A stretch of DNA of 39,903 nucleotides. It comes from a virus. Lineage: Duplodnaviria > Heunggongvirae > Uroviricota > Caudoviricetes. Numbering within the stretch: position 1 is the first letter of the stretch; the number at the start of each line of letters is the position of its first letter. The notes beneath the pieces were generated by a model. The model was not told the DNA's origin, did no database searches, and was given only the letters and a program-made list of their open reading frames with translations. The stretch is from the IMG/VR virus record IMGVR_UViG_3300018486_000049, positions 1 to 39,903 of that record. One strand, written 5' to 3'. Positions 1 through 39,903 of this stretch are shown here, piece after piece. A program made the translations under genes and the position numbers.

Positions 1-21
1 AGACGTGTGCTCTTCCGATCT
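1..21. other. Illumina TruSeq adapter remnant at contig end (non-biological)
   Basis: Nt 1-21 AGACGTGTGCTCTTCCGATCT match, from memory, the 3-prime end of the TruSeq read-2 adapter reverse complement; the gpD reading frame continues from nt 22. Confidence 0.8.
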
Positions 22-422
22 GCTATCGAGCTGACGATTGCGCCGAGCGTGGTGTCATGCCATGACTCCTCACGACGGGAATTAAGCGTCCCGCGAAAAT
101 CCGCACCCCGGGCGCGAATGGTTACCGTATCCGGCGCCCCCCGGTGCTCTACCTCATCGACGGTAAATCGCCCCTTGCTGACCAGAGAGAAACCTTTCCA
201 CCCGAGATACAGCGACAGCACCGCACCGCGAATCGGCAATGCGACCAGACCGTCAGTATCGTCGAGCTCGATGTCGAGCTGGTCGGCCTCAAAACCCCGA
301 TTGTCCGTCATCGAGAGGTTAATCAGCCGGTCACTGATATTGCCGGTGATATCTTTGCTTTCCAGTGTCAGCATAAAGTCGGGCGTCAGCGTGGCACCCG
401 CGCCGGTGATAATATCCAGCAT
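22..422 (-). CDS. D: Tail protein D (gpD), N-terminal part only, truncated by contig end
   Basis: Minus-strand ATG at 422-420 overlapping the gpU stop; hand translation MLDIITGAGATL...SMTDNRGFEADQLDIELDD parallels the N-terminus of the complete gpD copy at 32192-33292; not in the ORF track because it has no stop in the window. Confidence 0.75.
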
Positions 423-424
423 GA

Positions 425-889
425 TTACGCCCCCACCATCGACAGCAGATCGCCAGCTTTCCCGACCAGACTTTCGGCCTGTTTTCCAATATCGCCATAC
501 ACCGCGGCGAGCGACTCATCGACACGGGTCAGTGACAGGGTGAAGCTGATTTTTCGTGGCGTCCCATCCTCAAAAAATACCGTGCCGGTCTCCGAGACAT
601 TACTGACAACAAACATCCCGTAAATCCAGCCTGAGCCAGAGATAAGCGGCCATGCGCGCCCCTGTTCAGCCATTGCATAAAGCGCCAGCATCGTGAGCTT
701 ACCGCCGGTCAGCTCAGGATACAGGTCACCGCTCAGGGTGATTTTATCTTCCCCCTCGCCGAGATACTGAAAAGCGTCACGCTTCCCGATGCGAGAGTTT
801 GACGCCCAGCTATAATCCGCGCTGCGCTGCATGCTCTGGTAGGGCAGCGTCTGACGCATAAAAACAAACATACCTAATGCCAGCATCAT
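425..889 (-). CDS. U: Tail protein U (gpU)
   Basis: 154 aa ORF, clearly homologous to the second copy at 33289-33774; sits between tape measure and D as in P2. Confidence 0.85.
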   Translation of the reverse strand: MMLALGMFVFMRQTLPYQSMQRSADYSWASNSRIGKRDAFQYLGEGEDKITLSGDLYPELTGGKLTMLALYAMAEQGRAWPLISGSGWIYGMFVVSNVSETGTVFFEDGTPRKISFTLSLTRVDESLAAVYGDIGKQAESLVGKAGDLLSMVGA

Positions 890-900
890 AATCAGTCTCC

Positions 901-3330
901 TTAGTCATGCATCATGCTTGCGCGGGCTTTGGCGCGCTTCTCGCGCTCATACTTTTCTAATGCATCCTGCAAATCATTACCCAACCGATCTCCCGGCATA
1001 CCATTGCCCGGCACGGTGATTTGATAGATTGGCCGACTCTGGTCGATGTAGGTTTTACCGGCGGGTGCCGTGACCGGCTGATAGCTGTTGTATGCGCTGA
1101 TTGCCGGGCTGTAACCGTTCTGCGTCGCTGCATTGGCTTTCGCCGCTGTCTGGTCAAGTGAGCTGGATTCTTTGTTGATAATGCCGAGTTTTTCGAGCAC
1201 CCAGTCAATCCCGCTTCGCAGCTTGTTAAAGGCGTTAAGCGGCATCAGCAGCGCATCGGCCAGCGTCTGACCGAACATAACCCCAACATCACGACAACTG
1301 TTGAGCGTGTCCTGAGTCGCTTTCACCGGCGCTATCAGGTCTTTAAACCACTGCCAGACGCCGCGAAGTTTTTCGCCGAGACCGTCGAAAATGGGTGCCA
1401 GCGGGGCGAACATTTCCCCGACCGGCGCAAAGGCACTCATGAGCCCCTCGACCACACCGGCAAAGAATGCGCTGACAGGCTCCCAGTATTTACGGATAAG
1501 CAGCGCGCCAGCGACAACAGCCGCCGCTACCGCCACGACAGGCCACGTAATAGCACCAATAGCCGCAATGACCCCGCCACTGATTGTCGTAAAGACCGCA
1601 CCAAGCGCACCAGCCGCCGAAATGATGGCGTTAATGCCAGTAATTACCGGCCACGATACAAGGCCAATGGCACCAATCATCCCCACAATACCGACAGCTG
1701 CCGCCGTAATGACACCCAGCGTGGTGGCAAGAGATTTGTTCTTTTGGATCCAGCTATCGAGCCTCAATACATACCCTGTCGTCGTTTGTACCAGCTTTCT
1801 TAATGATGACTCTTGCTGGTCAAACAGGTCGGTTCCTACCGCTTCATACGCAGACTGAAACTCTTTAAAATCGCCGCCGAGGTTATCCTGCATGACCTTC
1901 ACCAGCTCAGCGGTTTTGCCATCCGATGCTTTAAGGGAAGCGGTAAGCTGGTCTAATTTCCCGCTCGAGGCAGCGGTCATGAGTACCGCAGCCGACGAGC
2001 TGGCCTCTTCACCGAAAATGGTTTTCATATATTCGGCACGCTGGCCGGTGCCGAGGTTGTTTTTATCAAAACTCCGCTGCATTTCTTTCAGGATGGTAAA
2101 TATTGGACGTGTGTTCCCCTTACCATCAGCCGTTTTGACGCCGAGCTCTTTAATGGCGTCATACGCTTTGCCCGTTGGAGCCTGCAGGCGACTTAATACG
2201 GCACGGCTCCCCGTACCCGCCATCGATCCCGTAATTTTGGCGTCATGCAGTGCGCCGACCATTGCGGCTGTTTCTTCGATGCTGACCCCGGCATTTTTCG
2301 CCACCGGCGCGGCATAAGTCAGCGCATCACTCAGGCCGTCAAAGTCGGCGGCGGTTTTGTTCATCGTCATCGACAGAACATCACCGATATGGGCGACCTT
2401 ATCGTTTGAAAGCTGGAAGGCAGAGCGCATCCCCATCAATAACCCGGCGTTCTCTTCCATCGTTCGACGGTTTGCGAGCGCCATATCGAGTGTTACGGGG
2501 GTAGCGGCCTGAATAGCCGCAGCATCGCCGCCAGCCTTTGCAATAATAATCTGAGCACCGGCAGCATCATCAGCCGACGCGGCGGTGTTGTCACCGAGCT
2601 GGCGCGCCTGTTTGCGGAGCGCCACCATATCAGCTGAGTCTTTACCGACACCGAGAACGGCCTGTAACTCAGAGTTTTTCTGAGCAAAATCATAACCGGG
2701 CTTCATCAGTGCAACACCGGCAAGCGCTCCGGTCGTTGCCATGCCTATCCCGGCAGCGCCCATCGATGCCGCATTTCCAGCCAGTGCCTTTCCTGCCTGA
2801 TAGCGTTTTTGTACTGCGCTGAGTTTTGCCTGTTGCGCGCTGACCCGCGCCAGTGCTTCATGCTGGCGGTTAAGTTGTGCGGTAGTTTCATTGATAGAGT
2901 TTTTCAGGCGGCTTTCATCATTCGACAGATTGCGCGTATTAATCCCCGCTTTGCCGAGCTCGGTCTGTTGCCGCTTCACCGATTGGGTGAGGCTGTTATA
3001 TTTTGCCTGTAACCCTTCAGCCGAACGCTTTGCTGATTCCAGCACTCTGGCCTGTGCCGCCGTTGGCCGTTCCGTGTTTTTAAACTGCACCGCCAGCTCG
3101 GCGGCTTCCTGTTTTGCCTTTTCCAGTGCCTGTCCGGTTACCGCCAGTTGTGCGCTGGTTTTGCGAAAACCGTCGATTTTCGATGCCTGACCATTCAAAT
3201 CACGCAGGGATTGCTGAGTCGTGCGGATATCGCCAGACAGCGATTTGCTCGCCGTCTGGATCGCTTTAAAGGGTCGGGTCGCCTGGTCGACAGCTTTCAG
3301 CAGCACTTCGAGTTTGAGGTTATTACTCAT
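901..3330 (-). CDS. T: Tail tape measure protein (gpT), 809 aa
   Basis: Long Ala/Gly-rich protein with coiled-coil N-terminus and hydrophobic C-terminal third, located after E/E-prime as in P2. Confidence 0.9.
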   Translation of the reverse strand: MSNNLKLEVLLKAVDQATRPFKAIQTASKSLSGDIRTTQQSLRDLNGQASKIDGFRKTSAQLAVTGQALEKAKQEAAELAVQFKNTERPTAAQARVLESAKRSAEGLQAKYNSLTQSVKRQQTELGKAGINTRNLSNDESRLKNSINETTAQLNRQHEALARVSAQQAKLSAVQKRYQAGKALAGNAASMGAAGIGMATTGALAGVALMKPGYDFAQKNSELQAVLGVGKDSADMVALRKQARQLGDNTAASADDAAGAQIIIAKAGGDAAAIQAATPVTLDMALANRRTMEENAGLLMGMRSAFQLSNDKVAHIGDVLSMTMNKTAADFDGLSDALTYAAPVAKNAGVSIEETAAMVGALHDAKITGSMAGTGSRAVLSRLQAPTGKAYDAIKELGVKTADGKGNTRPIFTILKEMQRSFDKNNLGTGQRAEYMKTIFGEEASSSAAVLMTAASSGKLDQLTASLKASDGKTAELVKVMQDNLGGDFKEFQSAYEAVGTDLFDQQESSLRKLVQTTTGYVLRLDSWIQKNKSLATTLGVITAAAVGIVGMIGAIGLVSWPVITGINAIISAAGALGAVFTTISGGVIAAIGAITWPVVAVAAAVVAGALLIRKYWEPVSAFFAGVVEGLMSAFAPVGEMFAPLAPIFDGLGEKLRGVWQWFKDLIAPVKATQDTLNSCRDVGVMFGQTLADALLMPLNAFNKLRSGIDWVLEKLGIINKESSSLDQTAAKANAATQNGYSPAISAYNSYQPVTAPAGKTYIDQSRPIYQITVPGNGMPGDRLGNDLQDALEKYEREKRAKARASMMHD

Positions 3331-3756
3331 TCGTGTTTCCGCTTCGCTGTAGCGCTTTTTCGCGCCAGTTGACGAGTTCGGTCAGGCTCATGGGATACAG
3401 GTCTGATGGCGACCAGTGGAAAATTACCGCTATGTCAGCCATCAGGTCATCGACCGAGAGTTTTTGCGGGAAGGTTACGCCGCCTAACTCGGTGACAAAA
3501 AACCGACCACCTTACCGGCAAACGACAGCAGGTCGGGCAGCTCCAGTGCGGCGGCTTCCTGCTCGGTCAGCGACGGCATGGTCATGCGCGGCAGCACTTT
3601 AATCAGCGCATCGACGTCAGAGTTTGCGACAGATGCCAGGCTGACACCGCGAAGGGTTCCGGCACACGGTTTTAACAGGGTGACGTCGGTAATAACCTGC
3701 TCACCGCGCTTAATGGGTTTAATCAGAGTGACGATATTTTCGTTAGTTTTATCCAT
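3323..3756 (-). CDS. Tail assembly chaperone E+E-prime, produced by -1 programmed frameshift
   Basis: Slippery TTTTTTG (plus-strand CAAAAAA at 3496-3502) 10 nt before the E stop; the -1 frame stays open to a TAA at 3323-3325 overlapping the T start codon; same architecture in the second copy. Confidence 0.6.
3484..3756 (-). CDS. E: Tail assembly chaperone gpE
   Basis: 90 aa ORF between FII and T; ends just after a TTTTTTG slippery heptamer. Confidence 0.8.
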   Translation of the reverse strand: MDKTNENIVTLIKPIKRGEQVITDVTLLKPCAGTLRGVSLASVANSDVDALIKVLPRMTMPSLTEQEAAALELPDLLSFAGKVVGFLSPS

Positions 3757-3818
3757 GATATTTCTCGTTAAATTCTGGTTTCAGGATGCCCGGCCAGCCA
3801 TGCTGACCGGGGCATAAA

Positions 3819-4337
3819 TTACAGGCCGATATTTTGTCGGTGCGCCTCGAGCATGTCGGTGCCGTTCACTTTTTCGATGAGGTTCACGGTGTCGATTTCC
3901 ACCAGTTCCGAGCCATTCATCGTCAGCTTGAAATAGGTACACGCGAGAGCGATTTTCGACTCGGTGTCTTCGCCCTGTTTGGCTTCACCGAGGTCGATTT
4001 CTTTCTGACGGCCACGGAGAACAACCTCAACCGGCACGGTCTCGCCGGTGTCATCACGCTGGTAAGACCCGGCAAAACGTAGCGGTACGGAGGCCGCGCC
4101 GGTGGCAGCGTATAACGACCAGATAGCGTCATCGGGGAAGCCGCCGAGAGAGATTTCAGCCGACAGCGCATCGTCATCGAGGCCGAGGTCGACCGGTGCC
4201 GAACCATTCATCCCGCCGCCGCGATAGTTCTCGAGCTTGCGGGTTAATTTCGGCAGCGTGACGGACTGCACGACGCCGAGATAACTCACCCCATCGATAA
4301 ACAGGTTCATGAGTTTGAGCTTGCGCGGTAATGCCAT
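3819..4337 (-). CDS. FII: Tail tube protein FII
   Basis: 172 aa ORF after the sheath gene, homologous to copy at 37332-37847. Confidence 0.9.
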   Translation of the reverse strand: MALPRKLKLMNLFIDGVSYLGVVQSVTLPKLTRKLENYRGGGMNGSAPVDLGLDDDALSAEISLGGFPDDAIWSLYAATGAASVPLRFAGSYQRDDTGETVPVEVVLRGRQKEIDLGEAKQGEDTESKIALACTYFKLTMNGSELVEIDTVNLIEKVNGTDMLEAHRQNIGL

Positions 4338-4349
4338 TTGTCAGGCTCC

Positions 4350-5537
4350 TTATTTGCTGTTGACGGACGAGATAAGATTCGCCAGATATTTATCAGTAAT
4401 GCGCTGGCGTAAGGTCAGGTGTTCGAGTGGCGGCACCGGCGTATAGTCATAATCGATAAACAGTTTCCCGGCTTTCAGGGTTTCTTTACTGTTGGCCTCT
4501 TCGTCAAACCAGCACGTCGCATCGATGATGTAACCGCCGGTTTTCAGCTCGCGGAATTTCGCGTTGATGCCGTCGATAATGTCGCGAATCAACGTCGCGG
4601 TGATGGGCTTATCGTTCGCCCACATATGCCCCTCGGCTATTGTGTCGGCTATGACCTGTGCGGTGCGGGTGTAGTTCTCAAACTGAAACAGCGGGTCATC
4701 GGAGCAATTACGGTTACCCCAGAAGCGGAAACCATCGGCACGAATCAGCGTCGTAACACCGGCCTCATTCAGCAGGTCGGCATCAGTGCCAGATTCCTGC
4801 AAATCCCAGAAGACCGACGCACTGATACCGGTGACGCCATTGATGCCGACGTTTGACAGGGTTTTATGCCAGCCTGTGTCATTGTCGATTTTTGCGCGCA
4901 GTCCCAACGCGATCGCTGTTGCATAACTGGTTGTGGTCGCGTTGGCCGTGGTATCCCACCCGAGGAAGTCAGGCCAGATAATCATGAGCTCACGGGCGCT
5001 GAAGTTTTCGCGGTAGGCGATAACGTCAGCAATGGTTTTACAGCCCCACGCGCTGACATAGGCGAAAGCGCGCAGCTTCTGAGCCACGGAGACAAGCGCG
5101 GTCGCCACCTCCTGAGTATCGAGCCCCGGCACACCGAGAATACGTGGCTTCACGCCGGTGACCGCTTTCGCCGTTAACAGCGCTTTCATCCCGGTATATT
5201 TGCCATTCTCATCCGTGGTGCCGATGATGTTAGAAATGGTTTGCGCCTGTGCCTCTTCGCCGTCGCCGGTACCCTCCGCGACACGCACAACAACGACAAC
5301 CGGTTTTGACTGGTTAGCGATGAGCTGTAAGGATTTTGCCAGGGTACCTTTAGTACCGGCTTTTGCGATGGCGCTTTGTGGGTTGGTAATCAGCACCGGC
5401 TCATTGAGAGGGAAAGCCCCGGCGTCAGCATCACTGGCTGTGCAGACCATGCCAACGACCGCCGTTGATACCGTCGAGATTGTGCGGGTGCCGTCGTTAA
5501 TTTCGACGACCTCGACACCGTGATGATAATCACTCAT
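4350..5537 (-). CDS. FI: Contractile tail sheath protein FI
   Basis: 395 aa, homologous to copy at 37857-39029, classic P2 FI-FII-E-T-U-D order. Confidence 0.9.
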   Translation of the reverse strand: MSDYHHGVEVVEINDGTRTISTVSTAVVGMVCTASDADAGAFPLNEPVLITNPQSAIAKAGTKGTLAKSLQLIANQSKPVVVVVRVAEGTGDGEEAQAQTISNIIGTTDENGKYTGMKALLTAKAVTGVKPRILGVPGLDTQEVATALVSVAQKLRAFAYVSAWGCKTIADVIAYRENFSARELMIIWPDFLGWDTTANATTTSYATAIALGLRAKIDNDTGWHKTLSNVGINGVTGISASVFWDLQESGTDADLLNEAGVTTLIRADGFRFWGNRNCSDDPLFQFENYTRTAQVIADTIAEGHMWANDKPITATLIRDIIDGINAKFRELKTGGYIIDATCWFDEEANSKETLKAGKLFIDYDYTPVPPLEHLTLRQRITDKYLANLISSVNSK

Positions 5538-5601
5538 CCGTTTAACTCCGTTAGTTGAGGTGAGTGATATTGTCTGGTTTACGCCTGTATGCGGCTATTT
5601 G

Positions 5602-6180
5602 TCAGGGTTCGCCGGTGGCTGACACAACGGGATTTGTCGCCGGAAATTTTTTATACAGCGTCGATATGCCCACATCAAAAATCAGTGCAACACGCTGTCG
5701 GGATTCTCCGGCCGCAATCAACCGGCCAGCCTGAGCCCATTCATCAGGCGTCAGCTTCGGCCTACGACCTCCGATCCTGCCTTGTGCCCGGGCTGCATCC
5801 AGCCCGGCGCGGGTTCGTTCGACGATTAACTCGCGTTCCATTTCTGCAAGAGCGCCCATGATGTGAAAGAAAAATCGCCCCATCGGGGTTGAGGTATCAA
5901 TACTGTCGGTCAGGCTTCTGAAATTAACCCCTCGCTGGCGAAGCTCTTCAGTCATAGAGACAAGATGGCGCATGCTACGCCCGAGCCTGTCGAGCTTCCA
6001 GACAACGAGAGTATCACCGGCATTAAGTTGCCTGAGTGCGCGATTTAACCCTGGCCTGTTTGTCGATTTACCGCTGATTTTATCCTCGAAAATTAGCTCA
6101 CATCCCGACCGTTCCAGCGCGTCACGCTGTAGCGCGGTATTTTGTTCATTTGTTGATACGCGCACATAGCCAACCTGCAT
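5602..6180 (-). CDS. Serine recombinase, DNA invertase of the Hin/Gin/Pin/Cin family
   Basis: [13 protein letters not shown]... with catalytic Ser in the RVS motif, conserved [12 protein letters not shown] and C-terminal HTH; ATG at 6180 preferred over the TTG at 6198; adjacent to an invertible segment. Confidence 0.9.
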
Positions 6181-6236
6181 TTGTTTTCCCTCATGCAAAA
6201 GCCCAAATGATGCCAGCTAGGGGGGAAAACTACATT

Positions 6237-6260
6237 TTCTTAAACGTTGGTTTAGGAGAA
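6237..6260. repeat. gix-like inversion crossover site (invertase-proximal)
   Basis: TTCTTAAACGTTGGTTTAGGAGAA; inverted copy of the half-site GGTTT(A/G)GGAGAA also at 8160-8185 and again at 39796-39819; resembles the 12-2-12 gix/hix architecture. Confidence 0.6.
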
Positions 6261-6599
6261 GCGGCTAAAAGGAATGTAGGGACAGGGGCAAATCAGATAC
6301 CTGATATGGGTAGCTTCACGCTTTCTGTTTCAGGTACTGGATATCAAAAATTACCATCAGGTTTTATTCTTCAGTGGGGCTCAATCGGCGCACCAGGCAT
6401 TGCACAGGATGTAGTAACCCATTTCCCGATTGCATTTCCAAACAGATGTCTGCGTGTTTTGGTCTCACAAGACTACACACCAGATAGCGGGGCTGTTGGT
6501 TATATTGCCTGTGCAGGTTTTAGTCCCGACCCGGTTAAATTTATATCCAGAGCCAGTACTCCTGGCCTCGGCGCTTCATTTTTAGCGTTAGGCTGTTAA
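6237..6599 (+). CDS. Alternative tail-fibre C-terminal variable segment (currently silent orientation, no own start)
   Basis: Plus-strand frame open through the crossover site reading [11 protein letters not shown]..., in the same frame relative to the site as LTYLGLGEGSA in H, so inversion would fuse it in frame to the constant part of H. Confidence 0.55.
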
Positions 6600-6620
6600 T
6601 TTAGCTATATGGAGTGAAAA

Positions 6621-7061
6621 ATGAATTACATATATTCCGCGACTACAAACTCTTTCTATCCGCTGGAGATGAAAGAGGATTACACTCAAGCTGACTCATG
6701 GCCAGATGATGCTGTTGAAGTTGATGAGCAAGTGTATATTGCGTTTTCCGGATTACCGCCGAAAGGAAAAATCCGTATCGCTGGAGAAAATGGTTTTCCT
6801 GCATGGTCTGAAATTCCACCACCAACACATGAGGAACAGATTGCTGCAGCCGAACAGGAAAAGCAGCAACTGATTAATCAGGCCAACGATTATATGAACA
6901 GTAAACAATGGCCTGGTAAAGCGGCTATTGGTCGTCTGAAAGGTGAGGAACTGGCGCAATATAATTTGTGGCTGGATTATCTGGACGCACTGGAGCTGGT
7001 CGATACTTCCGGTGCGCCAGATATTGAATGGCCTACGCCTCCGGCAGTTCAGGCCAGATGA
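6621..7061 (+). CDS. Alternative tail-fibre assembly chaperone (silent-orientation partner)
   Basis: 146 aa ORF directly after the alternative fibre segment; its C-terminus converges on that of the minus-strand chaperone. Confidence 0.7.
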   Translation: MNYIYSATTNSFYPLEMKEDYTQADSWPDDAVEVDEQVYIAFSGLPPKGKIRIAGENGFPAWSEIPPPTHEEQIAAAEQEKQQLINQANDYMNSKQWPGKAAIGRLKGEELAQYNLWLDYLDALELVDTSGAPDIEWPTPPAVQAR

Positions 7062-7638
7062 CATCCGGCGCGGTGCTGGTATCTGTTGCCGTCACCGCGT
7101 CAATGTAATCCAGCGCAGCGTTAAGTCGGGCGGTTTCTGCCTGCGTCAGATTCCGTCCGGCCTGCAATTTCAGCTGAATCAGACTAATGGAAGCCATTGC
7201 AGTATCAATCAGTGACTGACGCTGTGCTTCTGCCGCGCCTACTGCGGCGCTATGCTGTGCCACAGTATCTGTTACCCATTTCTCACCATCCCATTCATCG
7301 TATGGCGTTAACGGGGCGATAGTGGTTGTATTTTCAGGATAATCACCCGGAGCTGTGATTTCTTTCGATTCTCCTGTTTCGGTGCTATAGATGATTTCAC
7401 CGCGATGGTCTGACACATATTCCCATGAGTTTAAATCTGCCGAACGGCAGATTGCATAACCCGCCTTATGTGTGCCAGGAGCATCTAAACAGGAATATGC
7501 AGGGATACCGACACCCACAGCAAGATATTCAGTTGATGCAGAAATATACTCCCGTGTCTCACTGTCATAGTTATAAACGGTAATCTCTCCTGCCTTTGTG
7601 GCAATAAATTTACTATTCAAGATGGCGTTATACATCAT
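7033..7638 (-). CDS. G: Tail-fibre assembly chaperone gpG
   Basis: 201 aa ORF immediately after H, start overlapping the H stop. Confidence 0.8.
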   Translation of the reverse strand: MMYNAILNSKFIATKAGEITVYNYDSETREYISASTEYLAVGVGIPAYSCLDAPGTHKAGYAICRSADLNSWEYVSDHRGEIIYSTETGESKEITAPGDYPENTTTIAPLTPYDEWDGEKWVTDTVAQHSAAVGAAEAQRQSLIDTAMASISLIQLKLQAGRNLTQAETARLNAALDYIDAVTATDTSTAPDVIWPELPEA

Positions 7639-9221
7639 GCAGCCCTCACAATGTAATTAAATGAAATATTACGTGGGCGTGTCTCTGCTGCACCGACAAT
7701 ACTGGTACTCAACCCCGTCGCTGTTCGTTTGTTATTTTTATTTCCTTCAATCAGACAGTTGTAATCATCATTACCAATTAACGAATTAGTGGCATCAATA
7801 CCGTCCGGGGACAAGGCATTAGTTGTAGAACTTAAAGTCAGCATCTCGTCTGAACTTGGAAGATTTTTTAATGGTATTTCATTGCGAGAAATACCCGCGT
7901 AAAAAAAGGACTCATGCCTGTGCGCTTCAAAAGAGTCATCCTGAAGACTTAGCAAGGCACGTCCCGCATCCACACCACGCCCGTCATCCCAGCCACGAAT
8001 AAACTCACCACGTAAATCAGGCAATTTATTTGTCGGATAAGCCTTTGCCAGTTCCGGGTATTCTTCAGCAGAAAAAGCGGCACCGTTGCATTTCAGCCAG
8101 CCTGTTGGCGGAGTGGCGGAAGGCCACGGAACAGGCACGCCAACGGGTAATGCCGAACCTTCTCCCAAACCAAGGTATGTGAGAAGACCAGCTACATCCT
8201 TTCCACTCAAATTGGTAAGCGTATTGTCCAGCGGTTGTTTACCTGCCAGCGCATTAAGCATTGTCGTGGCAAAGTTCGGATCATTCCCCAGTGCCGCCGC
8301 CAGTTCGTTCAGTGTATCCAGTGCAGCAGGTGCAGAACCCACCATTCCTGCAATCGCCGATTTCACAAAAGCCGTAGTGGCAATCTGTGTATTGTTGACC
8401 GACTGCGCCGCCGTGGGGGCTGTTGGCGTTCCGGTGAGTGCCGGACTCGACAACGGTGCTTTTAGTGCCAGCGCATTGTTAATGGTGGTACTGAAATTCG
8501 GATCATTGTTAATGGCTGCGGCTATTTCTTTCAGCGTGTCCAGCGTGGCTGGCGCACCATTAATAAGGGCCGTCAGTGCCGCCTGTACAAACGCAGTGGT
8601 CGCAACCTGCGTGGTATTATTCCCCGCCGCTGGCGTTGGCGCTTTGGGGGTTCCGGTAAATGTCGGGCTGGCTTTTGGCGCGTACTGTGAATGCGGGTCC
8701 GGTGCGGCAAGATGTTTTGCCATCTGATCATCCGCGTAAACCTTCAGCTCCAGTGCCTTGTCATCCACATACTTGCGGGTTGCCAGCACTACAGCAGGGT
8801 CGATTTTCAGGGTGATATTGTCCGTGCTGCTGGTAATCAGCACCATGCGCACGGTCTGAGTGCGCCCGCTACCTTCAGCCAGTTGCGGCTTATAGCTTTC
8901 CGGGCAGTTGCCCACGGCAATCAATGCCCCGGACTCATCAAACAAGCCCACTTCACGTATCCACCAACCGCCCTCGTTTTCAGGGATCACCTGTTCGGCA
9001 ATAATCTGGCTGCTGTTCTGCGGGTCGATATAAAGCATATTCAGCGCAGCCCGGCGTTTCTCATTTACCAGTGCCGTCTGCTTTGCGTCCGGCGTTGGCA
9101 ATACTCCACCGCCATCGCCCACCGCCATATGGGTAATTTTTAGCGGCACACCGAGCGCGGCGGCGCTGGCAAGTTTCGCCGCGCCAATATCCGTCAGCAG
9201 GGTATAAAATTTTGTGCTCAT
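7635..9221 (-). CDS. H: Tail fibre protein gpH (constant N-terminal part plus invertible C-terminal part)
   Basis: 528 aa, Ala/Thr/Asn-rich with an internal tandem repeat; crossover site inside the gene at 8160-8185. Confidence 0.85.
   Translation of the reverse strand: MSTKFYTLLTDIGAAKLASAAALGVPLKITHMAVGDGGGVLPTPDAKQTALVNEKRRAALNMLYIDPQNSSQIIAEQVIPENEGGWWIREVGLFDESGALIAVGNCPESYKPQLAEGSGRTQTVRMVLITSSTDNITLKIDPAVVLATRKYVDDKALELKVYADDQMAKHLAAPDPHSQYAPKASPTFTGTPKAPTPAAGNNTTQVATTAFVQAALTALINGAPATLDTLKEIAAAINNDPNFSTTINNALALKAPLSSPALTGTPTAPTAAQSVNNTQIATTAFVKSAIAGMVGSAPAALDTLNELAAALGNDPNFATTMLNALAGKQPLDNTLTNLSGKDVAGLLTYLGLGEGSALPVGVPVPWPSATPPTGWLKCNGAAFSAEEYPELAKAYPTNKLPDLRGEFIRGWDDGRGVDAGRALLSLQDDSFEAHRHESFFYAGISRNEIPLKNLPSSDEMLTLSSTTNALSPDGIDATNSLIGNDDYNCLIEGNKNNKRTATGLSTSIVGAAETRPRNISFNYIVRAA
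8160..8185. repeat. gix-like inversion crossover site inside the fibre gene
   Basis: TTCTCCCAAACCAAGGTATGTGAGAA; inverted partner of 6237-6260. Confidence 0.6.
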
Positions 9222-9823
9222 GGATTCACTCTCATTGTGTCAATAACATGGACCGCCCCGCCTTCATGCGCGGTGCCACCGGAAATAATCGTTTCGTTGA
9301 TATACGGATAGATCGTGATTTCTTCGCCAAGATAGCTGGCGGCTCCCACCCAATGCGGGCCGCTGGTCTGCAGATTGATGGACATGCCGATCATGTGGCG
9401 GCTACATGGTTTGGCATCGCTTATCAGTCGCTCAAGTTCCAGATAGGTATCTTCAGTGATGCCCTGGTCCTGCACGCCGATATCCAGGCGAAACGTGCCC
9501 GGTGTTTCTCCGGTCTGCCACCACTCAATAATGCGGATCAGGAATCCGAACGGCTCCACCACCCGCCGCACGGCACTGGTGGTCCCTTTATGCTGATGAA
9601 TATAAAAAGCATCCTTCACCACCTGGCGCTTGACGCTTTCTGTCCAGCCCTCGTCCCAGCGATCCACAGAGAACGCCCAGGCGAGATAAGGCAGGAAACT
9701 GACCGGACAGGTTGCCGGATTCCACAAGTCACGAAGCGGCACCTGCAGATCAGAAATCCCGCTGCAGGTTTGCGCCAGTCGGCGCTCCAGTGGTGTTGAA
9801 CCCGGTGGCAGCAGACTATTCAT
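9218..9823 (-). CDS. I: Baseplate protein gpI
   Basis: 201 aa ORF in the P2 position between J and H, start overlaps the J stop. Confidence 0.8.
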   Translation of the reverse strand: MNSLLPPGSTPLERRLAQTCSGISDLQVPLRDLWNPATCPVSFLPYLAWAFSVDRWDEGWTESVKRQVVKDAFYIHQHKGTTSAVRRVVEPFGFLIRIIEWWQTGETPGTFRLDIGVQDQGITEDTYLELERLISDAKPCSRHMIGMSINLQTSGPHWVGAASYLGEEITIYPYINETIISGGTAHEGGAVHVIDTMRVNP

Positions 9824-10724
9824 CCGTTCCTCCGTTGGTTACGCTCCACTGCGTACATGATGCCGCCTGTGTTTTGTTCAGGACCACATCCGCCAGAGGA
9901 GAAGCCAGCTCCACACGCTGCACCCCCTCAACATGCAGGGCGGCAAAAATGGCGCTACGGCGAATATCCCGACCAAGACGCGTCTGACTGGCGATGTACT
10001 TCTGCAGGCTGGCTTTTGCCGCTGCCATTACCGGCTCTGCTTCCGGTCCAGGATAGAGAAAAATGGTGGCTTCCACGCGATACGGGATGATTTCTGCGCT
10101 GCGAACCGTAAGACGGTCAGCCACCGGGCGGACGTTCTCACTGTTCAGAGCTTTTTCCACCACGTCCAGCAGGTCTTTTTCTGCAGTTCCATCGCCTTCG
10201 CGGCTAAGGACAGTCAGCACCACCTCTGCAGGTGCCGGGCTGGTTGCACTGGCATCCGCCACCCGACCGTCGGCGCTTCGGGCATGAAATTCATAAGCTG
10301 CAGTTGGCCCCGCAACAGAAAGCCCTTCAAAGGCCGCAGGCACACGCAGGCGCAACGCTTCATCGCTTTCCATCACAGCTGCAACGGGCGGCACAGCATC
10401 ATTATCAGCAGGCGTCACCGTCAGGCGTGTCACGTTGTAGTTGGCAGCGAGCTGGTCAAGATCGCCGCCCATCGCGTAAGCCACCATCACCGCCTGCGCG
10501 GCTTCGTTAATGCGCTGGCGCAGAAGCAACTCACGGTAAGCGTTCTCCTGCAACAATTTAGTGGCGGGTTCAGATTCCAGTTCCAGCGTGCGGATCACTG
10601 CTTCCTGCTCATCTTTCGGATGAAGCGCCACAAATTCTGCCTTGCGTTCGGCAAGCAGCGTCTCAAAGTCCGGCACATCCACAATCTGCGGTGCAGGCAA
10701 CTGCGAAAGGTCAATCACTGCCAT
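9816..10724 (-). CDS. J: Baseplate protein gpJ
   Basis: Track ORF starts at a GTG at 10763; internal ATG at 10724 (MAVIDLSQ...) preferred; P2 order W-J-I. Confidence 0.8.
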   Translation of the reverse strand: MAVIDLSQLPAPQIVDVPDFETLLAERKAEFVALHPKDEQEAVIRTLELESEPATKLLQENAYRELLLRQRINEAAQAVMVAYAMGGDLDQLAANYNVTRLTVTPADNDAVPPVAAVMESDEALRLRVPAAFEGLSVAGPTAAYEFHARSADGRVADASATSPAPAEVVLTVLSREGDGTAEKDLLDVVEKALNSENVRPVADRLTVRSAEIIPYRVEATIFLYPGPEAEPVMAAAKASLQKYIASQTRLGRDIRRSAIFAALHVEGVQRVELASPLADVVLNKTQAASCTQWSVTNGGTDE

Positions 10725-11070
10725 TCTCTGCTCCTGTTGATACGGAAAGGGACACAGGCACACCGTTATTCCGCCGCCCGGTCAGCTCCACCACCATTGA
10801 ACCGTCAAAATTGCTGTTGATGGTGATGGAATCCAGCGTCAACCGTGGCTCCCAGCGACTCAGCGCCACATACACTGCCGACATGACCTGCAGGCGTAAT
10901 GCCGGATTTTGTGGCTGATCTATCAGTGCCGACAGCAGGGAACCATATTCCCGGCGGGCAATACGGCTACCCTGCGGTGTCAGCAGAATGTCCCGCACCG
11001 ACTGGCGCAGATGATCAATATCAGTAATGACTTTGCCGCTGGTATTGTTCATCCCGCTATAAAGCGTCAT
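10711..11070 (-). CDS. W: Baseplate wedge protein gpW
   Basis: 119 aa, resembles P2 gpW as recalled; position between V and J. Confidence 0.8.
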   Translation of the reverse strand: MTLYSGMNNTSGKVITDIDHLRQSVRDILLTPQGSRIARREYGSLLSALIDQPQNPALRLQVMSAVYVALSRWEPRLTLDSITINSNFDGSMVVELTGRRNNGVPVSLSVSTGAENGSD

Positions 11071-11645
11071 ACCGGGCCTCCGGTTGTATCGCCGCCTTTC
11101 AGGACGCCAGTATGCTGATGCGCATCAACCACGATCCCGTTAGAACTCATCGCTCCGCCGCCCTGGGTAACGCCACCATTGATCACCACTTCGCTGTTAA
11201 TGCGCGTGCGGTCAGCCTCCAGTACAAACTCACTGGTTTTCATGGTGATGTTGTCAGCAGCCTCAATGACCATTGATTTGATGCCCCTGACATACCAGCG
11301 CCCGGTGGCGGGTTCGTATTCAAACCAGCCACCGTCAGGATGTTCTGTCACGCAGGCGTCCGCCGACGTCGACGGTGGTGCGAACTGATTCGAATAGACA
11401 GCGGGCAGCGCAAAGGCGGTTTCCAGATTGCCGCCCAGACTCAGCAGCACCACCTGCTCACCTTCCGATGGTCGCCACCATGTACGGGCATTCCCGGCAC
11501 GCAGCGTCAGCCAGCTGATCCAGTTGGTTTCAAGCTCGCCCGTTTTCACCCGGCAAAGCCAGTTTTCCCTGTCCACTTCGGTGACTACCCCTGTGCGGAT
11601 CAGGTTGGTGATAAGGCGCATGATTTCGGTTAATTGTGCGTTCAT
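11067..11645 (-). CDS. V: Baseplate hub/spike protein gpV
   Basis: 192 aa, position and size of P2 V, first gene of the V-W-J-I-H-G operon. Confidence 0.8.
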   Translation of the reverse strand: MNAQLTEIMRLITNLIRTGVVTEVDRENWLCRVKTGELETNWISWLTLRAGNARTWWRPSEGEQVVLLSLGGNLETAFALPAVYSNQFAPPSTSADACVTEHPDGGWFEYEPATGRWYVRGIKSMVIEAADNITMKTSEFVLEADRTRINSEVVINGGVTQGGGAMSSNGIVVDAHQHTGVLKGGDTTGGPV

Positions 11646-11691
11646 AGGGAAAGGTTGCCATCAGGGGAAGAAAGGCGGCAGTGCTGCAACT

Positions 11692-11709
11692 TGTATCAGT
11701 GCTGATACA
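11692..11709. promoter_or_regulatory. Candidate Ogr-type late activator site (TGT-N12-ACA) upstream of V
   Basis: TGTATCAGTGCTGATACA perfect dyad in the S-V intergenic gap. Confidence 0.45.
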
Positions 11710-11713
11710 AAGA

Positions 11714-12160
11714 TCACCCCGCCAGCCATTGCAGAATCATGTCGCGGGTCATTGCCTCAACATCATCATTTACACCCAGAAGGCGACGCTCTGCGTAACG
11801 CACCTCCGGTCCCTTACGACTGACGCGATCTCGCAGGCCGTAATGGTGAACGCGGGCAATGCGCTGCACCTTGCCTTCAAACTGCACGCTGGCAGAGTCG
11901 GTGCTGGCGGCAGTTTTCAGGTATTTTGTGGTGCGCAGCTTTGCAAACATCTGACGTTTGATGCGCCCCTTCTTGCTGCGTGCTGTTACCCTGCGCGGTT
12001 CATAACTGCTGCCATCTGGATTGCGCTGCATCCTGATATTCTGCTGCTGTGTCCGGCGCAGTTCCTGCGCCAGCTGGCGCATCATGCGGCTTCTCGTGGC
12101 TGGTTCCAGATTCGCCAGCAAGGCACTCAGCCAGTCGTCCACCTTCTGCAGTTCAGCCAC
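11714..12160 (-). CDS. S: Tail completion protein gpS
   Basis: 148 aa, P2 order R-S-V. Confidence 0.8.
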   Translation of the reverse strand: MAELQKVDDWLSALLANLEPATRSRMMRQLAQELRRTQQQNIRMQRNPDGSSYEPRRVTARSKKGRIKRQMFAKLRTTKYLKTAASTDSASVQFEGKVQRIARVHHYGLRDRVSRKGPEVRYAERRLLGVNDDVEAMTRDMILQWLAG

Positions 12161-12605
12161 GTTTCACCGTCCACATTTCTTCAGGTTCATCAGGTTCCGC
12201 TATAGCTTCAACACTCGACACACTACCGTCAGTGCTGACCAGCACACGCTCCGTCAGTTGCAGGTTCAGGCTGATATCACAGACATCGTTGCGCAGAATA
12301 TCCACCTCAAAGGTGAATAGTTTTTCCCGTAACGCCGGGTTATTGATGGCATCGGGCTGGTTATCCCTCAGCCACAGCAAAACCGGGGCCATCAGCAGAT
12401 TCTGGTCGCCGCTGAAATCCTCAATCACCGCGTTCAGGGTGTAACGGTACTCCCACGACATGGAGCTGGCCCCCGTGGCAACCAGCGAACCGTTATCCAC
12501 AAACAGATGCAGTTTGTCCGGGTTATTGCGGACATAAGGCACAGCTTTATTGAGGGCGTGGCGCAGGGATTGTGGTTTGTTCACTGTTTTGCTCCTGACA
12601 CGCAA
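12153..12605 (-). CDS. R: Tail completion protein gpR
   Basis: 150 aa, overlaps S start, follows the lysis genes. Confidence 0.8.
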   Translation of the reverse strand: MRVRSKTVNKPQSLRHALNKAVPYVRNNPDKLHLFVDNGSLVATGASSMSWEYRYTLNAVIEDFSGDQNLLMAPVLLWLRDNQPDAINNPALREKLFTFEVDILRNDVCDISLNLQLTERVLVSTDGSVSSVEAIAEPDEPEEMWTVKRG

Positions 12606-12837
12606 TAATCATGTCCACTTTGTCTGCACAGACCGCCCAGGCGGCCTCCGTTTCATCCAACAACGCGTTCAGATCACCGTTAGTGCGCGGCGCTGCCTGA
12701 TCCAGCCGACACGGTGTCACTCGCGGACAACCACTGACGATAAGCTGCACCTCCGGTGAGCGTCGGACGTTCCCGCAGCCGGATAATGTCAGCAGGCAAA
12801 GGAGTATCAGCCCAGCGGCGTAAATCCTCGTTCTCAC
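12547..12837 (-). CDS. lysC: LysC-like outer-membrane spanin (Rz1-like lipoprotein)
   Basis: 96 aa with lipobox LTLSGC, embedded out of frame in the 3-prime end of lysB. Confidence 0.65.
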   Translation of the reverse strand: MRTRIYAAGLILLCLLTLSGCGNVRRSPEVQLIVSGCPRVTPCRLDQAAPRTNGDLNALLDETEAAWAVCADKVDMIIACQEQNSEQTTIPAPRPQ

Positions 12838-13108
12838 GTTTCAGTTCCTCGATCCGGTGTTGCCGTTGTCTCAGCAGCGCGCTGGTCTGTTCTGCTTCGG
12901 CATAGAGCCGCGCCTGCTCCCGGTTATTGGTTTCAGTCAGAATGGACAGGCTGATAAGCTGGCTGTTGCTCTTTGCCAGTGCCTGGCTTTTGCTCTGCAG
13001 CTCGTCTGCCTGCGTGCTAATGGTCTGGCTGGCATCAGCCAGCCGCCACGTCTGCCAGCCCAGCGCCGCCAGTAATAACGCCAGCACAACCAGCAGCAAC
13101 CGGTTCAT
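12680..13108 (-). CDS. lysB: LysB-like inner-membrane spanin (Rz-like)
   Basis: 142 aa, N-terminal TM helix then coiled-coil-like periplasmic domain. Confidence 0.7.
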   Translation of the reverse strand: MNRLLLVVLALLLAALGWQTWRLADASQTISTQADELQSKSQALAKSNSQLISLSILTETNNREQARLYAEAEQTSALLRQRQHRIEELKRENEDLRRWADTPLPADIIRLRERPTLTGGAAYRQWLSASDTVSAGSGSAAH

Positions 13109-13482
13109 GCTGCTACCTGTTGCGCCATCTGATTACGGGTGATCCAGAAGGCAATAACGGTCAGTAGATAAAAGACTAGGGTAATAGCCCACCCCGTCCA
13201 GGCGAGACTTACAACAATCAGCAATCGCATCACCCAACTGATAAATACGTTTTCTTTTCGGGTAATTGTCTTCAGCAAAGATGCCCTTAACTCCTGCCAG
13301 AGCGGGCCATTCTTAATTAACGCAGCCAGTGCTACCGGAATTACCGCCCATGTCAGCAAACAGGCTACCCAAACGCCGGACGCTGCCAGTACCGGAAAAA
13401 TCCCCTGCGGATACACCATTGCTGCGATTAACAGCGCCATCCATAACATCAGAAACAGTCCGCTGATTAATTTCTTTTTCAT
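13105..13482 (-). CDS. lysA: LysA-like membrane protein (lysis timing)
   Basis: Multi-TM small protein between endolysin and spanins; start at MKKK (13482) preferred to avoid a 70 bp overlap with K. Confidence 0.6.
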   Translation of the reverse strand: MKKKLISGLFLMLWMALLIAAMVYPQGIFPVLAASGVWVACLLTWAVIPVALAALIKNGPLWQELRASLLKTITRKENVFISWVMRLLIVVSLAWTGWAITLVFYLLTVIAFWITRNQMAQQVAA

Positions 13483-13483
13483 T

Positions 13484-13996
13484 TCAGTTTGCTCCCTGTA
13501 AACACCAGGCCATCTCCCGCGCACGGCGGTTATCCAGCCCCTGATTAAACACACCTTTTACATAAACCCAGCGCGGCAACTGTCGGCACGCATCCGCCCA
13601 GCGCCGCTGATTGAGCAATTTCACCAGCGTGGAGCTGCAGGCATTGCCCGTCCCCACGTTGAAGGCAAACGACACCGTAGCGTCATACACCTTCTGTGGT
13701 GGCAGTTGCTTCACACACCTTTCCAGTACCCGCTCCACACGCAGCACGTTGGAGATCAGCCCTTCTGCTGCCTGTCGTTCCGTGATTGTTTTGCCGGGAA
13801 TGACGCCCGATGTATTACCAATGCCGTCGGTCCAGACACCCGCGCTGCACTGATACGGCTGCAGACGACAGCCTTCGTAATCAGCAATCAGTTTCAGCCC
13901 CTCCACGGAGGTGTGAAGCTGCTGAAAACCCGGCAGCGTGGCAGCAATAGCCAGCACGGCCCCGACAAGGCAGCGTTTAACGATTGATGGATTCAT
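13484..13996 (-). CDS. K: Endolysin (lysozyme-like gpK), probably SAR-type
   Basis: 170 aa with YEGCRLQPYQC...GVWTDGIGNT lysozyme-like core and a weakly hydrophobic Gly/Ala-rich N-terminus. Confidence 0.85.
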   Translation of the reverse strand: MNPSIVKRCLVGAVLAIAATLPGFQQLHTSVEGLKLIADYEGCRLQPYQCSAGVWTDGIGNTSGVIPGKTITERQAAEGLISNVLRVERVLERCVKQLPPQKVYDATVSFAFNVGTGNACSSTLVKLLNQRRWADACRQLPRWVYVKGVFNQGLDNRRAREMAWCLQGAN

Positions 13997-14192
13997 AGTC
14001 CTCCCGCGAGATCTGCCCGTCGCGCAGAAGCTGGTAGGATTTGTGTTTGTAGTACCAGTTGATAGCCAGCATCAGTACACCAATCATCAGGCCGCCCAGC
14101 GTTGAGGCATCCTTGATGGACAAATCGCCCAGCCAGGCCAGCACGACGGCGATGCAATACGTGATAAAGGCGCTGATTCGCTCAAGCGTCAT
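13977..14192 (-). CDS. Y: Holin (gpY-like)
   Basis: 71 aa, two hydrophobic helices and charged C-terminus, directly upstream of endolysin. Confidence 0.6.
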   Translation of the reverse strand: MTLERISAFITYCIAVVLAWLGDLSIKDASTLGGLMIGVLMLAINWYYKHKSYQLLRDGQISREDYESINR

Positions 14193-14195
14193 AAT

Positions 14196-14399
14196 TCAGT
14201 CCCATAGCTGGACGGTCTGCACGGTGGTGGTGGTCGGAATGTCCGGCAGCTCCACCTGCAGCCCGTGAGGTAAAAAGGGGCCGTATTCGGCAAGCCCCGG
14301 ATTTGCCTTCAGTACCTGCTCCGTGACCCCCTGCGTGCGCCCGTAATGACGCCAGCAAAGCGCGTCCACCGTGTCATACTGATGCGCACGCACTTTCAT
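14196..14399 (-). CDS. X: Tail protein gpX
   Basis: 67 aa in the P2 position between L and the holin. Confidence 0.7.
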   Translation of the reverse strand: MKVRAHQYDTVDALCWRHYGRTQGVTEQVLKANPGLAEYGPFLPHGLQVELPDIPTTTTVQTVQLWD

Positions 14400-14926
14400 C
14401 AGATAAGCTCCACTGTGCAGTGCGGCGCATCCTGCACCCGGCTGATGGCCCAGCGGGCGTCACGCCACAAATCACCGCTTGCTTCCGCCAGTTCCTCGCC
14501 CCGCTTCACACCGGACGCCGTGGCGTCATAGTCCTGGTATCGTTCGTTGAGCATGGCGCGTGCCCAGCAGTAAACCGCGTTGAAATAGTGCTGAATGCGC
14601 TCACTTTTGCCGTCCAGCTGTTCCGCCGGAACTTCTGCCAGCGAGGCATACCCCAGCATCTGCTGGCGTCTGCGAAACTCATACAGCTCTGCGTTGACCT
14701 CCGAAATTGCCGACAGCGCAACCTGCTTTAAACGCGGCTGCGTCACCGTGCCGTCAGTGCGCATCACGCTGCGAAACTCCGACAGGTCCACATCAGGCCA
14801 GAACGGCGTATTCCTGATGATTTCCGCCTGTTCCGGTGCCTGTTCTGGCGCAACAAACTTCATGCTGCTTTCTCCTGAAATAGAGGGCGGTGGACGGGGT
14901 TTTGATGTGGCAGTGCCTTTCGCCAC
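14399..14926 (-). CDS. L: Capsid completion protein gpL
   Basis: Position after M, size about right; true start may be the internal MKFVAPEQ. Confidence 0.75.
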   Translation of the reverse strand: MAKGTATSKPRPPPSISGESSMKFVAPEQAPEQAEIIRNTPFWPDVDLSEFRSVMRTDGTVTQPRLKQVALSAISEVNAELYEFRRRQQMLGYASLAEVPAEQLDGKSERIQHYFNAVYCWARAMLNERYQDYDATASGVKRGEELAEASGDLWRDARWAISRVQDAPHCTVELI

Positions 14927-14958
14927 CCCGTGCCGCCCGTGCGCGGGGGCACGTTCTG

Positions 14959-15609
14959 TCAGCGGCTGTCATTGCGCAGTCTGCGCTCCAGCTGCTGTTT
15001 GTCTTTTTTCACGCCACAGCGAGGATCGAGCTGTAACGCATGGTTGAGATGATTAAGGGCGGAAGCCGGGTTGCTTTCACTCAGGACAGCGCCAATCGCT
15101 TTATGCAGACGCGCCCGTGACTGGTCCGGCATATCCAGACCGTCTGTCAGCTCCAGCGTCTGCAGCAACAGATCGGCATCAAAGCCGGTGGCGGCAAGCA
15201 TTGCGCTCTGCGCCGCGTCTGCCATTTCCTCTGCCAGCACGGTCTGCACGTTGCGGTTACCCAGCGGCATCACCCAGCCATGACGCAGGGCATGACGCCC
15301 GATCTCCAGCGCCCCTGCATAATCTCCGGCATCAATGCGCCACAGCATCACGTACATCAGCACGTCATCCTGTTGAGCGCCTCCGGCAGCCAGAACGCCC
15401 TCCGCCCAGGCGGCATATTTCGGCAGCAGCTCCACCTTGATTTCCGCTTTTTTGACCGTGGACTGAACGCCCTTGAGACGGCGGCGGTCTTCCGCCAGTT
15501 GCAGCAGCATCAGGTCATAGCCCGACGCGTGGCGAACACTGCCACCCTCGCGAGCGGCCTGTTCAGCCTGAACGCGCAGGCGATGCTGCCGTGCGGGACT
15601 CAGGCTCAT
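14959..15609 (-). CDS. M: Terminase small (endonuclease) subunit gpM
   Basis: 216 aa in the P2 O-N-M-L order. Confidence 0.8.
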   Translation of the reverse strand: MSLSPARQHRLRVQAEQAAREGGSVRHASGYDLMLLQLAEDRRRLKGVQSTVKKAEIKVELLPKYAAWAEGVLAAGGAQQDDVLMYVMLWRIDAGDYAGALEIGRHALRHGWVMPLGNRNVQTVLAEEMADAAQSAMLAATGFDADLLLQTLELTDGLDMPDQSRARLHKAIGAVLSESNPASALNHLNHALQLDPRCGVKKDKQQLERRLRNDSR

Positions 15610-15612
15610 GAA

Positions 15613-16671
15613 TTACGCTCCGGTTTCTGCTGCGGCGGCGCTGAAGTCACCAATCTGGATGTTTTCCACCAGTGCAGCGCAGCGATAGTCCTCAACCACA
15701 TAGGCTTCGTTAACGGATTCAAAATTTTCAATCCGGTCACGTTTCGGGTTGTCGATAACTGAACGGCGGCGGGTATCTTCCTGCCAGTAGATGGACAGGT
15801 TATCCAGACGGGTGATCAGCAGCGCATTCGGCGGGAAGAACGGCGCACGCACCGCCTGCAGGCCACCCATGCGTTTCTGACTGATGATCATATCGGCAGC
15901 CAGTTTTTCACTGTTTTCCTGCTCTTTGTTGACCAGCGGGAAATACTTGTCAGACAGCAGTTCACGACCGCAAATCACCACCAGATCGTCATCGTCCTGG
16001 TAGACCACATCGATAAGCTCATTGACGGCATCCATCACTACGGCGTCCAGGTTGGCATATTCGCCACCTTTCCCGACTTTCACCGCGCCCGGTGTGGTTT
16101 CACCGCCCGTGGTGGTGCTGCCCATGACGTGATCCGGTGCATCCTCACGGATTTTCTGCAGCCAGCCTTTGTTCACATCCTGCAGCAGCGGGTTTTCGCT
16201 ACGGTTGGAGGTTTTCGCACGCTTCACGCCGTTAAAGCCGATCATGATGCGGTCCAGTGCCTGACGTTTCACGATGGCGTTACGGATACGCACCTGGAAA
16301 TCCTGAAACTTCGCCCACAGGTCCAGCTTCGCGTAGGTCAGCACCGTGTCAAAGTTGGTCTGTTCGCATTTGTATTCCACATCGACCATCAGCGTCGGAT
16401 CGACAGGTTCTCGCTCTTTCGCGGTGGTATCAGTGGTTCCGGCAATGGTGCTGCCAACACCCAGCCCCAGCAACTGACCAGACTGCTCAGTCACTGGCGT
16501 GATGTTAATCAGCGTCAGGAAAGAGGCGGACTGCTGGATCTGGTCTTCCAGCGTCTGCTGCACGGACGGCTCTACGGTGAACTTGCTGGACAGTTCTTCA
16601 ACTGCCACACCGTTCAGACGCGCCAGCTGCTGCAGGTAAGCGTTAAAAGCAAAGCGGGTATTCTTCTTCAT
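15613..16671 (-). CDS. N: Major capsid protein gpN
   Basis: 352 aa, after the scaffold gene. Confidence 0.9.
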   Translation of the reverse strand: MKKNTRFAFNAYLQQLARLNGVAVEELSSKFTVEPSVQQTLEDQIQQSASFLTLINITPVTEQSGQLLGLGVGSTIAGTTDTTAKEREPVDPTLMVDVEYKCEQTNFDTVLTYAKLDLWAKFQDFQVRIRNAIVKRQALDRIMIGFNGVKRAKTSNRSENPLLQDVNKGWLQKIREDAPDHVMGSTTTGGETTPGAVKVGKGGEYANLDAVVMDAVNELIDVVYQDDDDLVVICGRELLSDKYFPLVNKEQENSEKLAADMIISQKRMGGLQAVRAPFFPPNALLITRLDNLSIYWQEDTRRRSVIDNPKRDRIENFESVNEAYVVEDYRCAALVENIQIGDFSAAAAETGA

Positions 16672-16687
16672 CGGGTTTTGTGCTCCA

Positions 16688-17521
16688 TCAGCAATTGGTC
16701 AGAGTGTCAGCGGGGGCGTTACCGCCTGTTGCACGCTGGCGGTAGTCCTGGCGGCTGTCTTCATGACTCAGCTTGTCCACCAGTTCGTTAAAGGCGGTTT
16801 GCTGTGTCTGCAGGGCAGTCTCCAGCTCAGACAGGCGTTCTTCCTGCTCAGACAGGGATTTTTCGGTGCGTGCGCTCAGGTTCTGCTGCTCAGTGGCGAC
16901 CAGCTCCACGGCCTTATGCACATCAGAGAACCGGGCGTCATCGGACTGCTCTTTTTTGGTAAACAGCGCTGTGACACGGGCAAACAGGGACGGTTTGTCG
17001 TCCTGGATTTCTTCCAGTTCGATCACCGTTTCCTCTGCAGCGGTAAAGAGATTGGCAGGATTCTGCTTGCGGTTTGCCAGTGGGTTATGGGCTGCACTGG
17101 CGCTGAATGTCAGCATTTCAGTGCCCAGACTGGCAGGGTCATCAGTGGCAGCCAGGCCGACCAGGTAGGCTTTGCCCGTATCAGCGAACTTCGGGCTGAC
17201 TTCCATAGAGGTGAATAATTTCTGGCCTTTTTTCACCAGCTCCACCAGGGACTCCGTTGGCTCAACGTCGGCATACAGCGCCATCTTGCCTGCCAGCGGA
17301 CCTTCCGTGATTTCTTCAGCAAACAGCGCCGTCACCTTGCCGTAGCGGTTAAAGGTGCTGTCCGGCAGATAAGACTTGATGTGCTCAAGGTTAATCAGCG
17401 CGGTATACACCGCCGGGTTGTAGCTGGCTGCCATCTGTTCCAGCCATTCACGCTGGATTTCGCGTCCGTCGGTGGTGGCACCTTCCACCCCGATGCGAAA
17501 ACGCTTTGCTTTCACTGTCAT
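16688..17521 (-). CDS. O: Capsid scaffolding protein gpO
   Basis: 277 aa, acidic coiled-coil C-terminal half, divergent from the P-Q operon. Confidence 0.85.
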   Translation of the reverse strand: MTVKAKRFRIGVEGATTDGREIQREWLEQMAASYNPAVYTALINLEHIKSYLPDSTFNRYGKVTALFAEEITEGPLAGKMALYADVEPTESLVELVKKGQKLFTSMEVSPKFADTGKAYLVGLAATDDPASLGTEMLTFSASAAHNPLANRKQNPANLFTAAEETVIELEEIQDDKPSLFARVTALFTKKEQSDDARFSDVHKAVELVATEQQNLSARTEKSLSEQEERLSELETALQTQQTAFNELVDKLSHEDSRQDYRQRATGGNAPADTLTNC

Positions 17522-17599
17522 GAGCCGTGCTCCGTTAGAAAAAACTTACTGGAGCCTTATGGTTGCGGTGATGGGGGCAGTGAAACAATGCGCGGTATT

Positions 17600-17617
17600 T
17601 GTACCGACAACCACACA
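17600..17617. promoter_or_regulatory. Candidate Ogr-type late activator site (TGT-N12-ACA) in the divergent O/P intergenic region
   Basis: TGTACCGACAACCACACA, about 85 bp upstream of the O start codon. Confidence 0.45.
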
Positions 17618-17663
17618 AACCGCAGGCGGGGAAAGCCGTCATTCAAGGCTGTAGGTTTGTGCC

Positions 17664-19430
17664 ATGAACACCACACTGACACCCGCAGATCTCGATCCCC
17701 GTCGGCAGGCCATGCTGCTGTACTTTCAGGGATACCGCGTAGCCCGCATTGCTGAAATGCTGGGCGAGAAAGTTGCAACCGTTCACAGCTGGAAAAAACG
17801 CGACAAGTGGGGTGACTATGGGCCGCTGGATCAGATGCAGCTCACCACCGCCGCACGCTACTGCCAGCTCATTATGAAGGAGCACAAAGAAGGGAAAGAT
17901 TTCAAAGAGATTGACCTGCTGGCGCGCCAGTCTGAGCGCCACGCGCGGATCGGCAAGTTTAACAATGGCGGCAACGAAGCCGACTTAAACCCTAACGTCG
18001 CCAACCGCAATAAAGGCCCACGCCGTCAGCCGGAAAAGAATGTTTTCACCGATGAGCAGATTGAGAAGCTGGAAGAAATCTTCCATTCCTCCATGTTCAA
18101 CTACCAGCGCCACTGGTGGGAAGCCGGAAAAACCAACCGCATCCGCAACCTGCTGAAGTCACGCCAGATCGGCGCGACCTTCTATTTTGCCCGTGAAGCC
18201 CTGATTGACGCCCTGCTTACCGGACGTAACCAGATTTTCCTTTCTGCCAGTAAGGCTCAGGCCCACGTCTTTAAACAATACATCATCGACTTCGCCAAAG
18301 AAGTCGAGGTGGAGCTAAAAGGCGATCCGATGGTGCTTCCTAACGGAGCCACGCTTTACTTCCTCGGCACCAATGCCCGCACGGCCCAGAGTTATCACGG
18401 CAACCTGTATCTGGATGAATATTTCTGGATACCGAAATTCCAGGAGCTGCGCAAAGTGGCTTCCGGGATGGCTATTCACAAAAAATGGCGACAAACCTAT
18501 TTTTCCACGCCATCCAGCCTGACACACAGTGCTTATCCGTTCTGGTCCGGTGCGCTGTTCAACCGTGGACGCAACAAAGCCGACAAGGTGGACATCGACC
18601 TGTCCCACAGCAATCTGGCCCCCGGCCTGCTGTGCGCAGACGGGCAATACCGCCAGATAGTCACCGTGGAAGATGCGGTGCGCGGCGGCTGTAACCTGTT
18701 CGACCTCGACCAGCTACGCATGGAGTACAGCCCGGACGAATACCAGAACCTGCTGATGTGCGAGTTCGTGGACGATCTCGCGTCCGTGTTCCCGCTCAGC
18801 GAACTGCAGGCGTGCATGGTGGACAGTTGGGAAGTCTGGACCGACTTTCATGCACTGGCCCTGCGCCCGTTTGGCTGGCGCGAGGTGTGGATCGGTTATG
18901 ACCCGGCAAAAGGTACGCAGAACGGCGACAGCGCCGGATGCGTGGTGGTGGCACCGCCAGCCGTGCCAGGCGGTAAGTTTCGCATTCTTGAGCGTCACCA
19001 GTGGCGCGGGATGGACTTCCGCGCCCAGGCTGACGCCATCAAAAAACTGACCGAACAGTACAACGTGACCTATATCGGCATCGACTCGACAGGTGTCGGT
19101 CACGGGGTTTACGAGAACGTGAAAGCGTTCTTTCCTGCCGTCCGGGAGTTTGTCTACAACCCCAACGTTAAAAACGCCCTGGTACTCAAAGCCTACGACA
19201 TTATCAGTCACCGTCGTCTGGAGTTTGACGCCGGACACACCGACATAGCGCAGTCATTTATGGCAATCCGTCGCGCCACCACCGCCAGTGGCAACCGCCC
19301 GACCTATGAAGCCAGCCGCAGCGAAGAAGCCAGCCACGCCGATCTGGCCTGGGCAACGATGCACGCACTGTTTAACGAACCGCTGCAGGGCGAGTCCGCC
19401 AATACCAGCAATATTGTGGAGATTTTTTGA
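17664..19430 (+). CDS. P: Terminase large (ATPase) subunit gpP
   Basis: 588 aa, divergent from O, followed by the portal gene with a 4 nt overlap. Confidence 0.9.
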   Translation: MNTTLTPADLDPRRQAMLLYFQGYRVARIAEMLGEKVATVHSWKKRDKWGDYGPLDQMQLTTAARYCQLIMKEHKEGKDFKEIDLLARQSERHARIGKFNNGGNEADLNPNVANRNKGPRRQPEKNVFTDEQIEKLEEIFHSSMFNYQRHWWEAGKTNRIRNLLKSRQIGATFYFAREALIDALLTGRNQIFLSASKAQAHVFKQYIIDFAKEVEVELKGDPMVLPNGATLYFLGTNARTAQSYHGNLYLDEYFWIPKFQELRKVASGMAIHKKWRQTYFSTPSSLTHSAYPFWSGALFNRGRNKADKVDIDLSHSNLAPGLLCADGQYRQIVTVEDAVRGGCNLFDLDQLRMEYSPDEYQNLLMCEFVDDLASVFPLSELQACMVDSWEVWTDFHALALRPFGWREVWIGYDPAKGTQNGDSAGCVVVAPPAVPGGKFRILERHQWRGMDFRAQADAIKKLTEQYNVTYIGIDSTGVGHGVYENVKAFFPAVREFVYNPNVKNALVLKAYDIISHRRLEFDAGHTDIAQSFMAIRRATTASGNRPTYEASRSEEASHADLAWATMHALFNEPLQGESANTSNIVEIF

Positions 19431-20470
19431 TGGGAAAGAGTAAGAAAAACCGCGCTGCGGCGACGAATCAGCTCAAGCATAAAAGCCAAACTTCAGCCGA
19501 AGCATTCAGCTTCGGTGATCCCATTCCAGTACTTGACCGCCGCGAACTGCTGGACTATGTGGAATGCGTACAGACGGATCGCTGGTATGAGCCACCCGTA
19601 AGTTTTGACGGACTGGCGCGAACATTCCGCGCCGCCGTTCACCACAGCTCACCGATTGCAGTAAAGTGCAACATTCTGACCAGCACCTATATCCCTCACC
19701 CGCTGCTCAGCCAGCAGGCTTTTTCGCGTTTTGTGCAGGACTATCTGGTATTTGGTAACGCCTACCTGGAGAAACGCACGAACCGATTCGGTGAAGTTAT
19801 CGCCCTTGAGCCTGCGCTGGCAAAATACACCCGACGCGGGTTAGACCTGGATACCTACTGGTTTGTGCAATACGGTATGACAACCCAGCCGTATCAGTTC
19901 ACGAAAGGCAGCATTTTTCATCTAATGGAACCGGATATTAATCAGGAGATCTACGGCCTGCCCGGTTATCTTTCTGCCATTCCGTCTGCCCTGCTCAACG
20001 AGTCCGCCACGCTGTTCCGTCGAAAGTATTACATTAACGGCAGTCATGCAGGCTTCATCATGTACATGACCGATGCCGCGCAAAACCAGGAGGATGTGAA
20101 CAACCTCCGCAATGCGATGAAAAGCGCCAAAGGACCAGGTAACTTCCGCAATCTGTTTATGTACTCGCCTAACGGCAAAAAGGACGGGCTTCAGATCATC
20201 CCGTTGTCAGAAGTCGCGGCGAAGGATGAGTTTCTGAATATCAAGAACGTGAGCCGGGACGACATGATGGCAGCACACCGAGTGCCGCCGCAGATGATGG
20301 GGATTATGCCTAATAATGTAGGGGGGTTTGGGGATGTGGAGAAAGCCAGCCGGGTATTTGTTCGGAATGAACTGATGCCTTTACAAAAACGCATTGCCGA
20401 AATTAATGAATGGTTAGATGAAGAGGTAGTCAAATTTGAATATTATGGCTTAGAAAATAATCAGTCATAA
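19427..20470 (+). CDS. Q: Portal protein gpQ
   Basis: 347 aa, P2 P-Q arrangement reading toward the cos region. Confidence 0.9.
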   Translation: MMGKSKKNRAAATNQLKHKSQTSAEAFSFGDPIPVLDRRELLDYVECVQTDRWYEPPVSFDGLARTFRAAVHHSSPIAVKCNILTSTYIPHPLLSQQAFSRFVQDYLVFGNAYLEKRTNRFGEVIALEPALAKYTRRGLDLDTYWFVQYGMTTQPYQFTKGSIFHLMEPDINQEIYGLPGYLSAIPSALLNESATLFRRKYYINGSHAGFIMYMTDAAQNQEDVNNLRNAMKSAKGPGNFRNLFMYSPNGKKDGLQIIPLSEVAAKDEFLNIKNVSRDDMMAAHRVPPQMMGIMPNNVGGFGDVEKASRVFVRNELMPLQKRIAEINEWLDEEVVKFEYYGLENNQS

Positions 20471-20477
20471 AAAAGAA

Positions 20478-20508
20478 GTGAACAAGTTGAAATTATCAGC
20501 TTGTTCAC
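20478..20508. terminator. Candidate bidirectional hairpin terminator between convergent genes
   Basis: 9 bp stem GTGAACAAG / CTTGTTCAC with 13 nt loop, 8 nt after the Q stop. Confidence 0.45.
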
Positions 20509-20525
20509 TATTCTCTGTATTATCT

Positions 20526-20795
20526 CTACTGCATCCGTCCGGGTAAATCGCTTTCATTGCGTAAACGCCAAGCTAACTGTTCACGATCCCAAACTATATC
20601 GTCTTTGCTAGCCTTTCTAAAATTTGCTAGCACAGTACTGCTTATAGCGTAATTACCATTCTCATTAGTTTTGATGAACTCGTCCCCAAAGTCATTGATT
20701 AGAAATTCAACAACCTCGGACTGATACAACACACCATTAGAACGAGTGGTATTAACCATCCAGTCAACTATTTTTATCAGAGAATCATTCATCAT
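20526..20795 (-). CDS. Hypothetical small protein (about 89 aa)
   Basis: ORF in the AT-rich region between Q and the cos region; start chosen at MMNDS to limit overlap; no motif recognised. Confidence 0.45.
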   Translation of the reverse strand: MMNDSLIKIVDWMVNTTRSNGVLYQSEVVEFLINDFGDEFIKTNENGNYAISSTVLANFRKASKDDIVWDREQLAWRLRNESDLPGRMQ

Positions 20796-20994
20796 CACTC
20801 TCAGCTTTTGGAACAAATAAAACTAGAGTATCTTCATGAAAAACTCCGCGCTGGTTCTTAGCACCAATAAACCACGTACAAACTGCCATTGTAGCCGATT
20901 GGTAGTGATCAATTACCATGATTGGACCATGTCCTGTTGCATGTTTTACTTTCTGGCCCGGTGTATATTTTGCCACTCTCACGTCTCCTTTCAT
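20785..20994 (-). CDS. DUF2158-like small protein (YodC-like pattern)
   Basis: 69 aa with the G..VK...G.GP.MVI....C.WF pattern I associate with DUF2158. Confidence 0.5.
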   Translation of the reverse strand: MKGDVRVAKYTPGQKVKHATGHGPIMVIDHYQSATMAVCTWFIGAKNQRGVFHEDTLVLFVPKAESDDE

Positions 20995-21061
20995 GTGTAA
21001 GTTATCAATTTCAGAATATATCTACATTAATTGCAAGTAAACATGTTTGCGCGCGCTCGTA

Positions 21062-21074
21062 TCCCCGCCACGCC
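21062..21074. other. Candidate cos (cohesive end) site region
   Basis: Reverse complement GGCGTGGCGGGGA resembles the start of the P2/186 cohesive end as I recall it; lies in the non-coding gap between Q-side and A-side genes. Confidence 0.3.
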
Positions 21075-21453
21075 TGCCCGCTTTATGCAGTGGTTTTCAT
21101 GCACATGCATGACATGAGCAAAAGCCCGCCAGTTCTGGCGGATCTGAGCAAAGACGATCCTCAATCGATCATGCGATTTCATGCAGCATAGTCATGCACT
21201 GTCAAGGAAGTGAAAATCCGTATCTGAATGGCCACTTGAAAAACGGATCATACGGGTTTACAAAGATGAATGTTCGCTGTGAACGGGAAGCGGAAGTTAA
21301 CTTTCAGATAACATAATCCATATGCACGAGAACCTCTAAAATAGAATGGGACACCTAAGCGGGGTACTTACAACGATTCTTTCCATATTCACAGTTAACA
21401 CTCTGTTTGGCGTATTTTTATTCAAATAGCAAACACCAATAAAAGGAGTTTCC

Positions 21454-21789
21454 ATGAACAATATTCCCCCTATACCACAGTTAGGAATTTATGTCTCAAA
21501 AATCGATCCCACCCTACGTATCACTGTAACCGATGTTGATATTGTTGATGGTGAGGATGATTCTCCTGATGATGAATTGTTTTATTTAGTCCACTGGATC
21601 GAGGGGGAAGATGAAAGTGATATGACAGCAATGGGATTTGAGCTAGACCCAGTAGAGTGGCAGGCTTTCGTTGAATCTGAGCAATTAGTGTTTGAGCGTG
21701 ATCCGTACATGGATTCAATCCCCGAAAATTCAAACTTGGCAAAGATTCGGGATTTTCTCATGAAGACTAAACAGAATGATCATTCGTAA
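21454..21789 (+). CDS. Hypothetical strongly acidic protein (111 aa)
   Basis: Good ATG with GGAG upstream; Asp/Glu-rich runs (DGEDDSPDDE, EGEDESD); only plus-strand gene in this region. Confidence 0.55.
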   Translation: MNNIPPIPQLGIYVSKIDPTLRITVTDVDIVDGEDDSPDDELFYLVHWIEGEDESDMTAMGFELDPVEWQAFVESEQLVFERDPYMDSIPENSNLAKIRDFLMKTKQNDHS

Positions 21790-21943
21790 GTGTAAGCATC
21801 CATCAGGAAAATGGTTTTGTAAGTGAATCATCAACTTTTAGAGAGTCTCAGACACTCCCACTTCTGCTTCTGACACAAAGCGGACGATCACTTATCAAAA
21901 TAACCGCCCACCTTACGCCTTATTTCACTCATTGCCCAAACTA

Positions 21944-21973
21944 GCCCCCATCAGAATGAATCCTCCTGGGGGC
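21944..21973. terminator. Candidate bidirectional hairpin terminator
   Basis: GC-rich 7 bp stem GCCCCCA / TGGGGGC with 16 nt loop between convergent genes. Confidence 0.4.
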
Positions 21974-21981
21974 AACATTTC

Positions 21982-22215
21982 TTAATGCAGCCAGCTGTCG
22001 TCCTCCCACACCTTCTGCATAATTTTCATCACTTGTTTTCTTTCTTCATCCAGTTGCAGTCCGGTTAGTTCCACACCGTTAGAGCTACCTTTGCGAATGC
22101 GAATTACCGTTTTGGGATACAGGGGGCGCAGATTGCGGTAAAGCTCGGATTCAAGTGCGTCCAAGGTAGACTGGCTAATCTTCTGCTCTTTATCGATCAT
22201 TATTTCAATGCGCAT
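21982..22215 (-). CDS. DinI-like protein (C-terminal, DinI-like part of a Tum-type antirepressor)
   Basis: MRIEIMIDKEQ...VWEDDSWLH resembles DinI as recalled; SD GAGGTGA before the ATG at 22215; the frame is also open upstream to 22287. Confidence 0.7.
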   Translation of the reverse strand: MRIEIMIDKEQKISQSTLDALESELYRNLRPLYPKTVIRIRKGSSNGVELTGLQLDEERKQVMKIMQKVWEDDSWLH

Positions 22216-22225
22216 AAAAGTCACC

Positions 22226-22414
22226 TCAGCTGATGACATCCATTGAGCGGTTGTATTCGTGGCTTCTGATTTTTGCCATGAGTTCATCAGTCAATTCAGA
22301 AACCCACTGCAGAGCCAGCCCCTTCTCTTCATCACTACACTCACTAGCCGCTACAAGCTTAAGAAAAAAATCAATGCGCTGGAGCTTCAAAGACTCCAAA
22401 AAATAGTCCTGCAT
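22226..22414 (-). CDS. Small protein (62 aa), possible N-terminal part of a split Tum-like antirepressor
   Basis: GGAGG SD before the ATG; overlaps the upstream-open DinI frame out of frame; LexA box in its promoter. Confidence 0.5.
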   Translation of the reverse strand: MQDYFLESLKLQRIDFFLKLVAASECSDEEKGLALQWVSELTDELMAKIRSHEYNRSMDVIS

Positions 22415-22456
22415 CTTTCCTCCTATGACACCAAAACAATACTGTATACATAACCA

Positions 22457-22472
22457 CTGTTTATATTTACAG
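22457..22472. promoter_or_regulatory. LexA (SOS) box overlapping the promoter of the Tum-like module
   Basis: CTGTTTATATTTACAG, a perfect CTGT-N8-ACAG with AT-rich spacer, 43 bp upstream of the ATG at 22414; a half-site-like CTGTATACATAACCAC lies just upstream. Confidence 0.65.
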
Positions 22473-22566
22473 TATATAATAATCTTACTGATGTAAAACG
22501 TTTTTTTACGTTCATCGGCCTGATATGCCTGGTATTATTAAGAGCACGAATTGTTAACCCGCGTAA

Positions 22567-24981
22567 TTAATACAGGTTCCGCCACTTATCATCTTCCTTC
22601 AGACGCTGGTTCCGATAGAAGATACGCAGGCCTGCTCCTGACGGAATACTGCCGCCGCGAAGGAGCAAATCGACTTCTTTCTCGCTGCCATCAAATCCCC
22701 TGGACTTCAGTTCATAGACGAGCTGCTGTCGCTGATGGTCTGTAATTCGCTGTTTGTAGTCTTTACGCCGTTTCGGTTTCACCTGGCGTAACCTTGCAGC
22801 CAGTTCCCGGCGCTCTTTTTTGCTCATACTGTGCAGGTAATCGTGCAACTCCTTGTCATTCATACGGGTAATATCCGTTCTGGAGTCCCCATCAGCTGAT
22901 TTGTCTTTCCCTTGTTGGTTCAAATTTTCAGCAAAGGGACAGTTATTGCCACGAGTCCAAGGGGCGCAAGCGCCCTGGTCGGCTACCGCCTCCTGAACGT
23001 CAACGGCCTTACGAACCATTTTCCACTTCACTGCATGAGTGCAGATCTTGCCCTCTGCAATGGGTGACCAGATGCCATAAATACGAATGCCGTGATCGCC
23101 ATAGGCGGTCGGCTCTTCGTTGATTTCATAAGCGGTTCTGATAAGGTGATATTTACGGGGAACCAGTACGCCGCCCTGCTTCATGATGTAGGTGGCAAAA
23201 CAACCAGCATCAGCAGCAGCCAGGATGGCATCAAGGCGCGGGTCATCCAGTATCGGCGCACCTGCTTTTTTGTCACCCTGTTGCCTTGCCGCCTGACCAG
23301 CCAGCAAGCGAAGTTCACGGTAAGCCTGACGTCCCGGAATACCAAAGAAGCGGAACTGCTGAACACGATGCAGAGACGCCCAGGCATTAACGTATTCGGC
23401 GTTATCACGCAGGGATTTACCCGTTTCCTTGCTGATCTCGCCAGCCAGACCACGCCCGTCAATGTTCTTACTGATGTATTTCGCGATGTAGCTTGTCGGT
23501 GTTCCTTTGCGCGGGTTAATCAGCTCAGACTTAAAGCGTGGCCCCGTGTTGTTGCCCAGCTCCTCGCGGTCTACACGGATGGCAAACTTACGCAGTAATG
23601 CAGTGATGGCGCGGCGGTCTTTTTTACGCATGAAGCACATGAGATGCCAGTGCACAGTACCGTCATGGTGCGGCTCAGCCACCCGCACGCCATACCAGCG
23701 CAACCCGGTTTTGTGCATTGCCTTACGAAATGCAGCAAACATGCCGACCAGATAATCGCTACTTTGTCTTACCGTCGCATTTGTCCAGGTCGGGTTGGGT
23801 CTGCCGTTGTTGAGCGTGGAATGGAAACGTGACGGACAGGTGATAGTGTAGAAAACGGCGCAGTCACCGCGCATTTCCGCGATAAGCTCCAGACCTTTAA
23901 CACAGGCCATCATCTCATTGCGGCGATGCGCAGGGTTGCTGCTGCTGGCGTTTACCACATCCTCCATGTCCAGCGTGTCGCCGTCTTCGTTCACCAGTTC
24001 ATGAGAACGGAAAAACTCCAGCGACTTACGGCGCTGCTCACGTTTATGCATCACGGCTTCATAGCTGACATAGGGAGATGCTTTTTTGCTGACCAGGCAG
24101 ACAGCACGCAACTGCTCTTCCCGCCATTCGCAACGCATCTTCCATAATTTCCGATACCACCAGTCGGCGCACAACATACGCGCCAGCGAACCCGGAATGA
24201 GTTCATAGGGCACGGGTTTACGGCGGTTTCTTTTCCGACGGAGTTGCTCAAACGCAGGTGGGATGACATCCAGACGCAGGGTTTCCGCCGCCACCTTTTC
24301 CCATGTCTTGCGGATTTCTTCTGGCTTAACGTCATCGGTGGCATACAAATCGCCACAAGCTGCATCAAGGCACATGCTCATATGCGCAGCTACCAGGGTG
24401 GACAGGCGTTTCACCTGATCCTGACTCATTTCAGGCAGGATCAGCAGGCCCTCCATCCCTTGATGGCTTGCCATAAAACGGAAAGAAGCAGACAGCTGAC
24501 TGTCACGTACACAATCCAGTCGCTCCAGACATGGCTTAATCGTCTCACGCAAATAGCGGGAATAAGCCTTTGGCCTGCCCAGGCTGCTGAAGTATTCGAT
24601 ACGTTGCATCAGCGGCTTGCTAATATGGGTGGGCTGGGCGCTGACGTCCGCCAGAATGACCATGTCCGGGTTAAAACGCTGCTGTTCATGCGCCAGCTTT
24701 GCCCGGCTAATGAGCTTATCCTGCTCCATTTCGCGCTGGACAGGATCACGAGATTCATTAAAGAAATAACGCTCCCAGACCTGCTCACTCAGTGCATCGC
24801 GGCGCAGCTGTTCCTGCTCATTATCGGCAGCGTACAGAGTGATCAGGTTTGAAAGTGCAGACTCCGGCGCAACTTCCGCCGGGTCCAGATAAGGGTTAAT
24901 GGCCTTTTTCGGGCCGTTCCATGAAAATGCTGCAGCGGCCTCGTTAAAGCCGCTAGAGTTGCTCATATCGTCATGACTCAT
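22567..24981 (-). CDS. A: Replication initiation protein gpA (rolling-circle HUH endonuclease family)
   Basis: 804 aa; HWH (HUH-like) motif followed by YIAKYISK tyrosine motif; P2 A position. Confidence 0.9.
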
Positions 24982-25835
24982 ACACGTACTCCGTACACGG
25001 CAGAACTATCCACGCCACGCGAATAATCAAATCCCATCCAGCAGCACGGCCCGGAAACAGCAATGATTTCTGTTGCTGATTTACCCTCGCCAGCTGCCAC
25101 ACCGATGCTGCGTTTTACCTTGATATAGTGGTGAGTAAAATTGCGATACAGCGAACGGATCAGGGATGTGTCACTGTTAGAAACAATGACTGGATGTCCT
25201 TCTGATGACCGATGTTCAAGAACGGATGCCAGGTGATACTGGTCATCTTCAGTGAAACCATCAGTGTGATAGCCGGAAAACGTACCGTCATACGGCGGAT
25301 CGCAATACACCACATCTCCCGCGTGCAACATTGCCAGCGTTTCATCGAAGCTGGCGCAGATAAATGTTGCCCGCTGGGCTTTTTCTGCAAATGCACGAAT
25401 TTCTTTTTCAGGGAAATACGGATTTTTATAATTACCGTAGGGAATGTTGAAATGCCCGCTCTTGTTATAGCGACATAAACCACGGTAACCGTGACGATTG
25501 AGATACAGGAAATATACCGCTTTCATGAAATCAGTAATTTCAGTGGAGTAATTAAACTCCTGCCTTATGTTGTAATAAGCCACCTCCCTGTTTGCGATCT
25601 CAAATAAAACTCTGGCGCGAGATATAAACGATTCACAATCAGCGGCAACCTTTTTATAGAGGTTGATTAAATCAGGATTAATATCCGCAACCAAATAGCT
25701 GGGGTAATCCGTCTCCATCATCACAGCACAGGAACCCGCGAAAGGTTCAACCAGTCGCGGGCCAGCAGGAAGGTGTTTTTTCAGTTCGGACATAATGGCG
25801 GTTTTATTACCCGCCCATTTCAGGATGGTGCTCAT
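24978..25835 (-). CDS. DNA N6-adenine methyltransferase (Dam-like, orphan)
   Basis: DPPY motif IV and PFAGSCAV motif I; start at [11 protein letters not shown] (ATG 25835) with GGAGG SD, overlapping the upstream stop. Confidence 0.85.
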
Positions 25836-26059
25836 ACAGCACCTCCGTTGTAATGTTTGCCTTTCAGCCCTGCGATTTCCTGACAGGTAATGCAAAGCTG
25901 CACACCTGGAATGGCGCGGCGGCGTGCTGGCGGAATTGGCGCTTCACACTCAATGCAAAGCACGCGGGACACGCCCGGCGTTTTGGCACGGGCAGCACGG
26001 ATATGGCGCTGGCGTTCTTCTTCAACGCGCTGCTGTACGAGATCCATTGCATCAGCCAT
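25832..26059 (-). CDS. TraR/DksA-family C4 zinc-finger protein
   Basis: 75 aa with CIEC-N17-CITC. Confidence 0.7.
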   Translation of the reverse strand: MADAMDLVQQRVEEERQRHIRAARAKTPGVSRVLCIECEAPIPPARRRAIPGVQLCITCQEIAGLKGKHYNGGAV

Positions 26060-26298
26060 TAGTGGATCTCCTGCGCTTCGTTCTGGATTGCTTCAGCAGT
26101 TACACGCAGTAGTTCTGCTGCTTCGACGTGGTTTAGCTGGCGGGATGTGATATGACACGCCAGGCTATCAAGGCGAGCTGCCATTGCTTCAGCCCTTGCC
26201 CGGCGTTCTTCCAGACGAGCCTCTGTCAGTAAAATATTAAGCCCTGCATCATCCGGTCCGGTTTTAGTCGTGAGGGTTTCAATATTACGCATAATCAA
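26059..26298 (-). CDS. Hypothetical early-operon protein (79 aa)
   Basis: ORF packed in the early operon with coupled start/stop; no motif recognised. Confidence 0.5.
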   Translation of the reverse strand: MIMRNIETLTTKTGPDDAGLNILLTEARLEERRARAEAMAARLDSLACHITSRQLNHVEAAELLRVTAEAIQNEAQEIH

Positions 26299-26359
26299 TT
26301 CTCCTGAATTTAGATAAAGGGATACCCGGCGGGTTTACGCCATTAATTTCATTAGTTGG

Positions 26360-26701
26360 TTAATTCGGCATGGTTAGCCGTCTGGGAAATAAGCTCACCA
26401 CTGCACGAAAATGATTCATTGCTTTAATCAACTCCCGCTTTTCGTCAGTGGTCAGCTCATTAATGCTGATGCTATGACGTTCAGCTGGAATTTTTGCCAT
26501 AAAGAATATAGCAGCCAGTGCCCGTTTATTTTGTTCGTTATTGATATCCCGTGGATCACGCATATCTTTAATAAACCGCTCAAGCTCTGACTCAATATTC
26601 AGGCCAAAAACTTTCGCCCTTAGCTCCGCAATGTGATTAAGTCCATTCAGGCGTTCACCGGGGCTTAATGGAACAGTCGCCGCAGCGCCATTAATTGCCA
26701 T
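26360..26701 (-). CDS. Hypothetical early-operon protein (113 aa)
   Basis: ORF in the early operon; no motif recognised. Confidence 0.5.
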   Translation of the reverse strand: MAINGAAATVPLSPGERLNGLNHIAELRAKVFGLNIESELERFIKDMRDPRDINNEQNKRALAAIFFMAKIPAERHSISINELTTDEKRELIKAMNHFRAVVSLFPRRLTMPN

Positions 26702-26723
26702 AATTCATATCCCCAAAACGCAA

Positions 26724-26948
26724 CTATCGTTGTTTGTTATTACGGTAACGTTCAAGAGGAGATACATTTTTTCGTATCGTTTCTTTAACCTGCTCTCCCC
26801 GTAAAAACGTCCCATCCTTTAGCGTGAAAAAGTAACTGCCATCGCCCGACAACGACGGATAACAACAGAGCAAATCATCTTCAGGTACTGAATAACTCTC
26901 CCCTCTGTAACGAAACTGATAAACCACTTCACTTTCCGCTGCATACAT
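26724..26948 (-). CDS. Hypothetical early-operon protein (74 aa)
   Basis: Protein-like composition; overlaps out of frame with a second ORF (26819-27115). Confidence 0.4.
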   Translation of the reverse strand: MYAAESEVVYQFRYRGESYSVPEDDLLCCYPSLSGDGSYFFTLKDGTFLRGEQVKETIRKNVSPLERYRNNKQR

Positions 26949-27122
26949 TTTGACTTTCTCCGTTTCCCCGTGGTCAATTCAGACAGCAATTCATCTTGTG
27001 AATGACACGGATGCCAGCGTTTACCATCCTCACCCATGATCCAGCCGTGACCGTAGTGCATTGCCGGGCTTTGTTTTACCAGCAGCGATGCAAATGATGG
27101 TTCTTTCGTAAGCATAAGCACC

Positions 27123-27632
27123 TCACAGCAAACCGAATGAAGCACCGAGGCCAGTCACGGTATCAACTGCACTCGCCATCGCAGGATTAGTCTGTAAACG
27201 GGCCTGCAATGAAACAGCGGCCAGCGCCATCAGTCGTGTTACAGAGTTAATGCTGCTGATAGCATCACGACGACCTGCACTGGTTTTTACATCGCCAGAT
27301 ACCGCACCTGCAGCAACACGCCCGATCTCTGCGGTTGCACTCATGACGTAATGTGGCAGTTTCTCTTTTGCCACCTCATTAATCGGTACGCATGGCAGGC
27401 AGTGAATCTGAGCCAGAAAACCATCTACCAGCGTTGAATCTTCAGTCAGATCGGTAAGCAGCCAGATTTCTGGTGCGGTTAATAAATGAGGTTGAGCCGG
27501 GTTCAGCTTGTTCCGCAGAATCTGCACATTCATGCCAGCACGTTCTGCCAGTTGCACCAGGTTGTGGCGCAGCGCGAATGCACGACAGGCTTCATCAAAA
27601 TGTGGATGTTTGGAAACTTGGTAATCAAACAT
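27123..27632 (-). CDS. cII: CII-like lysogeny-establishment regulator (186 CII type)
   Basis: 169 aa from [10 protein letters not shown]; HTH-like [19 protein letters not shown]; sits right after the Apl/Cox-like gene, the 186 apl-cII arrangement; assignment by recall only. Confidence 0.55.
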
Positions 27633-27664
27633 AGTCGACACCCCTGATGTATCCCAAAATGGAA

Positions 27665-27886
27665 CTAGTTGAATACAACATTGCAATCAGTAAGTGCATC
27701 AACGGTAAGAGCAGCAAGGTTGATCATTACCTTTTCTCTTTTCTTGTCTTTCCGAAGGCGATGACGAGGGATGCGACCATCAGCCAGCATATCGTTGATT
27801 GTGTCGATAGAAAGACCAGTAAGTTCGCTATAACGCTCAATTGTGACGTGCGGCGTATTCAGAGTTATTGAAATGTTAGGGGTCAT
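27665..27886 (-). CDS. Apl/Cox-like excisionase and switch regulator
   Basis: 73 aa HTH protein from ATG 27886, first gene of the lytic operon, divergent from the repressor. Confidence 0.6.
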
Positions 27887-27974
27887 GATGCAACATCTCC
27901 TATTGGCTTGTGGTGAGCCGGTATTAATCGTGACGAAAACTTCACAAAACGGAGAATAGGTTCGCATAAAGAAT

Positions 27975-28916
27975 ATGTCAACTAATAAAATCACATTTCG
28001 CCATATTGAAGATCATCTGAAAGCCATGGTCATGCAGAATCGAGGAGGGCAAAAAGTCATTGAGAGAATACTCATGGCCTATGGTTTCAAATCACGCCAA
28101 GCATTCTGTAACCACCTTGGTATTTCACAAAGTACAATGGCTAACAGATATGCACGCGATACCTTCCCTGCTGATTGGGTTGTTATATGTTCAATGGAAA
28201 CTGGCGCATCAATCGAATGGTTAGCATTTGGTTTAGATGCTGAAGAAGGAGTGCCAGTTCCTTCGCCAGAACGGCATGCTGAAAAACAGTCTGCAGATGA
28301 ATTTTGCAATGAAGTTCACACCCCCACGATAAAGTTCGATAATGAAAACCACATGGATTTCACTCGAGGGGGTAAAGCAGCAATAGAGCGAATTGTTAAG
28401 GCTTACGGTTACAAAACGCGCCAAGCCTTAGCCGATCACCTTGGCATCTCAAAAAGCACATTAGCTACACGATACATGCGAGACATTTTTCCGGCAGACT
28501 GGATCATCCAATGCTGTTTAGAAACAGGAGTGTCTCTCGAGTGGTTATCTTTTGGTAAGGGGCATTCCAATCAAACAAAGCTAAGTGGGTTGCTTACATT
28601 AGACTGCTATGATCTACGTGACGGCAAACTTACTGATCAAAGAGAATTAATCGTTTCGAGCGAAATTTTACCTCAAAATTTAAAACATCCCTATATAGTT
28701 AATTCCGCAAATGATTCATATATCATTAGCAAAGAGGAGTATCTTAGCGATGGTCTATGGTTAGTATCTATTAACGGAGAATTTACTTTTAGAGACATAT
28801 TTAAACTTCCAAACAATCGCATCCGCGTTGAAAACACAAAATATAGCTTTGAATGCGATAAAGAAGATTTGGAATTTAATAATAAAGTTAAAGGAATAAT
28901 TAGAAAAAGGGTTTAA
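27975..28916 (+). CDS. cI: CI-like immunity repressor with tandemly duplicated N-terminal DNA-binding domain
   Basis: 313 aa; residues about 23-85 and 122-184 are an internal repeat (about 60 percent identical, IERI..AYG.K.RQA...HLGIS.ST.A.RY.RD.FPADW...C.ETG.S.EWL.FG); C-terminal domain SDGLWLVSINGEF...; divergent from Apl/Cox. Confidence 0.8.
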   Translation: MSTNKITFRHIEDHLKAMVMQNRGGQKVIERILMAYGFKSRQAFCNHLGISQSTMANRYARDTFPADWVVICSMETGASIEWLAFGLDAEEGVPVPSPERHAEKQSADEFCNEVHTPTIKFDNENHMDFTRGGKAAIERIVKAYGYKTRQALADHLGISKSTLATRYMRDIFPADWIIQCCLETGVSLEWLSFGKGHSNQTKLSGLLTLDCYDLRDGKLTDQRELIVSSEILPQNLKHPYIVNSANDSYIISKEEYLSDGLWLVSINGEFTFRDIFKLPNNRIRVENTKYSFECDKEDLEFNNKVKGIIRKRV

Positions 28917-28918
28917 CA

Positions 28919-29968
28919 ATGAGCTTTACGAAAACTATTGAATTTGCAAACTATACCTTAAATTTTGGAGAGGACAAAGTTCTCTTAGATGCTTTTGATT
29001 GCATTGTTTTTCCTTCATTTTTCGCACAAAAATACGTTAGAAAATTTAAAGATACAGAATATTTCTTTACTGACACAAAAATTATTACGTTAGATACTAC
29101 AGATTCAGATTTTATTGGTCCTATAGTTCCAACAATTGCATTGTGTGGCCGCATTATAAAAAAGACCATATTTAAACGAGATCAAATATTTCAAGATGGT
29201 CAATTAATTCGAGATCACAGGACGCTAGAAAGTCACCCCAGCTCTATTTTTATTCTTATGCTTAATGAGCACAGATTAATGCTTTGCAAAGAGGTTTCTG
29301 GAGCCCCTACCCTAGAAGAATTTGAAAATACTAGCAAGTATTGCCTTGCACAGCGATATAATTCTTTTGTGGATTACGAAGTAAAAAAAAATAAAAGAAT
29401 TAGAAAGAAAAAATCATACATTGATCGACTGTATAAAAAAGATATTTATCGTAAACTAGGAGCCCCCAAATTACGGGTTACCCCCTTAACAGACCCAAGA
29501 TCATTGAGCAATTTTGTTGAACTCTTTTCTGTTGTTAATAGATTATCAATTGAGTTATTACCAACAAATAGTGAAAATATATCTCTTGATGGCTTCTGGA
29601 GGAAATTTGAACAAGAAAAAGAAGAACTTAATAGTAGTAAAGCTCAATTAGTATACACAAATAAAAATGAAGATGGTTTAAATTCTGATGCCGTCATTCA
29701 AAAAACAACAAGTGCAACCCGAATGGCCAACTCTAAAGTAATTATCAGTGGTAAAGATGAACACGGAGCAAGGCTATCAGGGAATAATGATAGTTTTACT
29801 CTAAAAGCATCAAGGCCACAACTTAGTTCTGATTTGGAAAGAGCTGCTCAAGAGGCGTATTCTGCATTCACAGAATTAAAGGATGAAGGAAATATTATTA
29901 TTCCAGAACGTGAAGATTATACTAAAATTTTTTCCAAGTTAACATCAATAATTTCTAGGTGGCTATAG
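28919..29968 (+). CDS. Cargo protein 1 of repressor-linked cassette, function unknown (349 aa, soluble)
   Basis: ATG 2 nt after the repressor stop; AT-rich; basic patch KKNKRIRKKKSYIDRLYKKDIYRK; no catalytic motif recognised. Confidence 0.7.
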   Translation: MSFTKTIEFANYTLNFGEDKVLLDAFDCIVFPSFFAQKYVRKFKDTEYFFTDTKIITLDTTDSDFIGPIVPTIALCGRIIKKTIFKRDQIFQDGQLIRDHRTLESHPSSIFILMLNEHRLMLCKEVSGAPTLEEFENTSKYCLAQRYNSFVDYEVKKNKRIRKKKSYIDRLYKKDIYRKLGAPKLRVTPLTDPRSLSNFVELFSVVNRLSIELLPTNSENISLDGFWRKFEQEKEELNSSKAQLVYTNKNEDGLNSDAVIQKTTSATRMANSKVIISGKDEHGARLSGNNDSFTLKASRPQLSSDLERAAQEAYSAFTELKDEGNIIIPEREDYTKIFSKLTSIISRWL

Positions 29969-29969
29969 T

Positions 29970-30575
29970 ATGAAATATACATTCAACCCAGAAGATCTGA
30001 CCAAAGAGCGATCTTTGCATGATGTTTACAAATTAACTAAAAAAATAAAGGTCAATTCATTTGACTTTTATTTCACATTATTGTTAGTGATATTATTATC
30101 TATTAATGCTTTTTGTCTATCTTCATCACCAGAGTTAATTTCATCTATTAGACAATGGACACCTTTAGTATTCGGATTCACTACAACAACATTAGGTTTT
30201 TTAATTACTGGATTTACAATATTTGCAACCATAAATAAACCTGAACTTTTCCTTTCATTAATGGAGTATAAGCATCCATTATACGGGATAAGTTACTTAA
30301 AATATGTTTATGGTGTATTTATGAGAGTATTTATATATTTCATATTTTGGTCTGTTATCTATCTTTTAGTCCTTCTTTTCGGGCAAGAAAATGGATTGGC
30401 TACAAAATTACTCAGAGCCTTAATGTTTTCTCATTGCACTAAAGTTGTTGGAGTTCAAATACTATATATACTCGTAGGAAGCAGTGCAGTGTTCCTTGTA
30501 TTAACTTTAAAAACTTTCCTGTTCAATATTTATGCTATGTTAATGCAATCTCTACGCTGGGAAGTAGAAAGATAA
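29970..30575 (+). CDS. Cargo protein 2, small multi-pass membrane protein (201 aa)
   Basis: ATG 1 nt after gene 1 stop with AGGTGG SD; about four hydrophobic helices; AT-rich. Confidence 0.7.
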   Translation: MKYTFNPEDLTKERSLHDVYKLTKKIKVNSFDFYFTLLLVILLSINAFCLSSSPELISSIRQWTPLVFGFTTTTLGFLITGFTIFATINKPELFLSLMEYKHPLYGISYLKYVYGVFMRVFIYFIFWSVIYLLVLLFGQENGLATKLLRALMFSHCTKVVGVQILYILVGSSAVFLVLTLKTFLFNIYAMLMQSLRWEVER

Positions 30576-30611
30576 AATTAACCTCAATGTATGAATCTTA
30601 ATTCATATACA

Positions 30612-30640
30612 TTGACACTGGTTATACATACAGTAAAAAT
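30612..30640 (+). promoter_or_regulatory. Candidate promoter for int downstream of the cargo cassette
   Basis: Perfect TTGACA -35, 17 bp spacer, weak AAAAAT -10, preceded by an AT-rich inverted repeat (30587-30612). Confidence 0.3.
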
Positions 30641-30664
30641 GCTCTCCACTGGAGGGCATTTTTT

Positions 30665-31717
30665 ATGGCAGTACGAAAACTCACCACAGGAAAATGGCTA
30701 TGCGAATGTTACCCCGCGGGACGTAGTGGACGTCGTGTGCGTAAACAATTCGCCACCAAAGGTGAAGCTCTGGCTTTTGAGCGTCACACGATGGAAGAAA
30801 CCGAAGCAAAGCCCTGGCTGGGTGAATCAGTGGATCGTCGAACACTGAAAGACGTGGTTGAGCTATGGTTCAAACTACATGGTAAATCTCTGACAGCTGG
30901 GCAGCATGTCTATGACAAATTGCTGTTGATAGTTGACGCTCTGGGCAATCCCCTTGCAACCGATCTCACCTCTAAAATGTTTGCCCACTATCGAGATAAA
31001 CGCCTGACAGGAGAGATCTACTTCAGCGAAAAATGGAAGAAAGGAGCAAGCCCGGTCACCATTAACCTGGAGCAAAGCTATCTTAGTAGTGTTTTTAGCG
31101 AACTATCCCGCCTGGGCGAATGGTCGTATCCGAACCCACTGGAGAACATGCGAAAATTCACCATCGCAGAAAAAGAGATGGCATGGCTTACCCATGAGCA
31201 GATTGTTGAATTACTGGCTGATTGCAAACGTCAGGACCCAATTCTGGCACTGGTAGTTAAGATATGCTTAAGCACAGGCGCACGCTGGCGAGAAGCCGTA
31301 AATCTTACTCGTTCACAGGTGACCAAATACCGAATTACCTTTGTAAGAACGAAGGGGAAGAAAAACAGAAGCATCCCTATCAGTAAAGAGCTTTACGAAG
31401 AGATCATGGCGCTTGATGGGTTCAATTTCTTCACAGACTGCTATTTTCAATTTTTATCCGTGATGGAAAAAACGTCTATCGTGCTCCCTCGCGGTCAACT
31501 CACACACGTTCTGCGCCATACGTTTGCAGCGCACTTCATGATGTCGGGTGGAAACATCTTGGCCTTACAAAAAATTCTCGGACATCACGATATAAAAATG
31601 ACGATGCGTTACGCACATCTGGCACCGGATCATCTGGAAACGGCGCTCCGTTTCAATCCTCTGGCAACGCTGCCAAGTGGCGACAAAGTGGCGGCAGCGG
31701 TTGGCATTACCCCGTAA
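30665..31717 (+). CDS. int: Tyrosine integrase (P2/186 Int family)
   Basis: 350 aa with C-terminal catalytic signature LRHTFAAH...GHHDIKMTMRYAHL. Confidence 0.9.
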   Translation: MAVRKLTTGKWLCECYPAGRSGRRVRKQFATKGEALAFERHTMEETEAKPWLGESVDRRTLKDVVELWFKLHGKSLTAGQHVYDKLLLIVDALGNPLATDLTSKMFAHYRDKRLTGEIYFSEKWKKGASPVTINLEQSYLSSVFSELSRLGEWSYPNPLENMRKFTIAEKEMAWLTHEQIVELLADCKRQDPILALVVKICLSTGARWREAVNLTRSQVTKYRITFVRTKGKKNRSIPISKELYEEIMALDGFNFFTDCYFQFLSVMEKTSIVLPRGQLTHVLRHTFAAHFMMSGGNILALQKILGHHDIKMTMRYAHLAPDHLETALRFNPLATLPSGDKVAAAVGITP

Positions 31718-31880
31718 TAACCACCACTGACCACCAACCCAACTTATTGTTTTTACTCTAACTTATTGTTTTCATTAACCCGTTTACATAAATGGGTTTT
31801 TTGTTGCCTGAAATTTATGCCGTTTAAAATCATGATGTTAGAAGCACTGTTTTTTAACGATGGCGACAAATTGGCGGCAG
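31678..31880. repeat. att-like junction flanked by an imperfect 20 bp direct repeat
   Basis: TGGCGACAAAGTGGCGGCAG (31678-31697, inside the int 3-prime end) and TGGCGACAAATTGGCGGCAG (31861-31880, next to the ogr stop) flank an AT-rich 160 bp segment. Confidence 0.45.
31741..31772. repeat. Tandem 13 bp direct repeats in the att region (possible Int arm-type sites)
   Basis: AACTTATTGTTTT at 31741-31753 and 31760-31772; followed by a weak hairpin plus T-run (31777-31802). Confidence 0.4.
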
Positions 31881-31882
31881 AG

Positions 31883-32101
31883 TCAAAGAGAGAGCACCAC
31901 CTGTCCTGATTTCATTGGATGCGGCTGAACCGGATTTGACTCTTTTGGCGTTGCAATCGAACGAACAAAAGTTTCATGGGTAACAAAAGTATGGCTGCAG
32001 TTAATGTTCTGGCACTGGTTGTAACGCTCTTTGGTCAATGAAGATACCTGAAAACTGCTGCGAGTATGGGCGGCACTTCCACACAGTGGGCAAATCATCA
32101 T
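31883..32101 (-). CDS. ogr: Late gene activator Ogr/Delta-family zinc-finger protein
   Basis: 72 aa from MMICPLCGSAAH... with CPLC...CQNINCSH zinc-binding pattern matching Ogr as recalled. Confidence 0.85.
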   Translation of the reverse strand: MMICPLCGSAAHTRSSFQVSSLTKERYNQCQNINCSHTFVTHETFVRSIATPKESNPVQPHPMKSGQVVLSL

Positions 32102-32191
32102 TTTTCGAGTTCTCCCCATTTTTGCTAAATTCACAATAATGATACCGCATTATTCCATTTTGAAAACTTAAAAGTTCTCTATTACGAAGAA

Positions 32192-33292
32192 TCATTCCAT
32201 TTCGAAATCATTAATCTTCACTTCAAGCTCCAGACTGGTCGTAAAACCGTTATCCGGATTGACAGTATGCGTCAGGGTGGTAATAGTCCATTCCGCATCA
32301 TCTATCGGCTGTTTAAAGCCTCTGACTTTCACTGGCATTTCCGTGTAGAGATCCGCCCGACCTTCTGCCAGTTGTAGCGAGAATGACGCAACGCCACGTT
32401 GCAGGCGTTCCCACTGCATTTTCGCCGCCCGTTCGGCGTTGCTCCGGTTGGCATAGGTGCGATTAAGTACCAGCACGTTTTCATCTGTACCCACCAGGTA
32501 ATCGCCCTGCTTCGCTTCCGGCTCTTTCTTCTGCTTCTTAGTCCTGCGCTTACGCTTCACCGTGGTGCTTTCTTTCTTCGCGGGTTCGCGGGTATGCAAC
32601 CAGCTGGCAATTACGCCCGTGTAGGCTCCGCGATCTGCCAGGGTAAAGCGGTGACTGTCGCCGTCCTTACGTGTGATAGTGATAACCGGTAGTGGTTTAC
32701 CGCTGGCGCTTTTACCCTGTCCCTGCCGGATGAATAACAGATTGCCATTTTTCACCGACGCAATAGCACCGTACTGGCGCGCCAGCCGCATCAGAAAACT
32801 GCCGTCACTCTCATTGGTCTGGTCTATATGCTCCACAGGTTTATCCGACAGGTCTTCACCCAATGCCATCTTCAGTTTGTGCCGCGCAGCTATTTCCTTC
32901 ACCACTTCCCCAACGGTGGTCTTGTGCCACGATTTTTCACGGCGGGTATTCAGGGTTTCACGAAAATCAGCACTTCGCGCCCGGATAGTCAGGCGGTCCG
33001 GTGCGCCAGTGTGTTCAATCTCGTCCACCGTGAATGCTCCTTTCGGGAAAAGCGACTGCCCCTTCCAGCCCAACGCCAGCGTAATGACCGCACCACGGCG
33101 CGGCAGCACGATTTTTCCGTCGGCGTCGTCCAGCTCCAGATCAAGCTGGTCCGCTTCAAAGCCCCGATTGTCCGTCAGCGTCAGACTCATCAGGCGGTTA
33201 TCCAGCACAGTGGTGATATCCTTACCCTCAATACTGATGCTGAATGCCGGAGTTTTGTTGCCTTTGCTAAGCAGTTCAGAGCTGAAATTCAC
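32192..33292 (-). CDS. D: Tail protein D (gpD), second diverged copy
   Basis: 366 aa, start overlaps the U stop, precedes ogr as in P2. Confidence 0.85.
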   Translation of the reverse strand: MNFSSELLSKGNKTPAFSISIEGKDITTVLDNRLMSLTLTDNRGFEADQLDLELDDADGKIVLPRRGAVITLALGWKGQSLFPKGAFTVDEIEHTGAPDRLTIRARSADFRETLNTRREKSWHKTTVGEVVKEIAARHKLKMALGEDLSDKPVEHIDQTNESDGSFLMRLARQYGAIASVKNGNLLFIRQGQGKSASGKPLPVITITRKDGDSHRFTLADRGAYTGVIASWLHTREPAKKESTTVKRKRRTKKQKKEPEAKQGDYLVGTDENVLVLNRTYANRSNAERAAKMQWERLQRGVASFSLQLAEGRADLYTEMPVKVRGFKQPIDDAEWTITTLTHTVNPDNGFTTSLELEVKINDFEME

Positions 33293-33774
33293 GACAGCAG
33301 CCCTCCCACCGTTTTACTGATATCGCTTAAGGCAGACGTTGTCGTATCCTGCAAATTATTCAGCTGCGCACTGAGATCACCGAACATATCGGACAGGGAT
33401 TCATCCACCCGTTTGAGCGACAGGGTGAACTCAATCCGGCGCGGCATACCATCGCGGAAAAACTCCGTTTTAGTCTGATTCAGTCCCTCAATCACATACA
33501 TGCCGTAAATCGTGCCGCTGCCTTCAATCAGGGGCCATGCTTTCCCCTGTTCTGCCATCTGCTCCAGTGCCAGCAACGACAGCCTGCCGCCTGTTATTTC
33601 CGGCATAAGAACACCGGAAAGCGTCAGCATGTCGTTTTCCGGTCCCAGAAACTGCGTAGACGGACGTCGGTTTACCCGACTGTTTGCCGCATGTCGCCAG
33701 CTGCGTTGATACTGCAGTTCCTGATACGGAACGGTGCGCAGCATAAACACGTACAATCCCAGCACCATCATCAT
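33289..33774 (-). CDS. U: Tail protein U (gpU), second copy
   Basis: 161 aa, homologous but clearly not identical to 425-889. Confidence 0.85.
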   Translation of the reverse strand: MMMVLGLYVFMLRTVPYQELQYQRSWRHAANSRVNRRPSTQFLGPENDMLTLSGVLMPEITGGRLSLLALEQMAEQGKAWPLIEGSGTIYGMYVIEGLNQTKTEFFRDGMPRRIEFTLSLKRVDESLSDMFGDLSAQLNNLQDTTTSALSDISKTVGGLLS

Positions 33775-36700
33775 GCGTCGTATCCCCCCTGATCGCTGTA
33801 GTTACTCCTGGCTTTTGCCTTCAGCCTGCGTTCACGTTCATCAAGCTGGCGTGCCACCTCCCGCGCAATATCCTGCGCACTTTGTCCTGGCTGCGTCTGA
33901 ATGATGATCTGCGTCGGTGCCTCAATCCGTTGAACGAGCGGCACAGTGGCTGCGCGACTCACAATTGCTTCTCCACCTTTCGCGGGAAGTGCCAAAGGGT
34001 GCAACGGTGGAAGCTCTGCTGGCGCGGCAGCAACGCCCATCATTCCGGCAACAACGGCAGCCAGTGCAGCTGTATTTCTCCGGCTGGTCACATTTGCCGG
34101 GCCGTTAACAATTTCCGGCCCGTTTTCACCGACGATGCCAAACTGCCCGCGCGGGATATACCCGCCGCTGTCATACATCCCCGCAAAGCCATATCCCCAT
34201 GATGGAAAACCACCCGATGGCATCATCACTTTACCGTCTGCATTCACCGTCGCAGGTTGCTGACGCGTCACGCTTTCCGGCAGTTTTGCCTTTGCGGCCT
34301 CTTTACTGACAATGCCGAGCTTCTCCAGCAACCAGGAAACGCCGGATTTCAGGGAGTCCAGCGGATGCATGACCATATTCAGCCCTTCCGCCAGTGCCTC
34401 CCCGAATCGCCGCCCCATTGCCGCTGCGCTCTGCAGTTCGGCAGAGGTCGACTTAACGGGCGTCAGCAGATCAGTAAACCAGCCCCACAGCGCCTGCACT
34501 TTGTCGCCAATCCACTGGAACACGGGCTTAAGCGGTTCGAACGCTGCACTGATGGGACCTGCCGCCGCTTTGAATCCTTCCACCACGCCACCGAGAAATG
34601 CGGTGATGGGTTGCCAGTATTTCCAGACAACCAGCGCCACGCCCGCCAGTGCAGTAACCACAAGACCTATCGGACTGAGCAGAGCACCTAACAGACCAGA
34701 TATGGCATACAGGGCAACGCGCAGCATCGCCAGTGGACCAGATGCCAGTACTCGCAGCACCGTGCCTGCGGCGGCCAGTCCACCGCGCAGTACCGCCAGA
34801 GGATTCATAAACATCACAGCAACAGCACGTAAACCGGATAATCCAGACCGCAAAAGTGCAACCGGCGCACCTGCTACAGTTTTCAGGACATTTCCCGTCA
34901 GTGATGCCGTGCGGCGCAAAGACGACAACGGCGCAGTAAGTAAACCTGCGGCGTTGCCCGATGAAGCAAGCCCGCGTCGCAGCAGTGCCAGTGGTGCGCC
35001 AGCCAGCCAGGACAACGCGCTGCTGGTTCGAGTTACTGCTGCCGTAACGGAAGATAACGTTTTGATACCCAACACAGAGAATCCCAGACGGATCACTGCC
35101 AGCGGCCCCAGCACTGCAGCCAGCGCCACCGCTAAGGTGCCGAGGCCGACGGTAACCGCAGCCACAACAGCCGATGCTTTCATCAGTGTGCCTGTCAGTT
35201 CCGGGTTAGCTTCCACCCAGCGACGCAACGCCCCCGTGACGCTTTTCACCGTGTACAGAATATCCATCAGCGGCTGGCGCAGCGTTTCGCCCAGGCTGCT
35301 GAAGGTGTTCTGCGCTCCGGTTTTGACCAGCAACCACTGCGCAGAAAGTGAATCCTTGTTAATGTCGGATTCTTTCTGCATGGAGCCGAGCGCATCATTG
35401 CCCGCTGTCAGTTTTAACTGACGCTGCAGTTCCGGCAGGTTGTTTGCCAGTTTCGCCGCGTCATCGCCAAACTCTTTACCAAACAACATAGTCATGGCAG
35501 ACAGGCGCTTGTCCTGCGGCAGCGCGTTTACCTTCTCCAGCACGCGCTGGATGGTTCCCATCGCATCCTTCGTCATCTGCTTTTCAATCACTTCAGGATT
35601 GAGTTTCAGCAGATTCATCCCTTCAAAGAAACTCTTGCTTTGCATGGTGGCAATGGACAATTCACGCACCATCGCGTTTGCTGCACTGGCTGCAACCTCT
35701 GGCGCAGCGCCCAGTGTCAGGAAGGTGGAACCCAGCGCCGCCGCTTTACGATAATCCAGACGGTCAGCCACACCGCCCAGACGTTGCATCACATCAATGA
35801 TGTCTGCCCCTTTCGACATGGCGTTATCATCCAGATAGTTCAGCGCATCACCGAGCTGTTCAATATTGCGGGTGGGGATTTTGTAGAGCTGGGCGATTTT
35901 CCCCAGACTTTCTGACAGTTCATCCGCTGGCAGCTCAAAGGCTGTTGCCGCCTTTGCTGCCGTACTGGCGAAGGCCAGCAGGTCACGTTTCTGATCTTCC
36001 CAGCTGTCGTCAGGGTTTGCGACGTTCATGCGCGCACCACCTTCAACCAGTGCAGCGAAGTCCACCGCACCGTTTTCCATCGGCAACTGTTCGCTGGCAG
36101 CCTTGATGGCATCCTGCATTTCATAAAAACGTGCAGTGCGGTTGCCATTATCGTCACGCAAACCATTGACCTGCTTTGCCACACCTTTCATGGCATCTTC
36201 CATGCTGGTATAGCTTTTTACTGCCGCCATCACTGGCGCACCCATTGCCAGCCCTGCAGCCGTGGTGGTGGCTCCGGCACCTGCAATACGATCACGCACC
36301 TCCAGCGAACGGGCATAACTGGCACGCGCTGCATTCATCCTGCGCTGAGCTTCCCCCAGTCGCTTCAGCCGCGCCTCCTGTTTCGAAAGTTCCTGGTTAT
36401 AACGTGATGTTTCACGGGCTAAACGGGCAGTTGCTCCCGCATCGTCTTTCGCAGAAATTCCCGCCCGGTACAGTTCAGCACGCACAAGCGCCGTCTGCTG
36501 CTGCAGCTTTTTCTGGCGTTCTTCCAGGCGCTGAACAGCCAGCCGTTGACGGCCCAGAGCAACAACCTGACGTTGCGAAGGCGGCCCCATCGCTCCCAGT
36601 TCCTGACTGAGCAAATTTGCACGCTGGCGGGCATAGTTCAGCCTGTCGCCTAATTTCTGATTTTCTGCCTGCAGCTTTCGGAAGCTGTCCAGACTGCTCC

Positions 36701-36848
36701 CGGCCTGATCAAGCTGCTTTATTGCATCGCGGGATTTTTTGACAGCAGCAGCCAGTTCTCTTGAACTGGCCTGCGCAGATCGAAATGGGCGGGTGAGCTT
36801 GTCAACCGCATTAAGAATGACCTGCAGACGCAGGTTGTTATCACTCAT
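33771..36848 (-). CDS. T: Tail tape measure protein (gpT), second copy, 1025 aa
   Basis: Coiled-coil N-terminus, hydrophobic repeats, 216 aa longer than the first copy. Confidence 0.9.
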   Translation of the reverse strand: MSDNNLRLQVILNAVDKLTRPFRSAQASSRELAAAVKKSRDAIKQLDQAGSSLDSFRKLQAENQKLGDRLNYARQRANLLSQELGAMGPPSQRQVVALGRQRLAVQRLEERQKKLQQQTALVRAELYRAGISAKDDAGATARLARETSRYNQELSKQEARLKRLGEAQRRMNAARASYARSLEVRDRIAGAGATTTAAGLAMGAPVMAAVKSYTSMEDAMKGVAKQVNGLRDDNGNRTARFYEMQDAIKAASEQLPMENGAVDFAALVEGGARMNVANPDDSWEDQKRDLLAFASTAAKAATAFELPADELSESLGKIAQLYKIPTRNIEQLGDALNYLDDNAMSKGADIIDVMQRLGGVADRLDYRKAAALGSTFLTLGAAPEVAASAANAMVRELSIATMQSKSFFEGMNLLKLNPEVIEKQMTKDAMGTIQRVLEKVNALPQDKRLSAMTMLFGKEFGDDAAKLANNLPELQRQLKLTAGNDALGSMQKESDINKDSLSAQWLLVKTGAQNTFSSLGETLRQPLMDILYTVKSVTGALRRWVEANPELTGTLMKASAVVAAVTVGLGTLAVALAAVLGPLAVIRLGFSVLGIKTLSSVTAAVTRTSSALSWLAGAPLALLRRGLASSGNAAGLLTAPLSSLRRTASLTGNVLKTVAGAPVALLRSGLSGLRAVAVMFMNPLAVLRGGLAAAGTVLRVLASGPLAMLRVALYAISGLLGALLSPIGLVVTALAGVALVVWKYWQPITAFLGGVVEGFKAAAGPISAAFEPLKPVFQWIGDKVQALWGWFTDLLTPVKSTSAELQSAAAMGRRFGEALAEGLNMVMHPLDSLKSGVSWLLEKLGIVSKEAAKAKLPESVTRQQPATVNADGKVMMPSGGFPSWGYGFAGMYDSGGYIPRGQFGIVGENGPEIVNGPANVTSRRNTAALAAVVAGMMGVAAAPAELPPLHPLALPAKGGEAIVSRAATVPLVQRIEAPTQIIIQTQPGQSAQDIAREVARQLDERERRLKAKARSNYSDQGGYDA

Positions 36849-37277
36849 CGTTGGCCCCGCTTCTCTGAATCGCTTTATACCGCCATTCCAGCACTTCGGT
36901 CAGCGGCATAACGTCAGTAACGGATGGCGGCCAGTGAAAAATGGTGGCGATATCTGCCACCAGATCGTCAACCGTCAGGCTGTCGGTAAACCGGCAAGCA
37001 CCGACTTCTTCAACAAAAAAGTGACAACCTCAACCGACATGGCAGTGAGATCTGCCGGGTCCATCTCTGCAATTTCCTGTGCAGTCAGTGCCGGACTGGA
37101 GATGCGGGGGATCACGGTCATCATCGCGTTTACATCCATATCCATAATGGCCTGCAGGCGTGTACCGCGCAGCGCACCGGACTGCGGTTTACGCAGCACA
37201 ATTTCGGTGATTTCTGTTTTACCGCGCTTGATGGGGGTATCCAGTTGAATGGTCTTTTCAGTCTGCTTATCGCTCAT
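36841..37277 (-). CDS. E+E-prime -1 frameshift product, second copy
   Basis: Plus-strand CAAAAAA at 37014-37020; -1 frame open to a TGA at 36841-36843 overlapping the T start. Confidence 0.6.
36975..37277 (-). CDS. E: Tail assembly chaperone gpE, second copy
   Basis: 100 aa, ends just after a TTTTTTG slippery site. Confidence 0.8.
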   Translation of the reverse strand: MSDKQTEKTIQLDTPIKRGKTEITEIVLRKPQSGALRGTRLQAIMDMDVNAMMTVIPRISSPALTAQEIAEMDPADLTAMSVEVVTFLLKKSVLAGLPTA

Positions 37278-37331
37278 TTTGCTGTCCTGTCAATTGGGTT
37301 CTGGCGCGGTATCCCGCGCCGTTCAGATATA

Positions 37332-37847
37332 TCAGAGGCCGAGGGCGTTGCGGTGCGCTTCCATCAGGTCCACACCGTCCACAATTTCCACCATGTTGAT
37401 AAGGTCCACTTCATAGAGCACCTCACCATTGATGGTCAGCTTCGCGTAGCTGTTGGTACTGGTCACTTTGGTGGTGTTGCTTTCGCCCGTCTTCCACTCG
37501 CCGGAATCCACTTCTTTGTGACGTCCACGCACGACAAGCTCCACGGCCTGCACTTCCCCGGTATCGTCACGCTGAATAGAGCCGGTAAAGCGCAGCTGGA
37601 TGCCATCCACCGTGGCTTTACCCATCTGTTTAAACAGCAGCAATTCAGTACCACCAATGGAAAATTCTGTGTCCAGCGCACTGTCATCAAGCCCCAGATC
37701 CACATCCACCGCACCCGGCATTCCGCCGCCGCGATACTTCTCATATTTGCGGGTAAATTTCGGCAGCGTCAGCGACTCAACGATCCCCTGCCAGTTGTTC
37801 CCGTCGTTAAACAGGTTCAGGTGTTTTAATTTGCGTGGTAATGCCAT
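37332..37847 (-). CDS. FII: Tail tube protein FII, second copy
   Basis: 171 aa, homologous to 3819-4337. Confidence 0.9.
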   Translation of the reverse strand: MALPRKLKHLNLFNDGNNWQGIVESLTLPKFTRKYEKYRGGGMPGAVDVDLGLDDSALDTEFSIGGTELLLFKQMGKATVDGIQLRFTGSIQRDDTGEVQAVELVVRGRHKEVDSGEWKTGESNTTKVTSTNSYAKLTINGEVLYEVDLINMVEIVDGVDLMEAHRNALGL

Positions 37848-37856
37848 GTTGTCCCC

Positions 37857-39029
37857 TTACGCGCTGACCTGGCTGGCGAAATTCACCAGGTACTGATCGG
37901 TGATGCGCTGACGCAGCATCAGGTTTTCAAGTGGCGGCACTGGCGTGTAGTCGTAGTCGATGGTGAGTTTTCCGGCTTTCAGCGTGTCTTTGTCGTTCAC
38001 CGACTCATCCAGCCAGCAATCACCACCAATGAGATAGCCCTGACTGACCAGGCTGCGCATTTTGGCGCGGATACCTTCGATAATGTCGCGGGCCAGCGAC
38101 GGGTTAAGCGGTTTATCCACCGCCCACATGTGTGCTTCTGCCATCGTGTCCATCAGCACCTGCGCCGTGCGGGTGTAGTTTTCGAAGGCAAAGAGCGGGT
38201 CATCACTCAGGCAGCGGGAACCCCAGAAGCGGAAACCGTCTTTACGCACAAGCGTGGTGACGTCGTTCTGGTTCAGCAGACCTGCATCGGTTGCCGGGTC
38301 CTGCAGATCCCAGAACACATCTGCAGAAATTCCGGTGACACCGTTCACGCCCACGTTGGACAGGCTTTTGTGCCATCCGGTCTGCTCGTCAATTTTGGCG
38401 CGCAGACCAAGCGCACGGGCGGTGGCATATGCCGTTGCTTCGGCATTCAGCACCGTGTCCCAGCCAGTAAAGTCAGGCCAGATCAGCATCCCTTCGCGCT
38501 GGCTGAAGTTTTCGCGGTAAGTGATCGCCTCCTGCACTGTCTTGCAGCCATACGCTGACAGGTAAGCAAATCCACGCAGGCTTTGCGCCACGCTCAGCAA
38601 CTCAGTAGCTACCGCCTTGGTGTCGTGGCCTGGCACGCCGAGAATGCGCGGTTTAACGCCGAGCTGTGACTGGGCAGATAACAGGGCTTTCATACCTGTT
38701 TTTTTACCTTCAGCAGTCACTGCGCCGATGATATTGGTCGTGGTTTCGTCTTCCGTTTCACCCTGCGGCACACGCACAACAATGGTCACGGGTTTTGCCT
38801 GGTCAGCGATGGCATCCAGCGAACGGGCCAGAGTACCTGACTCACCCGCTTTACCGCTGGCAGTCAGCACATCAGTGATCAGCACGGGTTTATTAAGAGG
38901 AAACATTTTTGCATCGGCATCATCGCCCGTGCAGACCATACCCACGATGGCGGTGCTCACCGTGGTAATAGATCGGGTGCCTTCGTTGACTTCAACAACG
39001 CGCACCCCGTGGTGGTAATCCTGAGCCAT
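37857..39029 (-). CDS. FI: Tail sheath protein FI, second copy
   Basis: 390 aa, homologous to 4350-5537. Confidence 0.9.
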
Positions 39030-39105
39030 AGTGGCGAACCTCCTGATTGGATTAGGCTTCGCCCTATGTTGAAGTGATTGTGCCTGACAAACAGCTAAGC
39101 GCAGT

Positions 39106-39123
39106 TGTGTCGTTATTCACACA
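39106..39123. promoter_or_regulatory. Candidate Ogr-type late activator site (TGT-N12-ACA) upstream of FI copy 2
   Basis: TGTGTCGTTATTCACACA, about 85 bp upstream of the FI start codon. Confidence 0.45.
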
Positions 39124-39171
39124 AAATAACGGTATTTGTCTGCTTGCAGGGATAATCAACATAATGCTGAT

Positions 39172-39738
39172 TCAGGGGGATTCATTGATCTTATTTGCCG
39201 GAAATTTTCTATAAATGGTAGAAACGCCTACATCAAAAATCAGTGCAATACGCTGTCTTGATTCTCCGGCCTCGAGTAAACGCCCAATCTGTGCCCACTG
39301 TTCGGTGGTCAACTTAGGACGGCGTCCACCTACTCTGCCTTTGGCACGAGCTGCAGCCAGCCCTGCCCTGGTACGTTCAACTATCAGTTCGCGTTCCATT
39401 TCAGCCAGGGCACCCATGACATGAAAAAAGAAACGGCCCATTGGGGTACTGGTATCAATACTGTCAGTCAGGCTTCTGAAATTCACACCACGCTGGCGCA
39501 ACTCTTCTATCAGCGTAACAAGATGCCGCATACTGCGCCCCAACCTGTCCAGCTTCCAGACAACCAGCGTGTCTCCTGCCGATAGTGTCCTGAGTAGTTT
39601 TTTCAGCCCCGGTCTGTCGGACTTAGTGCCACTGATTTTGTCCTCAAAAATCTGCTCACATCCCGCGCAGTTCAGTGCATTACGTTGCAAATCGGTGTTC
39701 TGGTCATTTGTTGACACGCGTACATAGCCAATAAGCAT
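39172..39738 (-). CDS. Serine recombinase, DNA invertase (Gin/Pin/Cin-like), second copy
   Basis: [22 protein letters not shown]... closely resembles Gin/Pin as recalled; catalytic Ser in RVS. Confidence 0.9.
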   Translation of the reverse strand: MLIGYVRVSTNDQNTDLQRNALNCAGCEQIFEDKISGTKSDRPGLKKLLRTLSAGDTLVVWKLDRLGRSMRHLVTLIEELRQRGVNFRSLTDSIDTSTPMGRFFFHVMGALAEMERELIVERTRAGLAAARAKGRVGGRRPKLTTEQWAQIGRLLEAGESRQRIALIFDVGVSTIYRKFPANKINESP

Positions 39739-39795
39739 GATCATCCCCCTGAATAAAAACCGGAGATGATGCCAGTTAGCTGTTACCTCTGCATT

Positions 39796-39819
39796 TTCTT
39801 AAACGTTGGTTTGGGAGAA
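39796..39819. repeat. gix-like crossover site of the second prophage
   Basis: TTCTTAAACGTTGGTTTGGGAGAA, near-identical to 6237-6260. Confidence 0.55.
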
Positions 39820-39903
39820 GCGGCTAAAATGAATGTAGGCACATTGGCGAATCATATACCTGATATTGGTATCTTCACGCTTTCTTTTTCAGGTACTGGA
39901 TAT
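39796..39903 (+). CDS. Start of alternative tail-fibre variable segment of the second prophage (partial, runs off the window)
   Basis: Frame reads [36 protein letters not shown], parallel to 6237-6360 in copy 1. Confidence 0.5.

Follow-up and report, generated by a model that had tools for sequence, protein, structure and literature searches.

The window, i.e., the whole analysed stretch of 39,903 nucleotides, carries two closely spaced genes between the repressor gene cI and the integrase gene int of a 186/P2-like temperate phage. The region comprises the following features:

27975..28916, + strand: cI repressor, 313 aa; stop codon TAA, then 'CA', then the ATG of gene 1
28526..30600, no strand assigned: AT-rich mosaic block, comprising the part of cI that codes for the CI C-terminal domain and both cargo genes
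28919..29968, + strand: gene 1, 349 aa, soluble, RexA-like, at the DUF4747 periphery; stop codon TAG, then 'T'
29970..30575, + strand: gene 2, 201 aa, four-TM membrane protein, proposed RexB-like effector
30586..30613, + strand: inverted repeat AATGTATGA..TCATATACATT, right border of the variable block, from sequence, RNA fold and a six-locus alignment
30634..30664, + strand: hairpin followed by T6, abutting the int start codon, from RNA fold
30665..31717, + strand: tyrosine integrase (int), 350 aa; Pfam Int_N (5.4e-32) and Phage_integrase (7.1e-22)

A first-pass annotation had described two open reading frames 2 nt behind cI and 1 nt apart, and its coordinates match exactly. It had also called both genes conspicuously AT-rich, in agreement with a GC content of 0.326 for gene 1 and 0.297 for gene 2 (30-33 %) against 0.481 for int and 0.518 (52 %) for the whole window. 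At the local composition, a stop-free frame arises by chance with a probability of 3e-13 for the length of gene 1 and of 1.5e-7 for that of gene 2. Both reading frames are considered real genes because these probabilities are tiny and homologues are present at 26-77 % identity. Presumably, cI is the first and int the downstream gene of a lysogenic operon. The gene distances of 2 nt and 1 nt, the common strand and the lysogenic operon pL-cI-int of phage 186 argue for the predicted co-transcription. A promoter consensus scan of the region performed no better than on shuffled sequences, and Rfam and tRNA scans of the window yielded no matches. The consensus scan for terminators gave a weak terminator-like site 50 nt inside gene 1, which was counted against the interpretation as a RexAB-type system developed below.

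At the right border, the arms of the inverted repeat were conserved in sister prophages and the loops differed in the alignment of six loci. The RNA fold of positions 30576-30675 had a free energy of -33.5 kcal/mol (z = -6.7), and none of 200 shuffled sequences was as stable. The hairpin in front of int contains the GGAGG of int; it resembles a terminator and is predicted from the fold to sequester the Shine-Dalgarno sequence. It belongs to the conserved backbone, and the sister locus L002 keeps the stem with a different sequence. This hairpin had been missed by the terminator consensus scan and was confirmed by folding.

Gene 1 codes for a RexA/RdgC-like protein

The gene 1 protein has an alpha/beta fold of the RexA/RdgC type. 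Its secondary structure elements follow the order of RexA, a split globular domain with an inserted four-strand, four-helix domain, the latter corresponding to the beta/alpha dimerisation domain of the RdgC-like RexA fold. The Lys/Arg-rich central patch recorded in the first-pass annotation was located to residues 151-182 with 13 K/R, including KKNKRIRKKK from residue 156. Together, the RdgC-like fold and this basic helix are an indirect hint that the protein may act as a dimer binding DNA non-specifically. Within the family, N11, H118 and N217 are invariant and R41, R87, Q89 and E125 nearly so. The cluster N11/H118/N217 possibly marks a so far unrecognised ligand-binding or catalytic site in a large RexA-like family.

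No family had been recognised for this protein at first; a family was found at the periphery of DUF4747 and RexA-like proteins. DUF4747 (PF15931) matched four of 73 diverse relatives of gene 1 (best E value 2.6e-4) and was the only recurrent Pfam family among them; precomputed PF15931 flags were present in five of 25 clusters. PGAP names WP_001556499.1 a 'DUF4747 family protein'. Gene 1 itself had no match to DUF4747 of Pfam, and scans of Pfam, PADLOC, PHROGs and NCBIfam with both cargo proteins were without matches. The RexA models of Pfam (PF15969) and PADLOC yielded nothing for gene 1 at E values up to 1, and lambda RexA scored 1e-97 and 9e-110 with the same models. In hhalign, the family profile of gene 1 against the RexA family profile had a probability of 2.4 % and an E value of 0.02, which is not significant, and profiles of 22 and 73 gene 1 sequences revealed no significant homology to lambda RexA. 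All three hhalign runs aligned a short to 75-column stretch in one common region that makes sense topologically. PDB sequences searched with a gene 1 profile gave nothing.

A HEPN nuclease was also considered, as the first-pass annotation had pointed to a single Rx4H motif. The motif RTLESH is present at residues 101-106, but it reads ELETAP in the other subgroup, and R101 and H106 are not conserved. The alpha/beta, RexA-like fold is likewise incompatible with the all-alpha domain required, and HEPN was rejected.

Gene 2 codes for a conserved four-helix membrane protein

Hydropathy analysis of the gene 2 protein gave four hydrophobic segments, in line with the about four TM helices initially assigned. 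An AlphaFold2 model (pLDDT 81) presented four long helices at residues 30-50, 53-88, 109-137 and 155-200. Gene 2 is thus an adjacent, co-oriented gene for a four-TM membrane protein, as expected for a RexAB-type pair. Its conservation is on a par with that of gene 1 and includes invariant intramembrane motifs; the conserved motifs are LGFLxxGFTIFxT, LKY and KxFxFNxY..RWE.

The RexB models of Pfam (PF15968) and PADLOC did not match gene 2, whereas both do match the protein of lambda. An hhalign comparison with lambda RexB had a probability of 0.3 % and revealed nothing, and a Foldseek search of BFVD with the gene 2 model yielded nothing at E values up to 1e-3. Near the top of the BFVD list, a 165-aa Sbash protein had the best TM-score there (0.40/0.46), without significance; in length it matches Sbash gp31.

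The pair is inherited together and resides in defence contexts

A homologue of gene 2 lies directly downstream of the gene 1 homologue in every complete locus examined. The partner was co-inherited in all ten complete species-representative loci and is also present in L005, L008, L009, L026 and L027; the pairing holds even for members of only 26-29 % identity. The clade represented by the cassette spans the Proteobacteria with about 700 clusters at 50 % identity, and the protein sequences of the pair are conserved in Gamma- and Betaproteobacteria, with identities between 26 and 99 %. In E. coli the cassette is rare and patchy, being present in 11 of 5,426 complete genomes, and it occurs also in Klebsiella phages. 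Most non-enterobacterial loci carry the pair without a CI nearby, e.g., after hsdR or beside SNF2 or HEPN_Swt1. Type I restriction-modification systems directly precede or neighbour the pair in L008, L016 and L019, SNF2/NOV_C adjoins it in L024 and HEPN_Swt1 in L009. The pair is mobile and located in defence contexts. A literature search with the protein accessions and the phage 4LV2017 found no functional study.

The rarity in E. coli together with the AT-rich, foreign composition would fit non-functional hitchhiking DNA or decaying genes. However, both long reading frames are intact in very AT-rich DNA, against the tiny chance probabilities given above, and the range of protein-level conservation and the invariant motifs effectively refute this explanation. 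Another role in lysogenic conversion, either as a toxin-antitoxin-like addiction module or as a superinfection-exclusion membrane protein that blocks injection with the aid of a cytoplasmic helper, appears very unlikely. A membrane protein expressed from the lysogenic operon of a prophage is also typical of Sie-type exclusion, and lambda RexB also affects the Clp proteolysis of antitoxins (PMC11077077). But the RexA-like fold of gene 1 and the strict pairing across contexts point to a Rex architecture, and the scans of Pfam, PHROGs, NCBIfam and PADLOC found no toxin-antitoxin or Sie family.

A mosaic replacement in a cI-int defence hotspot

The product of cI, named 'phage repressor protein CI' by PGAP, contains two HTH stretches of PF07022 (Phage_CI_repr, 2.5e-57) and one C-terminal domain of PF16452 (1.3e-19). 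Nucleotide homology (blastn) to the sister loci L002 and L003 ends at 28525/28561 and resumes at 30601/30607. The left edge of the non-homologous AT-rich block hence lies inside cI, after the second HTH, and not at the cI stop codon. The GC content is 0.43 in the N-terminal part of CI, declines to 0.34 in the C-terminal domain and reaches 0.33 and 0.30 in the cargo genes. Among cassette-bearing loci, the identity of the CI C-terminal domain tracks that of the cassette (99/57/50/48/36 %), and sister prophages that are much closer in HTH and int reach only 27-38 %. The first-pass annotation had assumed a horizontally acquired insertion. The acquisition stands, but a clean insertion does not: the CI C-terminal domain is part of what was exchanged, which makes the event a mosaic replacement.

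The slot is empty in phage 186, as its cI and int share 1 nt; the earlier statement on P2-type phages that int directly follows the repressor thus holds for 186. A check of synteny in related prophages, suggested with the first-pass annotation, thus gave an empty slot in 186 and alternative cargo in sisters. In sister E. coli prophages the slot holds Old (1.4e-234), PDC-S20 (a KAP NTPase), PDC-M11A/B or unknown genes, among the latter at least a 325-aa protein without assigned identity. The flanks of this unrelated cargo are conserved: the CI N-terminal part shows about 88 % DNA identity, and the integrase protein has 99.4-99.7 % identity to its counterparts in sister prophages with other cargo. 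At the rcdA-ybjJ site, 186-like prophages of E. coli document a cI-int defence hotspot with this Rex-like pair among its cargo. Such a hotspot has already been described for P2-related Vibrio phages (K139-like; Rousset et al. 2022, PMC9122126); that study, in which Rex is not mentioned, assigned other loci to the E. coli P2 hotspots. The Vibrio K139-like hotspot and the P2 Old gene resemble the present locus in the variable cargo between repressor and integrase. The Vibrionaceae hotspot as published differs in that the exchanged unit here also takes in the CI C-terminal domain.

The co-inheritance of this domain raises the question of a function within the phage's own genetic switch, with the RexA-like protein acting on CI or operator DNA, the membrane protein tuning this action, and defence being secondary or absent. 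For lambda RexA, non-specific DNA binding and, in bacterial two-hybrid assays (BACTH), interactions with CI and Cro are described; it biases the switch even without RexB, stabilising the lytic state (PMC11077077). Nevertheless, we regard such a role as rather unlikely: most non-enterobacterial loci carry the pair without a nearby CI, bona fide defence genes occupy the same slot in sister prophages, and a simpler explanation of the co-inheritance is recombination within the conserved flanks, at the HTH and near int. A further, improbable idea treats the RexA-like pair and the CI C-terminal domain as a single functional unit that is exchanged as a whole; the RexA-like protein would then act via its cognate domain or be adjusted to it. 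It would, for example, sense the loss or cleavage of CI or modulate CI cooperativity, the latter having been proposed for lambda RexA. If so, 'immunity' and 'exclusion' would be swapped together between 186-like prophages. Since the pair also occurs without any CI, a functional coupling between domain and cassette was treated as unproven.

Comparison with Rex-like systems

The gene order cI-gene 1-gene 2 equals cI-rexA-rexB of phage lambda (PDB 8TWQ for RexA; PF15969/PF15968). Neither protein has significant sequence similarity to its lambda counterpart, and the lambda proteins are smaller, with 279 vs 349 aa for gene 1 and 144 vs 201 aa for gene 2. Compared with lambda RexA, a long basic helix at residues ~132-164 is additional in gene 1. 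The carrier is a 186/P2-like and not a lambdoid phage, and the pair described here is also found outside prophages, beside restriction-modification systems. The stand-alone, recombination-associated protein RdgC of E. coli (PDB 2OWL) has no membrane partner, unlike gene 1. Lambda Rex has been known for 70 years, yet its mechanism is unsettled, as regards both the trigger and whether RexB acts as a channel (PMC11077077, PMC12894663). In the prophage P1 of P. putida, RexABpp corresponds to PP_5643/PP_5644, and two other genes separate it from cI (PMC12894663).

In the literature, DUF4747 has been linked to RexA, Sbash gp30, CarolAnn gp44 and Butters gp30, and 'DUF4747/CarolAnn' is listed among immune operons (CarolAnn/Sbash: PMC6426606, PMC6426596, PMC13373217). 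By description, CarolAnn gp44/gp43 of a Gordonia phage and gp30/gp31 of the mycobacteriophage Sbash each combine a soluble, weakly DUF4747-related protein with a four-TM protein. Lysogens of CarolAnn express the pair together with the repressor, and the phenotype of CarolAnn and Sbash is abortive-infection-like (PMC6426606, PMC6426596, PMC13373217). These actinobacteriophage proteins differ from the present pair by smaller membrane partners (165-178 aa) and by specific actinophage proteins as triggers.

Butters gp30/gp31 of a mycobacteriophage similarly pairs a four-TM protein with a soluble one that matches DUF4747 weakly, and it is prophage-expressed; there, the soluble protein acts as effector and its membrane partner is not required (PMC7542560). 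The same polarity may be considered here, the RexA-like protein being the antiviral or toxic effector that the membrane protein only sequesters or restrains until infection, as reported for Butters (PMC7542560; summarised in PMC12894663). The invariant N11, H118 and N217 and the near-invariant R41, R87, Q89 and E125 could form an active or ligand site. We nonetheless judge this arrangement unlikely, as the membrane protein is the effector in three of five characterised Rex-like systems, besides lambda itself (PMC12894663), and the conservation of gene 2 with its invariant intramembrane motifs fits an effector better than a passive anchor.

Proposed function and significance

The two genes are most likely a distant relative of lambda RexA/RexB, from which we infer their function. 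The cassette is probably a RexAB-type two-component system for phage exclusion by abortive infection that a 186/P2-like temperate phage carries in its cI-int hotspot as cargo for lysogenic conversion. A role as exclusion or abortive-infection cargo, with a soluble sensor and a membrane effector, had already been suspected in the first-pass annotation and gains support from the RexA fold of gene 1, the co-inherited four-TM gene 2, the order cI-A-B and the slot itself, which is vacant in 186 and filled with Old, PDC-S20 or PDC-M11 in sister prophages. By analogy with lambda RexAB, CarolAnn gp44/gp43, Sbash gp30/gp31 and RexABpp of P. putida, both genes would be transcribed with cI from the lysogenic promoter. 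The gene 1 protein, probably a DNA-binding dimer in the cytoplasm, would sense a product of the infecting phage and then activate the gene 2 protein in the inner membrane. Once activated, the membrane protein would dissipate the membrane potential or integrity and ATP would fall, so that the growth of both the cell and the invading phage may stop.

Only five RexAB-like systems were counted as described in a 2026 paper. The cassette represents a large uncharacterised clade that is missed by the RexA/RexB models of PADLOC and Pfam. It is natural in 186/P2-like prophages of E. coli and Klebsiella and is therefore directly testable with standard coliphage panels and genetics. The cI-int hotspot of E. 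coli 186-like prophages is a compact source of further candidate systems.

Gene content and composition of the cassette

Two genes on the same strand occupied the space between the repressor gene cI and the integrase gene int, here named the cI-int slot:

27975-28916, plus strand: cI, 313 aa, TAA stop; two tandem Phage_CI_repr HTH domains, then a single CI C-terminal domain
28919-29968, plus strand: gene 1, 349 aa, TAG stop; start 2 nt past cI
29970-30575, plus strand: gene 2, 201 aa; start 1 nt past the gene 1 TAG
30586-30664, plus strand: conserved three-part border element between cargo slot and int
from 30665, plus strand: int, after gene 2

Positions, lengths and spacing of both ORFs agreed with the first-pass annotation, as did their AT-richness: the GC content was 0.326 in gene 1 and 0.297 in gene 2, lower than in int (0.481) or the whole window (0.518). 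At the base composition of the cassette, the chance of a stop-free frame was 3e-13 for the length of gene 1 and 1.5e-7 for that of gene 2. These low probabilities and the many homologues of both proteins identify the ORFs as real genes, and a reading as junk DNA was excluded by the conservation data. The gene 1 protein had been described as soluble with a basic patch; a hydrophobic segment was absent and 13 lysine or arginine residues lay within residues 151-182. Hydropathy revealed in the gene 2 protein four hydrophobic segments, matching the proposed four transmembrane (TM) helices. An integrase gene next to the repressor gene was the right reference state, since cI and int share one base in the annotated lysogenic operon of phage 186, pL-cI-int-orf69.

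Family and fold of the gene 1 protein

Scans of Pfam, PADLOC, PHROGs and NCBIfam yielded no match for either protein. A word-indexed search retrieved 25 clusters. With a profile, 704 clusters among 1.84 billion representatives were matched at E up to 1e-3, most of them of 320-350 aa; thus the family is large but unnamed. The AlphaFold model, based on a 22-sequence alignment, was confident (pLDDT 82, pTM 0.83). In the Foldseek search proposed earlier, the sole PDB match at E up to 1e-3 was lambda RexA (8TWQ; E 7.5e-6, probability 1.0), at a low global TM-score of 0.29-0.35. From N- to C-terminus the model comprises a six-strand sheet domain, a middle domain of four to five strands and four helices, and C-terminal helices, the element order of RexA with its split globular domain and inserted dimerisation domain. 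A further long basic helix (132-164) explains most of the length by which the protein exceeds RexA. The gene 1 protein is very probably RexA-like in fold. RexA was paired with RdgC in the paper on its crystal structure (PMC11077077). A HEPN identity, hinted at earlier from a single Rx4H motif, was ruled out: the motif is not conserved in the family and the fold is not HEPN.

The link is weak at the sequence level. The PGAP name is sometimes 'DUF4747 family protein', precomputed PF15931 flags were present for 5 of the 25 clusters, and DUF4747 was the only Pfam family matched repeatedly by relatives (4 of 73 diverse members, best E 2.6e-4). Compared profile against profile with 26 aligned RexA sequences, the family gave no significant result (prob 2.4%, E 0.02); the alignment obtained pairs residues 243-321 with RexA 187-263, the structurally equivalent region. 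DUF4747 has been linked to RexA, Sbash gp30, CarolAnn gp44 and Butters gp30 (PMC6426596, PMC6426606, PMC7542560), and 'DUF4747/CarolAnn' operons, often downstream of R-M systems, have been counted as immune operons (PMC13373217). An alignment of the 73 members had N11, H118, N217 and G278 invariant and R41, R87, Q89, P107 and E125 nearly so (window numbering); this set of polar residues could indicate a site for binding or catalysis, undescribed for RexA.

Gene 2 and its strict pairing with gene 1

The gene 2 model (pLDDT 81) has four long helices (30-50, 53-88, 109-137, 155-200) that match the hydropathy peaks. The basic N-terminal 30 residues suggest, by the positive-inside rule, an N-in/C-in topology, as is also predicted for RexB and PP_5644. 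Similarity to RexB was not detectable, and a fold search in BFVD gave no significant match. Near the top of the list, the best TM-scores (0.40/0.46; not significant, E 1.7) belonged to a 165-aa Sbash protein of gp31 length, a hint only of resemblance. A gene 2 homologue lay directly downstream of every complete gene 1 homologue examined. This pairing was kept in Enterobacter, Silvania, Cronobacter and metagenomic 186-like prophages, in 10 of 10 complete loci of species-representative genomes (Vibrio, Photobacterium, Pseudidiomarina, Colwelliaceae, Marinomonas, Alcanivorax, Halioglobus, Denitromonas, Rhodocyclales), and at two loci with gene 1 homologues of only 26-29% identity. Invariant gene 2 motifs were LGFLxxGFTIFxT in TM2, LKY in the central loop and KxFxFNxY..RWE at the end of TM4.

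The cI-int slot as a defence hotspot

The whole 3.9-kb region was present in only 11 of 5,426 complete E. coli genomes (97.7-99.9% identity). Klebsiella phage 4LV2017 and a group of Kp48xx phage records had it at 98.9%; the same integrase occurs in more than 1,100 E. coli genomes. A synteny comparison, as proposed earlier, established that the cassette is not uniform among relatives. Sister E. coli prophages at rcdA-ybjJ with an integrase 99.4-99.7% identical and an N-terminal cI part about 88% identical in DNA carried different cargo between cI and int: a 589-aa protein matching P2 Old (L002; PADLOC Old, 1.4e-234), KAP-family NTPases (PDC-S20; L012, 2.9e-171; L013, 8.7e-78), a three-gene set including an extra 260-aa protein (L014; PDC-M11A/B) and a 325-aa protein without PADLOC match (L003), a further defence candidate. 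The Old, PDC-S20 and PDC-M11A/B cargo at the same position marks the slot as a defence hotspot; P2-related Vibrio phages have one of the same kind between their cI and int (Rousset et al., PMC9122126). The PDC-S20 cargo occurs with or without a small YdcA-family gene, and H98 has a Panacea-domain protein near int.

A two-gene insertion had been proposed. The variable cargo between cI and int stood, but the exchanged block also takes in the CI C-terminal domain. Homology to the sister prophages (blastn) ends within cI at 28525-28561, just past the second HTH domain, and restarts at 30601-30607, 26-32 nt past the gene 2 stop; GC falls already in the part of cI encoding the C-terminal domain (0.336). 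This domain was 99, 57, 50, 48 and 36% identical to the window in the cassette-bearing loci L004, L015, L026, L027 and L005, co-diverging with gene 1 (99, 77, 77, 73 and 45% across the five loci); int identity was not correlated. In sisters with other cargo the domain was 27-38% identical and gene 1 absent, at an int identity of 99.4-99.7%; the second HTH ranged within 68-84% in both groups. Borders, GC drop and co-divergence define a mobile unit of CI C-terminal domain plus cargo, bounded by the conserved DNA that encodes the HTH and by a conserved element close to int. Homologous recombination in these flanks is the simplest reading of the exchange. The window CI, with 313 aa and two HTH, differs from phage 186 CI (192 aa, one HTH); among relatives, CI proteins with one HTH (187-216 aa) and with two (299-314 aa) both occur, and L013 carries a tandem pair of CI genes.

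This co-inheritance, and the action of lambda RexA in the switch of its phage, would fit a pair acting primarily in the phage's own switch. The frequent occurrence of the pair without CI speaks against such a role. A functional coupling of the CI C-terminal domain with the RexA-like protein is a possible but unlikely reading. The pair directly follows hsdM-hsdS-hsdR (L008) or hsdS-AAA_13-hsdR (L019), adjoins hsdM/hsdS (L016), an SNF2 helicase and NOV_C protein (L024) or a HEPN_Swt1 protein (L009), and is found in an unrelated prophage at its integrase end (L030); in L005, L015, L026 and L027 it again occupies the cI-int slot. As a self-contained mobile module, the pair shows a strong association with defence islands and requires no adjacent CI gene.

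Cargo-int border and other features of the window

The border element consists of an inverted repeat (ATGTATG..CATACAT) with a different loop in every cargo variant, a -35-like hexamer TTGACA at 30612, and a 9-13-bp hairpin plus T6 that contains the GGAGG of int and ends at its ATG. The RNA fold had -33.5 kcal/mol (z -6.7), and the stem is retained in L002 with different sequence. The element may stop or attenuate the lysogenic transcript ahead of int, or occlude the int ribosome-binding site. At 31718-31900 the window has the excised (attP) configuration, int being followed by ogr-like and D genes; in E. coli chromosomes rcdA comes after this int, homology with the prophage junction stops at 31818, and the prophage copies adjoin rcdA-ybjJ. 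Further features were:

5602-6198, minus strand: serine invertase (Resolvase + HTH_7), within 5602-7638
20480-22560: second island of high AT content (GC 0.40-0.43), separating the portal gene from replication gene A
31777-31798: terminator-like hairpin

Next to the invertase are the fragment of a tail-fibre C-terminus (Gp53-like_C) and two genes for tail-fibre assembly (Caudo_TAP) in opposite orientations; 5602-7638 coincides with an AT-rich dip and resembles an invertible segment for host range of the Mu G/P1 C type. The ORFs of the second island, at the position of the P2 tin/old hotspot, are all small and comprise DUF6953, a weak match to DUF2158, a DinI-like protein and two unassigned ORFs (111 aa, 62 aa).

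Proposed function

The cassette combines a soluble protein of RexA fold, a co-inherited four-TM protein, the lambda order cI-A-B with placement 2 nt behind cI, and a context of defence hotspot and islands. A function in RexAB-type phage exclusion is probable. By analogy with lambda RexAB, CarolAnn gp44/43, Sbash gp30/31 and RexABpp, the P. putida pair PP_5643/PP_5644, both genes would be transcribed with cI from lysogenic promoters. The gene 1 protein may act as a dimeric DNA-binding sensor of a protein or a replication/recombination intermediate of the infecting phage and activate the gene 2 protein; the membrane would then lose potential or integrity, ATP would drop, growth would stop and the infection would be aborted. 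Besides a primary role in the switch, rival explanations are a polarity of the Butters type, in which the soluble protein is the effector, and other roles in lysogenic conversion.

The cassette does not match the RexA and RexB families as defined by sequence and barely touches DUF4747; the same holds for the accepted actinophage and Pseudomonas 'Rex-like' systems. It escapes PADLOC, and a literature search found no publication on the E. coli/Klebsiella cassette; the RexAB-like systems described number only five, according to a 2026 paper (PMC12894663). The cassette is built, and predicted to work, like a RexAB-type system. To a specialist this is no surprise; as the predicted representative of a large uncharacterised clade, the cassette is useful and easily tested in E. 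coli.

Follow-up and report, generated by a model that had tools for sequence, protein, structure and literature searches.

In the annotated record of phage P2, the attachment region is arranged in the order Int P' arm within the last int codons, Cox, 27-bp core, IHF, Int P arm, terminator and ogr, and the record carries protein_bind features, whereas the arm sites of phage 186 are labelled 'predicted'. The 186 record gives these 'predicted Int arm-type recognition sequences' as YAYCGCCAYTY, with three sites to the left of attP and two to the right; units read in the int direction are GAATGGCGATA, AAGTGGCGGTA, GAGTGGCGATA and GAATGGCGGTG. It also holds an IHF (integration host factor) footprint on the int side and a 'predicted terminator of lysogenic operon' in the att region. 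In the paradigm of lambda attP (P1, P2, P'1-P'3), the N-terminal domain of the integrase binds distant arm repeats, IHF bends the DNA and a recombination directionality factor (RDF) sets the directionality of the reaction. Arm-site consensus sequences have been described for the P2 type (tgTGGaCa) and the 186 type (tgccGCCActt), and W/E/Y residues have been named as the discriminators of the 186 type (PMC3448106). The arm-site repeat considered here is an ordinary and already known component of P2/186-type attachment sites.

P2-like (Felsduovirus) prophages of E. coli and Klebsiella are known to integrate at the sRNA gene rybB (PMC3032704, PMC10121019, PMC4048246). Prophages at this site include Rybb* of E. 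coli W, B and Crooks, Kpn38RybB, KP12, 4LV2017 and the CFT073 prophage. With these the locus described here shares int, core and ogr at 96-100% identity on each side, as well as the 3' end of rybB as target. It differs from them in its context, as the window (the whole 39.9-kb stretch of viral DNA that was analysed) holds two different P2/186-like prophages in tandem, which gives a reconstituted P'-core-P junction and not an attL or attR. The left prophage extends from a truncated D at the window start through tail, head and replication genes to fil, cII, a Cox-like gene, cI and int, while the right prophage begins with ogr, D, U and T and has tail genes 67-76% identical to those of the left one. 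On the int side, identity to single E. coli prophages is 99.7-100% and the homology always ends at 31818; on the ogr side, identity to the CFT073 prophage is 99.7% and the homology always begins at 31792. The entire stretch from int through att to ogr is also present in Klebsiella phage KP12, with 98.8% identity. Because the left and right homologies belong to two tandem prophages and KP12 carries the complete stretch, the site between int and ogr is a P'-core-P (attP-type) junction. The 219-nt ogr coding sequence is annotated also in KP12, CFT073 and CFSAN061772. Cargo ORFs beside int had no matches in PADLOC, Pfam, PHROGs or NCBIfam.

At this junction the initial annotation had reported a 20-bp direct repeat with one copy in the int end and one by the ogr stop, and the sequence agrees. 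Copy 1 (TGGCGACAAAGTGGCGGCAG, 31678-31697) lies within the last 13 codons of int, and the end of copy 2 (TGGCGACAAATTGGCGGCAG, 31861-31880) adjoins the ogr stop codon (31883-31885, minus strand), about 2-3 bp away. Both are on the same strand and 19 of their 20 positions are identical. The second copy had been placed 160 bp downstream; this placement is right, but the exact gap is 163 bp (183 bp from start to start). Based on the comparisons below, the two 20-mers are very probably sites of arm-type binding by a 186-type integrase, one in the P' arm and one in the P arm of a P2-like attP, as read from sequence (Table 1).

Table 1 Features of the int-att-ogr region and related elements. Positions are those of the window unless stated relative to the int stop.
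Feature	Position	Strand	Content or basis
int, heterobivalent tyrosine integrase with 186-type N-terminal arm-binding domain	30665..31717	+	ORF; Pfam Int_N, Phage_integrase
P' (int-proximal) arm	31675..31697	+	Two tandem 11-bp units; contains copy 1
P' arm units, candidate arm-type Int sites	31675-31685, 31686-31696	+	AAGTGGCGACA, AAGTGGCGGCA
Expected RDF (Cox/Apl-like) site interval	31698..31740	+	Analogy to P2 and 186 annotations
Two candidate IHF sites	31741-31753, 31760-31772	-	AACTTATTGTTTT copies; consensus match
Intrinsic-terminator-like hairpin and T-run, int/lysogenic operon	31777..31803	+	Terminator scan
Common core, 27 bp	31792..31818		ATGGGTTTTTTGTTGCCTGAAATTTAT; attP/attL/attR/attB comparison
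IHF-like site between core and P arm	31828..31840	+	AATCATGATGTTA; one mismatch to WATCAANNNNTTR
P (ogr-proximal) arm	31858..31880	+	Two tandem 11-bp units; contains copy 2
P arm units, candidate arm-type Int sites	31858-31868, 31869-31879	+	CGATGGCGACA, AATTGGCGGCA
ogr/B-type late-gene activator, right-hand prophage	31883..32101	-	Pfam Ogr_Delta, zinc finger
Cox/Apl-like excisionase and repressor (RDF), left-hand prophage	27665..27886	-	PHROG 575, E = 1e-31
Arm units of this window, de novo search	-39/-28 and +144/+155 (int stop)		TGGCGRC
Arm units of P2, de novo search	-27/-16 and +147/+158 (int stop)		GTCCACA

The 20-mers each make up most of a pair of tandem 11-bp units that lie one helical turn apart, and TGGCG is invariant across all four units. 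Reverse-complementing the 186 consensus YAYCGCCAYTY and loosening one position (T to Y) to accommodate the window's own sites gives RARTGGCGRYR; to this the four units show 0, 0, 2 and 1 mismatches, and the P' units match the unrelaxed form RARTGGCGRTR at 10 of 11 positions. The units are oriented towards int in the same way as those of 186, and the sequence aagTGGCggca, obtained by reverse-complementing the published 186-type consensus, equals the second unit of copy 1. The octamer TGGCGRYR is found 37 times on both strands of the window, yet as tandem pairs 10-12 bp apart it is found only twice, both times at the att site, where 0.015 such pairs would be expected by chance. Likewise, when up to 3 mismatches are allowed, copy 1 and copy 2 are the only matches to the 20-mer in the 39.9-kb window against 0.02 expected, and none of 100 shuffles contained two. 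The shortness of the repeat is all that favours a chance similarity of functionless 20-mers, and with these expectations, and with the pairs conserved in phages whose flanking sequences have diverged, this explanation has virtually no probability.

The position of the core was obtained by aligning attP (the window), attL (ST131 strain 4224), attR (CFT073) and attB (K-12). The first 14 nt of the common core are the 3' end of rybB; attB of K-12 is identical over these 14 bp and has 4 differences in the other 13 positions, and RybB (Rfam RF00110, 105 bits) runs into the core in both CFT073 and K-12. A permissive Rfam scan of 31400-32200 gave sub-threshold noise only, and the window contains just the last 14 nt of rybB. 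In the alignment the two copies bracket the core, and the initial annotation of an att site flanked by the repeat is thus borne out. It had also proposed that the repeat marks the att core itself, and a direct repeat that brackets an att region, as cores bracket prophages, would suit a crossover sequence or a target-site duplication. However, the sequence common to attP, attL, attR and attB lies between the copies, and the attR feature entered by the depositor of Klebsiella phage 4LV2017 starts at the first base of this 27-bp core. Copy 1 stays beside int in attL and copy 2 beside ogr in attR, and neither is found in attB or in the bacterial flanks of attL and attR. Because both copies are missing from attB and each remains at one prophage end, the repeat is neither core nor target duplication, and such an origin is exceedingly improbable. 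In keeping with an arm site, the P arm still adjoins ogr in attR of the single lysogens CFT073 and 4LV2017.

Compared with P2, the window shows the same order of int 3' end with P' arm, expected RDF site interval, 27-bp core, candidate IHF site, P arm and ogr; in both, each arm consists of two direct repeats phased by 11 bp, at near-identical distances from the int stop. The arm motif itself differs (GTCCACA, of the tgTGGaCa type, in P2 and TGGCGRYA in the window), as do the residues of the Int N-terminal domain (Y/D/R versus W/E/Y), the core and the target, and the genetic switch (C repressor versus CI/CII). In P2, moreover, a terminator separates ogr from the P arm, whereas in the window the P arm lies right at the ogr stop and ogr has no terminator of its own. 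With 186, on the other hand, the window shares the arm motif, its orientation to int and the type of Int N-terminal domain, together with candidate IHF sites and a putative lysogenic-operon terminator inside att and a CI/CII/Fil-type early region. Over the first 65 aa, Int is 57% identical to 186 Int and 38% identical to P2 Int, and its N-terminus GKWLCECYP holds the discriminators W11, E14 and Y16. Differences from 186 are found in the region between int and att, where orf69 makes the arm sites of 186 non-coding, in the third, inverted unit that 186 has on the B (ogr) side, and in the RDF of 186, Apl, which is barely similar to the Cox-like protein encoded in the window. The arms of lambda are unrelated in sequence, have another number and arrangement of sites and do not overlap int.

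The att regions of 12 phage records were compared. Tandem pairs of TGGCGRYR were present on both arms in all eight 186-type phages (KP12, ev129, PSP3, SW9, GCS667, MHG75, SEN8 and 186), with Int proteins about 55% to 99.7% identical to that of the window. PSP3 and SW9 have near-identical P-arm 22-mers despite an Int of only about 55% identity. When the region is aligned with that of ev129 (about 75% identical), the flanking sequences differ but the two arms, the IHF-like sites and the core together with its hairpin are retained, and the sole mismatch between copy 1 and copy 2 falls at a position that is variable among the relatives (G, T or A). A de novo search for any 7-mer that forms tandem pairs of 10-12 bp on both sides of att found one motif family each in SEN4 (GTCTACA), ESSI-2 (TCCACNT) and SEN8 (TGGCGRC), in addition to those of P2 and this window (Table 1). 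Across these phages the arm motif tracks the Int N-terminal domain: W..E.Y goes with TGGCG, and Y/W..D.R(W) with motifs of the CCAC/CTAC type, as in P2 (Y..D.R; GTCCACA), SEN4 (GTCTACA) and ESSI-2 (D, R; TCCACNT), with the same geometry as here.

Alternatively, the repeats could be operators of a Cox/Apl-type RDF, an excisionase and repressor that also binds direct repeats spaced by a helical turn. The RDF sites of P2-like phages are indeed direct repeats with a spacing of 10-11 bp within attP (PMC7498355), but they are confined to a single arm and are seen again at the early-promoter switch, whereas TGGCGRYR is found on both arms of the window and is absent from its early switch (27887-27975). 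The motif is also common to 186, yet the Cox-like protein encoded in the window can be aligned to Apl over 20 residues only (40% identity), and it is the type of Int N-terminal domain that the motif follows instead. In addition, the 186 record lists the Apl sites apart from the arm-type sites. Operator function of the repeats is thus quite improbable, and binding by the N-terminal domain of Int is the preferred explanation.

The sites of the RDF itself would be expected, by analogy, between the P' arm and the core, here at 31698-31740. In this interval ACCACCA occurs twice, 10 bp apart (31720-31726 and 31730-31736), and as a guess this pair might be the RDF site. In ev129, where the Cox-like protein shares only 66% identity, this interval shows no conservation. 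A search for RDF operators in the form of 6-7-mers with a periodicity of ~10.5 bp in both the early switch (27887-27975) and the int-proximal arm (31698-31791) returned only a T-rich word, which is not convincing. The Cox-like gene lies upstream of cII (Pfam Phage_CP76) and opposite cI, and its product would be expected to be the partner of Int in excision.

Further elements between int and ogr can be proposed in a similar way. The tandem AACTTATTGTTTT repeats of the initial annotation exist as two copies, but 6 bp lie between them and they are not strictly head-to-tail. Each copy (also AACTTATTGTTT) is one mismatch away from the IHF consensus WATCAANNNNTTR on the minus strand, and both AACTTATTG copies are conserved in ev129, so that they are possibly IHF sites. 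A further candidate IHF site is AATCATGATGTTA, as the ev129 sequence aligned to it, AATCAATAGATTA, fits the IHF consensus exactly. The hairpin with a T-run that had been noted was found at 31777-31798, with a folding energy of -9.2 kcal/mol (z = -2.1); a G.U pair in the window is A-U in ev129. The 3' half of this putative terminator forms the first part of the core and has the same sequence as the 3' end of the RybB terminator. Because this half lies in the core and matches the RybB end, the terminator is retained in attL and rybB is restored in attR.

On the model of P2, 186 and lambda, Int would bind the arm units with its small N-terminal domain and the core with its core-binding and catalytic domains. 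IHF would bend the DNA between arm and core, with candidate sites at 31828-31840 and possibly at the AACTTATTGTTTT copies. A single Int could then bridge arm and core, and the intasome built in this way would recombine attP with the rybB 3' end; the Cox-like protein would bind and remodel the int-proximal arm to switch the reaction to excision. Physical binding by Int, IHF and Cox, as well as the bridging of arm and core, is here proposed by analogy to these systems.

The location of the P' arm within int has a consequence for the protein. Int is 350 aa long, and the P' arm lies within the codons for SGDKVAAA. The int frame runs through the P' arm, and the tail GDKVAA of Int is the DNA motif of the arm in translation. 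Read in the plus frame, copy 2 gives ...DGDKLAAESKREHHLS* (ORF 31766-31909), and the reading of copy 2 in the int direction up to a stop, as initially annotated, is therefore present. From this parallel (DGDKLAAES in the int frame of copy 2, SGDKVAAAV at the real end of int) it had been proposed that copy 2 is the relic of an integrase 3' end, that is, the decayed end of another int gene that remained after a duplication or an exchange of modules at att. The site is a boundary of two different prophages, and to this extent the surroundings agree with such an exchange. The repeat, however, is no evidence of it, as the pair is present in every 186-type relative compared, including the single phage KP12. 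When 31800-31940 was set against the int 3' ends (last 300 bp) of 11 phages by blastn-short, the only similarity was the arm block of 20-22 bp, and in the 25 bp on either side of both copies identity is at random level. Copy 2 also occupies the place of the annotated P arm of P2. Moreover, the int-side units are non-coding in 186 and SEN8, so that the motif is not derived from int codons, and descent of copy 2 from an integrase gene is very improbable.

Arm sites that happen to be read as protein account for these ends. Where int covers the int-side pair, Int ends in GDKVAA, GDKMAA, GDKMAV, GDKVAV or GDNMAA. In SEN8 the pair lies just past the int stop and in 186 past orf69, and the Int proteins of both phages end soon after a conserved NPL without a GDKVAA-like tail. 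Because the pair is non-coding in SEN8 and 186 and their Int lacks the tail, the peptide motif follows from the DNA motif and not the reverse. Reading of the int ORF through the P' arm would thus add a dispensable tail, ...SGDKVAAAVGITP, and the 'peptide' of copy 2 would be the same arm motif in the same frame within non-coding DNA.

Perhaps the overlap of the P' arm with int codons has a function of its own, in that Int bound at P', immediately upstream of the terminator that extends into the core, might exert feedback on how int and the lysogenic operon are expressed, or on the transcript 3' end. In a second proposal, the P'-core-P junction might be a live attP at which exchange or excision driven by Int could produce chimeric phages. 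Taken as proposals, these are unlikely.

With the arm sites in place, every element from int to ogr could be assigned, the RDF and IHF interval as a candidate, and the biology of the region does not go beyond that of P2, 186 and the rybB prophages. The assignment nevertheless explains the 'GDK(V/M)A(A/V)' end of many 186-type integrases as arm-site DNA read as protein, and it advises caution in that short peptide parallels at att sites should not be taken for gene relics.

The window is a double lysogen in which two different P2/186-like prophages (positions 1-31791 and 31792-39903) lie head-to-tail and meet at a single att site. Identity between the tail genes of the two is only 67-76%, and their tape-measure ORFs encode 809 and 1025 aa. 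Among the E. coli genomes of the collection searched, the left and right halves were each found singly at 99.7-100% identity, and the exact junction was found in no complete genome at >98% identity. Tandem prophages were also observed in E. coli CFSAN061772 (NZ_CP042893.1 2995525-3036173). Here a deleted 186-like prophage, which lacks most of its tail genes and whose tape-measure gene is truncated, is present in at least two or three copies in tandem. The int-attP-ogr junctions between these copies are intact, and the arrangement has the appearance of a defective prophage that has been amplified into an array.

Integration takes place at the 3' end of rybB, a sigma-E-dependent sRNA gene (window 31792-31818; locus L004 2436-2514; locus L015 2977-3055). 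The phage core contributes the final 14 nt of RybB, among them the T-run of the terminator. Over the 13 core positions that follow these 14 nt, K-12 attB and the phage core disagree at 4, whereas the phage version is present in both the attL and the attR examined. The core segment TTTTTGTTGCCT (window 31800-31812) is also found in phage 186, where, reading in the int direction (L005, about 1925-1937), it lies directly after the terminator hairpin of the lysogenic operon (GGCCTTTTTGTTGCCTCG). Phage 186 shares this segment with the window, yet the core that it uses is a tRNA-Ile one. The match could be a coincidence or, alternatively, a remnant of common ancestry of the att region.

Relatives also differ in their predicted arm-type Int binding units. 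Phage 186 (L005, about 1885-1895), GCS667 and MHG75 (loci L008 at 2450 and L009 at 2251, minus strand) have a third, inverted unit on the ogr/B side, immediately past the two direct units. This inverted unit is absent from the window, KP12, ev129, PSP3 and SW9; in PSP3 and SW9, as well as in SEN8, a third unit is direct instead and located about 20 bp further on.

Features outside the att site of the window
Feature	Window position	Location	Description
cI ORF	27975-28916		long; 313 aa counted from the first ATG
Two-gene cassette	28919-30575	between cI and int	AT-rich, 28-34% GC
Second variable region	20470-22567	between portal gene and replication gene	small ORFs, 95-111 aa

The cI genes of PSP3 and SW9 are likewise long. 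In the window, Pfam places the CI-repressor HTH domain in two stretches of the ORF, in addition to the CI C-terminal domain. The N-terminal HTH could be duplicated, or the start codon could have been assigned too far upstream.

In the second variable region, the small ORFs had no matches in PADLOC. HIRAN and HipA-domain genes occupy this slot in CFSAN061772. The cassette next to cI encodes a 349-aa protein, named DUF4747 in some RefSeq genomes, and a hydrophobic 201-aa protein that, judged by eye, is possibly a membrane protein; neither matched Pfam, PHROGs, PADLOC or NCBIfam. Relatives carry other genes at this position: ST131 strain 4224 has a KAP P-loop NTPase, KP12 has a 'chromosome segregation ATPase', and YdcA is found as well. 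The interval between cI and int looks like a variable cargo slot, possibly one with an anti-phage role.

Follow-up and report, generated by a model that had tools for sequence, protein, structure and literature searches.

A contig of tandem P2/186-like prophages that ends just inside a Gin-type invertible fibre segment

The closest described relatives of the locus reported here are the invertible segments G of phage Mu, C of phage P1 and P of element e14, with their invertases Gin, Cin and Pin, and the Hin/hix system of Salmonella. In these systems, as in the present one, an invertase of about 190 amino acid residues combines a serine-recombinase domain with an HTH_7 domain and is encoded just outside one of two inverted 26-bp sites with an ...AAACC-NN-GGTTT... 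core, and the segment between the sites carries two alternative fibre C-termini together with chaperones. The present locus differs from them in its host, a P2/186-like prophage, in the position of the cassette, which is flanked by the sheath gene FI and the fibre gene H, and in one half-site, where AAACG replaces AAACC. Gin-type fibre cassettes that invert are already known from P2-like prophages of E. coli. In clonal cultures of the enteropathogenic strain E2348/69, invertible loci of P2-like prophages coexist in both orientations (Goldberg et al. 2014, PMC4272514). Those loci belong to the same prophage family and locus type as ours, whereas here only 84 nt of the second copy are present. 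E2348/69 carries the tail module of our first prophage at 99.8% identity, along with the same cassette start.

In the stretch of DNA analysed (hereafter the window; 39,903 nt), two different P2/186-like prophages share one orientation and lie head to tail with no host gene between them:

22 to ~31818, prophage 1: part of D, then U, T, E, FII, FI, invertase, fibre ... capsid genes, A, CII, CI, int
31718..31882, no strand assigned, joint int1-att-ogr2 of the tandem pair, attP-like; homology to single lysogens stops at 31818
from ~31883, prophage 2: ogr, D, U, T, E, FII, FI, invertase

The late tail order ogr-D-U-T-E-FII-FI of prophage 2 was recovered through relatives identical or nearly identical to 31883-39029, which carry Ogr_Delta, Phage_GPD, GpU, tape measure, GpE, Phage_TAC_7, tube and sheath. 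The same int-att-ogr-D joint lies between two identical prophage copies in the complete genome FDAARGOS_1248, so that tandem lysogeny at this attachment site is real and not a misassembly; the joint sequence is also present in five IMG/VR contigs. In single lysogens of the prophage 1 type the int end abuts rcdA, and in those of the prophage 2 type the ogr end abuts a 561-aa Asp-Al_Ex/TrkA_C transporter gene. This gene is presumably ybjL, which lies next to rcdA; if so, both phages use one attachment site. The integrase and tape-measure proteins are very common, with 1,505 and 2,798 blocks, respectively, in an exact-protein look-up.

Several regions of prophage 1 outside the tail module deserve a brief description. 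Its CI repressor (27975-28916) has 313 amino acid residues, two stretches of which match the Phage_CI_repr HTH domain, suggesting a duplicated N-terminal domain; the CI proteins of two related prophages (L013 and FDAARGOS_1248) have 189 residues. Between cI and int lies a two-gene cargo (28919-30575; 349 and 201 aa), for which a precomputed record lists a weak DUF4747 match and our Pfam and PADLOC scans returned none. In FDAARGOS_1248 the two genes are absent and a 63-aa hypothetical gene takes their place; the slot holds a 63-aa YdcA-family gene in L013 and an IS transposase in L010. It varies among relatives and may be one for accessory or defence genes. A further variable region with small open reading frames extends from the portal gene to replication gene A (20526-22500). 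It includes a DUF6953 gene (20526-20816), a DinI-like gene (21982-22287) and an unmatched 111-aa frame (21454-21789), none of them with a PADLOC match. Across the prophage cargo genes, PADLOC and Pfam gave no defence-system match.

The fibre switch of prophage 1 (copy 1) lies completely within the window:

5602..6180, minus strand, DNA invertase of prophage 1 (Pfam Resolvase 1.9e-50 and HTH_7)
6235..6260, no strand assigned, left crossover site
6261..7061, plus strand, silent cassette: promoterless alternative fibre C-terminus (ending at 6599), then tail-fibre assembly gene 6621-7061 (Gp53-like_C, Caudo_TAP)
7033..9221, minus strand, expressed fibre gene H (7635-9221) and assembly gene (7033-7638) (Phage_tail_fib, Collar, Caudo_TAP)
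8160-8185, right crossover site, inside H

Gp53-like_C with Caudo_TAP thus stands opposite Collar with Caudo_TAP, an arrangement for swapping the C-terminus in frame together with its own chaperone. In both sites the TT core occupies codon positions 2-3, and therefore inversion joins the alternative C-terminus to the constant part of H without a change of frame.

Of the corresponding switch in prophage 2, the window contains the invertase, one site and the first bases of a cassette:

39172..39738 (ORF to 39744), minus strand, DNA invertase, serine recombinase of the Gin/Pin/Hin/Cin family (Pfam and PDB matches)
39794..39819, no strand assigned, 26-bp crossover site on the invertase side, matching the copy-1 sites; breakpoints in two relatives (L024, L027) fall exactly here
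39820..39903, plus strand, start of a promoterless alternative fibre C-terminal cassette, Sv'-like and of the gp53-like type; 84 nt or 28 codons, cut by the contig end

The predicted product begins M-I-M-L-I-G-Y-V-R-V-S-T and has the build of a serine recombinase of about 190 residues with an N-terminal catalytic and a C-terminal HTH domain (Pfam Resolvase 2.2e-53, HTH_7 1.4e-15). It aligns over its full length (residues 1-184) with Gin of phage Mu (PDB: 3UJ3; E 3e-93) and is 81% identical to the invertase of prophage 1. In one relative from a complete genome (L020, CP138399.1), positions 1110-1677 encode the invertase in two open reading frames of 112 and 81 aa, probably owing to a frameshift; the fibre segment would then be locked in one orientation.

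The site of prophage 2 reads TTTTCTTAAACG-TT-GGTTTGGGAGAA, with the central dinucleotide at 39806-39807. The sequence at 39794-39820, TTTTCTTAAACGTTGGTTTGGGAGAAG, lies upstream of the invertase gene, beyond a spacer of about 56 nt, and was paired by repeat finding, as an inverted repeat, with 8159-8185. The 15-mer TTGGTTTRGGAGAAG at its core is present at three places in the window, 6247 (+), 8159 (-) and 39806 (+), against a chance expectation of 0.14. Both inverted sites are present in copy 1 (core TT/AA) and in the complete relative L001; for prophage 2 the invertase-side site alone lies inside the window. The cassette of prophage 2 starts in frame with the site, its translation parallels that of the copy-1 cassette (Gp53-like_C 3.9e-15), and the 36 visible codons share the frame of copy 1.

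The first-pass annotation had described the last 108 nt as a repeat of the start of the copy-1 fibre segment, and this observation is confirmed: 39796-39903 aligns with 6237-6344 ungapped and at an offset of 33,559, with 98 of the 108 positions identical. The repeat is thus 91% identical; no exact or near-exact copy (at most 3 mismatches) of 39796-39903 exists elsewhere within the window. Repeat finding also detected a wider match, 39747-39903 to 6188-6344, at 83% identity. The same annotation had placed the end 84 bp into the invertible segment, which agrees with the distance from the end of the 26-bp site to the last base (39903 - 39819 = 84), and had considered the fibre genes of the second prophage uncaptured; the sole fibre gene in the window is indeed that of copy 1 (7635-9221).

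For comparison, we used ten loci encoding a tape-measure protein (1,025 aa) identical to that of the window. In two of them (L022, L023) a gp53-like cassette adjoins the invertase, as in the window, and in two others (L024, L027) a Collar-type fibre end adjoins it instead. In BLAST alignments of the latter two with L001, the strand switches exactly at the 27-nt site (query 1-772 to L001 8250-9021; query 746-989 to L001 10888-10645). The two orientations part right after ...GGGAGAAG, continuing with CGGC... in one and with GTTC... or GCTC... in the other. Judged from these sequences, the site of prophage 2 is a real inversion point, the two orientations having been observed among relatives. Two further loci with the identical tape measure are without an invertase: L025 has fibre and chaperone genes directly beside the sheath gene, and L026 has a 379-aa acyltransferase (Acyl_transf_3) between the sheath and fibre genes. 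From these two loci, the gap between sheath and fibre looks like an exchangeable cargo slot.

Both ends of the window carry traces of the sequencing process:

1..21, plus strand, Illumina TruSeq adapter remnant AGACGTGTGCTCTTCCGATCT, a 21/21 exact match to the 3' end of the adapter
39830..39903, plus strand, error-laden read tail with 8 private changes

Genomic sequence (gene D of prophage 1) begins at base 22, and the closest genomes have no mismatch over 22-2500. At the other end, the private changes are G>T at 39830, 39844, 39845, 39855, 39867, 39872 and 39886 and G>C at 39840, and they make up eight of the ten differences from copy 1. The closest relative in this region (H1) shows 10 differences over the 2,030 nt of 37800-39829, compared with 8 in the last 74 nt (Fisher p = 5e-8). 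Two informative true differences from copy 1, at 39813 and 39849, carry the allele of copy 2 and H1; the tail thus derives from the cassette of prophage 2 itself and not from a mis-joined copy-1 read. G and T are easily confused by the sequencing instrument, and the last 74 nt look like the miscalled 3' tail of a plus-strand read. Over-calling of T in late cycles is cited in PMC3141275. With an adapter at one tip and an error tail at the other, both ends resemble read 3' tails pointing outwards and hence true contig ends. A 21-nt TruSeq remnant, a miscalled tail and an adjoining repeat or invertible element are also what adapter- or error-tipped ends of untrimmed short-read assemblies look like. 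The window is almost certainly one whole short-read contig, whose trustworthy sequence ends at about 39829, some 10 nt beyond the site of prophage 2.

Two readings of the end would deprive it of this meaning. Were the window an arbitrary slice of a longer assembly, the position of its end would mean nothing. This case, which the first-pass annotation had named as the one that would overturn its view, was examined, and the data do not support it: a cut from finished sequence would show neither an exact adapter at 1-21 nor errors confined to the last 74 nt, and 39,903 is not a round number. In its favour stands that searches of IMG/VR and JGI metagenomes with the error-bearing tail recovered no source contig. 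We regard a slice as highly improbable. The eight T and C bases could, alternatively, be genuine and mark a divergent allele of the fibre cassette in prophage 2. Such cassettes are highly variable past the site, with 46 distinct 83-mers among 88 natural gp53-type cassettes, yet the nearest of these 88 differs from the tail at precisely the eight positions, and at four of them (39830, 39844, 39845 and 39867) G is the base in 81-88 of the 88 natural alleles. All eight changes start from G (P ~9e-5 given the base composition), and of the seven codons affected, six then encode another amino acid, also inside a conserved stretch. Among 1,956 homologous places in 5,426 complete E. coli genomes, none exceeded 92.6% identity (8 mismatches) and the private changes were absent. 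A genuine allele is therefore very unlikely, and the divergent peptide it would imply is an artefact of miscalling. A diversity-generating retroelement was rejected as a source of the changes, which affect G rather than A; so was an insertion of an IS element at the break, the tail still being cassette-like.

As to why the contig stops here, we consider a break driven by inversion or repetition the best reading, with a probability of roughly 0.68. In this reading the source is an E. coli whose rcdA/ybjL attachment site carries a tandem of two different P2/186-like prophages. Each has a Gin-type invertase between its sheath gene and an invertible segment of ~1.9 kb. Flipping of this segment between the two 26-bp inverted sites swaps the receptor-binding C-terminus of the fibre together with its assembly chaperone. 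The contig passes the second invertase and the invertase-side site, and after its reliable part continues for 74 nt solely as a miscalled read tail. Most likely the way into the segment was ambiguous for the assembler, be it that both orientations were present in the culture or that the cassette was near-identical to that of prophage 1. In support of this reading, two independent draft scaffolds are broken at the same spot by N runs of at least 1 kb, starting 0 nt (L028, GCA_000693895.1) and 11 nt (L021, GCA_000408685.1) past the site. Two IMG/VR loci stop 2-3 nt past the site, and in an IMG/VR panel of 124 sites several locus ends lie within 100 nt of it, a support that is anecdotal as locus ends there do not always equal contig ends. 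A site scan of one genome per species gave 3 matches, all in complete genomes and thus uninformative on contig ends. Past the break, the cassette of H1 is 95-100% identical to copy 1 per 60-nt window over ~900 nt, and near-identity of this kind would add a second, repeat-based ambiguity. On the other side, the copy-1 segment, with its 81%-identical invertase and equivalent sites, was assembled through both sites in the same contig, so neither inversion nor cassette sharing broke the assembly there; moreover, the contig stops in a miscalled tip, whereas a clean graph break would stop at the point of divergence.

A rival reading is a local collapse of read quality or coverage: the end would be a real contig end at which the assembler had no more k-mers in agreement, for instance because an inverted repeat followed by GGC had set off direction-specific consecutive miscalls. 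Such a motif has been described as a trigger of sequence-specific, strand-specific runs of miscalls (Nakamura et al., PMC3141275), and here a GGC (39822-39824) comes immediately after the partly palindromic site, 6 nt ahead of the first miscall. At its left end, too, the window stops in a read artefact and not in a repeat: between the D genes of the two prophages, identity is ~57% and the longest shared run 16 nt, which offers no repeat as the cause of that end. At least one of the two ends must therefore have another cause. Reads from the opposite strand, however, should still have bridged the spot, independent assemblies break at the same site, and the lagging-strand model (PMC3141275) predicts miscalls that copy the base before them, which these do not. 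We hold quality collapse as the sole cause to be rather unlikely, and it may have contributed to the break. Recombination between the tandem prophages, rather than simple flipping, appears still more remote and hardly to be expected. The invertase-side sites of copies 1 and 2 are direct repeats 33.5 kb apart, and if this reading were true, invertases acting in trans would shuffle fibre cassettes between the prophages and several joints would coexist at 39806/39807. Two numerical fits of the end to assembler settings were also discarded. For k = 55 (39903 lies 54 nt after the last true copy-1 difference), the fit needs an error-free shared tail, which is contradicted; the fit for k = 77 (150-nt read, 76-nt clean overlap) was rejected as evidence. 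Separately, three IMG/VR loci (L036, L056 and L128), the former two being whole contigs, each have an end that lies on the invertase side, exactly 31 nt beyond the site pattern; this common offset may be an assembler k-mer effect.

The break driven by inversion or repetition is close to what had been proposed from the sequence alone, namely that contigs typically break at such segments. With both orientations among relatives, N gaps in two drafts and mixed orientations in PMC4272514, that proposal is supported; for this particular assembly, we infer the cause of the break. The contig end is a common sort of assembly break at a DNA switch of a well-known type, a technical property and no new biological feature. 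Knowing of it is chiefly of practical use. No biological meaning should be attached to the first 21 and the last 74 bases, and bases 1-21 need trimming. The fibre of prophage 2 and all genes upstream of it are absent from the window, and its host-range module cannot be typed from this contig. For the phage family, the locus is a further case of a Gin-type fibre switch in a P2-like prophage of E. coli.
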